The notes: generated by a model not told the origin, from the sequence alone. Counted from the stretch's first letter, positions 1-64,000 are shown. The stretch is 64,000 bases of DNA from a virus (IMGVR_UViG_3300025108_004223:62763-126762), one strand, 5' to 3'. Program-made: numbers and translations.

Positions 1-629
1 TTCTTGGGCCACCATGTGCAATTACTAAATATTTCCATTTGTATCTGTGGAGCCAATCCTGCGTCTGCTAATCTTACAACAAACTTCATAAACTGTGGAT
101 GTAGGAATGGTTCGCCACCTGTTACTTTCATATGCTTTAGATGTTTTAACGCATCTAAGTCAATCTCATCAAAGTTTACAACTTGATTCTTTTTTAGTTT
201 AGCTATTAAATCAATTGCCGCTTGTGAGTTTTTGTTAAACTTCAAGTAGTCGTCATCCCACTTGTGACTCCACTCTGGTCCACATGTTTGACAGGTCAAG
301 TTGCATAGTCTACCCACTGTAATTTCTAAATACTCTAAACGCACCTCATCAGTAAAGTCATTAAAGAACTCGTCTGCTTCAGTTCGCATGCTACTACCTT
401 TGGTTTCCTCGTCTGCTTTACATTTATAACAACCTTCATGCCATTCATTACGCATCATAGTTTCACGTATATCAGTGAACATCTCACCATACACGTTAAC
501 ATGTTCCTTGTCGCTTTCTTCTAAAAATCTATCATGAAATCTACAACATGGAGTTGTTGGAACTCCATGCATAATCATGCCTGCTTTAAAAGGATACGCA
601 CATGCGTTTTTAGGTAGTTTTTTTGACAT
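1..629 (-). CDS. Radical SAM protein with N-terminal twitch-like Cys cluster (3' end truncated by window edge)
   Basis: Not in ORF track. Manual translation from ATG at 629: MSKKLPKNACAYPF...PCCRF...GCYKC...GRLCNLTCQTC (CxxxCxxC)...TGGEPF; open to position 1; start overlaps upstream stop (TAATG). Confidence 0.85.
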   Translation of the reverse strand, partial: MSKKLPKNACAYPFKAGMIMHGVPTTPCCRFHDRFLEESDKEHVNVYGEMFTDIRETMMRNEWHEGCYKCKADEETKGSSMRTEADEFFNDFTDEVRLEYLEITVGRLCNLTCQTCGPEWSHKWDDDYLKFNKNSQAAIDLIAKLKKNQVVNFDEIDLDALKHLKHMKVTGGEPFLHPQFMKFVVRLADAGLAPQIQMEIFSNCTWWPK

Positions 630-1615
630 TAGAGCCAAGTGCCTTTTTGTTTATAGTTTTTAAGTGCATGTCTAATATTCACTCTATTATACACACCGTC
701 TTTTTTAAATCGTTTCCACTGCTCTGCCTCTGGTGCTTGTGCAATGTGAATTGTATTAGTTGGTTGTAGTCCATAATGCTCACAGAGCAGTATATGTTCT
801 TTCATATACTTCTTGGGCATAGTGTCAGGACTAAAGTTTTTCATAAGCTCGTTTGCAATGCATACATTTAAATGAATGCCATGTTTCCATTCTGTTTGCA
901 CTGCTAATGCACCTTCGTTAAGTTTGCTGAATACAATACCTGCACGCCAGTTGCCACAGCTAAGACCTTTTGTAGTGCTGAACGCAACCATCTTAATACA
1001 ATCTCTAGCCAAGTTAATCTCAATTCCATGACAAGTTCCAAACCACGCCATGTCTACAAATACAGGAATGTTATTAGCATCACAAAAGTCTAGTGTTTCT
1101 TCCATTTTGCTATGCTTTGCACCTGTGCCACTAAATGGTAAACTAATAAGCAATGCATCTCCTGTGCTTAATGGTGTGTCGTCTACATATCGCTGACCTA
1201 TCCATTCTTCACCAAGTATAGCATCTCTGTTGTATGGGTATTCACCACGAAACATACGGAATTCATATCCATTTGCTAAACACCAATAATGCCACCAATC
1301 CATGCCTTGTGTAGTTCCTAAACTTACAAACCTATTTGGAAATGTGCGTAAGCCTTCTACTTTGTTTAGTTTACTGCTTTCAATCCAATCTGGATACAAG
1401 TCTAAGTATGCATCACATTCATCTTGCATACTAAAAATATCCATGTTGCCAAACACATGTTCAACTACGTGATCATAAAATGGCATATTCCAAATACTGT
1501 TGCCGTTTGTTTCAAAAATTTCTGTCAGCTTCTTTGCTTCTTCTACACTAAGATGATCAAATGGACTGTAGTGCGGTGTCATCTCCGTTCTACTTGTTAC
1601 TTTTTCATTCTTCAT
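629..1615 (-). CDS. PLP-dependent aminotransferase-fold protein
   Basis: FVDMAW (PLP-binding Asp) and FSTTKGLSCGNWRAG (S-x-x-K...R-x-G Schiff-base motif). Confidence 0.7.
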   Translation of the reverse strand: MKNEKVTSRTEMTPHYSPFDHLSVEEAKKLTEIFETNGNSIWNMPFYDHVVEHVFGNMDIFSMQDECDAYLDLYPDWIESSKLNKVEGLRTFPNRFVSLGTTQGMDWWHYWCLANGYEFRMFRGEYPYNRDAILGEEWIGQRYVDDTPLSTGDALLISLPFSGTGAKHSKMEETLDFCDANNIPVFVDMAWFGTCHGIEINLARDCIKMVAFSTTKGLSCGNWRAGIVFSKLNEGALAVQTEWKHGIHLNVCIANELMKNFSPDTMPKKYMKEHILLCEHYGLQPTNTIHIAQAPEAEQWKRFKKDGVYNRVNIRHALKNYKQKGTWL

Positions 1616-2328
1616 ATTTTACTTCCTTTAATAAATGTATTCCACTTGTCTGCTATTAGTTTATGTGATCCTACACCGTGATGACCATCATCAAATGCTT
1701 TATCAATTATCCAAGAAGGTGAATTTCCTGGAGTATCCATTGGGGTAAAATCTATATTCATATTTTTTGTTAGTGATTCAAGTCCTACTTCTTTAGGAGT
1801 TAATTCTTTATTAACTAAACCATGATAACAATTTATACCACGTTCTTTGCAAAGCAAATCTACAAGTATTATTTCTCGCCATCGTTGAATAGCAAAATCA
1901 TATTCATCATAGTAATCAGTATAGAATACAGTATCCTTCTTATCTAATCTATCCAGCCATTGCCTTTCTGAAGGGACACAACCCAACACTATATTATCAG
2001 GATTGTAATGAAATATTCCTGTCCTTGCAAATGCTGGCCATAGTATTGTTACTGTATCTCCATTGGAAATCATATTATGCTGTAAGCATTGTGTAAAAAT
2101 CCACACGACTTCTTTGCTATTTGCACCACAACATCCATAGTTATAACATGTCAAGTTTAATTTATCTGCTAGGAGTTGTGGCCATGCTAATTTACTTCCA
2201 AAGTTATAATTCTCTCCAAATTTAGTTGGATAAATCTCGCCTTCATAACAGTCCATATACTGAATTACATCTGGTAATGCATATCCAAAAGTGTGACTAC
2301 AACCAAACGCAAATAGATTAGTCTTCAT
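1612..2328 (-). CDS. SGNH/GDSL hydrolase-like protein
   Basis: N-terminal FGCSHTFG (block I Ser), NYGCCGANS, C-terminal DDGHHG (D-x-x-H). Confidence 0.6.
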   Translation of the reverse strand: MKTNLFAFGCSHTFGYALPDVIQYMDCYEGEIYPTKFGENYNFGSKLAWPQLLADKLNLTCYNYGCCGANSKEVVWIFTQCLQHNMISNGDTVTILWPAFARTGIFHYNPDNIVLGCVPSERQWLDRLDKKDTVFYTDYYDEYDFAIQRWREIILVDLLCKERGINCYHGLVNKELTPKEVGLESLTKNMNIDFTPMDTPGNSPSWIIDKAFDDGHHGVGSHKLIADKWNTFIKGSKI

Positions 2329-2935
2329 ATTTTAGTTCCCCTAATTGCACTTCTTTCCAATCATAACCGTCGTAGAATAATAGTTTTGCTCTTTTTGTGT
2401 CGTCGTATTTGGACCAGTCAACACCATAAGGTTGATGATACATAGCTAGTGTTCCTGGTAATGGGTCTATTTCTTGTTTTTCCCAAACATTATCTAAAAC
2501 TACAGGTGAGCTTATTTTCACTCTCTTTGTGCTGGCGTTAACCACCACCTTTATAGCTCGCTCATCTTTATCATCTACTCCTACACAAATATGTGCTTCA
2601 TGTTCGCCACTTTGTCTATATACACCTCTGTATGAAGCAGTGTGCTTTAATTGATTGTGCATCATATCCGTGCTTATACCAAACATAATACCTTGTCCTA
2701 TACAGTCTTTAAATCCTTCTTCGAGTGCAGAATAATCACAAAGTATTCCTCTAAATAAATCTTCGTTATTTTTGGAACCAATTCTATCCCATCTCATGTT
2801 TGAATGTATTGGATAGACCATGCTATGTATTTCAAATTTTGTTCTAGACCATACATTTAGATCCTTGTCTACACACAATCTATCTTTCAACGGACCTGTA
2901 TGCATATTCATATCTTCATCTGGTATTATTTTCAT
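2318..2935 (-). CDS. Hypothetical protein
   Basis: 205-aa ORF overlapping both neighbours in the operon; no motif recognised. Confidence 0.6.
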   Translation of the reverse strand: MKIIPDEDMNMHTGPLKDRLCVDKDLNVWSRTKFEIHSMVYPIHSNMRWDRIGSKNNEDLFRGILCDYSALEEGFKDCIGQGIMFGISTDMMHNQLKHTASYRGVYRQSGEHEAHICVGVDDKDERAIKVVVNASTKRVKISSPVVLDNVWEKQEIDPLPGTLAMYHQPYGVDWSKYDDTKRAKLLFYDGYDWKEVQLGELKYED

Positions 2936-4182
2936 TTGTATTTCTCCATCTCAGGTATACTCTTAAAAGTATCTGTATCTCTAAGTCTGTCCAAATCCTT
3001 TGTATACTTTAAAAACCAATCCCAATACTTGGTAGCGTCTTCTTCGTTAACATCTCGTCTAAGACCTGCACGTATATCGTCTATGCCTGTTTGATACTCA
3101 AACATATCAACTCTGCTGTTGCTAATTGGCCACATCTCCATACTTGGTATGTGTTCCATTTTTTCCAATGCTAAGTCCTTCAGCTCTCGTGGCATATGTG
3201 CAATGTTTAGATATGCTGGTGTTACTACTACATTTGTCATACTAATACTAGCACGTTTTCTGTGATTTGTATAGAACCAATCCCATACCTTATCTAAATT
3301 GAATATGTTTGTAGTCATTACGGTTACTGCGAATGTTACTTCAATGTTACCTTCTGCATAAAACTTTTCTAAGTTATCGTTAAGGTCATCCCATGTATAG
3401 TTGCCTCCACGTATAACACTGTATAAATTATCTGTTGCTTCAATACTAATAAGCAACTCAATGTGTTTAAACTCTTTGAATATCTCTTTGAACCTATCTT
3501 CAAATACTGTAGCATTTGTGCTGATGTCCAGTGCAACGTTCTTAGCAATGCCGTTATCCACAAACCATTTTAACACTTCGTAACAACGCTCGTCATATAA
3601 TGGCTCGCCTCCTCGTAGTGCAACCCACTGTAAGTTCTTAAAGTATTCTGGGTTAGCAAACAAGTTATCCATAAAGCCTAGTTCTTTAACACCGTTGAAT
3701 CCAATTGGTTGCTTGTTCCAATACTCTGGCATTTCTTTGTTTAGTGATTTGCCATCCTTGGTCCAACCTGTTGATACAAATGGCCCACAATGTATACATG
3801 CTAGGTTACACTTGTTGCTGAGTGTAAAGTCTAAGTATCTAATATCTGGCGCACTGTCAACGTCAAGTGTTTCGCTTTCCATACGTAAATCGTAATCTAG
3901 TTTATCCCAGAAATACATACGTCTGCTACGTCCACTTTTTTCTTTCTTTGCACAATTGGCACAACTAGGTGGAATCTGTCTGTTACGATGCATCTCACGT
4001 AGTTCACGATACTGTGGACCTTCCCATATTTCTTTTAGAGTGTAGTCATTTATATTGCCTAACTTGTCTTTGTAAATAATATCTGGAACAACATTGCCGC
4101 CCCATTTGATTGTTAGTGCATGCCACGGTGCTATGCACGTAGGCAAGTTTTCCATATCTAAGAATTTATTTCTATACGCCAC
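2932..4182 (-). CDS. Radical SAM protein, N-terminal twitch-type domain
   Basis: CIAPW...CANC N-terminal motif, CNLACIHC, RGGEPLY, STNAT, SIEA. Confidence 0.9.
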   Translation of the reverse strand: MAYRNKFLDMENLPTCIAPWHALTIKWGGNVVPDIIYKDKLGNINDYTLKEIWEGPQYRELREMHRNRQIPPSCANCAKKEKSGRSRRMYFWDKLDYDLRMESETLDVDSAPDIRYLDFTLSNKCNLACIHCGPFVSTGWTKDGKSLNKEMPEYWNKQPIGFNGVKELGFMDNLFANPEYFKNLQWVALRGGEPLYDERCYEVLKWFVDNGIAKNVALDISTNATVFEDRFKEIFKEFKHIELLISIEATDNLYSVIRGGNYTWDDLNDNLEKFYAEGNIEVTFAVTVMTTNIFNLDKVWDWFYTNHRKRASISMTNVVVTPAYLNIAHMPRELKDLALEKMEHIPSMEMWPISNSRVDMFEYQTGIDDIRAGLRRDVNEEDATKYWDWFLKYTKDLDRLRDTDTFKSIPEMEKYK

Positions 4183-5245
4183 ATTTTACTCCACATATAT
4201 TTTGGCAACTTTTCCAGCTACCTGTATTAAGTGCATTACTTAGAGTTTGATCAAACCATTCATTACTTAGTATATCTCTTAAATTATATTTTTTAAGATC
4301 GTTTATTTTACGTGCTTCATGGAAACTAGCATCAACATTATCTAAAAGAAATTTGTCTTCATTAATTGGGATGCCATATAAACTTACATGGCAACAAGGC
4401 CATACTGTAGCCCATGGATCAATCTGCACTTGCCTATCATTATACCAAGGACAAACTGTCTCGGGTTCTGAACGCTGTTTAACCTTTAATTGATCATTTG
4501 CATTCATAAAAAACTTATAATCTCTAGAATCACTTAGTGACCATTTGCGAGAGAATTCGTCTGTTTCAGTAACGACTTGGTATGGCTCTATATTATAACA
4601 ACCACTGATTTCATAAGAATCTTTACCAAGTTCAAACTTAATATGTTCACCATGGCTATGTCGCATTGTAAAGTAAACTGATTCAGTGTCCCATGCAATT
4701 TGCTCTATTTCTTTAAGTTGATGTTTGTTGTGTTCAAATAATGTTGTTGTAACATTTGCTCTACCACCATTACTAGTAAATGCTTTTATATTTTCTATAA
4801 TTTTATTAAAGTTTGTTTTTCTACGATACAATGAATGAGTATCTTCCATTCCATCAACAGCAAACACAACTAAATGATTTGTAAACTTTCTACATACAGC
4901 ACCCAAGTCTCCCCAAAATTTCTTTGTTCTCATACTTCCGTTGGTATGTAAAAACAAACTAGTTTCTGGATGATACCGGGTCCATATGTGTAGCATTTCT
5001 ACTAAATTAGGATGCATCATTGGATCGCCCCAATTACCATTTAATGCTAAGTCGCCAATAAACCAACCACGTGTATCTTCTGTAGCAAGACGTTCCCATA
5101 CTTCCATATCAAAATGTTCGAGTGGCAATTCTTCTTTAACTTCGTTGCCGTCTTGATTACGTATACATGCACCACAACGGGCATTGCAATGACTTGTAAT
5201 ATCTACTTGTAAATTAGTTACTTCATTTGCCCACTTATAATTCAT
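4172..5245 (-). CDS. Radical SAM protein with C-terminal SPASM/twitch domain
   Basis: CNARCGAC, GNWGDPMM, TNGS, FAVDG; C-terminal CPWY...WPCC...CQNIC. Confidence 0.9.
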   Translation of the reverse strand: MNYKWANEVTNLQVDITSHCNARCGACIRNQDGNEVKEELPLEHFDMEVWERLATEDTRGWFIGDLALNGNWGDPMMHPNLVEMLHIWTRYHPETSLFLHTNGSMRTKKFWGDLGAVCRKFTNHLVVFAVDGMEDTHSLYRRKTNFNKIIENIKAFTSNGGRANVTTTLFEHNKHQLKEIEQIAWDTESVYFTMRHSHGEHIKFELGKDSYEISGCYNIEPYQVVTETDEFSRKWSLSDSRDYKFFMNANDQLKVKQRSEPETVCPWYNDRQVQIDPWATVWPCCHVSLYGIPINEDKFLLDNVDASFHEARKINDLKKYNLRDILSNEWFDQTLSNALNTGSWKSCQNICGVKCGV

Positions 5246-5248
5246 ATT

Positions 5249-6337
5249 TTAAATATACTTTTTATTTGTTATATAGTCGTGGCATCCACCTTCACGAACT
5301 AAGTCACTTGTTAGACAGTGAATTCCACCATCCCAAAAGTATTGATGTCTAAAGCGCCATACAATAGGCTCAATGCCGTGTGCTTCCATTCTACGGAATG
5401 CAGCATCATTACGTCCTGTGCATATAACTGTATTTTCATCTAGTGATAATACGTTAACATCAAATACACTTTCATCAGCATATCCTACCCAGTGTGATAA
5501 CCATTTTGCTACATACTCTTTATAGAATCTACGTTTACGTGTTTGCTGGAAGTCCTGTGGCATTTCGTGGTCATCATCAACTTCGATAATATCCCAATTT
5601 TTAAGTTCGTCAGGAACCCATTTTTTATTCCATGTCATTAATACACCTGGGCGTAGCAATGCAATTTTACCATCTGCGTGTCCGCCAACCTTAATATCCA
5701 AGAACTTAGTGCCTGGGTAACGTTGCGAGATCTCACGTTGCATCCATTCTTTACCAAGTAGTGTGCCTTTTCCTTTTTTGTTATCTTCTTCCCATGCTTG
5801 TGAAAACAAAATTGTATCTCCACATTTAATCATATTAGCTGCATGGTATAAAACCTTTTGCTCTGCTGAGTATGTATCATACCCAATACCGCCACGCACC
5901 ATAGCACCTGGCATTGAAACCCAATCGGCTCCACTCTTATATAGCTCTACCATATGATCATAATATGCTAAGTTTTCGAAGTATCTATTATCGCCGCCTG
6001 TGAAACATTCAAACACACTGTTGCCATATGGCATTAGTGTATCACGTGGCATCAATGGGTGGTTAGGAAATCCACAACTCATCCAAGGTAATTGTATTTG
6101 TTCATCGCCGTTGATAGTAAAAATGTTACTAGGGCGTAATACTTCAATGCCTCTATCTTCTAATAGTTTTGCAAGGACTTCAATGTCCTCTGCTGTTTCT
6201 GTAAAGATTTGACGCATAGTATCTCGTGTTTCTGGATCCTTGTGCCAATCAAAAGTTTCTGGGGGAAATGGAGCGCCAAGTATAACCTTCTTTAAAGGTT
6301 GAAACTCTGTCCATACACTAACTGCTGGTGTAGTCAT
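5249..6337 (-). CDS. Amidinotransferase (glycine/inosamine-phosphate amidinotransferase family)
   Basis: VWTEFQPLKKVILG N-terminus, MPRD, HADG, GGIHCLTSDL catalytic Cys motif. Confidence 0.9.
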   Translation of the reverse strand: MTTPAVSVWTEFQPLKKVILGAPFPPETFDWHKDPETRDTMRQIFTETAEDIEVLAKLLEDRGIEVLRPSNIFTINGDEQIQLPWMSCGFPNHPLMPRDTLMPYGNSVFECFTGGDNRYFENLAYYDHMVELYKSGADWVSMPGAMVRGGIGYDTYSAEQKVLYHAANMIKCGDTILFSQAWEEDNKKGKGTLLGKEWMQREISQRYPGTKFLDIKVGGHADGKIALLRPGVLMTWNKKWVPDELKNWDIIEVDDDHEMPQDFQQTRKRRFYKEYVAKWLSHWVGYADESVFDVNVLSLDENTVICTGRNDAAFRRMEAHGIEPIVWRFRHQYFWDGGIHCLTSDLVREGGCHDYITNKKYI

Positions 6338-6359
6338 AAAAAGCCTCTCTTATTTTTTG

Positions 6360-6375
6360 TATAAATATATTTATC
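6360..6375. promoter_or_regulatory. Palindromic bidirectional T4-type late promoter
   Basis: ATAAATATATTTAT (6361-6374) is a perfect palindrome giving TATAAATA on + and GATAAATA on -, in the divergent intergenic region. Confidence 0.5.
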
Positions 6376-6422
6376 CATATTAACATAGTAGTTAATTACT
6401 AGCCTAGTTTGTATTAATACAA

Positions 6423-6451
6423 TTGACATATAGCCAAAATTAATATATACT
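6423..6451 (+). promoter_or_regulatory. sigma70-type early promoter
   Basis: TTGACA-N17-TATACT, followed by AAGGAG RBS and ATG at 6478. Confidence 0.8.
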
Positions 6452-6477
6452 TGTTGTAACTAAGGAGAATTAAAACA

Positions 6478-7314
6478 ATGACACGAATCGCCCTAGACAA
6501 AGATCATGCCAATGAGATAACTGTGCATGAATTTGACGCTACTAATATAGATATTATAGCACACTCTGAAGAATTATACAAGTCTTTTGAGAGCGGATGG
6601 CCAGTAGTAATTAAGAATTTAGTTATTCCTGGCATTGACTATGATTACTATGATAACCTTGATGATTGGATTATTAAGGATAACAAATGGATTATGCCTT
6701 GGTATAACTCACATATTAAGAAACGTGACCGTATGCGTAGTGAACGTAATTGGACCGAAGAACAAATTGATGAATTTCATAAGAAACACAAGCAAGCCAA
6801 CAACGGTTGGAATGAGATATTTGATAAACTTTTCCCACGATACAACACACCAGAACGTATGCTCAGCCATAGATATAATATGCTGGTTGAGAACAAATTG
6901 CACTTAGATGAATTGGACGAGCAACATACCGGACAGGAACAACAGATAAGAATGTTTGTTAACTTAGATAAAAAGCGTCCTCGGGTGTTAACATTCGGAC
7001 CAGACTTAGAACAAATGTGGTATAAGTATAAAGATGAATTTAACTTAGAAGAATTAGATAAAACTAACATACATACATTTATTAGTGAGATGCGTAATCG
7101 TTGCGTATGGAATGATAAAAAATGGGATCAGTTTCATCACCCACTTCATTATCTTACATTTGATCCAGGTGATGTTTGGTTTTTTAATGCACAATGGATT
7201 ACACATCAAATTGTATTTGGTTCAAAATTACAATGCTTTGAAACAGACATTATGAATGATAGTTTATTATGTCCAGAACTATGTATGACAGAAAGGATAA
7301 AGAACTTTGAGTGA
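6478..7314 (+). CDS. kdoO: Kdo hydroxylase (KdoO) family Fe(II)/2-oxoglutarate dioxygenase homolog
   Basis: Collinear matches to KdoO blocks as recalled: LFPRY, KLHLD (H-x-D), IRMFVNLD..PRV...G, FDPGDVWFF....THQIVFG. Confidence 0.75.
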   Translation: MTRIALDKDHANEITVHEFDATNIDIIAHSEELYKSFESGWPVVIKNLVIPGIDYDYYDNLDDWIIKDNKWIMPWYNSHIKKRDRMRSERNWTEEQIDEFHKKHKQANNGWNEIFDKLFPRYNTPERMLSHRYNMLVENKLHLDELDEQHTGQEQQIRMFVNLDKKRPRVLTFGPDLEQMWYKYKDEFNLEELDKTNIHTFISEMRNRCVWNDKKWDQFHHPLHYLTFDPGDVWFFNAQWITHQIVFGSKLQCFETDIMNDSLLCPELCMTERIKNFE

Positions 7315-8323
7315 TATACAACATACAATAATCGAAAACTACTTGCCGAAAGAATTATTCAACAAGTATTATAAAGAATATCCAGTAGATTGGATTAAAG
7401 AATATTGTAGTGACCCGACGGTAAGTGAACACGACAGTAGCTTGTATGGAAACTATAGTGCTCCTACAGAATTATACGATCCAGATTTAATAGAATGGGT
7501 TAAACAACAACTACCAGATATTAAATTAAATGCGGTTGGACGTGAAGTAACGCACGACCATTTTTATACTAACTTTCATTATGACGAACGTGGTAGTTGG
7601 ATAGAGGAACACAACGACTTAAAAGATATGCGTTGGTTAGTTACAAATCAGATATACATGTGTAACAATCAAGGTGCAAGATTATTAGATAGAGAACTTA
7701 ATGTCACTGCTGAAGTTCCTTGTGTGCCTAACACATTTTATAATATTGTTGCAGACCCTTGGAGTTGGCATGATGTGCCAGAAGTAAGCAACCATAAAAG
7801 AAGTATACTATTTCGTGTAGGTAAACGTAGAAGCAATAGTATTGCACATCCCGATGACGGAGACGATACCGCTTATATCATATACAACAACTTTCAAAAA
7901 GACAGACATTATGCAAAGTTAGGTCTACGTATGGGCAATCTAACTGAGGCACATCTACATAGTTTAGGTGCTAAAAACATAATGCATACTGCTTGGCGTA
8001 GTGAAGAAAGCCTGCATAGAAACATAAAGAAAGCCTTACAGCGTTATAAACGGGTGGTTATTGTGCTTAGTGGATACTTACTGCCTAGCTTAACGATCGC
8101 TGATAATACCGCACTACAGACGCTTACAGACGCTAATACGCCGGTGAATTTAGATGAAAATGTTGAGATTGCGGAGTATTTCCGTATAACTGATGACAAT
8201 ATAGATGCTTATGCAGACTGCGTATTTTCCGATTTAAGCGGTGATCATGTGTTAGCTGAAGCTGAGCAAGTTATGTATACTTACTACCAAAATAAGCTAC
8301 ATTTGAACTATATAGACCTATAA
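7307..8323 (+). CDS. 2OG-Fe(II) oxygenase-like N-terminal domain fused to unknown C-terminal domain
   Basis: EEHND (H-x-D), QIYM, WSWHDVP, KRSILFR; GTG start overlapping the upstream gene. Confidence 0.6.
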   Translation: MSDIQHTIIENYLPKELFNKYYKEYPVDWIKEYCSDPTVSEHDSSLYGNYSAPTELYDPDLIEWVKQQLPDIKLNAVGREVTHDHFYTNFHYDERGSWIEEHNDLKDMRWLVTNQIYMCNNQGARLLDRELNVTAEVPCVPNTFYNIVADPWSWHDVPEVSNHKRSILFRVGKRRSNSIAHPDDGDDTAYIIYNNFQKDRHYAKLGLRMGNLTEAHLHSLGAKNIMHTAWRSEESLHRNIKKALQRYKRVVIVLSGYLLPSLTIADNTALQTLTDANTPVNLDENVEIAEYFRITDDNIDAYADCVFSDLSGDHVLAEAEQVMYTYYQNKLHLNYIDL

Positions 8324-8340
8324 AAGGGTGTCTTAGACGC

Positions 8341-9603
8341 TCAAATACCGTCCTGTATGCGTTTAAATTCAGGAGCTATACTCATTACATCGTGTCCGCG
8401 AAAGATGTCGTAGTTGTTGGTTATATCAACATACTGCTTCATTATCTCTGGATTATATACATGATCTGGATCCTTACCAAAGTTAACCATTTCCATTAAA
8501 GGTTCTTCATAATCCTCGTAATGTGGACTATTATGGATTGATTTTAAAAACTCTAGCACTTGTTTTTCTTGCTCATCACGTAACCATTGTGGACTATGTG
8601 CCATACTGTAATAATGTGGTTCTACTAATTGATTAGTGCTCATGCCAATTCCTTTGTCATTCTTACATTGATAATTATGCATGAACTTCCAAAAGTCTAC
8701 AATGTGCAATGCATTGTGTATTTGGTTGACTGTTGTTACACGAACTTTAATACGTTTACCGGCTTTAGTATTTGAAAACTTAACCAGTTTATCAAAGTTT
8801 TTCCAAACAGAGGCCCACTTGGAAGGTGGACGTAAATAATCATTCATGGCGCCCATGCCTTCCAAGGAGCAGTTTACAATCACTTTTTCAAACTTCCCTA
8901 ATTGTTCTAACCATCTATCTTGCATATTAGTGATATTGGTATAGAAACTAAGTTCGATGTGATCAGCGTGTCCGGATTCTACTGCGAGATCTAGCAAAGT
9001 AAACATATCCTTTGCAACCGTTGGTTCCCCGCCTATAAGTTTTATTTTACGAGCTTTTCTTATCATGTCCTTAAAGCTCGCCCAGTCGATTCCAGGTTGA
9101 AGAAGTGCCTGCTTCTTGTCTGCAATGTTGGCATGCCAGTCGGGATGGTTCGCTCCGAGTCCGCTTTGTACCATTGTCGCACGTTCCACACTCACTAAGT
9201 GAGATGCTTCTTTGTTGCACATCTGACACTGTAAATTACACAAATTGCCAAGCCTGAAATCAAATTGTAAAGGTTGTTTAACCTCCCAATCATTAACGGA
9301 AGCGTCAGCAACCACTTCGTCAATTACGTCTTCCCACACTTCGTTTTCCCATTGTCTGCTGCTGACAATATTATTGCGTTCCAAGTGTAAACATTCACTA
9401 CACTCAGGTAACCATTCACCTGCGGTCATGCGTTTACGAACATCTTTAATGTAGTCGTGGTTCCATGTTCCGTCGATGCCTAGTTTCTCTTGGTCTACTA
9501 GTTCTGTGGGTTCTTTGGCCATGCAACATAACCTATATCGTCCGCCATTATATGTGCTATATTGAACGAATGGTAATGCACAAAAGCCGTTATCTGTTTT
9601 CAT
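8341..9603 (-). CDS. Radical SAM protein, N-terminal twitch-type domain
   Basis: FCALPF...RLCC...ECSEC, CNLQCQMC, IGGEPT, YTN, CSLEG. Confidence 0.9.
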   Translation of the reverse strand: MKTDNGFCALPFVQYSTYNGGRYRLCCMAKEPTELVDQEKLGIDGTWNHDYIKDVRKRMTAGEWLPECSECLHLERNNIVSSRQWENEVWEDVIDEVVADASVNDWEVKQPLQFDFRLGNLCNLQCQMCNKEASHLVSVERATMVQSGLGANHPDWHANIADKKQALLQPGIDWASFKDMIRKARKIKLIGGEPTVAKDMFTLLDLAVESGHADHIELSFYTNITNMQDRWLEQLGKFEKVIVNCSLEGMGAMNDYLRPPSKWASVWKNFDKLVKFSNTKAGKRIKVRVTTVNQIHNALHIVDFWKFMHNYQCKNDKGIGMSTNQLVEPHYYSMAHSPQWLRDEQEKQVLEFLKSIHNSPHYEDYEEPLMEMVNFGKDPDHVYNPEIMKQYVDITNNYDIFRGHDVMSIAPEFKRIQDGI

Positions 9604-10196
9604 ATGTATCTCGTTAGTAAACTCTTTCTTACCCGATCGCCTTGCTCGGTATAATGGTAATCAGCATTTGCGTTACTCCCATATACAAGAAAAGAATTTC
9701 TTATTAGTGGTAGTTCTTTGCTTTCTAAAATATCAAAGCAGTTATCATTATTTTCATTATAGCTATTTTTATCTACATTGCAAAGTATTGTTCCATATTT
9801 TTTATAATCTATATCAGGCATGTATATATGCCATTGTATTACTTCTTTACCAATGGCATCAGTGTGTAAATGTATATAATGTTCTGGATCATCCCATAGA
9901 TAATCCGTGTAAATTCTACTTATATCATTCCATGGTCTAGTGGCTGTTAATTTATTTTTTATTGTATCATATAATTGTTTAGATGTTTCTACAAATTCTC
10001 TAAATGGTTTCCATTCTACATCAGCACTAAGACTATGATCAGGGGGCCTACATTCAAACTGTTGAGCATGAAAATCTTTTACTAACTGAAAATAATGATC
10101 GTCACTTAAAAAATTTTCAATCCATAAATGTTCGTATGGACTAGTAAGCAATTCTGCAGAGTCTATTTTATCTATGATATAATTAAATTCCTGCAT
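9600..10196 (-). CDS. 2OG-Fe(II) oxygenase-like protein
   Basis: HLHTD (H-x-D), WHIYMP, YHYT, RKSL; resembles 7307 and 43765. Confidence 0.55.
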   Translation of the reverse strand: MQEFNYIIDKIDSAELLTSPYEHLWIENFLSDDHYFQLVKDFHAQQFECRPPDHSLSADVEWKPFREFVETSKQLYDTIKNKLTATRPWNDISRIYTDYLWDDPEHYIHLHTDAIGKEVIQWHIYMPDIDYKKYGTILCNVDKNSYNENNDNCFDILESKELPLIRNSFLVYGSNANADYHYTEQGDRVRKSLLTRYI

Positions 10197-10744
10197 TAAA
10201 CTGTTTTAAGTAAATCTAAAAATAGTTCTGCTCCATTAGACTGATTTTCTTCCCAAGTTTCTGGTGCATCTTTGTCTGCCATGTCGCTTGCATATTTAAT
10301 TATCGTAGTTGGCTTGTTAAACATCTTGCCAACTTTAGCAATTGCATAACCTTCCATGTCAACTAAGTGACTTCTTAATGCAGGTGGGTCTGTTACAAAA
10401 TTATCACCTGTGCTTAGAATTACTTTACTATCAGCGTTAAGTGTTATGTCACCTGCAATTTCTGTTGTTTCGTATGGTGTTAGTCCTAAATCAATAACTG
10501 GTCTACAATCCATATCACGTTGTCTTACTGCACCTACTTCTAATAGCTTGCCTGCTAAGTCTGGTGCTAATGCGCCTGCTGTTCCATAATTAATAATACG
10601 TTCACAGTCAGGTTGGTTAACAGCCAGTGTTGCTGAAACTGTTGCATTAATTTTACCAACGCCTGTATACCATACTTTAAATTTTTCAGGGTTAAGTTTA
10701 TTCTCTGGCAGTTCGCCTTTGAGTGCTACTAATACGTATATCAT
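10196..10744 (-). CDS. mtnN: 5'-methylthioadenosine/S-adenosylhomocysteine nucleosidase (PNP/UDP fold)
   Basis: TGVGKINA, INYGTAG, STGDNFV, VDMEGYAIA, KYASDMAD motifs. Confidence 0.85.
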   Translation of the reverse strand: MIYVLVALKGELPENKLNPEKFKVWYTGVGKINATVSATLAVNQPDCERIINYGTAGALAPDLAGKLLEVGAVRQRDMDCRPVIDLGLTPYETTEIAGDITLNADSKVILSTGDNFVTDPPALRSHLVDMEGYAIAKVGKMFNKPTTIIKYASDMADKDAPETWEENQSNGAELFLDLLKTV

Positions 10745-11418
10745 TTTATATCCTTTGTTTTATTTATTATATCTATAAATCTTCTAGCTATATCTTTTTG
10801 TTCTTTCGGCCCAGGGTGTTTGCCATCGTGGGCTCTATCAACATAGTTACGATGACAAAGAATATGGTCTATTAAATTTATGTCAGACGGCAATGGAAGT
10901 TCTTTTTCTTCTACCCCTAAATCTTGCAACATATGATAACTTTTTACTCCTATACTTTGACATGCATAATGTGTTAAACTTATCATCATGATAGTGTTCA
11001 TAATATTGTCATATGCATCTGTAACTTTGTTATACGCTTTCTCTAATTTTTTATTAGGACCATTTTTAGTCCTACCTTGTCCTGCATCTAATGTTTCTTC
11101 AAACTCTTGTTTTAATATAACATGTCTATCAGAATAACTCCATAAAAAACATACAATATCATTTTGCTTTATTTTAGGAAGCATGTGTTGAAATCGCCAT
11201 GCTATTTCTTTATTGCCTGATCCGGGTGTGCCAAAATTATAACATTCTTTATTGATGTTTTTAGCAACAAGTGTTGGCCATGCATACTTACTTGCATAAC
11301 TTTTGTATGGATCATATGTAGGAACTCGATATGGGACCTTGGGATCAGGCCATACTTTTATATCGTCTAATGCATATCCATATGTAAGACTATCACCAAA
11401 TGCATATAATTTACTCAT
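10741..11418 (-). CDS. SGNH/GDSL hydrolase-like protein
   Basis: AFGDSLTYG, NFGTPGSGN, DGKHPG. Confidence 0.65.
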   Translation of the reverse strand: MSKLYAFGDSLTYGYALDDIKVWPDPKVPYRVPTYDPYKSYASKYAWPTLVAKNINKECYNFGTPGSGNKEIAWRFQHMLPKIKQNDIVCFLWSYSDRHVILKQEFEETLDAGQGRTKNGPNKKLEKAYNKVTDAYDNIMNTIMMISLTHYACQSIGVKSYHMLQDLGVEEKELPLPSDINLIDHILCHRNYVDRAHDGKHPGPKEQKDIARRFIDIINKTKDIK

Positions 11419-12877
11419 CTAGTAGGTCTGGATCAATTGCACCTGTTGGTGGTGTCCATGGCTCGTCTAGTAAGTAAGCCATTTCAGGGAATGTCTTGCG
11501 GAAATCTGTCCCACGCATAGCATCAAGTTTATTAATATATTCACGGAACTCAGGTAAACGTCTGCTCCAGTCTTCGCTACGTGCAAAACTAATCATACCA
11601 CGTAAACGCTTAATACCGTAACTTGCGTTTTCCCATTGTTCTTTAGTTACTTTTCCTTTGTGCCATGTAGGAACACCTAGTTCCCAATTTTCTTTCCACC
11701 ATTCAATAAATTCTTCATACTTGGCTTCTGTTTTGTCTAAGAATTCGTCTGGTAGCACTTTAACATTTAAGTGTCCTGGCCAGTATACAAAGTGATAGTT
11801 AATACCACCTGCACCAAATGGCCACATATTTGTTTTATGTAATCCACTTTCTGCTAGTTTCCATTTAAGGAAATCTGGAATGTAATGAATGTTAAGAGCG
11901 TTAACGGCACATGCAATTGTAACTTCTACATTATTAGTTGTTTCAGTGTCTAAACGTTTAAACATTGCAAGTTGGTGATCCCATTCACTTGGGTAACGAA
12001 TATAGTCATTCATAGCACCAATGCTGTCAATACTGTAGTGGAAACGCACTTTCTTAAAGTGTGACCATAACTCTAACAATCTATCCGGTAGTTCAATTCC
12101 ATTTGAATTATAACGAACTTCCATTTCACTAGCATAACCCATTTCGATTACTTTGGCTAGGATTTCATAGTGTTCTTCAATAACTGTAGACTCACCACCT
12201 GCAAAGTATAGCTGACGCATGTATGGAATTTGTGCATAAAATTGATCCCAAAACTCTGGATTGTTTTTGTGCCAGTTATAACTTGCACCAAACTCTTTAC
12301 CTTTGTTTTCCCAAATCATAGTTTGTTTAAGACTCTCATTGGTAATCTGTGGATATAATTTGTTCCAGTCTTTTACCCAGCCTGAGCTATCATGTGGACT
12401 ACACATAACGCACCCCAACTGACATTTCGTTCCCATACGGATATCAATATATCTAAGTTTACTATCTGTTGATCCATCTTCGTATGTTTCCTTTACTAGC
12501 TCATCTACATCAATACCATTGTTCATCCAGTATTGTGTTTCCCATTGACGTTTTGATCTGTGGCCTGCCGCTTCTTCTTTAAAGCACTTTAAACAACTTG
12601 CAGGCTTCTCACCATCAAGCATCATCTTACGAACACTTCGCATATATGTGTTATTCCATGCTGTATTTAGATCTGTTGTGTTTAGGTTAGCAGGCTTGCC
12701 ATCTTCTGTTTTAACAATACCTACTCGTCCACCATGTTCTTTATCGTTTGTAGCACCAACACTACTTGCATTGGCTGTGCAACATACTCGCATACTCCCA
12801 TCTGGTCTTGTGCTTAAATGTATCCATGGTAGTATACAAAATGTTTCTGATGGGGTGGGTAGGTCGTGTTCGCTCAT
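11411..12877 (-). CDS. Radical SAM protein, N-terminal twitch-type domain
   Basis: FCILPW...RVCC...SCLKC, CQLGCVMC, FAGGES, YNSNG, YSIDS. Confidence 0.9.
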   Translation of the reverse strand: MSEHDLPTPSETFCILPWIHLSTRPDGSMRVCCTANASSVGATNDKEHGGRVGIVKTEDGKPANLNTTDLNTAWNNTYMRSVRKMMLDGEKPASCLKCFKEEAAGHRSKRQWETQYWMNNGIDVDELVKETYEDGSTDSKLRYIDIRMGTKCQLGCVMCSPHDSSGWVKDWNKLYPQITNESLKQTMIWENKGKEFGASYNWHKNNPEFWDQFYAQIPYMRQLYFAGGESTVIEEHYEILAKVIEMGYASEMEVRYNSNGIELPDRLLELWSHFKKVRFHYSIDSIGAMNDYIRYPSEWDHQLAMFKRLDTETTNNVEVTIACAVNALNIHYIPDFLKWKLAESGLHKTNMWPFGAGGINYHFVYWPGHLNVKVLPDEFLDKTEAKYEEFIEWWKENWELGVPTWHKGKVTKEQWENASYGIKRLRGMISFARSEDWSRRLPEFREYINKLDAMRGTDFRKTFPEMAYLLDEPWTPPTGAIDPDLLDE

Positions 12878-13555
12878 TTACATCTCCGGGATTTTACAAG
12901 TTGCGATGTAGACATCATTGTGCTTAATATTATTATTTATCTTGTTATAATCTAATTCAAAAGCATCACTTCTATCAAATCCCGCCCAAGAGGCAAATTC
13001 GTTTGTATTGTAAGGTTTAAATGTCAAACCTTTACGCATTGCAAAGTCTGTAATCTTAGAACTTTCTTGCCATAGTATCTCATACATTCTATTATAGTCT
13101 TTGTAGCCTGGTCTGTAATCTGGATAGTGACTTTCATCGAAGCACATAACTTCGCTCCACCAAGCAAAACTTTTTTGTGGTTCTCTATAAATTAAAACTA
13201 TTTTATCGCCTGGAAAGTTATTCCATATAAAATCTAAATTAAAATGTCTTGCAAAGAAATGGCTTTTAATAATACGATAGCCTTCTCCAGAGAATACATT
13301 GTTAATATCGTCTTGTAATTTATGTTTTGTTAAGTGGTTAAAGTCAACCCAGTCTTCGCCACAGCCCATGCCAGGCCCCCAATAGCTACCACGATGGCCA
13401 TTGTTAGCATCGTTTGGATTAAACGCTCTATGATATTGTGTTCTGTTTGGTGTTTCATCTGTGCGATCACAATGTAAAATGGAACGCATCTGTATATCGA
13501 TACCGCTCCATCTACTACCTGGAATTCCACAGAACCATATATTTGTATTATTCAT
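12878..13555 (-). CDS. Sulfotransferase-like / P-loop protein
   Basis: N-terminal CGIPGSRWSG resembles a 5'-PSB loop; later IIKSH and LIYREP resemble sulfotransferase blocks. Confidence 0.45.
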   Translation of the reverse strand: MNNTNIWFCGIPGSRWSGIDIQMRSILHCDRTDETPNRTQYHRAFNPNDANNGHRGSYWGPGMGCGEDWVDFNHLTKHKLQDDINNVFSGEGYRIIKSHFFARHFNLDFIWNNFPGDKIVLIYREPQKSFAWWSEVMCFDESHYPDYRPGYKDYNRMYEILWQESSKITDFAMRKGLTFKPYNTNEFASWAGFDRSDAFELDYNKINNNIKHNDVYIATCKIPEM

Positions 13556-13575
13556 TATATACCTTTCGGACTAGG

Positions 13576-13597
13576 AAAAGAGGACCTAAGTCCTCTT
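13576..13597 (-). terminator. Rho-independent terminator
   Basis: Minus strand AAGAGGAC-TTAG-GTCCTCTT then TT, downstream of the 13601 ORF. Confidence 0.65.
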
Positions 13598-13600
13598 ATA

Positions 13601-13888
13601 TTATTTAAAATATTTTCCTAGAAATCCACCTACTCCGTTTAATACATCTGATTTAACTAATTCAAAATCAATCTTAACTTGTATGTCTTTGATATCTTCT
13701 TTCATTATATGATTAACGACATCCTGTCCAGACTTTTCAATTCTTACAAGATCTTCTTTTGTCATAGTTACACTCTTACCATCTTGTAACTCTATGATGA
13801 TTTCAAGTATGTATTCGGCTGGCACATGATCTAGTGAAACCTGATCGAATATTATGTCAAACGATCTATCTTTACGCTCAATTGGCAT
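13601..13888 (-). CDS. Hypothetical protein
   Basis: Track gives GTG at 13915; ATG at 13888 preceded by AAGAGG is the likelier start; late motif ATAAATA at 13945-13951. Confidence 0.6.
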   Translation of the reverse strand: MPIERKDRSFDIIFDQVSLDHVPAEYILEIIIELQDGKSVTMTKEDLVRIEKSGQDVVNHIMKEDIKDIQVKIDFELVKSDVLNGVGGFLGKYFK

Positions 13889-13947
13889 TCCACTAATCCT
13901 CTTATGAAGTGACACTAATTACTCAAGTGGCTATGCCACTATACTAT

Positions 13948-14547
13948 TTATTCAGCGACAGGCTGTTTAGCTGGTCTGCCTCTGCGTGGCTTCAATGAAG
14001 GATCTAATTCATACGCTTGCGTCTTTAATGACTCTGCTTCTGCTAAGAATGATTCAGCTTGTGCAATCATACTCTTTGCAAGGTCACCATCTGCTAGTGC
14101 ATCTGCTTTAGCACCAATTTCTGGAATATCACTTATGTCACGTGCTGCAGGTTGGATTTGTGTATCATCTGGTGATACAACAGGTGCTCCATCAGTATCT
14201 TCTCTAATAATATCATTCAGTTCTTTTAAGTTAACTGATACACTATTATTAGGAGTCATTGCAACTTTATCTGTGGGGTATTTAATTAAACGCCCTGAAC
14301 TATGTAATGTTTGTAACATATTAGTTCCATCAGTAAATACTGTTCTTTCAGCATACTCATAAAAGTTTGCACTTGATTGTGCTCCGGGTGCCTCAACTGC
14401 TTTCATTAGATCATCATGCATCCAATCTGGGGCTGCATCTGTGTCTACGAGTAAACAGTGTGTTGGATCATCTGGTAATTCACGGAAGACTACAATACAC
14501 TTTTTCTGTGTATTAATAATCTGTCCTACGTGTTTTATATTTGCCAT
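13948..14547 (-). CDS. Hypothetical protein with basic C-terminal tail
   Basis: 199-aa ORF, AGGAG RBS, ends KPRRGRPAK (AT-hook-like RGRP). Confidence 0.65.
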   Translation of the reverse strand: MANIKHVGQIINTQKKCIVVFRELPDDPTHCLLVDTDAAPDWMHDDLMKAVEAPGAQSSANFYEYAERTVFTDGTNMLQTLHSSGRLIKYPTDKVAMTPNNSVSVNLKELNDIIREDTDGAPVVSPDDTQIQPAARDISDIPEIGAKADALADGDLAKSMIAQAESFLAEAESLKTQAYELDPSLKPRRGRPAKQPVAE

Positions 14548-14550
14548 AAT

Positions 14551-14781
14551 TTACTTCTCCTTAGAAGCTTTTGCCTCTTCTGGCTTTGCTTCTTCTTCTT
14601 CTGGTGTATTAGCCTTGACAAAGGCTACTAGTTTTTCAAAGCAAGTGCCAACTTGACCGGCTTCTGCTGCCTTGAATGCTCCACGTTGTGTAGCAAGATC
14701 AATAATATTGCAAGCCATTACGATGTCTGCAATTTGAATCTGTGCTGTCGCGGTAGAGTCTGGTGTATTTTCTTCGCTCAT
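14551..14781 (-). CDS. Hypothetical protein
   Basis: GAGGAG RBS; late motif ATAAATA at 14823-14829. Confidence 0.65.
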   Translation of the reverse strand: MSEENTPDSTATAQIQIADIVMACNIIDLATQRGAFKAAEAGQVGTCFEKLVAFVKANTPEEEEAKPEEAKASKEK

Positions 14782-14831
14782 TAGTTATTCTCCTCGAGTT
14801 AAAAATAATTATATACTATGTTTATTTATCC

Positions 14832-15125
14832 TTACTTTGAAGCAAGTTTATTTAACATAAGTTTTTTCTCAAATTTGTCTAAGTCTTTTAATTCCTCAAA
14901 CCAAACTTGAAATACCATATTGGACTTGTCGACGGGCCTAATATGATAGAACGCCGTTACTTCCGATGTTAACCCGTCCCAATCAATTGATGACTTAGGA
15001 TCATTCGCAACAAGTAAAACCCTGTTACGCATCATGTTAACGATGATGTCAGTGTCTCGCAAAAGTTGTAAATCACTTTCACTTAAACTTCCACTGTTCT
15101 TTACCAGCTTTAAATTACTGTTCAT
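14832..15125 (-). CDS. Hypothetical protein
   Basis: Likely start MNSNLK at 15125, overlapping the vWA gene end by 11 nt; longer track start overlaps too far. Confidence 0.55.
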   Translation of the reverse strand: MNSNLKLVKNSGSLSESDLQLLRDTDIIVNMMRNRVLLVANDPKSSIDWDGLTSEVTAFYHIRPVDKSNMVFQVWFEELKDLDKFEKKLMLNKLASK

Positions 15126-16329
15126 AATGAATAGTAACTCCAAATGGTGCTTCGATCTTTCGTTGTGGATCGCCATGTATAACATGTAGCACATCACAGT
15201 AATCTGGATTACCCCAACTACCCCATGGGTAGCCATCTGTAAACATTACCATTTGGTCTGGTTCAATTCCTTCTTGCTCCATGTAGTTATACACTACATC
15301 AAAGTCTGTTCCACCGCCACCTGTGATTTCATATTCATTCATTGAACGACCATCATCACTAGTAAAAGTTTCTGGAGCATATACATTTGTATCAAACTGT
15401 GCAATATGAATTTTATATGCACTGTATTGATCCATGATGCCTTGCACTTCACTAAGGAAGTCACGTAGCATATCTTTGCTAATACTTCCACTTGTATCTA
15501 GAAATACTGCAATATTTAATTCTTCATCTTTGTTCATACCTGGAAATAATACTTCACCTGAACGTTTACTTGGACGCATAAATGTAAAATCATTTTTAAG
15601 TGAACTTTCTAATTGTGTTCTCAGAACATCTCGCCAATCCATTTTAGGTGCAATAAGCTCACTAATCATACGCTTAACTGATTCTGGAACATCAGGTCCA
15701 GCACTTTGAGCCGCTTGTATTACAGCCTGTTTAATTTCATCTTGTAGTGCTTTCTTTTCTTCTTCTGACATTTGAACTTTAGTGCCGTCGGCCTCGCCAT
15801 CGCCTTCACCTTCACCAGATCCAACTTCCATATGAACGTCCATGCCACCTTCTTGGCCTTTGTTTTCTTCAATTAGTTTATCATAAATCTCAAATGAATT
15901 CAGTCCACGATACTTCCAATCCAAACACATTTGGCCGCCTGCTAAGTTTTCACTTTTAATTGGCTCGCCCACATGGTGTTCAACTAGTGTCATGTTAATG
16001 TTATAGTCTGCAGCCGCATTCCATGTCATTTTTTCACGATCACCTCTAGCACCCATGTGATCATATACCACATGCAATACTTCATGCCCAACTAAAAAGT
16101 CAAGTTCGGGATCTGACAAACGATCAATAAAAGTTGTGTTATATAAAAACCTACGACCGTCTGTTGCGGCAGTTGGAATATAACTAGTAGCATCTTCAAT
16201 TCGTAAACGAGTTGCTAGTTGTCCAAAGAAAGGCTTAGTAAGTAATAGTCTAACACGGCTCTGTGTGATACGTTCTATTGCAGTCTTTTGCATTTCTGTG
16301 ATCTCCGTTTTTTCGATAGTATCTAACAT
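15115..16329 (-). CDS. Metallopeptidase (HExxH) plus vWA domain protein (DUF2201-like)
   Basis: TAATDG, GHEVLHVV, LDTSGS (MIDAS), GGGGTDF, FTDG. Confidence 0.85.
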   Translation of the reverse strand: MLDTIEKTEITEMQKTAIERITQSRVRLLLTKPFFGQLATRLRIEDATSYIPTAATDGRRFLYNTTFIDRLSDPELDFLVGHEVLHVVYDHMGARGDREKMTWNAAADYNINMTLVEHHVGEPIKSENLAGGQMCLDWKYRGLNSFEIYDKLIEENKGQEGGMDVHMEVGSGEGEGDGEADGTKVQMSEEEKKALQDEIKQAVIQAAQSAGPDVPESVKRMISELIAPKMDWRDVLRTQLESSLKNDFTFMRPSKRSGEVLFPGMNKDEELNIAVFLDTSGSISKDMLRDFLSEVQGIMDQYSAYKIHIAQFDTNVYAPETFTSDDGRSMNEYEITGGGGTDFDVVYNYMEQEGIEPDQMVMFTDGYPWGSWGNPDYCDVLHVIHGDPQRKIEAPFGVTIHYEQ

Positions 16330-16338
16330 TATAGTAGT

Positions 16339-16367
16339 ATTATAGCATTTATGGTTATTATAGTCAA
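16339..16367 (-). promoter_or_regulatory. sigma70-type promoter
   Basis: TTGACT-N17-TATAAT; ATG 9 nt downstream with no RBS. Confidence 0.75.
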
Positions 16368-16374
16368 CCTTTAA

Positions 16375-16704
16375 TTAGATTGAAAGTTTAAAAAGCATAG
16401 CTTCTTCTGGGTTTTTAAAGTAAATTGCATGTGAATCATCTTGATTTGCATATTTTTTAATTACATAATCCTGTTGAAAACAATGTGTTCTGCACCATCT
16501 TGTAGCTTTATCTAATCTTCCTCTGATAGTAACTTCAGTTGCATCTTTACGCCATTTTGTTTTGTATTCAAATATATCTTGTGGAACAGCGTCTTTAAAA
16601 TCTAATCCGTATAAACGAATGTTTGTCCTTTCTCGAGGTGAGTAAAGGGAGAGGTCAACTATCTCTCCCTCCCTCAGCTTGGGCGTAATATAACTACTAC
16701 GCAT
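16375..16704 (-). CDS. Hypothetical protein
   Basis: Likely start ATG at 16704 overlapping the AAA stop; ends FKNPEEAMLFKL, similar to a motif in 34910. Confidence 0.5.
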   Translation of the reverse strand: MRSSYITPKLREGEIVDLSLYSPRERTNIRLYGLDFKDAVPQDIFEYKTKWRKDATEVTIRGRLDKATRWCRTHCFQQDYVIKKYANQDDSHAIYFKNPEEAMLFKLSI

Positions 16705-17833
16705 CAAGCACCAAACGTCCATACCTTGAGAAGTATTCCTCAAAACGTTCGATTTTGTCTTGCTTAGGCACTAGTTTGTATTGTTGCATTGCAACCCTAC
16801 TAGCCATGATAACCATTTCAGTTTCAAAGTTATCCATCATAAACCCAAGCATGTTTGAAAAACTCTTGTGATATTTGTCCATCTTACCGGACTTCTCACC
16901 AGCAATATTACGGTCACGTAGTTCGTAACACATTGAAGTTGCTAGTGCATATTTGGCACTAATTTCTGTTGACTGCATAGTTTTAACTTTGCCGTCTAGC
17001 ACTGCTACAGGATCTGGTAAGTCACCTGCAATCTTTCTATGTGCCATAAACTTAACTGCAACACCTTCGCCTACACAACCTGCAACTAAATCTGTTTGCA
17101 ATCCATCGCCTAAGTCATCTGCATCTTCAATAAGTTCTGAAGTAAATGTCCAAGCCCTTGGTGTAGCAAATCCTCTTGAACTTGATTGAGGATCAAAGTT
17201 ATAAAGATCGTTTTTAGCAAACGACAAGTAACCTACAACGTCTGCATCTATATCATGTTGCACTGCCCAATTCAACCAATCCTGGAAATCAACACGTAGT
17301 TCAAAGTGAACAAACCTGTTCTCAAGTGGCTTAGGCATTCTATACGTAACACCTTTATCTGTTTCACGATTACCTGCGGCAATCATTACAACGTTATCTG
17401 GTAGTTCGTATTGACCAATTCTACGATTTAAAATGAGCTGGTAACCTGCAGCTTGCACACTTGGTGCGGCAGAGTTCATCTCATCTAGGAACACAATAAC
17501 AGTATCGTATTGTGCGGCAACTTCTTTGCTAGGCAAATCAGCTGGTGGGAGCCACTTCATAACACCTGACTTTACATCAGGAACAGGATAACCACGTAAA
17601 TCAGTTGGCTCAAACAATGCAAGACGCATATCAATAACTAGAGTTGAACCTAGTTCGCCTGAGTCGCCAATGCCTTGCACTAGCTCTGATTTACCAATTC
17701 CTGGAGGACCCCATAAAAACACAGGGCGTTTCTTTTTAAACGCTCGTGTAATGAGGGTCTTTGCTTCACTAATCTTAACGGTACGAGTTTCAGTAATAGT
17801 TGACATTTTTTCTTCCTTATTTATAGTTGACAT
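16697..17833 (-). CDS. AAA+ ATPase (MoxR/AAA_5-like) paired with vWA protein
   Basis: Walker A GPPGIGKS, Walker B VFLDEMN, AAGN, NRFVH; second in-frame start at 17806. Confidence 0.9.
   Translation of the reverse strand: MSTINKEEKMSTITETRTVKISEAKTLITRAFKKKRPVFLWGPPGIGKSELVQGIGDSGELGSTLVIDMRLALFEPTDLRGYPVPDVKSGVMKWLPPADLPSKEVAAQYDTVIVFLDEMNSAAPSVQAAGYQLILNRRIGQYELPDNVVMIAAGNRETDKGVTYRMPKPLENRFVHFELRVDFQDWLNWAVQHDIDADVVGYLSFAKNDLYNFDPQSSSRGFATPRAWTFTSELIEDADDLGDGLQTDLVAGCVGEGVAVKFMAHRKIAGDLPDPVAVLDGKVKTMQSTEISAKYALATSMCYELRDRNIAGEKSGKMDKYHKSFSNMLGFMMDNFETEMVIMASRVAMQQYKLVPKQDKIERFEEYFSRYGRLVLDA
17818..17825 (-). promoter_or_regulatory. T4-type late promoter
   Basis: Exact TATAAATA upstream of AAGGAAG RBS and ATG 17806. 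Confidence 0.6.
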
Positions 17834-17839
17834 AATTAC

Positions 17840-17868
17840 ATGTTACAGTATTTAAATACAATTGTCAA
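17840..17868 (-). promoter_or_regulatory. sigma70-type promoter with palindromic spacer
   Basis: TTGACA-N17-TAACAT; spacer contains GTATTTAAATAC; ATG 17833 is 6 nt downstream. Confidence 0.6.
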
Positions 17869-17871
17869 GCC

Positions 17872-18024
17872 TTAATTGGCTATATAATGCATTAAATACC
17901 ACCATGTATACTCCTTGCTGTTTTCAACACCAAACATCCATAGGACGTCTATCCAACCCATTGCAAATACTAACAATATGCTGTATCCAAATAAATCCAT
18001 AATTGTATCTTTTAGATGTGTCAT
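17872..18024 (-). CDS. Small membrane protein (50 aa)
   Basis: Manual translation MTHLKDTIMDLFGYSILLVFAMGWIDVLWMFGVENSKEYTWWYLMHYIAN; purine-rich RBS; first gene after promoter 18062. Confidence 0.6.
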   Translation of the reverse strand: MTHLKDTIMDLFGYSILLVFAMGWIDVLWMFGVENSKEYTWWYLMHYIAN

Positions 18025-18061
18025 TTTTTTACCTTCTTTCTTATTTACTTACTATACTTAT

Positions 18062-18090
18062 AGTATACAGTAAGACGTCTTACTTGTCAA
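18062..18090 (-). promoter_or_regulatory. sigma70-type promoter with perfect 16-bp palindromic spacer
   Basis: TTGACA-AGTAAGACGTCTTACTG-TATACT. Confidence 0.8.
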
Positions 18091-18103
18091 CCTTTTAGGT
18101 CAT

Positions 18104-18130
18104 AAAAAAACCCTTGTTTACCAAGGGTTT
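18104..18130 (-). terminator. Rho-independent terminator
   Basis: Minus strand AAACCCTTG-GTAAA-CAAGGG-TTTTTTT. Confidence 0.75.
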
Positions 18131-18274
18131 ATAAGTTTTTTAATTATTTTTTATGTCTAGGTGGGTAATTAGTCGGCAACATATTACTTTTGCGACTCGG
18201 TTTTCTTGCAAACTTTCGCACTTTTTTCTTTTTTAAACATAATAATCGTTTAAGGCTAGTAAGCAACAATTATT

Positions 18275-18598
18275 CTAGTTATTAAATTTAGCAACTAACC
18301 TGGCTAAATCTTCCGGTGTTGCTAATCTACTTGGCTTTGTGGTAGGTTTATCATGCGTTTGTTTTTGTTGATTCTTCTTTAATTTAACTAAAAAAGATCC
18401 TGTATTATGTCTGTCTTGTTCAACTGCTACTGTTAATGGATTTCCATTAACCCAACCTTTTATTTCTTCTGACATTTTTCCATGTCCTGTGATTACAATA
18501 ATCTTTTTAAAGCCTTTTGCATATGATAATTCAACTGTATCATTAAATTGTTTCCATGCATCATGCACTTTTAGTCCATGTAAGTCTAGTTTTTTCAT
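18275..18598 (-). CDS. Smr (small MutS-related) domain protein
   Basis: LDLHGL...IIVITGHG...NTGSFLV. Confidence 0.8.
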   Translation of the reverse strand: MKKLDLHGLKVHDAWKQFNDTVELSYAKGFKKIIVITGHGKMSEEIKGWVNGNPLTVAVEQDRHNTGSFLVKLKKNQQKQTHDKPTTKPSRLATPEDLARLVAKFNN

Positions 18599-18789
18599 AT
18601 CTCTCTTTTTATTACGAATTCCATTCCGTGGGAATTCCCTACATACACACCGGTCTTTGTTCTTTTAAACCAAAGTGGAACACCGTTGAGTAAAACTCTT
18701 AATGAGTTTTTTGTTATGCTTACTATTGTTCCTTCAGCATTTGTTTCACTGTCTGTGCAATGAACATTAACTTTGTCGTCAATTTTCAT
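18595..18789 (-). CDS. Hypothetical protein
   Basis: 64-aa ORF overlapping neighbour start/stop. Confidence 0.55.
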   Translation of the reverse strand: MKIDDKVNVHCTDSETNAEGTIVSITKNSLRVLLNGVPLWFKRTKTGVYVGNSHGMEFVIKREI

Positions 18790-18793
18790 TTAG

Positions 18794-19450
18794 TTATAGC
18801 CAACTCACATACAAATTTGGATCTGGTCTTTTTAAATTTGCATGTTCATTTGTTGGAAATATTTTTTGTTTATTAGTTCTTGGATCAAGATAACTTGTTG
18901 CTTCATGATCTTTATAACCAATTCCTAACAATACAGTAGGTTCATCTGGATCGTTATTACCTGGGTTTAATACTTTTGCAATTGTCCTTTTGCTACCTTC
19001 CAGTTCGTTCATACAACCACAATAACCTGTGCTGAGTCCACGTGCTGCAGCACTCCATACTATAAAACTACTTGCAATACCTATTTCCAAGTTAGCCATT
19101 CTATTGAAAAAGCCTTCTTTATCTGCACCTTCATACTGATCGTATTCTTCATCTTCGACTGGACGTCTAGGAGTAAATGCTAATAACCACGGTGCTAATG
19201 TTTGTGGATTACCTAAATCACTTGCTACTGGTAATTCACTGTCTCGATGTGTGTTTTCAAATATTGTATGTCTTACTATAACATTGCTCCAGTCTAATAC
19301 CTTAATAGTATAAGGCATCATTGCTTGTTTGCTTGGCACATGATTGTGTAAGTCGTCGAGCATGGATTGAATTGTTTCTTTTGTTACTTCTTTGTCAGAC
19401 CAAGCAAACGTTGTGCTTCGGTTTTCTAACATCTCTTTCCATTGTTCCAT
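18794..19450 (-). CDS. Nitroreductase family flavoprotein
   Basis: ENRSTTFAW, PSKQAMMPY, EIGIASSFIVWSAAARGLSTGYCG, LGIGY; ATG 19450 has AAGGGG RBS. Confidence 0.75.
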   Translation of the reverse strand: MEQWKEMLENRSTTFAWSDKEVTKETIQSMLDDLHNHVPSKQAMMPYTIKVLDWSNVIVRHTIFENTHRDSELPVASDLGNPQTLAPWLLAFTPRRPVEDEEYDQYEGADKEGFFNRMANLEIGIASSFIVWSAAARGLSTGYCGCMNELEGSKRTIAKVLNPGNNDPDEPTVLLGIGYKDHEATSYLDPRTNKQKIFPTNEHANLKRPDPNLYVSWL

Positions 19451-19476
19451 TGTATTCCCCTTTTTAATCTTTGTTC

Positions 19477-19797
19477 TTAAAGCCAACCTTCTGTTCCAGC
19501 CAGTCTGGCCATAAATGCATCTTGCTCACTGAACAATACCATTACTTGTTTATCAATGTAATATGGATGTTGCATCTTACTTTGTAAGTCCATTAAATTT
19601 CCTGCTAATTTTCCTGGTGTTTCTACAGTCCACGATCTAACATTCTTCTTTAATAAACTACAACCTTTTTTAGTCAATCTCAACGAGCTTGGTGTTTGAA
19701 ACAAAAGTCTAGCACTATTACCTATTTTTGTTACGTTAGGTAATAACTTTAGTATTAATTCATTTTGTATCGATTTTATCTCGCTTGACGGTTTCAC
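19477..19797 (-). CDS. Hypothetical protein
   Basis: ORF within a co-directional operon. Confidence 0.55.
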   Translation of the reverse strand: MKPSSEIKSIQNELILKLLPNVTKIGNSARLLFQTPSSLRLTKKGCSLLKKNVRSWTVETPGKLAGNLMDLQSKMQHPYYIDKQVMVLFSEQDAFMARLAGTEGWL

Positions 19798-20062
19798 CTT
19801 CTAATAACCTTACTACTGTAAATGATTCTGTGTTGAATTTCTTATTCAATCTATCGGCTAAATTAAAAGCATGGCCACTGTTACTAAAGCTAACTTTTTT
19901 ATACTTAGGACCTGGATAGTTCACCAGGGTATTCATTGTTCGTAGATTAATTGGTTTATTATTATGGTAAACGGCATATATTGCCTCGGCGTCTAAGATT
20001 TGTTCTGTATTATAATTTTTATCAACAATTTCTAACATAATGTTGGGTTTAGGTCTTGCCAT
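19760..20062 (-). CDS. Hypothetical protein
   Basis: AGGAGAG RBS; 100 aa. Confidence 0.65.
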   Translation of the reverse strand: MARPKPNIMLEIVDKNYNTEQILDAEAIYAVYHNNKPINLRTMNTLVNYPGPKYKKVSFSNSGHAFNLADRLNKKFNTESFTVVRLLEGETVKRDKIDTK

Positions 20063-20116
20063 ACTTTTCTCTCTCCTATACTTGTATTTAGCAAGATGGA
20101 AGAATTAAGTGCTGTT

Positions 20117-20494
20117 TTATTGGCCAATTAACCTAAAATTTACTCCTGAATAAATGTTACAAGTTATTCCACTTTGTATATTAACAATAACAATACTGAA
20201 CTCACTAGTTTCTTCGTTCAGTGCTAAAACTACCTCACTAAACACTTCTGTCGGCATTGTTGCTGTGCCTTGTGCAATAGGTAGTTGTCCACGTTGGTAA
20301 AGTATAGCTTGAACCATTTGTGTGCTTGTGCATGGCACATCTCTATTAATTCTAAAGATTTCAGGTAATGTCAATTCTTCTTCTGCTTCTGCTGGTGCTT
20401 CTGCTGGAAAAAAATTATCCGCTCTTATATCTGATGCGAATACCATTACTGTAATAACCATTAGTATTGATACTATTGTTCCTTTAATTGTCAT
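20117..20494 (-). CDS. Predicted secreted protein
   Basis: N-terminal hydrophobic signal, two Cys. Confidence 0.55.
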   Translation of the reverse strand: MTIKGTIVSILMVITVMVFASDIRADNFFPAEAPAEAEEELTLPEIFRINRDVPCTSTQMVQAILYQRGQLPIAQGTATMPTEVFSEVVLALNEETSEFSIVIVNIQSGITCNIYSGVNFRLIGQ

Positions 20495-20936
20495 TTTGTT
20501 TCGCCTTTTTTAATTGTAGATTCATATCCCATTCTGTAAAATACGGACCTTGATATTCATATTTGTCTAAAGTTTCTGCCTTTGGACAATATGCATGTTG
20601 CCAGCCCATTCCATGATATTTAAGTATGTAATAGCCTGCGGCATAAACAACTTTACCTGTTTCTGTTTTACGAAATAATGGTAAAGTTTCATGCTCTGTT
20701 GGTATAACTATACTGCTATTTGTTGGATAACCATTAAGTGATTGACTTTCAGATTTAGCATCTATTTTGCGTTCTGCTGTTTTAAATCCATCTAATGATT
20801 CTAGCATAGTAATACTTTTATCACGTTGATCAAAAAATTCAAAGACATCTTTTTGCCTGCGAATAGTTCCTATTTTACTAGTATCTAATTCAACAATCCA
20901 AAACTTGTCTTTGATTAATTCTTTGGTAGTAAACAT
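20484..20936 (-). CDS. Hypothetical protein
   Basis: 150-aa ORF coupled to neighbours. Confidence 0.6.
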   Translation of the reverse strand: MFTTKELIKDKFWIVELDTSKIGTIRRQKDVFEFFDQRDKSITMLESLDGFKTAERKIDAKSESQSLNGYPTNSSIVIPTEHETLPLFRKTETGKVVYAAGYYILKYHGMGWQHAYCPKAETLDKYEYQGPYFTEWDMNLQLKKAKQNDN

Positions 20937-21239
20937 TTAGCCAACTGTTCCAGTCGATACGACTGTGTCAATTTCTTTAACTTCAACAACATTTGCTATA
21001 CGGAAACTTCTAAATCCTTTAGCATTTGTATCCCATACAACAAGAACTTCTTCGTTAATTTTACGAATCTTTTTTTGTGTTAATGGGTCATCTTTTTTAG
21101 CTGGCGGCAATGCTTCTGGCATTAGTGTGCATTCCATTATACGTTTGTCACCATTAACTTTATTAAAAGTGACTTCCATAATTTGTGTTTTTAGTTTACG
21201 TTCTAGTTCTTCACGTTTAATAACTAGTTCAGATGACAT
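20937..21239 (-). CDS. WYL-like/SH3 beta-barrel protein (DUF2693-like)
   Basis: VTFNKVNGDKRIMECTL...VWDTNAKGFRSFR; start 21239 has GAGAGG RBS. Confidence 0.7.
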   Translation of the reverse strand: MSSELVIKREELERKLKTQIMEVTFNKVNGDKRIMECTLMPEALPPAKKDDPLTQKKIRKINEEVLVVWDTNAKGFRSFRIANVVEVKEIDTVVSTGTVG

Positions 21240-21501
21240 GTCCGGCCTCTCTGATTCTACGTTTCCAGGCACCACCTTGTTTTTGCTCGGTGAGCTGTAG
21301 CCTACACCATTGTAGTGTTGGCTCTTTAATGTGTGCTTCAATTGTAGGGTTAACTTCCATTGACTGGATTAGTTGTTCAATTTGTGTCTGTGTTAAACAA
21401 TTTAGTGTCATATTTGCCTCTTCTATAGTTTTAGTTTGAAATGCAGCTTCGTATACACCTGCGTATTTTTTAACTCTTTTTGTGTTTCTTCCGGTTGCCA
21501 T
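21229..21501 (-). CDS. Hypothetical protein
   Basis: GGAGG RBS; 90 aa. Confidence 0.55.
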   Translation of the reverse strand: MATGRNTKRVKKYAGVYEAAFQTKTIEEANMTLNCLTQTQIEQLIQSMEVNPTIEAHIKEPTLQWCRLQLTEQKQGGAWKRRIREAGHVI

Positions 21502-21503
21502 TA

Positions 21504-22496
21504 TTATCCTCCATATGATTTGTTAAGATATTCTGCGTGGTCTTGAGCTCGTTCACTTACTCTAACCATATTCCATTTGCCACAAAACTTCAGAAAATGT
21601 ATACCTACTTGTGACTTGGATTCTTTTTGCACTTGTTCAACTATCGCATTGTCAAGCTCTGTTTTAATATCATCTGGCTGTGCGGTTAAATCAATAATGT
21701 GCATGTTACGTTGATAGTCTTCCAACACACGATGCTCTGCACCATTGTGATCAGTCCAACGTTGTAGCATAAAGTTATTCCAGTTATAGCCTTTGTTATC
21801 TTTATCAGCAAAGGCTTCCATCATACCTACTTTGTTTTTAGTGCCTTTCTTACGAGCACCTGGGCATGCACTAAACACATTATCACTAGTGTCACCACGT
21901 ATACATTTCTCAAACAATAACCATTCTGGATCACCTATTTGCTTAGGCTCTTTAGTTTTCTTATCCATAACAGGATTACCTTTATCATCAAAGATACCTT
22001 CTGTTGTAATAAGTTGTCCTGTAATACCATTGTATTGTGTTACATTGTCGTTAAGCAATTGATAAAAGTCACTGTCACTGCTTACAATACAATGTTTATC
22101 ATTAGGATGATTTTGTATCCAACGTGCAATAAAGTCATCTGCTTCGCATTGCGAATTCTGTAATACTGTGCAATTAGTTCTACTTTCAAAGAACACCTTT
22201 AGTTCATCAAACGCATTCCAAAACATCTTATCTTCTTCTTGCTCACGTTCAGTTAGTGCCGCACGTGCTGCCGCCCGATTTGCTTTATAAGGTTCATAAA
22301 CATCTCTACGCCAACTACGGCCTTCTAAACATAGCACAACATGACTACCATTCTGATTACGCCATACCTTTGCAATACTATTAAACATAATATGATATGC
22401 CATACCTACTTTGTCTTTTGCGTCTGCTCCACGTTGAACTACGTGCCTAGCACGAAAAAACATATTAGCTGCATCTACTAAAATATAACTCAACAT
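21504..22496 (-). CDS. rnh: T4-type RNase H / 5'-3' exonuclease (FEN1/PIN fold)
   Basis: LVDAANM, YKANR, EADDFIA, SSDSDFYQL, GDTSDNV. Confidence 0.85.
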   Translation of the reverse strand: MLSYILVDAANMFFRARHVVQRGADAKDKVGMAYHIMFNSIAKVWRNQNGSHVVLCLEGRSWRRDVYEPYKANRAAARAALTEREQEEDKMFWNAFDELKVFFESRTNCTVLQNSQCEADDFIARWIQNHPNDKHCIVSSDSDFYQLLNDNVTQYNGITGQLITTEGIFDDKGNPVMDKKTKEPKQIGDPEWLLFEKCIRGDTSDNVFSACPGARKKGTKNKVGMMEAFADKDNKGYNWNNFMLQRWTDHNGAEHRVLEDYQRNMHIIDLTAQPDDIKTELDNAIVEQVQKESKSQVGIHFLKFCGKWNMVRVSERAQDHAEYLNKSYGG

Positions 22497-22510
22497 TGCT
22501 CTCCTAATGA

Positions 22511-22774
22511 TTAAATTTCTTCTGATATTTGTTTACAAAGTGTAGTAAACCATAAGTCAACAATCTCTTCTTCGTTGTCGCCTGTATAGCCTGCTTCTAA
22601 CAATTGCTTAACAAATAAGTTATTCCATTCCAATTCAAAGTATCCATCACCTGGATTCTTTTTATCAAATTTAACTTCCAATACTTTAACATACGGTTCG
22701 CCTTTAGCAGTAGCTTTGTCTTTATCAGACATGCCTGGATTCTTTTTAAACAATTGCTTAATCTTATTGATCAT
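22511..22774 (-). CDS. Hypothetical protein
   Basis: AGGAG RBS; first gene after promoter 22797. Confidence 0.65.
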   Translation of the reverse strand: MINKIKQLFKKNPGMSDKDKATAKGEPYVKVLEVKFDKKNPGDGYFELEWNNLFVKQLLEAGYTGDNEEEIVDLWFTTLCKQISEEI

Positions 22775-22796
22775 GCTTTTCTCCTAATGTGTTACT

Positions 22797-22825
22797 ATTA
22801 TAAGACATCTTGAGATGTTTGTCAA
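22797..22825 (-). promoter_or_regulatory. sigma70-type promoter
   Basis: TTGACA-N17-TATAAT; carries the AAGACATCTT core also seen at 18069 and 31968. Confidence 0.8.
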
Positions 22826-22833
22826 GTGATAGT

Positions 22834-23922
22834 TTACCACCCAATTTTCTCCCAAGGAACATCTTTGTTGCCAAAGTGACCATACACACAATTCTCACTA
22901 TAGCGATAGAAGTTATACATATCAAACCTGTCAATAATACCTTTAGGTGTTAGGTCGATATTCTCTTCAATAAACTTTTGAATAGTTCTGTTATGTCCAT
23001 TTGAATCTACATAGATACTTGTTGGTTGTTTTACACCAATAGCATACGACAATTGGACTTGACACCAATCTGCCATGTTATCAGCTACAACATTCTTTGC
23101 TAACCATCGTGCCATGTAGGTTGCACTTCTGTCGACTTTTGTGGGGTCTTTTCCACTAAAAGCGCCACCGCCATGGGGAGCAAAGCCACCATAAGTATCA
23201 ACGATAATCTTACGGCCGGTAAGTCCTGTGTCGCCATCAGGACCACCAATGACAAAATTGCCTGTAGGATTAATATGCCATGTAGTGTCTTCATCTATTA
23301 AATCTCCCATTACGCTATTGACTGCTTCTTTTACTGGTGCTTTAAGACTGTGCATAAAGCCCTTTTTATGTTGTGTGCTTACAACTATTTGATCTGCACG
23401 TTGAACTTGTCCGCCAACGTATTGAATACTTACTTGAGATTTAGCATCTGGCAGTAAGAAATCATATCCATCTAATCGAAGTTCTTTTAGTTTCTTTAGA
23501 ATTTCGTGTGAGTAATAAATCGGTGCTGGTAGCATTGCATCGTTTTCGTTACTAGCATAGCCAAACATAATGCCTTGGTCGCCTGCGCCAAAGTCGTCTG
23601 TTCCCAATCCAATGTCACCTGACTGTGAGTGTATCTCGTTATAAATGTCTAAGTAATCCCAATGAAATCCATCTTGTTCGTATCCAATTTCTTTAACTTT
23701 GTCAATTACGATTTGTTTTACTTCGTCTTTTCTTACGTTAAAGTTCTTTACTTCACCCGCCAACGTTACATGGTTGGTAGTTACAAGTGTTTCAATTGCC
23801 ACACGTGTAGTTTCATCACCGTTCTTTAACCCGGCATCAACTAGTGCGTCAGAGATTTGATCTGATACTTTATCAGGATGTCCATCACTTACACTTTCGC
23901 TTGTAAAAATATAGTTATTCAT
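22834..23922 (-). CDS. metK: S-adenosylmethionine synthetase
   Basis: FTSESVSDGHPDK, GAGDQG, GLTGRKIIVDTYGG, GGGAFSGKDPTKVDRS. Confidence 0.97.
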   Translation of the reverse strand: MNNYIFTSESVSDGHPDKVSDQISDALVDAGLKNGDETTRVAIETLVTTNHVTLAGEVKNFNVRKDEVKQIVIDKVKEIGYEQDGFHWDYLDIYNEIHSQSGDIGLGTDDFGAGDQGIMFGYASNENDAMLPAPIYYSHEILKKLKELRLDGYDFLLPDAKSQVSIQYVGGQVQRADQIVVSTQHKKGFMHSLKAPVKEAVNSVMGDLIDEDTTWHINPTGNFVIGGPDGDTGLTGRKIIVDTYGGFAPHGGGAFSGKDPTKVDRSATYMARWLAKNVVADNMADWCQVQLSYAIGVKQPTSIYVDSNGHNRTIQKFIEENIDLTPKGIIDRFDMYNFYRYSENCVYGHFGNKDVPWEKIGW

Positions 23923-23930
23923 AGTTTATT

Positions 23931-25049
23931 TTATCCTTTGTTTTTGGTAAAGACATATATGCCTTCCCATTTTTCTCGGCCTTCTTTTTTATCATTGCCA
24001 ACACCAGGCCTAGTGTTTAGCATCATCTTAATTGTTGTGTCATGTTTGAATCCAAGTTGCTCTGCAAGTTCAATCCATCTATCCACGACAAAGTATTCTT
24101 TGTTTCCATATGATTTATAGTCTGCAATATTTGTAGCAAATATTCCATCACTGTTTAATCCTTTGTGTATCTGTTGCATTGTTGGTGCAACATACCCATC
24201 AAACCAATCATCCATTGTAGTATGTTTAACCATACATTGAGTAGGCTCATCACTATACTTTTCTAAATTAAAGTATGGTGGACTACTAAATGCTAAGTCA
24301 ATATTCTCGCATTGATAATCTTCTGAAGGACTGCAAATGATTTCTGCATCGTTGGTTAGCAAACTATCTAAGTATTTTAAATACTCAAATGTTTGTGTGT
24401 TAGGGTCTGTGCCTATGTATTTATAGTTCATGTTGCTACTGGTTATTCCAAGTAGCCTTCCACCATAACCACAGCTATAATCGTAAATACGACCCCATAA
24501 CACCGGGCATAAACGCTCTGCAATAGCTCTAGCATGTTGTGGCTTAAAGTTTTGCACGTTCTCGCCTGTAACAAGCTCTAAGCTTCTACGCATTGCTGTT
24601 GGGTATACTAACTTGTTTCCTTCTCTAAATTCAAAGCAGATACGTATAGCACGTTTAAGTTTCGCATCGTCTCGAAACCTATCCATTAAACTGTTTGAGC
24701 CTCTTCCTTTTGGCTCCGCTGTCTGCATGTTTGTGAATACAAAACGATTAATTGTTTGTCCTTGATTGTTACCAAGTCCTAATACATTTTGTTCAACTTT
24801 CTTATATGATGTGCGTTTAAAGTTCTTTAGTGCTTCACGTAATCCTGCTTCTGTGTAATAGACAATAGGAACAATATCTCGTTTACGATATATATCAAAT
24901 ACTTTGTCTATTGTTCCAGGTCCATCTGCTTCGTAAACCTCTGCGGTGAATGTATCTAATTCTTCGTATAGGTCTTCGTATCCTGTAAACTCATCTGCAA
25001 AGATGTGTTCCGGCTTAATGTTCCAAAACTTGTGTATCTCATCGATCAA
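23931..25049 (-). CDS. SAM-dependent amino-methyltransferase (N4C/N6A DNA MTase-like)
   Basis: Motif I YDYSCGYGGR precedes motif IV FSSPPYF. Confidence 0.75.
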   Translation of the reverse strand: MIDEIHKFWNIKPEHIFADEFTGYEDLYEELDTFTAEVYEADGPGTIDKVFDIYRKRDIVPIVYYTEAGLREALKNFKRTSYKKVEQNVLGLGNNQGQTINRFVFTNMQTAEPKGRGSNSLMDRFRDDAKLKRAIRICFEFREGNKLVYPTAMRRSLELVTGENVQNFKPQHARAIAERLCPVLWGRIYDYSCGYGGRLLGITSSNMNYKYIGTDPNTQTFEYLKYLDSLLTNDAEIICSPSEDYQCENIDLAFSSPPYFNLEKYSDEPTQCMVKHTTMDDWFDGYVAPTMQQIHKGLNSDGIFATNIADYKSYGNKEYFVVDRWIELAEQLGFKHDTTIKMMLNTRPGVGNDKKEGREKWEGIYVFTKNKG

Positions 25050-25051
25050 TG

Positions 25052-25360
25052 TTAGGCTCCAAAGTAATACTTCAGTAAGCCCGTAAAGATTAGTGTAACT
25101 AAAACACCATTAAGCAATACCAATGCTCTATCATGCCATAACATACCAACCCATAGCCAACCAATAGTTCCAAACAATCCAAACCATAAGTCAACATGTG
25201 GCATTGTTCCTGTAGCTCTAGCTGATGTGGCTACTAAAATTAGTATAACTGATATCCATTTGACATACCATGACATGTCATACTTGGGTGTTATTTTTTT
25301 AAATACCCTTGTAGAATCTAGTTCTTTAATTTTATCATCTAGTTTGATTCGTTTATTCAT
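25052..25360 (-). CDS. Small three-helix membrane protein (DUF6552-like)
   Basis: Three hydrophobic segments; GW..VG..W..RAL pattern shared with 47713. Confidence 0.55.
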   Translation of the reverse strand: MNKRIKLDDKIKELDSTRVFKKITPKYDMSWYVKWISVILILVATSARATGTMPHVDLWFGLFGTIGWLWVGMLWHDRALVLLNGVLVTLIFTGLLKYYFGA

Positions 25361-25563
25361 TAGTGAACTGAAGGTCCTTTTGTTGGTATGTCAATGTGTT
25401 CTGCTGACGCACCTATATGGTCTGTTAGCATTTTAAAGTCTTCTTCGCTTAGTATAATTTTATAAATCTTAAGAGCTTGTGCCATCATTATACCTGCAAC
25501 CATTAATGGATCTTCATTTGCTGTTATGTTTTCAATTTTTCTATATAATTCTTCCATTACCAA
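25360..25563 (-). CDS. Hypothetical protein
   Basis: 67 aa, coupled to neighbours. Confidence 0.55.
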   Translation of the reverse strand: MVMEELYRKIENITANEDPLMVAGIMMAQALKIYKIILSEEDFKMLTDHIGASAEHIDIPTKGPSVH

Positions 25564-25593
25564 CCTGCTTCTCTAATTTTATCTTCGTAGCTC

Positions 25594-26490
25594 TTATGTG
25601 CCCCATGCGTTTCCGAAGAGACTGATGTGGAGTCTTGGGGTAAAACGCCATCCCCTTTCCATACAGATTTCTGCGACTTCCTGGACGTTAAGATTATATT
25701 CTTCACTGCGACCACCCAACGGCATAAGATACACAGGGCATTCCAACCCAGCTTTGCGATATGCCTTGACAGCTCTATCAACATCAGCAATATCCTCGTT
25801 GTCAGCAACAACAAATTTAAGATAGATATCGCTGTTATCCACACGACTGTAGTTGAAAGCAACATCAGGCTTGATAGCATCTTCCCAAGATTCTCCCGAT
25901 ACTGTGAGCTTGGGTGAACAACTCCATGTGACTTTAATTCTGTCACTGTTGTGGAGATAGTCGAATAAATCGTCATGTAAATGTTGTGTAGTGTTTGTTT
26001 CAAATGTAACATTTTTTAAGTCCTTCATGCGTGGATGTTCAAATAGTTCTACATAAAGTCGTTGCCACGCTAACAACGGCTCACCACCTGTCATAATTAA
26101 ATGAATGTCTTGTCCATTGTCGCAAGTCCATTTGCCTTCAGGAGTAAGACTTAGTAGATGATTTACTACTTCGTCAACTTCTGCAAGTTTATTAAAATTT
26201 TTAAATTCTGGATAGATACTTGCATAAGTATCACAACCTGTATGTATAATAGGCAAGTCTGTAAATTGTGTCACGGTATCTGCAATACCACTATCAATTA
26301 ATCCTTTAACTTCATCATTATAACGATTACCTGCATCATGCTTTTCAGCTCTGCTTGGTTCGTTTCTTGGTAACCCAAAATTCATACAACGAAAATTGCA
26401 ACCAAATGTGCGTAAAAATACGCTAGGAACTCCTACGTATTGTCCTTCACCTTGCACACTATAAAATGCTTCTGAATATCTAAGTTTCAT
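25594..26490 (-). CDS. queE: 7-carboxy-7-deazaguanine synthase (radical SAM)
   Basis: EAFYSVQGEG..VG.PSVFLRTFGCNFRC...GCDT, TGGEP, ETN, CSPK, PRLH. Confidence 0.9.
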   Translation of the reverse strand: MKLRYSEAFYSVQGEGQYVGVPSVFLRTFGCNFRCMNFGLPRNEPSRAEKHDAGNRYNDEVKGLIDSGIADTVTQFTDLPIIHTGCDTYASIYPEFKNFNKLAEVDEVVNHLLSLTPEGKWTCDNGQDIHLIMTGGEPLLAWQRLYVELFEHPRMKDLKNVTFETNTTQHLHDDLFDYLHNSDRIKVTWSCSPKLTVSGESWEDAIKPDVAFNYSRVDNSDIYLKFVVADNEDIADVDRAVKAYRKAGLECPVYLMPLGGRSEEYNLNVQEVAEICMERGWRFTPRLHISLFGNAWGT

Positions 26491-26926
26491 TTACTAAGTT
26501 GCTCCATCTTTTTAATTTATTACGTTTAACTTTTGCACGGTCTTTTAAGTCTTCCATGGTAAACATTCCATGTTCTTCCATTAACTTCAGCATACAATAT
26601 ACATCACCTGCTTCTTCAATTAACTTTCTTTTATTAGTTAATGCATTCTGCACTTTACTATTGGCTTCTTCAATTGTATTAAACTTGCGAACTGTTTTAC
26701 TACACATCTGTGTTAGTTCACCACATTCTTCTGCGGTAATAATCATTAACTGTTGCAATGTGTTAAGTGGATGCTTCTCACGTGCTTCAGCTTCTTCATG
26801 CTTTTGTGCTTTGTTATTAAACAAGTCTACTGGATATTCTTCTTTTAGTCTGCGAGCCATATAGTCTTGATAACTTTCACGCTCGTTTTCGCCATTAAGT
26901 GGATTACCTTTACTGTATTGTGCCAT
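26480..26926 (-). CDS. MazG-like nucleotide pyrophosphohydrolase
   Basis: AEECGEL...EEAGDV (E-E-x-x-E / E-x-x-D). Confidence 0.75.
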   Translation of the reverse strand: MAQYSKGNPLNGENERESYQDYMARRLKEEYPVDLFNNKAQKHEEAEAREKHPLNTLQQLMIITAEECGELTQMCSKTVRKFNTIEEANSKVQNALTNKRKLIEEAGDVYCMLKLMEEHGMFTMEDLKDRAKVKRNKLKRWSNLVNET

Positions 26927-27165
26927 TAGTGTATTGTCCTATTATTAATTGGTGTTGCATCAGAAGTTATTTGATCGCCGTATATCATACCTAGTATAAC
27001 TATTATTGTATCTGGCAATTGATCAAAGTCTTCAATTTCAAATGGCGCAAATATTCCTTGAAATGATCCATCTGCTTTAAGCACTAAAGCATACTCGTCG
27101 TCTTCGAGCCAATCATTTATTTCACCTTCTCGTTTTTGTTCTGCCATTGTTTGCCTCAACATCAT
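26926..27165 (-). CDS. Hypothetical protein
   Basis: 79 aa; follows promoter 27180. Confidence 0.55.
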   Translation of the reverse strand: MMLRQTMAEQKREGEINDWLEDDEYALVLKADGSFQGIFAPFEIEDFDQLPDTIIVILGMIYGDQITSDATPINNRTIH

Positions 27166-27179
27166 TGTTTATACATATA

Positions 27180-27208
27180 ATTATATACGATTTCATACGA
27201 TTAGTCAA
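27180..27208 (-). promoter_or_regulatory. sigma70-type promoter
   Basis: TTGACT-N17-TATAAT. Confidence 0.75.
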
Positions 27209-27212
27209 CTGT

Positions 27213-27290
27213 TTATAATCCTGCTAGTTTGGCCAATAACCATAACATAAGAAATGCAAGTATGGCTATAAATAATGCTCCTTTAATCAT
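27213..27290 (-). CDS. 25-aa hydrophobic micropeptide
   Basis: MIKGALFIAILAFLMLWLLAKLAGL after AAGGAG RBS. Confidence 0.5.
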   Translation of the reverse strand: MIKGALFIAILAFLMLWLLAKLAGL

Positions 27291-27291
27291 A

Positions 27292-27465
27292 TTACTCCTT
27301 CTTTTTTATACTCCAGTTGCCGTTAGTAAGTTCTTTCCAAATCAAAGTATCGCCTACATCCCAACCCACTTGGTTTAATAGGTCAACTGGTAATTCAATA
27401 ACTAATTCTTCTGTTTTGCCGTCTTTTAGGACTTCTACAGTCCATGTTGTTTTTGGTTCTGTCAT
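27292..27465 (-). CDS. AbrB/MazE-like swapped-hairpin small protein (57 aa)
   Basis: Manual translation ...LVIELPVDLLNQVGWDVGDTLIW...; TAATG-coupled to prs. Confidence 0.6.
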   Translation of the reverse strand: MTEPKTTWTVEVLKDGKTEELVIELPVDLLNQVGWDVGDTLIWKELTNGNWSIKKKE

Positions 27466-28424
27466 TAAATCTTTTGTGTAAACAAACTGCTTACACTCTC
27501 CTCATTGCTTACCCTTCTTAGGGCCTCTCCAAACATTTCTGCTACGCTTACTACACGAGTCTTTTTACAATTGCTTGGACATCTAAAGTCAATAGTGTCT
27601 GTGATTACTAGTTCTTTTAACACACTCTTTTCAACTTTTTTACATGCTTCACCAGTTAATACTCCGTGTGTAATATATGCTCTTACACTTAATGCACCAG
27701 CATCCATAATAGCCTGTGCGGCATTACATAGTGTTCCACCTGAATCAATGATATCATCTACTAGAATAGCATGAGCACCTTCAACTTCACCAATTAGATT
27801 CATTACTTCACTGATGCCTGCTTTCGGTCTACGCTTGTCTACAATAGCAATATCACTGTGAAACATATCAGCAAACCTACGAGCTCTTACAGTTCCGCCT
27901 GCGTCTGGTGAAACAAATACTGTTTCTACTTCATTTACATTACTATCTTCTTTGTAGAACTGCTTTTTAATATCCCTTGCAAATGATATACGACTTGTTA
28001 AATCATCTACAGGAATATCAAAGAAGCCTTGAATTTGACCGGCGTGTAGATCCATTGTAAGGATTCTATCAGCACCGGATTCGGTTAGCAGGTTCGCTAC
28101 TAGTTTAGCCGTAATAGGAGTGCGGCTTGCACTTTTACGATCCTGCCTTGCATAACCGAAATAAGGTATGACTGCGGTAATACGACTAGCACTGCTACGC
28201 TTGGCCGCATCAATCATAATCATTAATTCCATTATATTATCGTTAACTGGTGTGCTTGTGCTTTGTATAATAAACACATCCTCACCTCTAACATTCTCTA
28301 AAAACTCTACACTGCTTTCGCCATCAGCAAATGTTTTAATATCAGCAGGCACAAGTGTAGCAAAACAATGTTGTGCAATTTTTTCTGCTAGTTCAATATT
28401 ACTGTTACCTGCGATGATTTTCAT
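27465..28424 (-). CDS. prs: Ribose-phosphate pyrophosphokinase
   Basis: [45 protein letters not shown]. Confidence 0.97.
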
Positions 28425-28579
28425 TGTGACTTCTCCTTGTCAATGAGTGTTAATATTTGTTGTGCGAACTCTTTACGACCTTCAAAGATGTCTTCAGTTC
28501 CATCTGTTAGTCCTTGCACGTCATCTTCTAGCTCGCTTTCGCATGCTTCTATTATTCTTTTTATAGCATCACCGCTCAT
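28421..28579 (-). CDS. Small acidic hypothetical protein (52 aa)
   Basis: Manual translation [17 protein letters not shown]...; fills the tdk-prs gap with overlaps at both ends. Confidence 0.55.
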
Positions 28580-29136
28580 TACTTACTCTCCCAATGTTCA
28601 TGGCAACGTGGTTCATATAGATCTGCGCCGCCTACGTTTACTCTGCCACCACTTTTTCTAAGTCGTTGCGTCTTACTGCATGGTTGTCCACATATATTAC
28701 AAAATGCAGTTATTTTCATAATACCATCTGCTAGTGCTAACAATCTGCCAGTTGTATCAAATGGTATTCCTCTACTGTCTTGATCTAATCCTGCACATAC
28801 AAAGTTAACACCTTCACGTAATCCTTCTTCTACAAACCATAGTGCTTCTTTAGGATCAAAGAATTGCACCTCGTCAATGAATACTGTGTGAAAGTTATAA
28901 GGTTTAATTGTGTAATTATCTTTTACTAATTCTAAATCAATAACACTAATAGCAGGGTGACTAAGTTTATTGTGTGTAACAATCTTGTCTGGGTCATACC
29001 TGTCATCTACTAATGGTTTTAGGACTAATGCTTTGTGTCCTGAATGCTCTAGAAAGAGCAGTCGTTTTAACAACTCACTGCTCTTTCCTGCAAACATAGG
29101 TCCTGCAATGACCTCTAGATTGCCTCGTTTATACAT
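28579..29136 (-). CDS. tdk: Thymidine kinase
   Basis: GPMFAGKS, FIDEVQFF, AGLDQD, C-x-x-C zinc ligands, YEPRC. Confidence 0.95.
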   Translation of the reverse strand: MYKRGNLEVIAGPMFAGKSSELLKRLLFLEHSGHKALVLKPLVDDRYDPDKIVTHNKLSHPAISVIDLELVKDNYTIKPYNFHTVFIDEVQFFDPKEALWFVEEGLREGVNFVCAGLDQDSRGIPFDTTGRLLALADGIMKITAFCNICGQPCSKTQRLRKSGGRVNVGGADLYEPRCHEHWESK

Positions 29137-29139
29137 TTA

Positions 29140-31923
29140 TTAAAAGCTCCATGTTAAGTTAAGACCTGCTGTCGTAACTGTTTCGTTTGTTCCTGCATAG
29201 TTCAAACGTGCTTCTGCGTGTGCTTTAACAAACATGTTGTCTGTTACTTTGAAGTTACGAAACACACCTAAGTCTACTTCACGTTGTGTAGCACTTAAAT
29301 CACTTTCGCTTGTTAAGTAATCTACATCACCAGTTGAACTAACACTACTTGCTGATGTAAATGTTGCACTGCCTTGCGTAATTGCTACAGGCACACTTGC
29401 TACAAATCCAAAGTCGCCGTTGCTAACGTTACGTTTGATACCAAGTGTTGCACTATTACTTAGCAAGTTACTTGCTGATGTCATCATGCTATCACCTACG
29501 TTTACTTTAGTAATACCAAACATTGCATTACCAAATAGTGTAACATCTTCTGTTAGTGCTTTATCTAAGTTATAGCCTGCATAGAATGTAGTTGCACCAT
29601 TAACATCCATAAGTGGATTGTCTGCAACATTACCAAGGAAACTATTACCTTCTGTTACTGCGCCAAACATAAACTTATCTACTGTAGTTGCAATTGCTAC
29701 ACTATCTTCATTAATATTTAGTGCGCCTACTTCCATTGGAATAACTTGTCCATTACCATATCCAAAATAATAGTCTGGAGCAAATCCCATGTCAGCGGCT
29801 TGTGTTGGATCTGCACTTCGTGTATCAGCGACAGTAATCATATCGTTACCATCTACATAAAAGTTACGATCATAATCATCAACTACCATTGTGTTGCTAA
29901 TACTACTAATATAAGCACCGCCACTTAATGCAAATGCACCCGAGTCTAAATTACTTGTAGCGCCTTCAATACGTCCACTAGTTGGAATACCTATTGCACC
30001 TTGTGGGCTAGTTGCTTCATCTAAGTCAAGCATACCTTGTCCATGAATGTTCTCATCATAGTTTCTAAGATCCTTGTCGGCTGTATTAAGTAACAACTGA
30101 ACAATGTTCTCGCCTTTCATGTATGGCCACATTTGATGCACAATACCTACTGCACCTGTAACTGCCGGTGCCGCCATTGATGTTCCGCTATTAGTTCTAT
30201 ATTCACCATTAGCACTTGTTGATGCTACATAACGACCTGGTGCTAGTATATACCAATCACTAATTCTAGTATCACTTGAACATTCACCATTCGTGCCATA
30301 ACACATTGTTCCTGCTCTGTTACTTGAGTTTGAGATTTTATCTGTTTTAAGATCCCATGACCCAACTACAATTGCTTTACCACCAAGCAACAATTCACCA
30401 TCTTCGTTTTCGGCAACTGCATAATGAGCCGGAAAGGTTGGAACATCTAAACGTTGGTTACCTGCGGCAAATACAATTACTGCTTCGTTACCTGACATTG
30501 CATCTGTAAGTTGTGGCAACATATAATTATCATCTACTGCTAATCCTGAGTAGCCTTCAAGTGCATATACTCCATCGTAACGTGAGTCCGTGCTATAAAA
30601 TACACCATCTCCTGCACTTTGTATACTACGCTTATATGTTGTGTCTACGTTATAGTTACCAGATACGTTTATTGCATCTGCACCATTGTTAACTGCCCAC
30701 TCAATACCGTTACCTAATGCACTAAACTCATAGTATCCATTGTCCCATGCTGTTTTACCAATAAGTAGTTTGGCATCTGGAGCAACACCTGTTGTTCCTA
30801 CACCATCTAAGTTTGCCGCGGCAATACCTGCCACGTGTGTTCCGTGTGAATACTTATTTTTATCGTCTATTGTTTCGTTTCCATCTGCACATATACTTGT
30901 AAGACATTTACTAGCAATAATCTTATCAGCAAACTCTGGATGATCTAAATCAATACCAGTATCAAGTATTGCTAACACACTACCTTCGCCTGTCCAACCT
31001 TTTGCCCAGGCTTCTGGTGCATTAATACTTTCTAAATTATTACCATTATTATATAATCCACTTTCACGTGTAATGTAATCAACATTAATTCTGCTATTCA
31101 TACTGTGAACTGCATCAATATATGTCTGTGTTCCACCTAATGATACATCGTCCATTGCTAAGTATTCTTCTACAGTTAATACATTTTCTGTTTTAATACC
31201 AATACCATCGTTGACAACGTTCACTGGTTCGTTGACTACATCAACGACAACGACCTCCTCCTCAACGACAACGGGTTCTTCAACAACTTCAACAACTTCA
31301 ACAGGTCGTTCAAGTTCATATGTGCTTACAAAATTACGTTCAGTTTCTGTTCGTGTAACTTCTTCTACATTTGTAGAAACTAGATCAGTAGTAACTTTCG
31401 TAAGAGAAGTATCATCACTAAAATGTGTTGTAGTGTATGTGCCTTTATAACTCTTTGTTGTTACTGTTTTTGTATATGTAATTACAACATCTTCATATAC
31501 ATTAACTGTATAATCTTCTGTAACTTCATCTTGTGTGGAAGATCGTGTGGCTACCTCAGGAGATTCTTCTACCTGATCATAGTTTGTATATTTGTATGTT
31601 TTGTGTGTTTCGGTGACTGCTTGTTCAAGTGCACCACCAATTAATATTGTAAACTTTTCAATCTCATTCTCATAAAAGTTTACTGTTTCGACTAGCCCTG
31701 CGGCCCAACTGTAATGTCCGTATTTTTCTGCTAGTGGCTTTAATGATTTAAGTCCGCTTTCATATGAACGGATCATACTTTTTGCAAAGTTATCTCTTGA
31801 TTCAACGTTTGCTATATTAGACACCATGTCATAATAACTGAATGGTGCCGCTGTTGCTGGTGCAGTAGCTGATATACCTATAACAGCAACCGCAATAGCG
31901 ATCCAACTTCTTACATTTCTCAT
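29140..31923 (-). CDS. Secreted subtilisin-like (S8) serine protease with predicted C-terminal beta-barrel
   Basis: Signal peptide; triad ILDTGID / HGTHVAG / GTSMAAP; beta-strand-like C-terminus ending LNLTWSF. Confidence 0.9.
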   Translation of the reverse strand: MRNVRSWIAIAVAVIGISATAPATAAPFSYYDMVSNIANVESRDNFAKSMIRSYESGLKSLKPLAEKYGHYSWAAGLVETVNFYENEIEKFTILIGGALEQAVTETHKTYKYTNYDQVEESPEVATRSSTQDEVTEDYTVNVYEDVVITYTKTVTTKSYKGTYTTTHFSDDTSLTKVTTDLVSTNVEEVTRTETERNFVSTYELERPVEVVEVVEEPVVVEEEVVVVDVVNEPVNVVNDGIGIKTENVLTVEEYLAMDDVSLGGTQTYIDAVHSMNSRINVDYITRESGLYNNGNNLESINAPEAWAKGWTGEGSVLAILDTGIDLDHPEFADKIIASKCLTSICADGNETIDDKNKYSHGTHVAGIAAANLDGVGTTGVAPDAKLLIGKTAWDNGYYEFSALGNGIEWAVNNGADAINVSGNYNVDTTYKRSIQSAGDGVFYSTDSRYDGVYALEGYSGLAVDDNYMLPQLTDAMSGNEAVIVFAAGNQRLDVPTFPAHYAVAENEDGELLLGGKAIVVGSWDLKTDKISNSSNRAGTMCYGTNGECSSDTRISDWYILAPGRYVASTSANGEYRTNSGTSMAAPAVTGAVGIVHQMWPYMKGENIVQLLLNTADKDLRNYDENIHGQGMLDLDEATSPQGAIGIPTSGRIEGATSNLDSGAFALSGGAYISSISNTMVVDDYDRNFYVDGNDMITVADTRSADPTQAADMGFAPDYYFGYGNGQVIPMEVGALNINEDSVAIATTVDKFMFGAVTEGNSFLGNVADNPLMDVNGATTFYAGYNLDKALTEDVTLFGNAMFGITKVNVGDSMMTSASNLLSNSATLGIKRNVSNGDFGFVASVPVAITQGSATFTSASSVSSTGDVDYLTSESDLSATQREVDLGVFRNFKVTDNMFVKAHAEARLNYAGTNETVTTAGLNLTWSF

Positions 31924-31960
31924 AATTACACTCCTATTGCTTTTATGATTTAATACTTAC

Positions 31961-31989
31961 AGTATACAGTAAGATGTCTTGCTTGTCAA
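31961..31989 (-). promoter_or_regulatory. sigma70-type promoter with near-palindromic spacer
   Basis: TTGACA-AGCAAGACATCTTACTG-TATACT; 27/29 identical to 18062-18090. Confidence 0.8.
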
Positions 31990-31995
31990 CCTCTT

Positions 31996-32580
31996 TTATG
32001 TATTATTGTAAAACTCAAATGTTTCTTTAACAATACCAGTATCTTCTAGTGTATTTTCTAGTGTTTTACGCCCATATTCTACACGATGTAGCAATTTGTC
32101 TCCATCAATACTAACTAACGCTAAATTTAACAAATGATGACTGAAATCTTCTTCCTCTAAATATCCTGTAAAGAATGTTCCTTTGCATTCTCTGACACCT
32201 TTTAGGTAATGTCCTTTACCTAATGTGTTGCAATCCATAGTAAATCTTACAGATTCGTCTATTGCACTAGATGAATATACTGTGTTATCATCCTCATCAA
32301 TCACATGCACATGTATATGACTTGGGCGTGGACCAAATACTTCTATAAGTCTGTTTTGTTTGGACTTTGCCATGCCTAAGAACAATGGATCTTCGTAATC
32401 TGTTATAGGATTTCCATTTAGATTAGTTTCTGGATCTTCAAACAAATGACTGCGTGTTGCTTCAGTGTCTTGTTTGCTCCAAAATTCATATACATTTGGT
32501 TCAATGCGTCTTATATGTAAGTGGGCACCATACCCATTAACTATTATTTTATATTTCATAAGTTCTCGTAAAATTCCCAA
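31996..32580 (-). CDS. Hypothetical protein, paralog of 32556
   Basis: Shares NGYGA/YGYGG, DP.FLG, KG.FF and IDGD blocks with its neighbour. Confidence 0.6.
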   Translation of the reverse strand: MGILRELMKYKIIVNGYGAHLHIRRIEPNVYEFWSKQDTEATRSHLFEDPETNLNGNPITDYEDPLFLGMAKSKQNRLIEVFGPRPSHIHVHVIDEDDNTVYSSSAIDESVRFTMDCNTLGKGHYLKGVRECKGTFFTGYLEEEDFSHHLLNLALVSIDGDKLLHRVEYGRKTLENTLEDTGIVKETFEFYNNT

Positions 32581-33125
32581 CCAGAGTCTTTGGTAATAGT
32601 ATCGCCGCCGATGTTATCTAAATCTTCTCCATCATACGTAATACTATCAATAACTACATCACCATCAATATTAGTAGCACCAAATTTTAGTTTCTTGGGA
32701 TTAAAATTGTCTAATTCAATGTCACAACTAAAAAAGTTTCCTTTTTCTGTGTTCCAGCCTTTAAAATAATAACCCTCTGGTTGATCATCTGGATCAGAAA
32801 TATGTGTTGATTCTATTTCAGGGCTATCGTTTTCGTAAATAGTTTTACCATCTTCGTTTGTTACTACAACCTCACACTGGTCGTGGAACGCTCCATGGGC
32901 ATGATCAATATCATCAATCTCATGCCAGTTTCCAAGGAAACGTGGATCCTGATCATCTACAATATCATTGCCATCTGATTCTTCATATGGATCCCAAAAC
33001 AAGTGACTGTTTATTCCATCGTCATCCTCGCTTTTTATACTCCAATGTTCATAGGCTTCCTTAGATACAGAACCGAGAACCATCTCACCTCCATATCCAT
33101 ATATCTCAAGTGTAAATGTCGTCAC
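32556..33125 (-). CDS. Acidic hypothetical protein, paralog of 31996
   Basis: See 31996. Confidence 0.65.
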   Translation of the reverse strand: MTTFTLEIYGYGGEMVLGSVSKEAYEHWSIKSEDDDGINSHLFWDPYEESDGNDIVDDQDPRFLGNWHEIDDIDHAHGAFHDQCEVVVTNEDGKTIYENDSPEIESTHISDPDDQPEGYYFKGWNTEKGNFFSCDIELDNFNPKKLKFGATNIDGDVVIDSITYDGEDLDNIGGDTITKDSGWEFYENL

Positions 33126-33454
33126 TAGTCTTCTCCTAATCTCTTTAAAAACTTCTTTTGTTCAACTCTCTTTTCAATATCTAATTCTACATCGAAGTTT
33201 TTAGTTTTTACCATTTCTTTAATGATATCTGTTAGTGCTTCGATTTCATATTTTTGTTGACGTATAGTAGCGCCGACCATTAATGTTTCGCCGTTACCTT
33301 GTTGTATTTCAACTTCAGTTGGAGTATCATCATCAAATATTTTTAAACTTGATGTAGCTACATTCCCCAAGTCCATATCATATGTATCAGATGTTCCAAT
33401 TGAATAATAAGTATCAACATCATTTGTTGTTATAATTAAATCATCTGGATTCAT
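33125..33454 (-). CDS. Hypothetical protein
   Basis: AGGAGG RBS. Confidence 0.6.
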   Translation of the reverse strand: MNPDDLIITTNDVDTYYSIGTSDTYDMDLGNVATSSLKIFDDDTPTEVEIQQGNGETLMVGATIRQQKYEIEALTDIIKEMVKTKNFDVELDIEKRVEQKKFLKRLGED

Positions 33455-33468
33455 TTTAACCTCCTACC

Positions 33469-33579
33469 TTATAGAAAATCTTGAAGGTTATGCAGTCTAT
33501 GAGATATAAACATCAATCCAACTATAATAATCCATAAGCATAACCTAATGTCTTTTAATAATTTTTCATTTTTATCCAT
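33469..33579 (-). CDS. 36-aa single-helix membrane peptide
   Basis: MDKNEKLLKDIRLCLWIIIVGLMFISHRLHNLQDFL after AGGAGG RBS. Confidence 0.55.
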   Translation of the reverse strand: MDKNEKLLKDIRLCLWIIIVGLMFISHRLHNLQDFL

Positions 33580-33602
33580 TTTAACCTCCTATCTTAAAAA
33601 TT

Positions 33603-34154
33603 TTAAAAATTTCCGTAGTCTCTTTCGCCTTCCCACGGAAATACTACCCATACATCTTTTTCCATCTTATTGATTTCCATAGCTGTATAGTCTACATCGC
33701 CAAAGTCACTTGCACTGTTATCTAACAGACTAGCAAACCTAACGTTATTGCCCCAAACTGTATCCCAACCTTTGTCGTTAGGTAAACAGCCTGCAGGCCA
33801 ATCCTTTTTAATCCAATCCATAGTTTTACCACTATCATTAATATCATCAAAGATTAATATATTCTTTCTGTGACTGGTGTGAGCTAATCCCTTGCCACAG
33901 TAACCAAATGCATCTTCGGCCATCCAGAAATTTGATTCTGGACCACTGTAATTGTCTCCAGTATCTCTAAAACGCACATCTAATGCATGCATTTTAATTC
34001 CTGTAATATTGGACATCATAACTGCTGGCACTAAGCCGCCACGTGTCATGCCAACAATATAATCTGGACGCCAGTTGTCTGCAAACATAAGATTGTTAAC
34101 AGTGTTAACCATATGTTCAATGTCTTTCCATGTGTAGTATACTTTGTTAGACAT
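33603..34154 (-). CDS. Type I phosphoribosyltransferase (purine PRTase-like)
   Basis: IVGMTRGGLVPA, ILIFDDINDSGKT PRPP loop, WVVFPWE. Confidence 0.88.
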   Translation of the reverse strand: MSNKVYYTWKDIEHMVNTVNNLMFADNWRPDYIVGMTRGGLVPAVMMSNITGIKMHALDVRFRDTGDNYSGPESNFWMAEDAFGYCGKGLAHTSHRKNILIFDDINDSGKTMDWIKKDWPAGCLPNDKGWDTVWGNNVRFASLLDNSASDFGDVDYTAMEINKMEKDVWVVFPWEGERDYGNF

Positions 34155-34180
34155 GTTACTCTCCTATAGTGTCTGGTATG

Positions 34181-34360
34181 TTACATTGCGTTCTTGCGTT
34201 CTTGGATTTCCTTACGTCTTTCTTTTGTAAGTTTACCCAATTCGCCAAGGGCTTTACGGGCTCTTGAAGCAGCCGCTTTAATCGGCTTTTCAGCTTCCCA
34301 TGATTCGTTCTCTTTAACATATGTTTCATATGCTTGTGTAATTTTATCGTGATTTGTCAT
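34181..34360 (-). CDS. Histone H1-like Hc1-family small basic protein (59 aa)
   Basis: Manual translation includes KAAASRARKALGELGKLTKERRKEIQE; AGGAG RBS. Confidence 0.7.
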   Translation of the reverse strand: MTNHDKITQAYETYVKENESWEAEKPIKAAASRARKALGELGKLTKERRKEIQERKNAM

Positions 34361-34368
34361 TTTTTCTC

Positions 34369-34890
34369 CTATAGTGATTTTAATACGTTATCTGGTGTTG
34401 TTTCGCCATATGGGTCTGGGTCAGCGGCCGAACTATCAGGTTCAATAAACATTTTAGTTACTGTGCCGTTGTCAACAATCATTGCATAACGTCTGCTACG
34501 CTTGTTGAATCCCACACCACTCATATCAATTAATTGACCCATACCTTCTGTAAATGTTCCATTACCATCTGGTAGCACTTTAACATTCTTAAGGTTGTTT
34601 GCATCTCGCCATGCGTTCATTACAAATGCATCATTAACTGAACAGCAATAGATATCATCTACGCCTTTGTCATAAAATTGTTGTGCATTTTCTTCAAAGC
34701 CTGGCAGTTGATATGTTGAGCAAGTAGGTGTAAATGCACCTGGCAGACTAAACACTACAACTTTCTTGTTAGAAAAGATTTCGTTTGTAGTTAAATCTCC
34801 CCACGTTGATGGGAAGATTTCACATGAGTTAGGTTCAGCATCATCGCTTGGCACTCTAACTTTAAATATTACATTTGGTGTTGCTTTCAT
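34369..34890 (-). CDS. Peroxiredoxin (Prx5/redoxin type)
   Basis: PGAFTPTCS, SVNDAFVM, DGNG.FT..MG, RS.RYAM; track start 34953 overlaps the previous gene. Confidence 0.92.
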   Translation of the reverse strand: MKATPNVIFKVRVPSDDAEPNSCEIFPSTWGDLTTNEIFSNKKVVVFSLPGAFTPTCSTYQLPGFEENAQQFYDKGVDDIYCCSVNDAFVMNAWRDANNLKNVKVLPDGNGTFTEGMGQLIDMSGVGFNKRSRRYAMIVDNGTVTKMFIEPDSSAADPDPYGETTPDNVLKSL

Positions 34891-34909
34891 TTTAGTTTCG
34901 CTTTCATTG

Positions 34910-35248
34910 TTAATCTTTAAATTTAGTTCCACAGTCTGGACAAGTGTGTTCATGGTTATAACTATTCATTGCTTCTGGTGAATCTTTATCCCACCATAAC
35001 TTGAATAAAAAAGCATTTTCGGGCTCTTTAAATTTATAACAATATTGTCCAGTCTTTTTATCAGCAGTATAGTCATAATCAATATTTTTCTTACAATCTA
35101 TACCAACTAAGAAGTTTCTTGCTCCAGGTAAAGGCCTCACTTTAGTTCCCCATATAGGCTGACCTTGTTGATTTTTAAAAGAGTATGAGTAAGTCATATC
35201 CTTTTTATTTGTTGCCTCTACTAATACTTCTGTCCATTCACTTAACAT
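34910..35248 (-). CDS. Hypothetical protein with C-terminal CxxC
   Basis: Ends HTCPDCG. Confidence 0.55.
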   Translation of the reverse strand: MLSEWTEVLVEATNKKDMTYSYSFKNQQGQPIWGTKVRPLPGARNFLVGIDCKKNIDYDYTADKKTGQYCYKFKEPENAFLFKLWWDKDSPEAMNSYNHEHTCPDCGTKFKD

Positions 35249-35263
35249 TGTATTATCCTCTTG

Positions 35264-35806
35264 TTAAAGTATGTGTGCATGTTCCAATGCTTCATATCCA
35301 AACCATAATGCAAAAAATAAGAAAGCATATCGTGTTATTGTAAATAGCTCTCTGGTGTGTTTATATTTTTCTAATACCTTGTATAATGACGCTACTACTA
35401 TAACGGCACAAATTGCCGCCGGCCAACTTACTTGCTCACTTGGTGCGAACATGAATGTAAATATCTCCATGCTTTCTCTAAAGAATATAAACCATACAGT
35501 AAACATTCCTGCCCAAAATGTAGCAGTATTATCTGCAATTGCTTGAACATGTCCTTTGATGTGTGCTGGTAGATTATTACTTGTAAAAAACAAGTAAAGC
35601 ATTAATCCACTTAACGTGGCATACATTGCCACTTCGTAGTCTTCTAGGAATTCACCTAGTAGCATTCCACCTGCTAGTCCACTTACTAGACCAATTGCTC
35701 CTGCGGTAATCATTTTTTTATTTACTGATACTGTTGCTGTAATCATAAACAGCAAAAACATCATTTCGAGAGCTTCTCGCCCTACATATATAAAAGTCGC
35801 TAACAT
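35264..35806 (-). CDS. FTR1-family iron permease-like membrane protein
   Basis: Multiple TM helices with two RExxE motifs (GREALE, FRESME). Confidence 0.75.
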   Translation of the reverse strand: MLATFIYVGREALEMMFLLFMITATVSVNKKMITAGAIGLVSGLAGGMLLGEFLEDYEVAMYATLSGLMLYLFFTSNNLPAHIKGHVQAIADNTATFWAGMFTVWFIFFRESMEIFTFMFAPSEQVSWPAAICAVIVVASLYKVLEKYKHTRELFTITRYAFLFFALWFGYEALEHAHIL

Positions 35807-35815
35807 ATTATTCTC

Positions 35816-36514
35816 CTACTTAGCTGCAAAATCTGATTGGAGTTTAATGTTATCCATAAACTCTTCTTTAGTTGCAGGGTCAGTTTTAAATGCACCCTTA
35901 AGAACTGTAGTTTGTGTTAAACTACTGTGTGCCATAATGCCTCTGTTCTCACAACATCCGTGTGTTGCTTGAATGTAAACACCTACATCATCTGACTTGG
36001 TTACTTTCATAATCTCACGTGAAATATCCATTGCAAGTTCTTCTTGTAGTGTGCCACGCCTTGCACACCATTGTGCGATACGTGTATATTTAGATAAGCC
36101 AATTAGTGTGTCAGCGGCAATAATGCCAATGTATGCTACACCTGTTACTGGCTGATGGTGATGTGAACAAACACTTTTAAGTTCACTTCGCACAACTAAC
36201 ATACCATCATAACGTTCGTTAGTTACGTTGTCTGGTTCATTAGGAAATGCTGTTGCCGGTGGTGCTGTTTCATAACGCCCTGCCATTAATTCATTGTAAT
36301 ACATTTTAGCTAAACGCTTGCCTGTATCCATGCTGTTAGGATCTGTTTTCCTATCAATAACTAATGTATCTAATACACTTTCAAAGGCAAGTGTTGCCTC
36401 TTCAATTAGTTCTTCTCTATCACCATTTTGTAATACTTCACTAATGTTGTCACCCGCCCAATAGCGAATGCCTGCTTCTTCTAATTTGTTTCTAATTTGT
36501 TTTGACTTACTCAT
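35816..36514 (-). CDS. folE: GTP cyclohydrolase I
   Basis: SVCSHHH, GLSKY.R, LQEEL, HGCCENRG, T-fold C-terminus. Confidence 0.95.
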   Translation of the reverse strand: MSKSKQIRNKLEEAGIRYWAGDNISEVLQNGDREELIEEATLAFESVLDTLVIDRKTDPNSMDTGKRLAKMYYNELMAGRYETAPPATAFPNEPDNVTNERYDGMLVVRSELKSVCSHHHQPVTGVAYIGIIAADTLIGLSKYTRIAQWCARRGTLQEELAMDISREIMKVTKSDDVGVYIQATHGCCENRGIMAHSSLTQTTVLKGAFKTDPATKEEFMDNIKLQSDFAAK

Positions 36515-36528
36515 TTTATTCTCCGAGT

Positions 36529-37482
36529 TTACGACGAGGATGTCGTTTTAGTTTTTAAATACCAATCGTAGGCTGTTTTTACTATGTCGCTGAGTCCATG
36601 TTGTGGGACCCAGTCTAGTTCTTTTGTTGCTTCTACATCTGCTATAAGCATAGGTGGATCACCTGCTCTAGCTTCTGCAAATGCTGTGTTAGGCATTAGT
36701 GGAGTCATGTAACTAACTGCATCAACAATCTCTTTATTACTGTTACCTTCTCCGCTACCTAAGTTAAATACGTGAGCACCAGTGTTATTTTCTAAATACT
36801 GTAGTGATGCATAAATGCCACTTGCAATATCTTCTACATGTATGTAATCTCTAATACATGTTCCATCTGGTGTAGGATAATTATTGCCAAAGAAAGTAAA
36901 TGTCTTACCTGCCATTGCACTTTCCATTACTCTTGCAATAATATGTGTTGCTTGTTTCTCTTGACCCATCTCACAATCTGAGTCAGCGCCTGCAACATTA
37001 AAGAAACGTAAACTAACACTGTTCATTCCATATGCAATAGCATAATCTTTTAGCATTATTTCTGTCATACGCTTGCTCATTCCGTATGGATTTGTAGGTT
37101 CGTTTTTATCTGTAACCCTACATATTCCATCTTCTACTATGCCATAACAGGCAGCCGAACTTGCGAAAACAAATTTGTTAACGCTCTGAATCTTGCAGTC
37201 TTGCATTAACGCTAAAGTTCCTTGCACATTATTTTGATAATAAGTGTGAGGATCTGTTACACTAGGACCCACTAGACTAGTGGCCGCTATATGGACACAA
37301 GCATCAACTCCAAGCAATAGGTCTTGGATGTCGTTATAGTCACGATCATCATGGAATACTTTGTAGTAGTCGTGACGTGGTTTGTGCCTGTCAACTCCAA
37401 TAACTTCGTGTCCTGCTCTTGTTAATGTCTTACACGTTTGACTGCCGATATATCCGGCTGCTCCTGTTACAACAATCTTCAT
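36529..37482 (-). CDS. galE: UDP-glucose 4-epimerase
   Basis: TGAAGYIGS, FASSAACYG, YGMSK (YxxxK), LRFFNVAGA, TPDGTCIRDYIHV. Confidence 0.9.
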   Translation of the reverse strand: MKIVVTGAAGYIGSQTCKTLTRAGHEVIGVDRHKPRHDYYKVFHDDRDYNDIQDLLLGVDACVHIAATSLVGPSVTDPHTYYQNNVQGTLALMQDCKIQSVNKFVFASSAACYGIVEDGICRVTDKNEPTNPYGMSKRMTEIMLKDYAIAYGMNSVSLRFFNVAGADSDCEMGQEKQATHIIARVMESAMAGKTFTFFGNNYPTPDGTCIRDYIHVEDIASGIYASLQYLENNTGAHVFNLGSGEGNSNKEIVDAVSYMTPLMPNTAFAEARAGDPPMLIADVEATKELDWVPQHGLSDIVKTAYDWYLKTKTTSSS

Positions 37483-38651
37483 GCGTATTTTGCCTCCGCA
37501 ACGAAGTCTCTGTAACGGTTGCCGCTACGTAGCCATTGTTCACCATTTCCTTGCATAATATCAATCATACGATCGATAGTGCCATTATTCCAATCACTAA
37601 TCTTACCCATGTTCTCAGAAGGTGCATCAAGACCTGTGAGGATCTTTTCAACTGCATGTTCTTTACTCCATGGTGTATATAGACGTGTGTGATCGTTTGC
37701 AAACGTTTCAGGAAAACTACGATATGCAGGGTAAACTACATTACAACCTAACGCATCTGCTTCACTGACGGTATTAGATACCCAGTCTTGCAATGCACAA
37801 TTAAACAATACCTTACTGTCATTAACAATGTCATAGTATTGATTCTTCTTTAGGTCTTCGTATATTTTTAACTTACCTTCGTTTTGCATGTTATAGGCAC
37901 GGTCCAAATACTTCTGGTTGTTGCTACGCAGTGGCCCGCCACTTAGCACTGCAAACTCTACATCAGGTCTTTGTTGCAATACCATTTCAATAACATCCAT
38001 GTAAAAGTCAGGTTGTTTCTCCTGATCGAATCGGGCAGCAAAAATTACACGGTTGTTACGTTGATCAAATGGTTTAATATTATCCACACGACTTTGCACT
38101 TCTTCTTTACCAAAGCTAAGTCCTGATATATTATAAAGTGGTGCTTCCCAATTTGCAATACGCATGTGTGCAATCATTTCTTCGTTTGTTGCCAACACTG
38201 TTGCAAATTGATTAACCATTTGTTCATACAAGCTCATCCATTTACCCATGCCCCATACGTGGACAAAGTCATCTGGATCTACTGCTTGTGCCAGACACCT
38301 TACATAAACTGTAGGGCGTTGTTCTTGTGGAATTTGATTCATAATATACGGAAGGGATTCAATACCAGGTTGAAACATATCTTCAAAGAAGATTGCATCT
38401 TTACCTGTGCATTCGCCGTTACGCATCATTTGAACCAAGTTCATAATCTGTGACATTCCAAAGAAACTTCTACCATGTGCGTCGAGCACTTGGCCAACAC
38501 TAATAGCTTTAGTGTCATCAATAGTTTCTCCTGGAACGATAGTATAATCTATTCCTCGTTTTTGAAATACCGCTTCTGCCCAGTCTTGCAACTGTAATGT
38601 GTAGCGGCCTTCGTATGGTTCGAGGCCCATATAAAATAGTTTACGAAACAT
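37479..38651 (-). CDS. GT-B fold glycosyltransferase (GT4-like)
   Basis: FAARFDQEKQP, EADALGCNVVYP (E-x7-E-like region), C-terminal Rossmann domain. Confidence 0.7.
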   Translation of the reverse strand: MFRKLFYMGLEPYEGRYTLQLQDWAEAVFQKRGIDYTIVPGETIDDTKAISVGQVLDAHGRSFFGMSQIMNLVQMMRNGECTGKDAIFFEDMFQPGIESLPYIMNQIPQEQRPTVYVRCLAQAVDPDDFVHVWGMGKWMSLYEQMVNQFATVLATNEEMIAHMRIANWEAPLYNISGLSFGKEEVQSRVDNIKPFDQRNNRVIFAARFDQEKQPDFYMDVIEMVLQQRPDVEFAVLSGGPLRSNNQKYLDRAYNMQNEGKLKIYEDLKKNQYYDIVNDSKVLFNCALQDWVSNTVSEADALGCNVVYPAYRSFPETFANDHTRLYTPWSKEHAVEKILTGLDAPSENMGKISDWNNGTIDRMIDIMQGNGEQWLRSGNRYRDFVAEAKYA

Positions 38652-38988
38652 TGTTCTCCTCTTGTTTATATACTAGTTTACCAACATGAATCTTTAGCTT
38701 TTTAGGGCTACGTTCACGATGCATCTGCACATGAACATCATATGTATATGCATTTTCTTTTTCAACGTTGTCTACATTGAAGCTAAAAATCTTCCATGAA
38801 TGTTTAAGATCATTCAAGTAAGAAATAAACAAAGAGCGAATATTACTGACATCTTTGTCGCTGTGCATCAACCCATCATAAGGTTGAATAATTTTTAGTA
38901 GATCGTATTTCACATCATTAATATTATATTGGCCTGAAATACGATACCGATTAGCATGGCTAGTCTTGTTTGTAGTAGTGTTTGACAT
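38641..38988 (-). CDS. Hypothetical protein
   Basis: GAAGGA RBS; lies between QueD-like and GT genes. Confidence 0.55.
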   Translation of the reverse strand: MSNTTTNKTSHANRYRISGQYNINDVKYDLLKIIQPYDGLMHSDKDVSNIRSLFISYLNDLKHSWKIFSFNVDNVEKENAYTYDVHVQMHRERSPKKLKIHVGKLVYKQEENNVS

Positions 38989-39025
38989 GTTTCATATTCC
39001 TTCTTCTGTCAAATTAGTTTACGTT

Positions 39026-39409
39026 TTAATCATCTGTAAAAAGCATATTAGCACCATTCTCATTATCTTCAGCAACACTAATTTTAAGTTCTCGCTTTGG
39101 ATACTTGGTAAGAATAGTTTCTGCTAATTCTTCTGCAATCATTTCACAACTGCGGTGGTTTAGTTCTAATGTTCCATCACTATAAAGTGATTCCAGCCAA
39201 CGTTTGAATTGAATAAATTCAATATCTCTATCGTTGTGGGTTACACTAATTTCTACACGAAAGTGAAAAATATGCCTATGAGCATATCCTAGAAATGAAA
39301 CATCATCCCATTTACCTGTTGCTAATGCTGGATCGTCTTTAGCGGCTGGATATAAATGCACACCTTCTTTGCTAAACGTTACCCAGATATTACGTGACGC
39401 TATCTGCAT
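39026..39409 (-). CDS. queD: QueD-like T-fold protein (6-carboxytetrahydropterin synthase/PTPS family)
   Basis: H...HRH metal ligands, EFIQFKR (DF..LK equivalent), SCEMIA (T.ENLA equivalent), VAEDNENGA. Confidence 0.65.
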   Translation of the reverse strand: MQIASRNIWVTFSKEGVHLYPAAKDDPALATGKWDDVSFLGYAHRHIFHFRVEISVTHNDRDIEFIQFKRWLESLYSDGTLELNHRSCEMIAEELAETILTKYPKRELKISVAEDNENGANMLFTDD

Positions 39410-39595
39410 TTACTTAGTCTCAACGCCGGCTTTAGCACGTTCAAGTTTTAGCAATTCCCATAGCTTCCAATCAATTGCTTCAAGAAACTTCATAAGTTTC
39501 TCTGCATCAATTACGTTTTCACCAACTGGTGTTGTTGGTTCTACTGTTGGTTCAGTAGTAGTTTCTTCGTCAAGTAGTCTTACTTTTTTTACCAT
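39410..39595 (-). CDS. Hypothetical protein
   Basis: AGGAG RBS; 61 aa. Confidence 0.6.
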   Translation of the reverse strand: MVKKVRLLDEETTTEPTVEPTTPVGENVIDAEKLMKFLEAIDWKLWELLKLERAKAGVETK

Positions 39596-39605
39596 AATAT
39601 ATCTC

Positions 39606-40142
39606 CTATTTGATTATATGATCTTGTGTATATTGATCCCAATCTGTAAACACACTGCGATCCATTAAGTTATGAAGGCTATGAACCCATACACCTTCGT
39701 TAGTAGCATCAAAATCAACATCGTCAATCTTAACACATGCATTATATCCCATTTGATCAACATAAGGAATTCTTATGCTTATCATTGGAATAAATCTGCG
39801 ATACTCAGTGTAGCCACTTTCAAGGACATAATCTGAATATTTGTTTTCAAAGTCTAGTGTTACCCAAAAGTCTGCTCTAAGCAAACTCGTTATCATGGGA
39901 TCCCAGGCTTTGTTTTCTTCATCAGTGCCATGTGGCAACTGAATATTAAATGACATGTTTGCACCTAAGTAAATATGTTTACAATCATGTTCTTTTGCTA
40001 ATACTAAGATTTCTGCAACGGATGTGTCTGTTCCCACTACAAAGAGTGTCTTCATACCATATGCTGGTGTGCGTTCTATTTCTTTGCCTACAAACAATGT
40101 AGTGCCAGTTACACCATCTGCTTTATCATAGTTTCTTTTCAT
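39606..40142 (-). CDS. Hypothetical protein in deazaguanine cluster
   Basis: 178 aa between TGT-like and QueD-like genes; HIYLGAN motif. Confidence 0.65.
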   Translation of the reverse strand: MKRNYDKADGVTGTTLFVGKEIERTPAYGMKTLFVVGTDTSVAEILVLAKEHDCKHIYLGANMSFNIQLPHGTDEENKAWDPMITSLLRADFWVTLDFENKYSDYVLESGYTEYRRFIPMISIRIPYVDQMGYNACVKIDDVDFDATNEGVWVHSLHNLMDRSVFTDWDQYTQDHIIK

Positions 40143-40342
40143 TACTGTTCTCGTTCTGCAATTGTTGTTTCTAGTTTAACGATTTCTTCTTTAATTGAAA
40201 GTTTTTCTTTTTTCATTTTATGAAGTTCTATATCGTTTATATGATTACTATACGCTTCTTTTATATCTTTGTCAAGTGTTTTATGCTTAATAACTAAAGC
40301 ATCTTTGTGCCTTAGTAGACTGTTTATTGTTCCTGTTCCCAT
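40142..40342 (-). CDS. DUF465/YdcH-like coiled-coil protein
   Basis: KHKTLDKDI...MKKEKLSIKEEI. Confidence 0.65.
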   Translation of the reverse strand: MGTGTINSLLRHKDALVIKHKTLDKDIKEAYSNHINDIELHKMKKEKLSIKEEIVKLETTIAEREQ

Positions 40343-40355
40343 TTCACTCTCCTTG

Positions 40356-41849
40356 TTATAATGTTTCTAAGAAGTCTTCAGCCGCTTCGGCTTGTTCAGA
40401 AGTAAACTCTCCATCGGATTCTTCTTGAACTGCATCACCGGTATCAAACAAACTATCAAACGCACCTTGTGTCGTTTTAATAGTTTTCATACCGCTGAAG
40501 TGTGTTAGCATTGGCTGTGCTTCTTCTAGCATCTGCATAGGTGTCTCACTCTTAAATAATTTATTTACAAATTCAGTAACATAAATTACATCACGTGGAA
40601 CCCATAAGTCAAATTCACTTTGCCCAGGCTTAACCTTATTCCATTCTAAGTGACTAGGCTGATATTTTGTTGTAGCAATGTCGGCCAGTGTGTTAGCACG
40701 TTGACATGCTTCAATGTGTTGATAAACGTTATGTGCCATTAGCAAGAAGTATGAGAAACTATCCCAACTAGTCTTGCCTTCCTTGCCAATTTTATTAAGC
40801 ATACCCGGACCCATATAACATAAGTCACCCATGTTCATACGTTCTCCAATAGGACTGTTAAAAGGAAAAGGTATTTTACTGTGCTGAAAACGTTTATCGT
40901 CTACTGCCTGTTCCATAACATAACTAAACTTATTATTCCTATGAACGTGTTGTGTATACGCTTGCCCCTTGGCAGTAGTAATAAAAGGACTTGCCGCATC
41001 ATATGTCACCATCATGTCAGGATTAATAGTTTCTCTTATGTTACGCTGAATTGCTGTAAAGATACAAGACCAATTCAGTTTGCTTGTGCCTAAGTAGTGA
41101 ATTAAATCTCTACCTGGATCAAGCATCTTCTCATCACGCATAACAATAAGTCTGCGTAATGCAAGATGTAATTGCTTCATGTTGTAACCAGCCATTGCCC
41201 AACCTTCAAATGGATAATGCTTAACTGCTGAATACCAATCGTCTGCTTGTTGTTCGTTGTTGCCTTGTAACACATTTAAGAACTTAGTGTTACCTGTTCT
41301 GTTTCTAACAAAGTAATCATTGTTATGCATTGTATATTCTAAACAGTCTACCCAGTCTGTTAGTCCTGTTTTAGCATTAAGCGGTGGAGCCGCTGCTAAT
41401 GTAGGAATATCTAACACCATACTATAATCTGCGGTATGTTCTAACCAGTTTAGAATTGTCTTACGCAAGTCATCATTTGTTTTAAAGTTTGGCCAATCAC
41501 ATTTGATTACACCTGTAGCAATCTGGAACCCACCACTGTCGCCTAGGATAAAACTATTATTCCTATCACGCTTTTGAATCATTGGTTCCTGTTCGTCACT
41601 CTTAACTGTGTCTCGAGTGGCGTGTCCGGCAGAGTAAAGACCCCACTTGTAATTGTAGTAATTGTCCTTAGGCTTTAAAAAGTCAAAGCCATCAATTCCA
41701 TATTCAAAGCCTGCAGGCATACGCTCAGGCTTAACAAAGTCTGGACGCTTTTGTGCTTGTGCTATGAACTTAGAATAGAAACTACTGATGCTCGGTAAGA
41801 ACACACTGTAGTCTTTATTGCTGGTTGTTAGGTCTTTTCTGTCTGCCAT
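40356..41849 (-). CDS. tgt: Guanine transglycosylase (TGT fold; DpdA/DpdA2-like, probably DNA-acting)
   Basis: GDSGGFQ, VLDIP, VLQG, GWAMAG, HYLG, YDAASP align with TGT catalytic blocks; no C-terminal zinc site; next to sliding clamp. Confidence 0.8.
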   Translation of the reverse strand: MADRKDLTTSNKDYSVFLPSISSFYSKFIAQAQKRPDFVKPERMPAGFEYGIDGFDFLKPKDNYYNYKWGLYSAGHATRDTVKSDEQEPMIQKRDRNNSFILGDSGGFQIATGVIKCDWPNFKTNDDLRKTILNWLEHTADYSMVLDIPTLAAAPPLNAKTGLTDWVDCLEYTMHNNDYFVRNRTGNTKFLNVLQGNNEQQADDWYSAVKHYPFEGWAMAGYNMKQLHLALRRLIVMRDEKMLDPGRDLIHYLGTSKLNWSCIFTAIQRNIRETINPDMMVTYDAASPFITTAKGQAYTQHVHRNNKFSYVMEQAVDDKRFQHSKIPFPFNSPIGERMNMGDLCYMGPGMLNKIGKEGKTSWDSFSYFLLMAHNVYQHIEACQRANTLADIATTKYQPSHLEWNKVKPGQSEFDLWVPRDVIYVTEFVNKLFKSETPMQMLEEAQPMLTHFSGMKTIKTTQGAFDSLFDTGDAVQEESDGEFTSEQAEAAEDFLETL

Positions 41850-41854
41850 TTATA

Positions 41855-42604
41855 CTATACCGTTAATGCTGGAAGAATGTAATCATATTTGCCAATGCCT
41901 GAGTCTACACTAATCTGTAGGGCACCACGTTTACTAATTTCCATTACACATGTTCCTGACATGCCTAACTTCAAAATAGCTAATACTTGTGCTAGTGGCC
42001 AAGCATAGCCTTCGTTTAGTTCTCCGCTAATGTTTTTAGCAAATGTTCGCTTACCTGTAAATGATCCATCTGGAGCACCTACTGTAACAATTAAGTCACC
42101 GTCTTCTGTTTTAACAGTAAAGTTTGGCTCGATACCGCCGTAAATTCCTGCGATAGCATTAAGTTCTGCAACTTTATTTTTAGTTGGTTCAAAAGTAACA
42201 TCCCAATCAGCACCTTTAAACTTTACAGTTTGTAGTGTCTGTTCGATAATCTCTTTTGACATAAAACGATATTGGTCTGTGTTGCCATCTACATCTTTAA
42301 ACATTAGATGATCTGGCATTTGAACTCCATTACGTTCGCGTGAAACAACTTCAACGGAAGCTGTATCTTCTTGATAGTTTGATAGTGATGTTACACCTGC
42401 TAAGAAACCTAGGTTACCTAATCCAAACTCACCTTTAAAGTCTGGTTGTGCATTGTGTAATGTTGCGTGTAAGATAACTGTGCGATCGGCATCCATTGCA
42501 TCTAGCTCTGTTGCTTCATCTGTTCCTGTTACTTTTACATTTGTAATAAAACCAAGACCTGCTGTATGTTTTACGATGTCTTGAACTACGTCACGTGTGC
42601 TCAT
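41855..42604 (-). CDS. Sliding clamp (T4 gp45-like)
   Basis: 249-aa two-domain alpha/beta protein with EFGLGNL, QYRFM and terminal YILP pattern typical of phage clamps. Confidence 0.65.
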   Translation of the reverse strand: MSTRDVVQDIVKHTAGLGFITNVKVTGTDEATELDAMDADRTVILHATLHNAQPDFKGEFGLGNLGFLAGVTSLSNYQEDTASVEVVSRERNGVQMPDHLMFKDVDGNTDQYRFMSKEIIEQTLQTVKFKGADWDVTFEPTKNKVAELNAIAGIYGGIEPNFTVKTEDGDLIVTVGAPDGSFTGKRTFAKNISGELNEGYAWPLAQVLAILKLGMSGTCVMEISKRGALQISVDSGIGKYDYILPALTV

Positions 42605-42642
42605 ATGATTCTCCTATTGATAATTGTAATATAACTATAATA

Positions 42643-42671
42643 ATTGTATAATAGTATTTAGAAAATGTCAA
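42643..42671 (-). promoter_or_regulatory. sigma70-type promoter for clamp/TGT operon
   Basis: TTGACA-N17-TACAAT. Confidence 0.7.
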
Positions 42672-42751
42672 GTAAAAAGACCATTTATGGCTTTAAAATT
42701 GATATTTTTTATTATACAAGTTTCTAGTCAGTTTTGTTGTGTCATATAGTT

Positions 42752-42780
42752 ATTATACAACATATATAGTTAGGTGTCAA
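42752..42780 (-). promoter_or_regulatory. sigma70-type promoter
   Basis: Consensus TTGACA-N17-TATAAT. Confidence 0.8.
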
Positions 42781-42836
42781 CCTATGTATTAGTATCTATT
42801 GCTGATATTCAGCTATTAACTGCTTTGTGAATGATT

Positions 42837-42913
42837 TGGCCCGCTCTACAGGATTCGAACCTGTGACCTACGGCTTAGAAGGCCGTTGCTCTATCCAGCT
42901 GAGCTAAGAGCGG
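42837..42913 (-). tRNA. tRNA-Arg (UCU)
   Basis: Cloverleaf CCGCTCT/AGAGCGG, loop CTTCTAA, GGTTCGAATCC, encoded CCA. Confidence 0.95.
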
Positions 42914-42932
42914 GCATTGTTATTAACGCTTT

Positions 42933-43009
42933 TGGCGTGCCTGAAGAGACTCGAACTCCTGGCCTCATCTTCCGCAAAGATACGCTCTATCCAACTGAGC
43001 TACAGGCAC
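42933..43009 (-). tRNA. tRNA-Arg (GCG)
   Basis: Acceptor GTGCCTG/CAGGCAC, anticodon stem TATCT/AGATG, loop TTGCGGA, A20, G73, encoded CCA. Confidence 0.9.
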
Positions 43010-43011
43010 GT

Positions 43012-43146
43012 TTATCCGAAATGCTTTGTAATAGCATTTGGTAATTTTGATTTGATTGGGTTCCATATTGCTGCTTCTGCCTTGCCTATAAACTTAGGTC
43101 TTGGCACTAGCCATCCAATTAGAACTCCTAGTAAAAAATATCCCAT
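43012..43146 (-). CDS. 44-aa membrane-anchored peptide
   Basis: MGYFLLGVLIGWLVPRPK... after AAGGAGG RBS. Confidence 0.6.
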   Translation of the reverse strand: MGYFLLGVLIGWLVPRPKFIGKAEAAIWNPIKSKLPNAITKHFG

Positions 43147-43164
43147 TTGTCCTCCTTCTTTGTG

Positions 43165-43623
43165 TTATTCAAATGGACTCATTGGTGGCTTGGGTGGGTG
43201 ACGAGGTTGACGTTCCATCCATAACTTTACAACCATTAGCAACTGTGTATCTATATCATCAAACCATTGGCTTACATGATAGTCTACTTTAGTTGGCTTT
43301 TCAAACATGAGGTTTGTATCATCGAAGCGTCCTTCTTTGATAGTATCCATCCATACTGAATAATCTGGATTAAATTCTTTTCGTGCTTCTTCAGTAGGGC
43401 ATATGAAATCAGCAACTGCAATTTTGCCTGCCTTGACTACACCGTCTGATAAAAGACGCATACGTTGTGCTTGTCTAATACGACCAGACAAACTAAAGTC
43501 GTAATCATTATAACTTGTTCTTACTTCATCAGCATTGATATGCACACCACCTACTAATTCTGCAAATGGTTTTGCTAGTGTAGTTTTTCCACTGCCTGGT
43601 AGTCCAAAGATTAAGATCTTCAA
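43165..43623 (-). CDS. cysC: Adenylylsulfate (APS) kinase-like
   Basis: GLPGSGKTTLA, NADEVR, DFS..GR..Q, DFICP; TTG start with GAGGAG RBS. Confidence 0.75.
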   Translation of the reverse strand: MKILIFGLPGSGKTTLAKPFAELVGGVHINADEVRTSYNDYDFSLSGRIRQAQRMRLLSDGVVKAGKIAVADFICPTEEARKEFNPDYSVWMDTIKEGRFDDTNLMFEKPTKVDYHVSQWFDDIDTQLLMVVKLWMERQPRHPPKPPMSPFE

Positions 43624-43733
43624 TCCAAATTCTCCTCATGGAAGCTCGGGCATCCATCATCTGTGCAATTGTTTTCTATGTGGTTAGCATTGTATATGAA
43701 CAATGCTGTAATCATTATTATTATATATTCCAT
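43620..43733 (-). CDS. 37-aa peptide: hydrophobic leader plus C-x4-C
   Basis: MEYIIIMITALFIYNANHIENNCTDDGCPSFHEENLD; ATG 6 nt after a -10 box. Confidence 0.55.
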   Translation of the reverse strand: MEYIIIMITALFIYNANHIENNCTDDGCPSFHEENLD

Positions 43734-43739
43734 TGTTAT

Positions 43740-43768
43740 ATAATAGACTAAAAGTGATGTTTTGTCAA
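43740..43768 (-). promoter_or_regulatory. sigma70-type promoter (leaderless)
   Basis: TTGACA-N17-TATTAT. Confidence 0.7.
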
Positions 43769-44412
43769 GTAATACTTTTAAAATCTCTACACATAAAACT
43801 TGGTCTGTAGAAATCTATTTTAGGAACTGCATGCCATGTTTCTGAGCTTGCAGTAAAGGACCATGATTGATTAGGTGTGTATGGCACTTGATACTGTGCC
43901 ATGCTTGGATTAGATAAATTACGCACATCAATGTCATCATCGTCTTCTGGGCAAATATTAGATATTATTACTCCACTGTGTGCTTTATCATTGTTCTTTG
44001 CCATGTAGACTTGAAAGGTAGTAACCTCTACACCTGGATAGGAGTCAAGATCATTGTGCCATGCTTGATCAAATCCTGGATAATCTAAATGCCACAAGTA
44101 ACTATAACGTGTAAAATCTACTCCTGTTTTTTCAAGTATATGTGCTTTAAGTTCTCCTGTCCACAACCAGTCATAAAACTCACGTAAGAATCCTGTGGAC
44201 TTTTCACGTGCTTTTTCATCTATCATTACTACTTGTCCTTGTGGATAAGCCGGATCACTGCCATCATCATTATATACTGGCCAATCTTTTACTGCTTCAG
44301 AATATAATATATTTGTAAGATTCTCATATACTTCTGGAGTAAAGAAGCCACTTTGCGATGTTATATACTTCCATGGATGCGTATACTTATTATATGTTGG
44401 ATTGGTAATCAT
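43765..44412 (-). CDS. 2OG-Fe(II) oxygenase-like protein
   Basis: AWHND (H-x-D), FQVYM, TWHAVP, RPSF. Confidence 0.6.
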   Translation of the reverse strand: MITNPTYNKYTHPWKYITSQSGFFTPEVYENLTNILYSEAVKDWPVYNDDGSDPAYPQGQVVMIDEKAREKSTGFLREFYDWLWTGELKAHILEKTGVDFTRYSYLWHLDYPGFDQAWHNDLDSYPGVEVTTFQVYMAKNNDKAHSGVIISNICPEDDDDIDVRNLSNPSMAQYQVPYTPNQSWSFTASSETWHAVPKIDFYRPSFMCRDFKSIT

Positions 44413-44732
44413 AATAACGGGTTCTTGTGTGGGTTGCTTGCGTTGTTAATTTTATTTATTACTTCTTGCATCGAAGAACCTACGGCCTGTAGTGCTTCTT
44501 CGCAACTCGATGTTTGTTTATCATCATTGTATGTCTGATCAAATGCATCAAGAAATGCATCTTGTAATTTTTGATCTACTTCTCTTTGTATCATTACTTG
44601 TTCTATATTGGGTCTGAGTTTTTTAAATTGGGGAATATCTTCTTCACATACTAGCACAAGACCTCCAGCCATACTACCTATAAACATAGCCTGGAGAGCA
44701 TTTGAAAGCATATTAATAAAAGTATCTATCAT
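44409..44732 (-). CDS. Hypothetical membrane/secreted protein
   Basis: Hydrophobic N-terminus, two Cys. Confidence 0.5.
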   Translation of the reverse strand: MIDTFINMLSNALQAMFIGSMAGGLVLVCEEDIPQFKKLRPNIEQVMIQREVDQKLQDAFLDAFDQTYNDDKQTSSCEEALQAVGSSMQEVINKINNASNPHKNPLL

Positions 44733-45418
44733 GTGTCACTTGCCAATTGTTTACTAAGAAATTCTTCTGCATAGTATCTACTTGCACTTGTCCTTGGATG
44801 CCAATTGTCTGGCATAAACTCTTGATCGGTTTTGATACACCAGTCGACTAACGGTTCATCAATATAGTTTACATTGTTCTTGTCGAACACATCTGTAATT
44901 TGTTCCCACGTTTTTTCTGGGGCGTGTGGTATTATACCTGTCCAACCTCTAAATGCATATACTGTTACGCCTGCATTTGCTAATAGACATAACTTACTTA
45001 CTACTCTTGTTAACAGTATGATATGATTATGGTGTTCGTCATAGTGCATACCATGGCTTAGGCTGGAACCCCATAGCATATACTGTTTGCCAAAGTATCC
45101 TTCCCATAGAAGACTTCGTTGGTCTGGAAGTATATTGCTCAGCTCCCTTAACTTCGTTTTGTGGTCTATCAACTCTTTCGAAACTCCTGATGAGTATATT
45201 CCACCGCCTCTTTCCATACCAGTCATTTGATATACTACAGTTAAATCTTTTGTTGTGTTGTGATATAAGTATTCGTCTATACAGTCTAGCAGTTGTTGAT
45301 TGCCGCCGCCACCGAACCCATAGTTTGTATGTATATCGAATTGTCCAGCTTGATTGCATGTATACGGCCACGAGTCAATTGGAGCTAAACTACATCCTAG
45401 AGTCAGTAACTTCTTCAT
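44729..45418 (-). CDS. SGNH/GDSL hydrolase-like protein
   Basis: LGCSLA, GFGGGGN, DNWHP. Confidence 0.55.
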   Translation of the reverse strand: MKKLLTLGCSLAPIDSWPYTCNQAGQFDIHTNYGFGGGGNQQLLDCIDEYLYHNTTKDLTVVYQMTGMERGGGIYSSGVSKELIDHKTKLRELSNILPDQRSLLWEGYFGKQYMLWGSSLSHGMHYDEHHNHIILLTRVVSKLCLLANAGVTVYAFRGWTGIIPHAPEKTWEQITDVFDKNNVNYIDEPLVDWCIKTDQEFMPDNWHPRTSASRYYAEEFLSKQLASDT

Positions 45419-46506
45419 GTAAACTGCTCCGCAAATGGATCAAACTCTGTGCCACATTTCATACTGCAAACACCTAGCTTACCTTCTTCAATGCTTTTCT
45501 TATTCCAACTGTTTTGTATGTCTTGCATAATGCCTGTTTTGAATACGCCTTCGACTCCATGTATCTTTGCATCAAGAGCCTCTTTTCCGCCAACACCATC
45601 TATGAAATCCCATATCTGTTCTACCTTTGGATCTTTGTGCCACCACTTATACATACGACCAGCTGTCCAACAACAAGGCAACACAAGGCCTTCTGCTGTA
45701 ATAAAGATGTTAGGATCTTTGCCTGCTACTTTACATTTAATATCACAACTATCATAATAGTTTTTCATACCACCATATGTTTTTTCAATCTCTTTTTGTT
45801 TCAGTAGTGCTAGGTTTTGATACTCTGCTTTCTTTGGCTTAGCCAAGTTCTGCATTGTAGCACCTTTGCGATTCTTTGCTTGGTGTGTTTCTTTAGACTC
45901 ACTGTTAGCATTAATAAAGCGTCCAGTTTTCTTTTTCATAAACTTCTCAACACCCCATTGCTTTGCTAATTGTTCAGCACGTTCTACATCACATTCACTA
46001 TGTTCAAATATTAAATAGTCCCAACGAGCTCTGCCACCTGCTTCAATAAATGCTCGCATGTTGCGTTCTACTTTATCCCATTGCACACCTTGTCTATACA
46101 AATGGTTTGTGTTTTCTAATCCATCAACACTAAAGATAACTGCACCGTTCTTGCCAATAGTCTTAGCAAGTTCTCGCCACCATGTAACATCTCTCGCACC
46201 TGCATTTGTATTCATACTTAACCATATGTTTTCATTCATTGCACGTGTGTAATCAAATATTTCTAATGTATCTCTAGCACTAATTGGGTCACCTAAGTTA
46301 CCACACATATATAATGTGTTTAGTTGCTGTAAGAAGTCTGGATCAAATATATTAATACAATCATCTAAACTTAGTTCTTGTAAGTTATTCTTAATGTGCT
46401 GATTGACTGCACCACCGTTCTCATTACGGTCACACATAGGACAACTTGCATTACAACGTTGTGTAACTTCTAAGTGAACTGTGTTTATATCTTCATACTT
46501 ATACAT
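45415..46506 (-). CDS. Radical SAM protein with C-terminal SPASM/twitch domain
   Basis: CNASCPMC, GNLGDP, FSVDG, LPCC...CSMKC. Confidence 0.9.
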   Translation of the reverse strand: MYKYEDINTVHLEVTQRCNASCPMCDRNENGGAVNQHIKNNLQELSLDDCINIFDPDFLQQLNTLYMCGNLGDPISARDTLEIFDYTRAMNENIWLSMNTNAGARDVTWWRELAKTIGKNGAVIFSVDGLENTNHLYRQGVQWDKVERNMRAFIEAGGRARWDYLIFEHSECDVERAEQLAKQWGVEKFMKKKTGRFINANSESKETHQAKNRKGATMQNLAKPKKAEYQNLALLKQKEIEKTYGGMKNYYDSCDIKCKVAGKDPNIFITAEGLVLPCCWTAGRMYKWWHKDPKVEQIWDFIDGVGGKEALDAKIHGVEGVFKTGIMQDIQNSWNKKSIEEGKLGVCSMKCGTEFDPFAEQFT

Positions 46507-47116
46507 CTGTATATCCTACATGATTAATATATTCGTCGCATAGAGTATCAAGTGTAAATTTACTTAATGGATGTTCTTCAATTATATTTAATATATTTTT
46601 GTATTCTTCTTGCCTTGTATTCTTATTCAACAATCTTGTTACATTTATAAATTGTAATTTATTTCTAGAGTCATCGTCCATGGCTAAGTCTACTAATATT
46701 TTTGCATAAGTATTTTCCCATTGTTCAGTAGGTATATTGTCACGTTGTTGTGCCATTTTTACTTCTGGAGTAACTGCTATTATTACTTCTGCTGAATTTA
46801 TTTCAATATCTTTTAAGTCATGCTCTCCGAATGGTCCTGTATCAATCCATTTTGTAAAGTTTGTATTCTTTATTGGTTCAATCAATGTTGGGCGTTCTTC
46901 ATCTGTTTTGTATATAACGTGATTCTTAGTTGGTAATGTTATGTAGGCAGCACTACTTCTTGGAAAGTTTTTATGCTGACTAATCATAAATTGAAGGAAC
47001 ATTCCACTATGATTAGTTGGCCAATATATTCTGTAATGTTTTGGATTATGTTCTAAACTAACATTGACTGTTAAATCATTTACATTATTTTTCTCTTGTG
47101 TTCTATAATGTATCAT
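46499..47116 (-). CDS. Hypothetical protein (possible degenerate sulfotransferase-like)
   Basis: IYWPTNHSGMFL resembles the N-terminal loop of 47117. Confidence 0.45.
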   Translation of the reverse strand: MIHYRTQEKNNVNDLTVNVSLEHNPKHYRIYWPTNHSGMFLQFMISQHKNFPRSSAAYITLPTKNHVIYKTDEERPTLIEPIKNTNFTKWIDTGPFGEHDLKDIEINSAEVIIAVTPEVKMAQQRDNIPTEQWENTYAKILVDLAMDDDSRNKLQFINVTRLLNKNTRQEEYKNILNIIEEHPLSKFTLDTLCDEYINHVGYTDV

Positions 47117-47725
47117 TTATATTTCGTCCTTGCTTAGATTATATCTTAAATTGATAGTTTTTAATTGTAAGTCTGTGTATTCGGTTATAGCTTCAGCTAC
47201 TGTATTTACACTTAACGACGGAAAATCTAAGAATAACAGTAACTCTTTAATTGTTTCTTTGTTAATATCAATAAACAAATCTGAATAGTTTATATCTAAT
47301 ACATTCACTCCTTGTTGCCTAAGTATTTCACTGAAGGTATGGTGATGTTTATAATGTTCATTAGTGTTTTCATCGCTTACAAATCTACTCTCTGCTACTT
47401 GTTCTATTGTATCTTCTACATCATCGTTTGTCTTTAACAGCCATAGAATGTAGATATACCAATCAATATCTGGATGTATTATAACTATATTTGTATCTTG
47501 GTGCTCTTGTGCAAGTTCTTTAAACCTCTTTATACTGTAATCTTTTCTTTGAGTTGCTCCTGTTGTTAACTCAGCTATATGAGTTATATCTAACAAATTC
47601 CTATTACCATCATATTTGTGTTCAATATTGTTACTTAACTTATTTGTATTACCAGTAAAAATGCCTGCTAGGAAATGCCCGCTTGCACCTGCTGGAAATA
47701 CTATTAAGTTTTTCATCCTAGCCAC
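47117..47725 (-). CDS. Hypothetical protein (possible sulfotransferase-like)
   Basis: LIVFPAGASGHFLA loop; late INYSDLF resembles the sulfotransferase Y.DL block. Confidence 0.45.
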   Translation of the reverse strand: MARMKNLIVFPAGASGHFLAGIFTGNTNKLSNNIEHKYDGNRNLLDITHIAELTTGATQRKDYSIKRFKELAQEHQDTNIVIIHPDIDWYIYILWLLKTNDDVEDTIEQVAESRFVSDENTNEHYKHHHTFSEILRQQGVNVLDINYSDLFIDINKETIKELLLFLDFPSLSVNTVAEAITEYTDLQLKTINLRYNLSKDEI

Positions 47726-47934
47726 ATGTATACCAAGCCAGGTATAATAATAAAAAACTGTGGCAAGAAATTTAGTATGAGAGCTTTCTCATTTTGTTTC
47801 CAGCCTACATATATCCAACCAGCGGCTCCTATCATTTGTAAGAAACTATTCCACGGTGTCCACCCTTGCACGTGGAGTATCATTGCTATAAGTATTATAA
47901 TAGCACTGCCATACTTAATGTAACTAATCATCAA
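47713..47934 (-). CDS. Small three-helix membrane protein (DUF6552-like)
   Basis: GWIYVGWKQNEKAL; similar to 25052. Confidence 0.55.
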   Translation of the reverse strand: MMISYIKYGSAIIILIAMILHVQGWTPWNSFLQMIGAAGWIYVGWKQNEKALILNFLPQFFIIIPGLVYMWLG

Positions 47935-48169
47935 GTATCAACTTTATATCTTTGCCGGGTCCTATCTCGCTTGGAAAGTCTCCGTGTTCATTTATGTAAT
48001 ATTTTATTACTGCTTTATACCAAAGATTACTGTTGTGTCTTGCAACTGCATTAAACTTATGTATACTATCATTGTCAGCAGGCATAGTGCATATTGCTCT
48101 AGCGGCTTCTTTTTGTAATTGTCTGGGTGTGAAGCCATCCATAATAGCGTCCCATAGTTCATCATCCAT
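47924..48169 (-). CDS. Hypothetical protein
   Basis: 81 aa, coupled to neighbours. Confidence 0.55.
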   Translation of the reverse strand: MDDELWDAIMDGFTPRQLQKEAARAICTMPADNDSIHKFNAVARHNSNLWYKAVIKYYINEHGDFPSEIGPGKDIKLILDD

Positions 48170-48308
48170 TGTTATCTTCTCTATTTCTCATAACGATATG
48201 TATATACCATTTCATTAACCATTCTACTCTGCGTGGATACTGTTCCGGATTAGGTATGTTATCTTCGCCAAAGTAATCTATAAACCCTTGTATATCTTTA
48301 TCATCCAT
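48162..48308 (-). CDS. 48-aa hypothetical protein
   Basis: Manual translation MDDKDIQGFIDYFGEDNIPNPEQYPRRVEW...; fills gap with overlaps at both ends. Confidence 0.55.
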   Translation of the reverse strand: MDDKDIQGFIDYFGEDNIPNPEQYPRRVEWLMKWYIHIVMRNREDNNG

Positions 48309-48558
48309 TATATATTCCCATCATCTTTGAGATAAATGCTGTGTGATCATTTATAAATGCAAACTTTAATATACGCTTTCCGTCCTTGGCATAGTATGCC
48401 TCTTCAAACCAAAAGTCTTTCTCATATCGTAAATTAAGTTTTCTGGTTAACTTACTGCTTATATCACAACAAACTTCTACAGTAGCATGGTTTGTTTCAA
48501 CTGCACCGCCTGGCGGTATAAATTCGTTAAGCTCAAACTCAATAAACGTTAATGTCAT
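48301..48558 (-). CDS. Hypothetical protein
   Basis: 85 aa. Confidence 0.55.
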   Translation of the reverse strand: MTLTFIEFELNEFIPPGGAVETNHATVEVCCDISSKLTRKLNLRYEKDFWFEEAYYAKDGKRILKFAFINDHTAFISKMMGIYNG

Positions 48559-49646
48559 TACTTAATTCCTATTAACATGAACCTATTGTAAAGGTTTGTA
48601 TCTAGCTCTCCTTCGTAATATATTTCACTCATGGGATACTTAGACTTTACTTCTTCTAAGTCTTTACAACAATTACTGTGTTGTTCGTTTTCAAAGTAAT
48701 CATTTTGATGTAGCACTACAAATGTTCCAACAGGTAAATCTTCAAACCATTGATTATCCATGTGTTCACAACTTGTATTAATTACACAATTAATGTTATC
48801 TAAATCTACCCAGCCAAATGTATCTTCGAGTAAGGTATCTTTGTCTTTAAAAATATCATTGCGTATCTTTTCTTTGCTGGTATATCCTTGCATAATCTCA
48901 TCAAATTTTACTTCAATATCATTTGCATATTTTTCTTCTTGCTTTTCCATCCAACGTTCAATTTGTTCATCACGTAATTTATAGTTCCTGTAGCTAAGAG
49001 TCTTGTTATTCCAGCGTAGTTTATTTACATCTGTAGCAATAGGAATAAATTTATTGTCAACAGTTTCGTTATAGCATAACTTCTTGCTAGGCTCTACTGT
49101 TTCTTCGTTTAGATCTAGACTATATATCTTACCTACAGTAAAGTTTTGAAATATAAAGTGAGCAGGAAAGTTATACCAGCCTCCGTAAAATGCTACATTA
49201 CCTAAACTACCTTCTACAACTTTATTAAGTTCTCTAATCATCCATAGTTTACTTTGCACTTGTCCTTTACTAAAGAAGTCATTTAAATCTGGAACCTTTG
49301 CACCTTCTCCTTCGTCACCACTCCAATGATTAATAAATCTTGCTGTATTGGCCAATAACGGATCTTCGTTCATATACTTACGAATAAGTGTTACAACTAA
49401 CTGTGCTTTTATCTCTATGTCAGTTAACTGTTCGTGCATTAATAAGTTCATCCAACTTTTTACATGCGTTGGGTTACTTTGTCCCATAACAATAATTTCT
49501 GTTAAGATATCACGCTTACGATACCAATTATTATGATATAATGCTTTGAATAATACTTCATACCTATCACCCTCACCTATTGCATCAAAGTATTCACGTA
49601 GACCATAGAGCCAATGATATTGTTTTTGAAATTCTTCTTGTTTCAT
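48558..49646 (-). CDS. Class I SAM-dependent methyltransferase-like protein
   Basis: FYGGWY, YSLDL, VINTSCEHM, LHQNDY; ATGA overlap with upstream gene at 49646. Confidence 0.6.
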   Translation of the reverse strand: MKQEEFQKQYHWLYGLREYFDAIGEGDRYEVLFKALYHNNWYRKRDILTEIIVMGQSNPTHVKSWMNLLMHEQLTDIEIKAQLVVTLIRKYMNEDPLLANTARFINHWSGDEGEGAKVPDLNDFFSKGQVQSKLWMIRELNKVVEGSLGNVAFYGGWYNFPAHFIFQNFTVGKIYSLDLNEETVEPSKKLCYNETVDNKFIPIATDVNKLRWNNKTLSYRNYKLRDEQIERWMEKQEEKYANDIEVKFDEIMQGYTSKEKIRNDIFKDKDTLLEDTFGWVDLDNINCVINTSCEHMDNQWFEDLPVGTFVVLHQNDYFENEQHSNCCKDLEEVKSKYPMSEIYYEGELDTNLYNRFMLIGIK

Positions 49647-50347
49647 AATGCACTTTCGAATGTTTTCTTTAACCATTCCCAATCGTTAATTTTACGTAAT
49701 GCTTCTTTGTCATTCTTATAATGATTGCCAAAGTCTCTGCCTTGATTAGCACCTAGTATTGCATACTCACCATAACGTCTGTTCTCACCACGGGTGCACC
49801 AAACTTCTAATCTATATGCATCATCTACTTGTTTTTTGTGATCAATAATTCCACTGGCCATTTTAGTTCCTTCACGGAATCCACTACGCCATGTATTAAA
49901 TGGATCAGTATTAAATGCTGTAGTGTTTGATATCTCAAACTTAGGTTTAAATACTGCACCTATACTTGTAGTCATATCTACTTTGAATTCTTCTGTAGCA
50001 AGTAACTTCTTCTTAGGAAATAGTTTTAACGCACCAAATCCATATATGAGATCGTTAACAGGGTTATGACTACGATAAGTAAATACGCATTCTGTTTCGG
50101 GAACACCTGGATATGCCTCTCTTCTGTCGCTTGGTTCAAACTTAAATTGAAAGTTCTCTTGTATGATTGCATCTGCATCACACACATAAAAGTAATTTGT
50201 TTTTGATAATTCTGCAGCAGCTTTGTGTGCCTCAAGCAATCCAACTACGTTGTCTACTCGTTGTGCATGTGGGGCCTTTTGTTTTAGTATCTCGAAGTTC
50301 TCATCAGCTTCCGGCTCGCCGAAAGTTAACATAATAACATCTAGCAT
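49643..50347 (-). CDS. GT-A fold glycosyltransferase-like protein
   Basis: GLLEAHKAAA, YVCDADA (DxD). Confidence 0.6.
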   Translation of the reverse strand: MLDVIMLTFGEPEADENFEILKQKAPHAQRVDNVVGLLEAHKAAAELSKTNYFYVCDADAIIQENFQFKFEPSDRREAYPGVPETECVFTYRSHNPVNDLIYGFGALKLFPKKKLLATEEFKVDMTTSIGAVFKPKFEISNTTAFNTDPFNTWRSGFREGTKMASGIIDHKKQVDDAYRLEVWCTRGENRRYGEYAILGANQGRDFGNHYKNDKEALRKINDWEWLKKTFESAL

Positions 50348-50350
50348 GTA

Positions 50351-50458
50351 TTACTTCTCCGTTAATGCGTATACTTTTGTTGCACTAATCCAGCCTAGTA
50401 TAAATGAGATTGCCATCACACTTGTAATTGCTAGTAAATGCCATAAAATAAAAGTCAT
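50351..50458 (-). CDS. 35-aa membrane peptide
   Basis: MTFILWHLLAITSVMAISFILGWISATKVYALTEK after AAGGA RBS. Confidence 0.55.
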   Translation of the reverse strand: MTFILWHLLAITSVMAISFILGWISATKVYALTEK

Positions 50459-50472
50459 ATTATTTTCCTTTT

Positions 50473-51099
50473 TTAGCTTTGGCGCACTGCTTTTTGGACC
50501 TCTGTATCCAACCAATGTTCATGCACCTGTTTAATATATTTAGTGTTACTATCTTCCTTTAGAATTTCATCTATATTCGAGTCCAAAAAAGCAATAGGCC
50601 AATCTATTTCTCTGCCTAACTGCTCCAAATAGTTCTGCTTATACAAATATAATAGTTCTTGACTTAAGAAGTAACAGTTTTGTGTTTCAAACAACCAGTT
50701 AAAAGATTGCAATGCAATAGGAGTAGTTTCTTTGCCTCGCACTCTATTTTGTTGATTACGTAAAATATTTTGATCTCTACCAATTATGCCTATATTAATT
50801 TTATCTACATGCTTTTGTGCATGTTTAATAAACTCAATGTAATCAGGTGTAACAGGTTTTTGATCTTTAAAGTATGGACTGCTAACACTGGTTACAAAGT
50901 ATTCACTTTGATTCCAGTCAAATTCGTCTAATTTAGATGGGTCTGCCCAATAATCTGCAAAAGGCTCTTGGTGATGCCCTTCCCAATATCTATTGAGCAA
51001 TGTTTTCCATCCAAAGACTTCTTCGTGTAGTGCTAGACATTTGCTAAACAAATGATTACCACTACCTTGCGGACCTGTAATAATTAATAAACTACTCAT
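50473..51099 (-). CDS. Sulfotransferase-like P-loop protein
   Basis: LIITGPQGSGNHLF; start 51099 lies 7 nt after a -10 box. Confidence 0.55.
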   Translation of the reverse strand: MSSLLIITGPQGSGNHLFSKCLALHEEVFGWKTLLNRYWEGHHQEPFADYWADPSKLDEFDWNQSEYFVTSVSSPYFKDQKPVTPDYIEFIKHAQKHVDKINIGIIGRDQNILRNQQNRVRGKETTPIALQSFNWLFETQNCYFLSQELLYLYKQNYLEQLGREIDWPIAFLDSNIDEILKEDSNTKYIKQVHEHWLDTEVQKAVRQS

Positions 51100-51106
51100 T
51101 GTAGTT

Positions 51107-51135
51107 ATAATACTATAAAATGCTCTCTTTGTCAA
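51107..51135 (-). promoter_or_regulatory. sigma70-type promoter (leaderless)
   Basis: TTGACA-N17-TATTAT. Confidence 0.7.
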
Positions 51136-51156
51136 GTGGGCATTTTGATCCTATTA

Positions 51157-51666
51157 CTACTGTGCTAGTGGATTATCCAATGCTCTTTGTAATCTTTTGT
51201 TTAGTCTGCTTTCTAGTTCTTTAAGTTTCAAATCAGTGCTTGTGCGTAAACTATCTGCTTTTTGCTCATAGTCTGTTAGTAACTGGTCACGTTTGTTTTC
51301 AAAACGTTGATCAGCTAAACTAATTTCTTCACGCACATCTTCTTCAACACTATTAACATCATCTTCTACTTGATCTACAATACGTTCTAGTCTAACAATA
51401 TCATCACGTAATCCGTTTTTAATATCTTTAGAATAGTCTAATGCTTCATCTAGTTTAGTGTTAACTACTTGTAGTTCTGCTCTGATTCCACTTAGGTCTG
51501 GTGCTACATACCTTTCTATCTTTGCTTTCATATTTCTATAATCATTATAGAATTCGAAGCCTCCCCAAGCTGCTCCGCCTAGGGTAGATAAAATAGTAAT
51601 AACTAGAAACAGTTTGCCGCCTGTGAACTTTAATCCACCTACTTCTACTGTTGTTTTTTCACTCAT
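51157..51666 (-). CDS. Membrane-anchored coiled-coil protein
   Basis: One N-terminal TM helix followed by a long heptad-rich region. Confidence 0.65.
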   Translation of the reverse strand: MSEKTTVEVGGLKFTGGKLFLVITILSTLGGAAWGGFEFYNDYRNMKAKIERYVAPDLSGIRAELQVVNTKLDEALDYSKDIKNGLRDDIVRLERIVDQVEDDVNSVEEDVREEISLADQRFENKRDQLLTDYEQKADSLRTSTDLKLKELESRLNKRLQRALDNPLAQ

Positions 51667-51893
51667 GCTTTTGTTTCCTTTTTCTTAGCAGGCTTCTTGG
51701 CCGCTGTCTTTTTAGACTTTGTAATTTTCTTTGGCTTAGATGCTTTTTTCTTACTCTGCTCTGGCTTTTTAGCCTTAGGTTTAGCAGGCGCCTTCTTTGC
51801 CTTCTTTGGTTCTTCTTTTGGACTAGTTGGACCTTTACCTTTTCCAAAGAAAAGTTCAGTCAACGTAGGCCAATCCTTTATTGATTTCCACAT
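51663..51893 (-). CDS. Lys/Ala/Pro-rich basic protein (H1-like tail)
   Basis: AAGGAG RBS before MWKSIKD; PKKAKKAPAKPKAKK repeats. Confidence 0.6.
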   Translation of the reverse strand: MWKSIKDWPTLTELFFGKGKGPTSPKEEPKKAKKAPAKPKAKKPEQSKKKASKPKKITKSKKTAAKKPAKKKETKA

Positions 51894-51922
51894 ATTATTT
51901 CTCCTTTTAATTAATTTAGTTA

Positions 51923-54319
51923 TCATTCCATTCCCTCATATTGTTCATCTACCATTTTATTCCACTTTAATTCACTTGCAAGACCATTTCTCAAACCTCG
52001 TTGGTTCTCTGGAATCTTTTTATCTAAGTATATTCCTTCTGAATTGTAAAAGTCTACTCCAGGTATTGCCATTTCTCCATAAGCATTAAAGCCTGGAACA
52101 TAGTTAATTAATGCTGCAATAATCTGTTGTAAAGCCTGTTGTGCCTCAAGTGATGTTGCTTTGCCTTGATCTTCTGCAAGTTTTTTTAGTTTTTCTTTGA
52201 TGATCTCTTTCATCTTCTTGCGTTTAGCTGCTTCCTTTTCTTTCTTGGATAGCTTCTTAACTTTCTTAGGCTTTGAGTCAGCTACTTTTTCTTCCTTTGT
52301 ATCTTCCGTTGTTTCTTCCTCTGATTCATTTGAATTCTCTTCTTCGCTTTCATCTTCATCGGTAGCTTCCTCATTGCTTTCTTCTTCAGTAGTTTCTTCT
52401 TCGTCTGTGCTTTCTTCCTCAGTTGATTCCTCTTCGGTCTCTTCTGTAGCCTCATCCTCTGTGCTTTCTTCAGCTTCTTCCTCAGGTTCAGTTTCTTCTA
52501 CTGCTTCTTCGGTTGACTCTTCTTCTGTGGAATTTCCTTCAGATACTTCATCGGAACTTGTATCTTCTGTTCCCCCTTCAGTATCGTTCTCATCTGTCCC
52601 GGTATCTCCATCCATTGACTGTTCCACATCACTACCGGACTCTTCTTGTTCTTGTGTCGCATCTGGTATCTCCAATTCCATTTCAATTTGCTGTTCTACT
52701 TCAGCTTCAATTTGTTCTACTTCACCTAATGGTTCTGGTGCTGGCATAGTGTTGCCTGTATCCATTGTTCCCACATCTGGTATTTCAACTGTTGGTAATT
52801 CTATTACTACCTCGGGTTCTGGTTCAGGCATTGGCTCCGGCATAGGCTCTGGAGCAGGTATTAAGTTTATAGTTGGTAAGTCTGGTGTTGCAATTACATT
52901 ATCAACAATACTATCACCTGTTCCTGTTCCAATATCAGTTGGGTCAGTTTCTATGATTGGTGCAACATAACCTGGGCACTGTGAATCATACTGTGAGTTG
53001 TAACTACATTGCTGATTTAAGTATGCTGTATCGTATCCTGCACAACCCGGACTATGCAATGCATCTAAGGTGCATTGCTGTTCAAAGTATGCTTCTTCAT
53101 ATCCTGGGCATGATTCATCATGTGTTGAATCTAATGCACATTGTTGTGTTAAGTAAGCGGCAGCATAACCTGGACATGCACTATTATATAATGTGTCAAT
53201 GCTACATTGCTGTGTTAGGTAAGCAGCGGCATATCCATCACATCCACTGTCATAAAGTGGGTCTGCACTACATTGTTGAGTGTAATAAGCAGCGGCATAT
53301 CCATCACATCCACTGTCATAAAGTGGGTCTGCACTACATTGTTGATCATAGTAAGCACTTGCATAGCCTGGGCACCCACTATCGTATAATGGATCTGCAC
53401 TACATTGTGCATTATAATTTGCTGTTGCATAGCCTGGACAACCTGGATCGTATAAGGCATTAGCGGCACAATTTGTATCGTATTGCCATGTCGCATAGGC
53501 TGTTGCATAACCTGGGCAACTAGGATCATAAAGGGCTGTATCATTACATGGGTTAGCTCTATAAGTAAACCAAGTTTTTAAATCATTTATAATAGGACCG
53601 TAGTAACCATCCCAATTACCTTTGTCGTATCCACTTATTCTAAAACGCACATCACCAACTGCATTTGGTGTGCGTATTGTTCCTACTTTATCTATGTGAT
53701 TGTAAACTTCTATATTGTCTTCGTGTATCTGCCAAACAACCGAACCTTCTTGAACTTCATTATCACTATGAGCGTTACTTGACGTCCAATCATACCATGT
53801 ATCCATAGTCCAAGTTTTAGTTTCAACTACGTTTCCACTGCTATCTGTTACTTCAACAATTACAATTAACTCATCCCAATGCGTATCATCAGTAATCTCA
53901 CCTGTTGAGAGGTTTACTCTATCTTCAATATCAACACTACAAAATTTGCCAGGTTCATTGAAGCAATGTATATATTTCCATTGATAGTGAACTTTGTCTA
54001 TGCTAACGCCTGTGCCTTCTAGTGCTTGATTGATTGCATATGATACTGCAAATGTGTTAACACACTCACCAAAACGTAGGCTTTCTCCATTCGAATATAC
54101 AAATGCCGCGGAGGTGCCAGATGGACATCCATATTGTGGACTACCAATGGTTCCGTCATCCAAGTCTATGTCGGTTGGATTAGTTGTTGTTGGGTTAGTT
54201 GGAACAGCGGTATCTGTTGCTAATGCTGTGCTACTAAATGAGTAACAAATACAAAAGAATACTAAAACCGATAGTCTTTTCAACAATCTTTTGAGTATCA
54301 TCCTGACGTTTCTCCTCAA
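51923..54319 (-). CDS. Large secreted protein with nine C-x9-C repeats, Pro-rich linker and Glu-rich tract
   Basis: Signal-like N-terminus (alternative start 54301 with GAGGAG); repeat consensus CSADPLYDSGCPGYAAAY.TQQ. Confidence 0.75.
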   Translation of the reverse strand: MRRNVRMILKRLLKRLSVLVFFCICYSFSSTALATDTAVPTNPTTTNPTDIDLDDGTIGSPQYGCPSGTSAAFVYSNGESLRFGECVNTFAVSYAINQALEGTGVSIDKVHYQWKYIHCFNEPGKFCSVDIEDRVNLSTGEITDDTHWDELIVIVEVTDSSGNVVETKTWTMDTWYDWTSSNAHSDNEVQEGSVVWQIHEDNIEVYNHIDKVGTIRTPNAVGDVRFRISGYDKGNWDGYYGPIINDLKTWFTYRANPCNDTALYDPSCPGYATAYATWQYDTNCAANALYDPGCPGYATANYNAQCSADPLYDSGCPGYASAYYDQQCSADPLYDSGCDGYAAAYYTQQCSADPLYDSGCDGYAAAYLTQQCSIDTLYNSACPGYAAAYLTQQCALDSTHDESCPGYEEAYFEQQCTLDALHSPGCAGYDTAYLNQQCSYNSQYDSQCPGYVAPIIETDPTDIGTGTGDSIVDNVIATPDLPTINLIPAPEPMPEPMPEPEPEVVIELPTVEIPDVGTMDTGNTMPAPEPLGEVEQIEAEVEQQIEMELEIPDATQEQEESGSDVEQSMDGDTGTDENDTEGGTEDTSSDEVSEGNSTEEESTEEAVEETEPEEEAEESTEDEATEETEEESTEEESTDEEETTEEESNEEATDEDESEEENSNESEEETTEDTKEEKVADSKPKKVKKLSKKEKEAAKRKKMKEIIKEKLKKLAEDQGKATSLEAQQALQQIIAALINYVPGFNAYGEMAIPGVDFYNSEGIYLDKKIPENQRGLRNGLASELKWNKMVDEQYEGME
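52967..53549 (-). repeat. Coding tandem repeat, 66-nt period, about 9 units
   Basis: 60 nt identical at 53220-53279 and 53286-53345; flanking units diverge but keep Cys spacing. Confidence 0.85.
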
Positions 54320-54788
54320 TTATGTTTTCTGGTCTACGCTCCGGAGAAGCTTCCCAACTTGCTTGGGCCTCTTCACCAATTTTACCAAAATACGGACAAG
54401 GAGTTCCTGCCATTTCCATTGCATTAAATACACGTTCGTCTTGACACATAATACTAACGGCTGCAACCTTCATGCCCATGTCGTAGATTGTTTTGGCTAG
54501 TTTTAGCCTTTCACAATTCAAGTCACGAACAGTTTTGCCTCCACTAATACCAAGTATTTGTGTTTGAACTGCACCTGAAATTCCTACTGTGCATAAGTCA
54601 CTGTTGCTACTGTTTATGCTTGGTGATATTGCACTAGGCGGTGGGCTTTTAACTGTTGTTTTAGTGTCACCTTTTGTTGTGACTGTGCTGTTACTAGTTG
54701 ATTCTGTTACAATAGGATCTGCAGCGAGTGCCGATGTCATTCCAAAAACTATTAGCATGACTATTGTAAATATTTTTATGTTTCTCAT
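54234..54788 (-). CDS. Secreted Cys-containing protein
   Basis: Signal peptide; PPPSAISP, CTVG, CERLKLA, CQD, GTPCP. Confidence 0.7.
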   Translation of the reverse strand: MRNIKIFTIVMLIVFGMTSALAADPIVTESTSNSTVTTKGDTKTTVKSPPPSAISPSINSSNSDLCTVGISGAVQTQILGISGGKTVRDLNCERLKLAKTIYDMGMKVAAVSIMCQDERVFNAMEMAGTPCPYFGKIGEEAQASWEASPERRPENIIEEKRQDDTQKIVEKTIGFSILLYLLLI

Positions 54789-54860
54789 CTGCATTTCCTT
54801 CTTAGTTAAGTTCGAAATCTTCATAGATTATTGTATTACGAAAACATCTATTTCGTGTAG

Positions 54861-54868
54861 TATTTATA
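54861..54868 (-). promoter_or_regulatory. T4-type late promoter
   Basis: Exact TATAAATA; a second ATAAATA at 54894-54900. Confidence 0.65.
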
Positions 54869-54912
54869 ACTATTGTTAATTTTATTAACTATATATTTAT
54901 TGATTGTCATAG

Positions 54913-54937
54913 AAAAGGGCCCCCGAAGAGGCCCTTT
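54913..54937 (-). terminator. Rho-independent terminator after tctC
   Basis: GGGCCTC-TTCG-GGGGCCC-TTTT (cUUCGg loop). Confidence 0.85.
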
Positions 54938-54974
54938 AATGTAACCTAAGTTACGTTCCTAAGGTAGTTAGGAC

Positions 54975-56048
54975 TTATTGAGGGATAACATCTTCTTTGA
55001 AGATTGCATCTTTACCTGTAAACTTCAAGAAGTCAACTAGGTTTGCATATGTATCACGCTCGATTTGGTTACGCAAAATGTCTAGTGCGCCTTTCATATC
55101 GTCTCCGATAATCCAGTCATACTTTCCAGTTTTTACATAAATCTTTGCCATTGACTCTGGGTCTGCTGCCATGGCACGGAATGCCGCAACAAGAGCCGGA
55201 GTATTTGGGTTGTCTTTTTGTGTCCATAATGCTTTTTGCATCACGTCACGGAAGTTACGAACTAGTTCGAAAGCATCCCAGAATTCACCTGATGGTGCTT
55301 CGCCCCATCTTTGTTCAAACACTTCGTGAATTGATTGGTTTGGCCAGTTTGGATCTGCATCAATTTCACCTGTTTCCAAGTTGAATACACCTTGTGAGAA
55401 CCATACTTTTGAGTAAGGTGCATCATTATAATACTTGTTATAAGCCGCAGTTGACTCACGTGTTACGTTAAGCTCACCACGTTGGTAAGACAATCTACGC
55501 TCGCCACCTGACATACCTTTGATGTATTTGTATTGAGTGTTAAAGATTTCTTTACCTTGCTCCATAGTTAGACCTGGTCCACCTTTAAGTAAGATGTGTG
55601 CCATCATGTCTGGATTCATACCTGAACCAGCTGAGAACAAAATCTCATCTGTGTATGGGTCAATTGACTTTTGGTGACCGTTAATAATAGTCAAGTTCAT
55701 CATACCAATTGGATCATATTCATAGTAGTTATAGTCTACGTCATCTACTAGATAACTTACACCATTACCACCGTGTGATACCATTACAACTTTTGGATCT
55801 GATTGCAAGTCGTTGTGGAACTTGTTGAATCCAGGAATATCATTTGCACCTGGAATGTTAATGATCTTGATTTTTTCACCTAAGTGCTTCTCAAGTTCTT
55901 TGGCAACAATTGCTGTCCATACAGACGTTCCTGATCCAGGCTTCTGTGGGACAACAAATGTGTAGTCTGCTACTGCTGGTGCAGAGTATCCTACTAGTAA
56001 TGACATTGCAAGTGCTAATGCCATAAAAGGTTTCTTTAGTTGTTTCAT
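54975..56048 (-). CDS. tctC: Tripartite tricarboxylate transporter substrate-binding protein (Bug/TctC-like)
   Basis: Signal peptide; VVPQKPGSGT, NIPGA N-terminal Bug motifs; adjacent to tctA. Confidence 0.75.
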   Translation of the reverse strand: MKQLKKPFMALALAMSLLVGYSAPAVADYTFVVPQKPGSGTSVWTAIVAKELEKHLGEKIKIINIPGANDIPGFNKFHNDLQSDPKVVMVSHGGNGVSYLVDDVDYNYYEYDPIGMMNLTIINGHQKSIDPYTDEILFSAGSGMNPDMMAHILLKGGPGLTMEQGKEIFNTQYKYIKGMSGGERRLSYQRGELNVTRESTAAYNKYYNDAPYSKVWFSQGVFNLETGEIDADPNWPNQSIHEVFEQRWGEAPSGEFWDAFELVRNFRDVMQKALWTQKDNPNTPALVAAFRAMAADPESMAKIYVKTGKYDWIIGDDMKGALDILRNQIERDTYANLVDFLKFTGKDAIFKEDVIPQ

Positions 56049-56063
56049 ATTTTCTCCTTTGAT

Positions 56064-57527
56064 TTATACGAAATCTATTTTAGCTTTGTTAAAAAACAAT
56101 CCCCATATCGCGGCTGCTACCGCTAATGCAAGGAAGGTTGGTGGGAGCCAGCTTGTAAACAAGTCACTCCATTCATACAGCCCCGAAAATTGTAAATAAC
56201 TTTTCTCAATTCTTGCACTGAGAATAAATCCAATTAAAAAACTTACACGGCTAAACTTTAGATATTTTAGAACTACACCTACAGCACAACAGATTGCAAA
56301 CATATAATAGTCTTCAATGAGTCCTGTGTATTGTGTGCATGACCATATTAGCGATGCTAGTATTGGCCAAAAATACCATCTAAAAGGAACGTTGGTAATC
56401 TTAACTGCATACTTGATAAACAAATAAGCAATTGGTAAGATTATAATAAGACTTGCTAGGTAACTACTCAGCAAGTGATCAAAGAACACTCCATCTGCTA
56501 ATACACTTGGAGTTCCTAGTTCTAGGCCTACATACATAAGTAAACCCATAACAATCACTTCAAATGGTGCACCTGGAATGCCAAACAAAATGGTAGGAAC
56601 ATAACTGGTAGCCTTTTGAGCATTGTTGGCGCCTTCGCAACCAATAACACCTCTAACATTACCTTTTCCAATTCCATAAGCATCTTTATCGGCATGTTTG
56701 CCTGCGGCTGCAACTGTTTGACTATATGCAAACCAATCTGCAATGTTGCCGCCAATACCTGGAATTAATCCAATAAAGCCTCCAATAAAGCCTCCTCGTA
56801 ATCCATCCCATTTATATTTCCAACTGTCTTTGATACCTTGTATTAGTTGTGATTTAATTAGTGCATTGTCTAGAAAGATTTTTTCAGCTTTCATTCTGTA
56901 TGCACTTAGTAGTTCTGGAAATGCTAATACGCCTGCCATAACAGGAATCATTTGTATTCCATCACCTAAGTAATCCCAACCCATTGTCCAACGTGAACTT
57001 GCTGTTTCAGGATCCATTCCAATATGTCCGACCATAAAGCCGGCAATTAATGCAATGAAGCCTCTTACCCAATACTTACTGCTAATAAACACAACACATG
57101 TCATAGCAAATATTAGGAAAGTAAACATCTCTCGAATGCCAAAATATAACACAATCTTGGTATACCATGGTAAGAAAAGGAATACAAGTAAACCCCATAT
57201 CAATCCATTTATCCAACTTGTGCTAATTGCGGCACTTAAAGCTCTTGCAGCCTCGCCACGCCGACTCATGGGAAATCCATCAATCATTGTTGCGGCGGCT
57301 CCGCCTGCCCCTGGCACATTCATAACAACACCGCAAAAGCTGTCGCCAATACTCGAAGTCACAACAATTGCTGTTGTGAATACAACTAACATGTAGGGAT
57401 CTTCAAAGTATCCAACGAATGCGTATACGGCTATTAGTCCTGTTGTAGCACCTGCTACCGGAATTAAGCCTACAAAAAATCCATAGACAACACCCAATAA
57501 CAGGACACCAATATATGTTTCCAACAT
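56064..57527 (-). CDS. tctA: Tripartite tricarboxylate transporter large permease
   Basis: GLIPVAGATT, NVPGAGGAAATMIDGFPM, GLIPGIGG, EGANNA, ILFGIPG. Confidence 0.9.
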   Translation of the reverse strand: MLETYIGVLLLGVVYGFFVGLIPVAGATTGLIAVYAFVGYFEDPYMLVVFTTAIVVTSSIGDSFCGVVMNVPGAGGAAATMIDGFPMSRRGEAARALSAAISTSWINGLIWGLLVFLFLPWYTKIVLYFGIREMFTFLIFAMTCVVFISSKYWVRGFIALIAGFMVGHIGMDPETASSRWTMGWDYLGDGIQMIPVMAGVLAFPELLSAYRMKAEKIFLDNALIKSQLIQGIKDSWKYKWDGLRGGFIGGFIGLIPGIGGNIADWFAYSQTVAAAGKHADKDAYGIGKGNVRGVIGCEGANNAQKATSYVPTILFGIPGAPFEVIVMGLLMYVGLELGTPSVLADGVFFDHLLSSYLASLIIILPIAYLFIKYAVKITNVPFRWYFWPILASLIWSCTQYTGLIEDYYMFAICCAVGVVLKYLKFSRVSFLIGFILSARIEKSYLQFSGLYEWSDLFTSWLPPTFLALAVAAAIWGLFFNKAKIDFV

Positions 57528-57648
57528 ATGGTTCCTTATTCTTCTAAAGTTTTGAGGGTATTACACCAATGAACCTGTTGCACTCGCATGTTGGTAATCG
57601 TGTAAAGTGATAACAAAGTAATTATAAATCTATAATTATTGTTATATC

Positions 57649-57656
57649 TATTTATC
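57649..57656 (-). promoter_or_regulatory. Late promoter motif upstream of tctA
   Basis: GATAAATA about 120 nt upstream of the tctA start. Confidence 0.45.
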
Positions 57657-57672
57657 TTCGTTTTGTATATAG

Positions 57673-58347
57673 TTACGATCTTCGCTTCAAAACAAAGTAT
57701 AATCTGTTTGCATCTTGTTTAATTGTTACTACAACACAATCAAGTTCTTTTGCTACATTAATAATGAACTCTGGAGTCCAATTAAAAAAGTCTATCCATT
57801 TTGCCTCAGGTGCTTCATGTTGCTTACCTGGGTTAGCACGGAAAAACAACAAACCTTCTGGTGCTGTTAAATCAACTGCATGACACAATTCTCTAATAAT
57901 TTTATCAGCACTACCAAAGTTGATACTACCCATACAAATTGTTACATCATATTTTGTATCAGGCTTGTAGTCTACTATGCTACACACATGGTCTGCTTTT
58001 TTATTAAATGGATCAACTCCAGTTAGGTTTTTTATCTTTCCTTTAAACTCATTGTATCCACAACCTAAATCCAATACAGCCTTTGGATTTAATGCATTAA
58101 CTTCGTCAATGATGTCTAGTCCACTGTATTTGTATTTCTTTGTTTTAGGTTGCCATACTTTGCCAAAGTAGTTTGCAAGTATTAAGTCATCGACTGTGTT
58201 AACTAAATGTTCTATGCTTGGAGCAGGACCATTCATCTCAATATCAAACTCAGATTTGATTGCTACTTTTAGTGTTTGTGGGTTAGTCATTAGACTTGGA
58301 GCATTTTTAATCATCTCCATTACTCTGTTGTAAATTTTTATATTCAT
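57673..58347 (-). CDS. Class I SAM-dependent methyltransferase
   Basis: VLDLGCGYN, GVDP, YDVTICMGSINF. Confidence 0.8.
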   Translation of the reverse strand: MNIKIYNRVMEMIKNAPSLMTNPQTLKVAIKSEFDIEMNGPAPSIEHLVNTVDDLILANYFGKVWQPKTKKYKYSGLDIIDEVNALNPKAVLDLGCGYNEFKGKIKNLTGVDPFNKKADHVCSIVDYKPDTKYDVTICMGSINFGSADKIIRELCHAVDLTAPEGLLFFRANPGKQHEAPEAKWIDFFNWTPEFIINVAKELDCVVVTIKQDANRLYFVLKRRS

Positions 58348-58373
58348 TCTCGATGCCTTAAATTTATCAAACT

Positions 58374-58402
58374 ATTATACTACTTTTGTGTTCTGTTGTC
58401 AA
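58374..58402 (-). promoter_or_regulatory. sigma70-type promoter
   Basis: Consensus TTGACA-N17-TATAAT. Confidence 0.8.
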
Positions 58403-58610
58403 GCACTTTTTGATAAGCTTCTTCGAATCCTTCTTCGTATTCAGATAGTGGTGCACCATCGCATCCATCTCGCCATGCACGATTGAAATAACTATTTGCA
58501 CATGACAGTATGGTCTCCTCTGACGTATTAAAATGTCCTTTGACTATCCAAAATAGCCAATAAGCATCTCTATGACTGAACTCTCCATCGTCTCCGTCGA
58601 AGTTAACCAT
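58380..58610 (-). CDS. Hypothetical protein
   Basis: GAGGA RBS; 76 aa. Confidence 0.55.
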   Translation of the reverse strand: MVNFDGDDGEFSHRDAYWLFWIVKGHFNTSEETILSCANSYFNRAWRDGCDGAPLSEYEEGFEEAYQKVLDNRTQK

Positions 58611-58627
58611 TATACGTTTCCTCTAAT

Positions 58628-58750
58628 CTAATCGTATATGTAAGGATCTTTTTTGCGTAGTTCTTCTAATTTCTTCTCTAGTTTTTTCTTATGCTTATAC
58701 TCTGCAATTAGTTTTTTAACTAACTTAATTGGGTTCCATTCGAATTTCAT
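58628..58750 (-). CDS. 40-aa basic peptide ending KDPYIY
   Basis: MKFEWNPIKLVKKLIAEYKHKKKLEKKLEELRKKDPYIYD; AGGAG RBS; ATGA overlap. Confidence 0.65.
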   Translation of the reverse strand: MKFEWNPIKLVKKLIAEYKHKKKLEKKLEELRKKDPYIYD

Positions 58751-59457
58751 TTATCTCTCCTGCTCCACGCATCTGCTACACGCCCTGCTAATAATTTGTT
58801 GCCTTCTACCGTAAAATGTCCTTGGCCGCCATCCGTAATTGTATTTACTAATTTTTTATCATTGCCTACTATTGTAAATAAAGGATCTAAATCTAAATAT
58901 TTACAATGTATATGTTCGTTTGTATAATTAACATACTCATGTGTTCTAATAATGTAACCTGGAATATTATGTGCTTTTAATTTATTGTTTATATGACTGA
59001 CACAGGCTTTGGTTATATTTAATACACTATCATTATTGCCAATATCATGTATATAGTCTAATGCATCAGATTCTTTTAATCCCAATGCTTCTTGTAACTG
59101 TGGTCTATGTTTTATACCTTTGCTGTATATAATACTAGACTCTTGTAATTCGTGTCTTGTTAGTGGTGGTCTAAATTCTGTAGCATGTGTGGTTGTGATC
59201 CATTTTGCATCTTTGTTTAATTGAAACTTGGGTTCAACACTTTCTTGTAGTATAACTGCATCAAAGTCATTTAGTTCTATGCTTTCTAATACATCTAACC
59301 ATTGTATGTATCCTACTCCATATCCACAATAAAGAGTTATCTCTGCAGGTATATTGTCTACCCATGTTTCTTTGCTTGTAAGTTCTTCATCTCCATTTTT
59401 ATGGAAACTATAGCTACCTCTAGTGTAACTGCAACCTAATATTAATAATTTAGCCAA
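58747..59457 (-). CDS. SGNH/GDSL hydrolase-like protein
   Basis: ILGCSYTRG, GQGHFTVEGN. Confidence 0.55.
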   Translation of the reverse strand: MAKLLILGCSYTRGSYSFHKNGDEELTSKETWVDNIPAEITLYCGYGVGYIQWLDVLESIELNDFDAVILQESVEPKFQLNKDAKWITTTHATEFRPPLTRHELQESSIIYSKGIKHRPQLQEALGLKESDALDYIHDIGNNDSVLNITKACVSHINNKLKAHNIPGYIIRTHEYVNYTNEHIHCKYLDLDPLFTIVGNDKKLVNTITDGGQGHFTVEGNKLLAGRVADAWSRRDK

Positions 59458-59713
59458 AGCGTTTATCGTTCGTTATTAAATTCTCTGTCATTAATTCTTT
59501 AACAGCATATTCTATTTTTCTTTCACTTAGTTTATCTAAGACAAAATCGTGTAGGAAATATTTGTATGTATTTCTGCGCCACTGTTCTTCTATTTCGCCT
59601 GCTCGGCGAGCTTCGTCTGATGATGTATATACTCCAACCACATATCTGTGTGGTATTTCTTCTTTAACTGATTGGGTGTCTTTGCGTTCCATTTGCACAA
59701 TATACACTATCAT
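59450..59713 (-). CDS. Hypothetical protein
   Basis: AGGAG RBS; 87 aa. Confidence 0.55.
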   Translation of the reverse strand: MIVYIVQMERKDTQSVKEEIPHRYVVGVYTSSDEARRAGEIEEQWRRNTYKYFLHDFVLDKLSERKIEYAVKELMTENLITNDKRFG

Positions 59714-59716
59714 AAT

Positions 59717-61276
59717 CTATTCTCCTATACTAGACTGTTCGCTAGTTACCACTTCCACACTATATTTCTCTGTCCAACGCTCTGCGTCATCCTCGGTGTC
59801 CACCATTGGCTCACCTTTAATGTTTAAACTAGTATTTAACAACATAGGACAACCTGTAGCTTCGTGCCACTTGTCCAATAACTTATATAAACCTGGGTGT
59901 TGTAATCGTGTTACAGTTTGCACTCGGCTTGTTCCATCTATGTGAGTAATTGCTGGAAATGAGTTTGGATCCTTTGTTCTTCCAACAAATTGCATAAATG
60001 GACTACTAGTTACACCTTCTGGCATATCAAAGTAATCATGTAAACATTCTTCTTTAATAACTGGAGCAAAAGGCCTAAATGCTTGCCTTTGCTTTACTGT
60101 ATTTACTTGATCTTGCATATTTTCACCTCTAGGGTCAGCTAACAGGCTTCTATTACCCAATGCACGTGGTCCAAACTCTGCACAACCGTTGGCAACACCA
60201 ACCATTCCGCTTTCTTGTATAACTTTTAATGCTTTATTAACAGGATAGTTGCCTCTAATAGCATTTCCAAGATATGGACTATCAAATTCAATAAACTTAT
60301 TGGTGTGTGCTAATACACAACCAACACTGCTACCTGCATCACCTGGATTAGGCATAATCCAAACATTTTTAAAACGATTAAATGCTATACTGTTTGCTAC
60401 ACAATTTAATGCACACCCTCCCATTAATACAATGTTATCACTGTCAACAAGTTTCTTTGTTTGTTTAATTAAATGAGTAAAAATATATTCATATACTGCT
60501 TGAGTGCCTGCGGCTATGTCGGCATAGTCTTGAACTGTGTTTAGTTCTGGTGCCCATTGCTTGCAACCTCTGTGTAAGTTTTGTTTAAAACGAATACGTG
60601 GACTGTTTTGATCTAATGGATAAAAGAAATCATCAAATATACGTTTCTTATACTTGTCTGGGTCACCAACTGCGGCCCATCCCATTAGAATATATTCATC
60701 TTCGTTTGGTTTTAGTCCAATACGCTGTGTCATTGCACTATACCATAAGCCTATGCTGTGTGGATACTTCTGGCTAAACTTACGCTTTAGTTTAGTTCCA
60801 TGTCCTTCCCATACTGTGAGTGTTTCAAACTCACCTATACTATCTACCACCAATACTGCGGCTTCTCTGTATGGACTTGTGTAATAACCTGCGGCTGCAT
60901 GACTATGATGATGTCTAGTGTTGTGCCACGATGGTGTGCGATTAAAGTCTACAGGAACCTCATTATAAAAATCTAATAAACTGCGAGGACGTATTCCAAA
61001 CTCATATAGTGATGTAACTGGAGATGGCTTTGTTAATGCTGTGCGATATTGTCCTGCACGTAGTTGACGTAAACGTTTAAGCCATTGTGTTTCATACCAA
61101 TGAACATGTTCAGGGTTACCAAACTCTAATGCTTGATTGATTAATGTTTGATTTAAATGCTTATCATTCTTTATTCCACTGCTACGTTCAGCATGAGCGG
61201 CAAACTTTAGTTCGTCGTTGTCAAACACTGCCAATGAGGCATCGTGTGCGTTCGCTGTTATTCCCCATCTAATCAT
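59717..61276 (-). CDS. O-carbamoyltransferase (NodU/CmcH family)
   Basis: HDAS, HHHSHAA, GGCALNC, EFGPRALGNRSLLADP, KQRQAFRPFAP, LLNTSLN. Confidence 0.93.
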   Translation of the reverse strand: MIRWGITANAHDASLAVFDNDELKFAAHAERSSGIKNDKHLNQTLINQALEFGNPEHVHWYETQWLKRLRQLRAGQYRTALTKPSPVTSLYEFGIRPRSLLDFYNEVPVDFNRTPSWHNTRHHHSHAAAGYYTSPYREAAVLVVDSIGEFETLTVWEGHGTKLKRKFSQKYPHSIGLWYSAMTQRIGLKPNEDEYILMGWAAVGDPDKYKKRIFDDFFYPLDQNSPRIRFKQNLHRGCKQWAPELNTVQDYADIAAGTQAVYEYIFTHLIKQTKKLVDSDNIVLMGGCALNCVANSIAFNRFKNVWIMPNPGDAGSSVGCVLAHTNKFIEFDSPYLGNAIRGNYPVNKALKVIQESGMVGVANGCAEFGPRALGNRSLLADPRGENMQDQVNTVKQRQAFRPFAPVIKEECLHDYFDMPEGVTSSPFMQFVGRTKDPNSFPAITHIDGTSRVQTVTRLQHPGLYKLLDKWHEATGCPMLLNTSLNIKGEPMVDTEDDAERWTEKYSVEVVTSEQSSIGE

Positions 61277-62292
61277 AATCTATTTTCTACTCCGCAATCG
61301 TCAACGCATACACTAAACTGTGCACCTTCAATTTTCTTTTCTAATATATCTGTATACCATTTATCTGTTAATATTTCTTTTAATGTGTGTTCTTTAAGGC
61401 TGTATTTTGGTGAATGGGATAAATTTGTAAATCCTGTTACACTATCATATTTTTGTCCTGTTGGTTCTACACCATATGATGTTTGACTTGTAATACAACA
61501 AGGCCAAACTGTAGCATAAGGATCAATCTGTATCTCACCATCTGTATACCAAGGACATTGACTGTGTTGTTGTTCTGGGCTTTTTATTTTATTGTATTTC
61601 TTTCTGCTTTCTCGACTGTTGCTATTCCAAACAACTTCCCTTGCCTGACTGTTGTCTACATCGTGCAATGTAACTGTGTGCGTTGGATATACAATTTCTT
61701 TTCTATCGCTGTAATTCTTTCTTGCTGTAAAGCCTGAGCATCCGTATTGTTTTGCTAATTGTTCTGCACGATCTATTTGATCGTTATTATAATCAAATAT
61801 TGTTATAATCCATATGCTTTTTCCACCTGCACGATTAAATGCTTGCATATTTTTGATAATCTTATTGTAATCAGTTCTTGCTCTATACAATGCATTTGAT
61901 TCCTTGTCTATTCCATCAATACAAAATATAACTTCTCCGTTATCTCCTAATACTTCACCTAGCTCACTCCACCATTCGGGTGTTCTTGCTCCGCCATTTG
62001 TTGAAATATAAACTAACAAGTTTGCTCGCCGAGCAATGCGACACATTTCAATTAGTTTAGGGTTCATGCATGCATCTCCCCAATTACCATTGAATAAGAT
62101 TTCCGTTACATTTGTTTCTTTTATATCTTCTTCAATTAATCTAGTGTATACATCCATTGGAAAATGTTCTAGTTTTAAATATGGTTGAACTTCTAGTGTT
62201 TCTGGCACAAACCTTGCACATGTTCCACATTTAGCATTGCAATAACTAGTTGGATCAATTTGGATTCGTTGAATATCATTTAAATGATTCAT
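61273..62292 (-). CDS. Radical SAM protein with C-terminal SPASM/twitch domain
   Basis: CNAKCGTC, GNWGD, FCIDG, CPWY...WPCC...CVDDC; close paralog of 4172. Confidence 0.9.
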   Translation of the reverse strand: MNHLNDIQRIQIDPTSYCNAKCGTCARFVPETLEVQPYLKLEHFPMDVYTRLIEEDIKETNVTEILFNGNWGDACMNPKLIEMCRIARRANLLVYISTNGGARTPEWWSELGEVLGDNGEVIFCIDGIDKESNALYRARTDYNKIIKNMQAFNRAGGKSIWIITIFDYNNDQIDRAEQLAKQYGCSGFTARKNYSDRKEIVYPTHTVTLHDVDNSQAREVVWNSNSRESRKKYNKIKSPEQQHSQCPWYTDGEIQIDPYATVWPCCITSQTSYGVEPTGQKYDSVTGFTNLSHSPKYSLKEHTLKEILTDKWYTDILEKKIEGAQFSVCVDDCGVENRL

Positions 62293-62735
62293 GTCTCTAG
62301 TTTGTGCATAATCCTAGCATCGTCTCCACATATACCCCATATATTTGGAATAACATCTGGTAATGGTTTATTATGTAAGTCTAACCAAATTGCATCAGGA
62401 TGTATTGGAAAGTTTCCTGGAAAGCACCAAATCTTGCCTCTACTTGTTAATGTTATATCATCTTCTTGATGGAAAAATGTATGACATCCTAAATCCAATA
62501 ACGGTCCCATTGTTTCAAATGTTTTAGCATGACATATAACTTCCCATCGTTGTATAAATTTTTCATTTATATGTTTGTTAGGTTCATCATGTCCATAATA
62601 CAATGCACCATTCCATAATTGAATATCTACTTCAACATGATATCCTATATCAATTGCATCTTGTAAATAATCTTCTGTATTTTCAAATGTGGGCTGCGGT
62701 CCTAGAGTATTACCTCTGTGTGCTATAAAATTCAT
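62289..62735 (-). CDS. Minimal glycerophosphodiester phosphodiesterase/PLC-like protein
   Basis: IAHRGN, VEVD, CHAK. Confidence 0.65.
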   Translation of the reverse strand: MNFIAHRGNTLGPQPTFENTEDYLQDAIDIGYHVEVDIQLWNGALYYGHDEPNKHINEKFIQRWEVICHAKTFETMGPLLDLGCHTFFHQEDDITLTSRGKIWCFPGNFPIHPDAIWLDLHNKPLPDVIPNIWGICGDDARIMHKLET

Positions 62736-63445
62736 TTAATAAATTCTTTCAAATCTTCTGGAGTTCCTATTCCTTGCATATTATCTACTTTTATTGTTAC
62801 AACACTACTATTTGAGTCTTCGACTTCTGCAACTGTGTAATTGTAAACAGGACATGTATAGAATTCATTGTTTACTCTGTCGTTTGCTTCTATCATTTGT
62901 TTGGCATTACGAATAAACTGTTTGCCATGTTTCCAATAATAGTATCCAGTTGTAGCCCATTCACTAATAGGATCTTTTTCTGCTACACGCACAACTTTAC
63001 CTAATTCATCTATCTCTGCATAACTCCATTTAGGATCCTTTTCAGGACAATGAAATACACTGATAAAGCCAGCAACAAACACACTGTTGATTAAACTTTG
63101 TGCATGCTCGCTGTCCCATTTTGTGTGTTGATCACAATTAGCAACAAATATACTGTCGCCTTCATTAATATGATCTTCTATACTTATTATAGTGCATGCT
63201 GTTCCTTCTGTCAAGTGATCTAATTCATGAACAATTGCTTCTGGATACCATTCTAATATTGATTCTTTTAAGTTTTGTTCTTTACGAACAATAAAGATAC
63301 GTTGATCGAAGTCTAGTCCAATGCAACGTTCTGAATATACAAACATAGGCACATCGCCCACTGGTATCATTGGTTTACTTACAGTATAACCTGCTTCTTC
63401 AAAGCGAGTTCCGGCGCCTGCCATAGGCATTATTAATGTTAACAT
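62732..63445 (-). CDS. Sugar-phosphate nucleotidyltransferase family protein
   Basis: IMPMAGAGTRF...KPMI, TEGTACT, NCDQ, VAEK, GTPEDL. Confidence 0.85.
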   Translation of the reverse strand: MLTLIMPMAGAGTRFEEAGYTVSKPMIPVGDVPMFVYSERCIGLDFDQRIFIVRKEQNLKESILEWYPEAIVHELDHLTEGTACTIISIEDHINEGDSIFVANCDQHTKWDSEHAQSLINSVFVAGFISVFHCPEKDPKWSYAEIDELGKVVRVAEKDPISEWATTGYYYWKHGKQFIRNAKQMIEANDRVNNEFYTCPVYNYTVAEVEDSNSSVVTIKVDNMQGIGTPEDLKEFIK

Positions 63446-63469
63446 ATTGTGGGTAACCTTTTATTGATT

Positions 63470-64000
63470 CTATTTGTATTTATCGGCGAATCCTGCGTTC
63501 GAATCTCCGCCTTGTCGTTCTATACTGCGTTCACCGTTTACGTAATCATTTTTACATGCTTCTGTTAGTGCTAGATAACTGTCTTGACAGATGTCCGTGA
63601 AGTATGGCTCTAACATTTCACTGCGTTGATATGTATATAATCTATATAATGGTCCATTTAATTTAGGATATTGATATATAAAGATTTTATTTAAATAGAA
63701 TAAATTAGCATAATTTGTTTCCGGCATCTGATATCCTAAATTGTTCTGTATCAAATAAATTGTATGCTCAACCCATTGTTGATAACTTGTTAAGATCGTT
63801 GTCATTGCACTGTGATCTATGAATATGAAACTGTCTAACATATACATTGGCGTATGACTATTACCTGTAGGCGTTGTATTTCCTACTATAGCATAGTGAG
63901 AGTCTGTTGGGTAATCAAATCTTTCCCCACTGCCATCAACACACCGTAGCATAGCATCAAAGTCAAATCCCAACGCTGGAAACACATCTAGTCTCCCTTT
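63470..64000 (-). CDS. Hypothetical protein (5' end beyond window)
   Basis: Frame stays open upstream of the track's GTG at 63985 to the window edge (KGRLDV...). Confidence 0.55.
   Translation of the reverse strand, partial: KGRLDVFPALGFDFDAMLRCVDGSGERFDYPTDSHYAIVGNTTPTGNSHTPMYMLDSFIFIDHSAMTTILTSYQQWVEHTIYLIQNNLGYQMPETNYANLFYLNKIFIYQYPKLNGPLYRLYTYQRSEMLEPYFTDICQDSYLALTEACKNDYVNGERSIERQGGDSNAGFADKYK

Follow-up and report, generated by a model that had tools for sequence, protein, structure and literature searches.

We describe a candidate DpdL-type module for DNA hypermodification in a 64,000-nt stretch of DNA (hereafter the window; IMGVR_UViG_3300025108_004223:62763-126762) from an uncultured marine giant phage, and its best reading, to which we give about an even chance, is that it places a sugar-bearing 7-deazaguanine in phage DNA, with the sugar step suggested by gene linkage. 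More generally, and at slightly short of even, we propose that phages combining a large transglycosylase, DpdL and a glycosyltransferase carry glycosylated 7-deazaguanine as a C-glycoside at C7/C8 or an N2 glycoside; a C-glycosidic bond at the electron-rich pyrrole C7/C8, or an N2 glycoside, is envisaged because 7-deazaguanine (DG) has no side-chain heteroatom. If true, it would be the first purine analogue in any genome to carry a sugar, and it would be widespread among marine giant phages and T4-like cyanophages; we found no literature description of a sugar-bearing purine in DNA.

In the route that we envisage, FolE, a QueD encoded elsewhere on the contig and QueE would convert GTP to 7-carboxy-7-deazaguanine (CDG), per the established pathway, and DpdL would remove the carboxyl group to yield DG, as predicted in the literature. 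A 497-aa enzyme with a tRNA-guanine-transglycosylase (TGT) fold would then exchange guanine for the deazapurine in phage DNA through a covalent Asp284 intermediate, as its fold and three invariant Asp residues suggest, while a GT4-like glycosyltransferase (GT), to judge from gene linkage, would attach a hexose, drawn from a UDP-sugar, to the deazapurine either after or just before insertion, with GalE in the clade of the window phage interconverting the UDP-Gal and UDP-Glc donors. A phosphoribosyltransferase (PRT) and a nearby PRPP synthetase would most likely recycle the displaced guanine, and the sugar-bearing 7-deazaguanine would protect phage DNA against nucleases, those of restriction among them.

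All ORFs of the module were found on the minus strand exactly where the first-pass annotation had placed them, including FolE (GTP cyclohydrolase I, which opens the pathway; 35816..36514; PF01227, E 6.7e-39; phrog_2197, E 8.7e-44), GalE, the GT and a small coiled-coil DUF465 protein (40142..40342; PF04325, 31.4 bits vs a cut-off of 25), with the spacings also as described: by their coordinates, the GT and GalE ORFs overlap by 4 nt and the GalE end lies 14 nt from the FolE start. QueE (7-carboxy-7-deazaguanine synthase; 25594..26490, minus strand; phrog_2076, E 7e-50) does follow 9.3 kb past FolE, where it had been put at 9 kb. Upstream of the first gene are two minus-strand, sigma-70-like promoter matches (42643..42780), to be read as consensus matches only, in which the site at 42780-42752 agrees at 12/12 consensus positions and the one at 42671-42643, the promoter proposed earlier, at 11/12; no convincing minus-strand terminator was seen within the gene run.

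Evaluating the 497-aa protein (40356..41849, minus strand), we found its annotation as a TGT-fold transglycosylase with a DSGGFQ motif borne out by structure prediction, since an AF2 model (pLDDT 89.9) drew only TGTs among its top 50 Foldseek matches (E about 4e-7) and aligned to TGT in VIA-align with Z 19-20 over ~300 residues (rmsd 4.2-4.6), so that the model supports a TIM-barrel TGT fold with high confidence. Across 43 diverse sequences of the transglycosylase family, D104/S105/G107 (within DSGGFQ), D147 and D284 are invariant, and the spacing of D104/D147/D284 resembles that of Asp95/130/256 in bacterial DpdA (PMC10164549), from which spacing, rather than superposition, their equivalence to the TGT catalytic Asp residues is drawn. 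The family profile aligns residues 98-224 to TGT 99-234. The fold and the Asp triad together lead us to predict that the enzyme exchanges guanine for a 7-deazaguanine in DNA; it belongs to a large uncharacterised DpdA-like subfamily, here called 'Z type'. Like bacterial DpdA and TGT (PMC10164549), it combines a TIM-barrel fold and three invariant Asp residues with a predicted double-displacement base exchange; unlike them, it lacks the conserved zinc motif CxCxxC...H (CxCxxCx22H), has no DpdB/DpdC partners and ends in a helical extension with an acidic tail. At positions of partial conservation, C344 is present in 24/43 and H373 in 38/43 family members. The protein matched no Pfam (PF01702), NCBIfam or PADLOC DpdA model, and no Pfam TGT match was found anywhere on the 126-kb contig even at E 10; the missing zinc motif and the missing match to a curated TGT or DpdA model both count against the proposed role. 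An assignment to DpdA3, as in Cellulophaga phage phiST, was rejected, given that jackhmmer puts the window-type and phiST-type enzymes in separate groups, that hhalign gave a probability of only 25.8% over 72 columns against CGPG_00065, and that the phiST type has MDNS where the window type has DSGGFQ. The window type groups instead with the transglycosylase type of Acidovorax phage ACP17, against which it reached an hhalign probability of 97% (E 3e-11), with DSGGxQ, HxLG and SYDS in common.

The 127-aa ORF (39026..39409, minus strand), a QueD paralogue that had been described as QueD-like, is better read as DpdL, a predicted CDG decarboxylase. At residue 40 it carries LGYAHRHIF, corresponding to the DpdL signature LxxxHRHxF that replaces the QueD motif CxxxHGH (PMC10516641 section 16); the decarboxylase role is itself a literature prediction, which weighs against the main reading. 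It is 35.6% identical to phiST CGPG_00067 (E 2e-8, 91% coverage) and 58% identical to PA5oct gp318, and jackhmmer recovered the DpdL family in 13 phages. Accompanying DpdL are FolE, QueE, the DpdA-like enzyme and a QueD-like PTPS, the last as a PTPS/QueD match that lies beyond the window, at a distance of 40 kb on the contig. QueE is 32% identical to that of PA5oct and matches the QueE NCBIfam models at E 1e-12 to 1e-8, below their cut-offs, with C31/C35 invariant in the family alignment. The reported lack of QueC and QueF in the window extends to the whole 126-kb contig, which, as only ~35% of the phage genome, makes the absence provisional. With the 'QueD-like' gene read as DpdL, a DG derivative becomes more likely than the base suggested at first, whether CDG-derived or a preQ0 made with host QueC.

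We assessed the linkage of the GT (37479..38651, minus strand) in phage isolates, IMG/VR loci and cellular genomes. A tblastn search of 50,697 phage records returned 6 matching records (BUCT-ZZ01, BUDD, X1, BCSR5 and ACP17 twice), 6/6 of them inside deazaguanine clusters, and an iterated search added PA5oct gp317 and Phosso, while a search of 185,579 species genomes gave 2 matches, both with DpdL directly upstream. At 160 IMG/VR loci fetched by the GT (80 close and 80 diverged, the latter ~20% identical to the window GT), at least one deazaguanine gene was present at 160/160, DpdL at 146 and a transglycosylase of window or ACP17 type at 142. The close loci held DpdL in 75, the window-type transglycosylase in 74, GalE in 76 and FolE in 67 cases; the diverged loci held DpdL in 71 (29/29 of those with full flanks), a large transglycosylase in 68 and GalE in 4. 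Taken across T4-like cyanophages, several jumbo-phage lineages and phages of beta- and gammaproteobacteria, this linkage makes the GT a core member of the DpdL/large-transglycosylase module, in hundreds of phages. Thus the co-conservation with dpd genes that the first-pass annotation had offered as a test holds strongly for the GT, whereas for GalE, which adjoins the GT at 76/80 close vs 4/80 diverged loci, it holds within the window phage's clade only.

The GT matches PF00534 (Glycos_transf_1; 33.7 bits vs a cut-off of 26.4) and PF13692 (27.6 vs 27), which suggests a GT-B fold, and it is the sole PF00534 gene on the contig. Its R207, K212 and E297 never vary among 32 sequences, some of them as little as 18% identical, and are probably the conserved basic pair and glutamate of the NDP-sugar donor site, a pattern as expected of an active NDP-sugar enzyme. 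GalE (36529..37482, minus strand) exceeds the cut-off of the TIGR01179 equivalog model for UDP-glucose 4-epimerase (300.1 vs 262.3 bits) with its GAAGYIG (GxxGxxG) and YGMSK (YxxxK) motifs intact; missing at most diverged GT loci, it is a clade-specific supplier of the sugar donor and not essential. Among known DNA-modifying transferases, the T4 alpha- and beta-glucosyltransferases act on 5-hydroxymethylcytosine (PMC13216743). The present system is like theirs in setting a phage-encoded, UDP-sugar-dependent transferase beside base-modification genes for a presumed anti-restriction role, and unlike theirs in its purine analogue without a hydroxymethyl handle and in a GT that is GT4-like by Pfam, with no sequence similarity found to the T4 enzymes. 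Of the earlier proposal that the GT and GalE operon yields a sugar-bearing deazaguanine, the linkage of the GT stands strongly, and the sugar on the base is still read from that linkage. Counting against the sugar reading are the bare C7 of DG, which offers neither a hydroxyl nor an amino side chain as acceptor, the unusual character of a C- or N-glycoside for a GT4-like enzyme, and the missing GalE at most diverged GT loci.

Comparison with phiST, a DpdL-type system with FolE, QueD, QueE, DpdL and DpdA3 that makes plain dDG (Cui, Hutinet et al., NAR 2023, PMC10516641), revealed the same precursor genes, an LxxxHRHxF DpdL with a transglycosylase beside it and no QueC, often with PRT and MazG-like genes nearby in the phiST type as well. 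The window differs in its transglycosylase subfamily and in the added GT4-like GT, 178-aa and 249-aa proteins, none of which occurred in 80 phiST-type loci. Closer in makeup, ACP17, Xanthomonas phage BUDD and cyanophage BUCT-ZZ01 share the DpdL-GT-transglycosylase trio with FolE, QueD and QueE and a related transglycosylase, but theirs is shorter (416-437 aa), GalE and the 249-aa gene are lacking, and the GTs of this group are 20-26% identical to the window GT, except that of BUCT-ZZ01 (73%). ACP17 dpdA and dpdL have been cloned (PMC10516641), and in the available text of that paper we found no discussion of the ACP17 GT. Pseudomonas jumbo phage PA5oct keeps the gene order across gp314-gp322 (249-aa protein, Z-type transglycosylase at 37.7% identity, GT-like gp317, DpdL at 58%, PRT, QueE), with a 172-aa epimerase-like fragment where the window has GalE, and its DNA resists restriction at G-containing sites (PMC12191111).

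These distributions also fit a less probable explanation, at perhaps one chance in five, in which the GT is a helper of large (Y/Z-type) transglycosylases and not the writer of a stable mark, acting through transient glycosylation of the free base, nucleotide or enzyme or as a structural partner; the DNA would then end up with unglycosylated dDG, like that of phiST. In its favour, the GT is confined to loci with Y/Z-type transglycosylases and absent from those with phiST-type DpdA3 (80 loci: DpdL 65, GT 0), DpdL accompanying both, and a suitable acceptor group is not evident on DG. ACP17 dpdL and dpdA alone yielded no dDG in E. coli, and the authors suggest that a further enzyme may be required (PMC10516641), a result that speaks for the main reading as well as for a helper role. 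Against this, the invariant nucleotide-sugar-binding residues and the dedicated GalE in the clade point to real sugar turnover. Nor do we know of a case in which a transglycosylase depends on a GT as its cofactor.

Phage GTs and GalE are often used in surface-glycan remodelling. This background (PMC7824862 section 3.4.10), together with the closest solved sequences to the GT being protein- or glycan-modifying GT4 enzymes (e.g., SdgB, PglH/WlaC), lends something to a rather unlikely alternative in which the module makes unglycosylated dDG and the GT and GalE, placed in the operon only for co-expression, serve an acceptor unconnected with it, for instance glycans of the host envelope, a protein of the phage or another small molecule. 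The deazaguanine genes at 160/160 GT loci speak against it, as do the 6/6 isolate records and 2/2 cellular-genome matches in which DpdL or the transglycosylase neighbours the GT and a linkage across many phage lineages that would be unexpected of a surface-glycan gene.

Somewhat more doubtful still is entry of the modified base before replication, in which the PRT would make the nucleotide, kinases and a reductase the dNTP, and a MazG-like enzyme would remove dGTP before polymerase incorporation, leaving the TGT-fold protein to act on nucleotides or tRNA. The xanthine/guanine-type PRT (33603..34154, minus strand; PF00156, E 1.2e-7; NF006613 xanthine PRT, E 1.4e-10, below cut-off) is frequent in the module (56/80 close GT, 44/80 diverged GT and 34/80 phiST-type loci), a PRPP synthetase, thymidine kinase, MazG-like pyrophosphohydrolase and P-loop kinase lie nearby, and phiST too has MazG beside DpdL. 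Complete G replacement in phiST and CP220 is also easier to picture before replication, but published work reports a DpdA in each deazaguanine phage and argues for a post-replicative route (PMC10516641). Moreover, a transglycosylase with three catalytic Asp residues stands at nearly every locus, and the PRT is explained equally well by salvage of displaced guanine.

Eukaryotes glycosylate queuosine in tRNA, and the nearest solved folds to the 497-aa enzyme are tRNA-guanine transglycosylases. Modification of tRNA instead of DNA, with a queuosine-like wobble base that carries a sugar much as galactosyl- and mannosyl-queuosine do in eukaryotes, is nonetheless very improbable given the absence of QueC, QueF, QueA and QueG, the tie of DpdL clusters to DNA dDG in phiST (PMC10516641) and the resistance of PA5oct DNA to G-site restriction enzymes (PMC12191111).

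DNA as the substrate had first been argued from linkage to a sliding clamp, and while family context and the PA5oct restriction resistance (PMC12191111) lend support to that substrate, the clamp label on the 249-aa protein (41855..42604, minus strand, the first gene downstream of the promoters) found no support. The protein matches phrog_12062 (E 3.7e-49), a PHROG with no named function, had no match in Pfam or, by sequence or 25-sequence profile, in the PDB, and gave an hhalign probability of 0.1% against a gp45-like clamp; the sole basis for the label is a depositor's annotation in phage Phosso and a position beside DNA polymerase genes. The gene itself was present at 72/80 close, 60/80 diverged and 0/80 phiST-type loci.

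Of the remaining genes, all on the minus strand, the conserved 178-aa alpha/beta protein (39606..40142) is frequent in module loci (67/80 close and 42/80 diverged GT loci, also ACP17, and 0/80 phiST-type loci); nothing in the PDB clearly resembled its model (pLDDT 88.3), the best Z being 6.2, and its hhalign probability against QueE was 0.35%. The DUF465 gene (15/80 close loci) is a lineage-specific passenger, the 61-aa ORF (39410..39595), seen in close relatives only, is likewise lineage-specific, and the 115-aa ORF (38641..38988), which matched no Pfam, PHROG or NCBIfam family, is an optional member found at 38/80 close loci.

An association between the glycosyltransferase (GT; 37479-38651, minus strand; PF00534, 33.7 bits against 26.4) and deazaguanine genes, on which the first-pass annotation had staked its interpretation, was borne out by five lines of evidence. 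Searching 50,697 phage records by tblastn, we found matches to GT in 6, all within deazaguanine clusters (the T4-like cyanophage BUCT-ZZ01, 73% identical; Xanthomonas phages BUDD and X1; Burkholderia phage BCSR5; and Acidovorax phage ACP17, twice), and iterating the search added PA5oct gp317, immediately after the transglycosylase, as well as a Sinorhizobium phage Phosso gene annotated 'glycosyltransferase' that adjoins DpdL. A pattern scan of IMG/VR with the window GT returned 394 relatives, and the closest 80, with GT at least 73% identical, carried DpdL (75), a window-type transglycosylase (74), GalE (76), the 249-aa gene (72), the 178-aa gene (67) and FolE (67). From a second scan, seeded with a short GT subtype and using a pattern drawn from four diverged sequences, the full set of eight aligning too variably, more than 580 relatives were obtained; the 80 kept were ~20% identical to the window GT and had DpdL in 71, a large transglycosylase in 68, QueE in 59 and FolE in 57, with DpdL at 29 of 29 loci with full 10-kb flanks and at least one deazaguanine gene at all 80. 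As a control, 80 loci fetched by the DpdA3 of the type found in Cellulophaga phage phiST, a maker of 2'-deoxy-7-deazaguanosine (dDG), included DpdL in 65, and GT, the 178-aa gene and the 249-aa gene in 0/80 each. Across 185,579 prokaryote species (one genome each), GT occurred at only 2 loci, both with DpdL directly upstream and a transglycosylase adjoining. Taken together, these results place GT at the core of one class of DpdL clusters and show it to be almost confined to phages. With R207, K212 and E297 invariant even at 18% identity, it is apparently an active NDP-sugar transferase. Cyanophage BUCT-ZZ01 has, in addition to GT, a GT1-like gene unrelated to it (447 aa; L026 5007-6350) that lies between FolE and the transglycosylase, possibly for a disaccharide or a second modification.

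The contig that carries this module is 126,762 bp long (the window being its bases 62763-126762) and, at ~35% completeness by CheckV, represents a fragment of a giant phage; the window stretch or near-identical DNA occurs in at least 12 marine metagenome runs from several studies. All ten open reading frames named by the first-pass annotation are present on the minus strand at their assigned positions, including FolE (35816-36514; PF01227, E 6.7e-39), GalE (36529-37482; TIGR01179, 300 bits against a cut-off of 262, with GAAGYIG and YGMSK) and DUF465 (40142-40342, identity confirmed), and the coordinates reproduce the 4-nt overlap of GT with GalE and the 14-nt gap between GalE and FolE. QueE lies apart at 25594-26490 (phrog_2076, E 7e-50; 32% identity to PA5oct QueE). 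Two promoter-like sites stand upstream of the run (42780-42752, 12/12; 42671-42643, 11/12), and no convincing minus-strand terminator was seen inside it; the DpdL-GT-GalE-FolE part may have a start of its own at a sigma-70-like match within the DUF465 frame, upstream of the 178-aa gene (40275-40247, minus strand, 11/12). The reported absence of QueC and QueF extends to the whole 126-kb contig, which likewise has no Pfam TGT match, absences that are provisional because only part of the genome is present. The phage collection had no megablast match to the 6.8-kb region, and contigs from RNA libraries, which can contain DNA, match the operon, some of them exactly (GalE/GT, 37156-38075; transglycosylase, 41256-41412).

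The precursor pathway was redrawn by the 127-aa protein (39026-39409), for which 'QueD-like' proved to be the wrong label. It is DpdL: it carries LGYAHRHIF and shares 35.6% identity with phiST CGPG_00067 (E 2e-8) and 58% with PA5oct gp318. Cui, Hutinet et al. (PMC10516641) give LxxxHRHxF as the signature of this QueD paralogue, a predicted decarboxylase of 7-carboxy-7-deazaguanine (CDG) to 7-deazaguanine (DG). With this assignment, the encoded pathway would reach CDG and then, most likely, DG. Such chemistry would give the dDG that replaces every G in phiST. ACP17 dpdL and dpdA alone yielded no dDG in E. coli, the authors suspecting a missing enzyme (PMC10516641). A separate PTPS/QueD match (Pfam PTPS, 55.8 bits) lies outside the window, 40 kb upstream (contig 22938-23348; L003:1465-1953), and reads CxxxHGY against the CxxxHGH of QueD, a tyrosine replacing one of the two motif histidines.

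Which clusters contain GT follows the type of transglycosylase. We distinguished a phiST type (259-422 aa, with MDNS in place of DSGGxQ), an ACP17 type (416-437 aa) and a window type (about 500 aa, also in PA5oct, Phosso and Vibrio phage 2.275.O), of which the latter two are related to each other (hhalign probability 97%, E 3e-11) and show no detectable closeness to the phiST type (26% for the window type, below 1% for the ACP17 type). GT accompanies only these two large types. In Vibrio phage 2.275.O (L002 8917-16000), DpdL and GT are both missing: the window-type transglycosylase is accompanied by FolE, QueC, QueF, an amidotransferase and a YhhQ-like transporter, and the GT position after it is taken by a gene resembling amidoligases (PF12224, E 1.8e-4). 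GT thus occurs where a large transglycosylase and DpdL are found together, and the window-type family may insert different bases.

The window transglycosylase itself (497 aa, 40356-41849) had no match in Pfam, NCBIfam, PADLOC or PDB sequences, its profile reached a TGT only at E about 0.7, and its family is large and unnamed (more than 7,800 clusters at 90% identity; 958 representatives at the 50% level). The TGT fold proposed for this DSGGFQ protein was nonetheless supported by an AlphaFold model (pLDDT 89.9, from a 43-sequence alignment), whose top Foldseek matches were all tRNA-guanine transglycosylases (E about 4e-7) and which VIA-align superposed on TGT with Z 19-20 over ~300 residues (rmsd 4.2-4.6). 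Invariant in the family are D104, S105 and G107 of the DSGGFQ motif, D147 and D284, the spacing of the three aspartates being that of the general acid/base, base-recognition and nucleophile residues invariant in TGTs and bacterial DpdA (PMC10164549), whereas the CxCxxC...H zinc site conserved in both is absent. Identity within the module is mosaic: relatives L012-L016 have transglycosylases 95-96% identical to that of the window beside neighbours at 46-84%, while L022 and L023 have neighbours at 85-98% and a transglycosylase at only 71-72%, which suggests recombination swapping this gene among related phages.

The first-pass observation stands once two labels are corrected, and its interpretation finds partial support. 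We interpret the GT linkage and the deazaguanine gene set as a module in which GT would transfer a hexose to the deazapurine, either before its insertion or afterwards. We give a sugar-bearing deazaguanine as the DNA base an even chance, held there by the chemistry of DG, which has no side-chain oxygen or nitrogen and would require a C7/C8 C-glycoside or an N2 glycoside; we know of no precedent for either in DNA. GalE, expected to be co-conserved, was so in the window clade (beside GT at 76/80 loci) but not in the diverged loci (4/80), and PA5oct keeps only a 172-aa epimerase-like remnant, so GalE is a clade-specific addition, not required by the module, that makes real UDP-hexose use more credible. 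A sugar step may also account for the inactivity of ACP17 dpdL and dpdA on their own. Of the competing readings, the foremost, though improbable, is that GT is a helper and not the writer of a stable DNA mark; a predicted complex of GT with the transglycosylase scored 0.00, which, obtained without controls, bears neither way. Somewhat less probable still is an unrelated acceptor for GT. A nucleotide-supply block that may serve the deazaguanine pathway, by feeding it or by cleaning it up, adjoins QueE: a MazG-like NTP pyrophosphohydrolase overlaps its start and PRPP synthetase and thymidine kinase come next (26480-28424, 28579-29136). Together with a xanthine/guanine-type phosphoribosyltransferase frequent in both DpdL cluster classes, we read these genes as salvage of guanine displaced from DNA; they could alternatively signal a pre-replicative nucleotide route for the modified base, to which we assign a low probability. 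That tRNA is the target of the module is very improbable. A hydroxymethyl-pyrimidine is an unlikely GT target, the only thymidylate-synthase-family gene scoring as a full-length ThyA (324 bits) and lying ~60 kb away.

To our knowledge, the known sugar-bearing DNA bases are all pyrimidines (glucosyl- and arabinosyl-hmC, base J). If real, a glycosylated deazapurine would add a new class to the natural DNA bases, would explain the targeting of PA5oct-like phages by nucleases that sense hypermodified DNA, and would matter for therapeutic Pseudomonas phages and for how marine viral DNA is sequenced and restricted, the module being common there (the GT patterns matched about 970 IMG/VR loci). Full-text literature searches, with subscription journals mostly outside their coverage, returned no paper describing glycosylated deazaguanine in DNA or discussing the GT of DpdL clusters. 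To what is known of deazaguanine DNA modification, the window adds the clade-limited linkage of GalE, the strict partition by transglycosylase type with its control scan, the missing zinc site and a connection to published restriction data on PA5oct, whose DNA resists enzymes cutting at G-containing sites (PMC12191111). Six cultured phages carry the module.

Among the remaining neighbours, the 249-aa gene (41855-42604) closely accompanies the window-type transglycosylase, and its product, previously called a sliding clamp, has no detectable similarity to any clamp. The PA5oct homologue (L001 7915-8661) is annotated as structural, a virion protein found by ESI-MS/MS, not what one would expect of a replication clamp. 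The 178-aa protein (39606-40142) is well conserved, ACP17 included, and its model (pLDDT 88.3) found only a best E of 0.015 among solved structures by Foldseek and background by wide VIA-align (best Z 6.2); Atlas feature matches stayed at chance level (scores at most 0.84). Considered as a stripped-down QueE (QueE chains, Z 5.6-6.0), it had an hhalign probability of 0.35% against the QueE alignment, leaving that reading unsupported. The stretch from the FolE end of the module to QueE also contains a 927-aa subtilase-family protease (29140-31923) and a peroxiredoxin (34369-34953), the latter found within the module in a few relatives. Radical-SAM domain matches number sixteen on the 126-kb contig, those in the window including 2932-5245, 8341-9603, 45415-46506 and 61273-62292.
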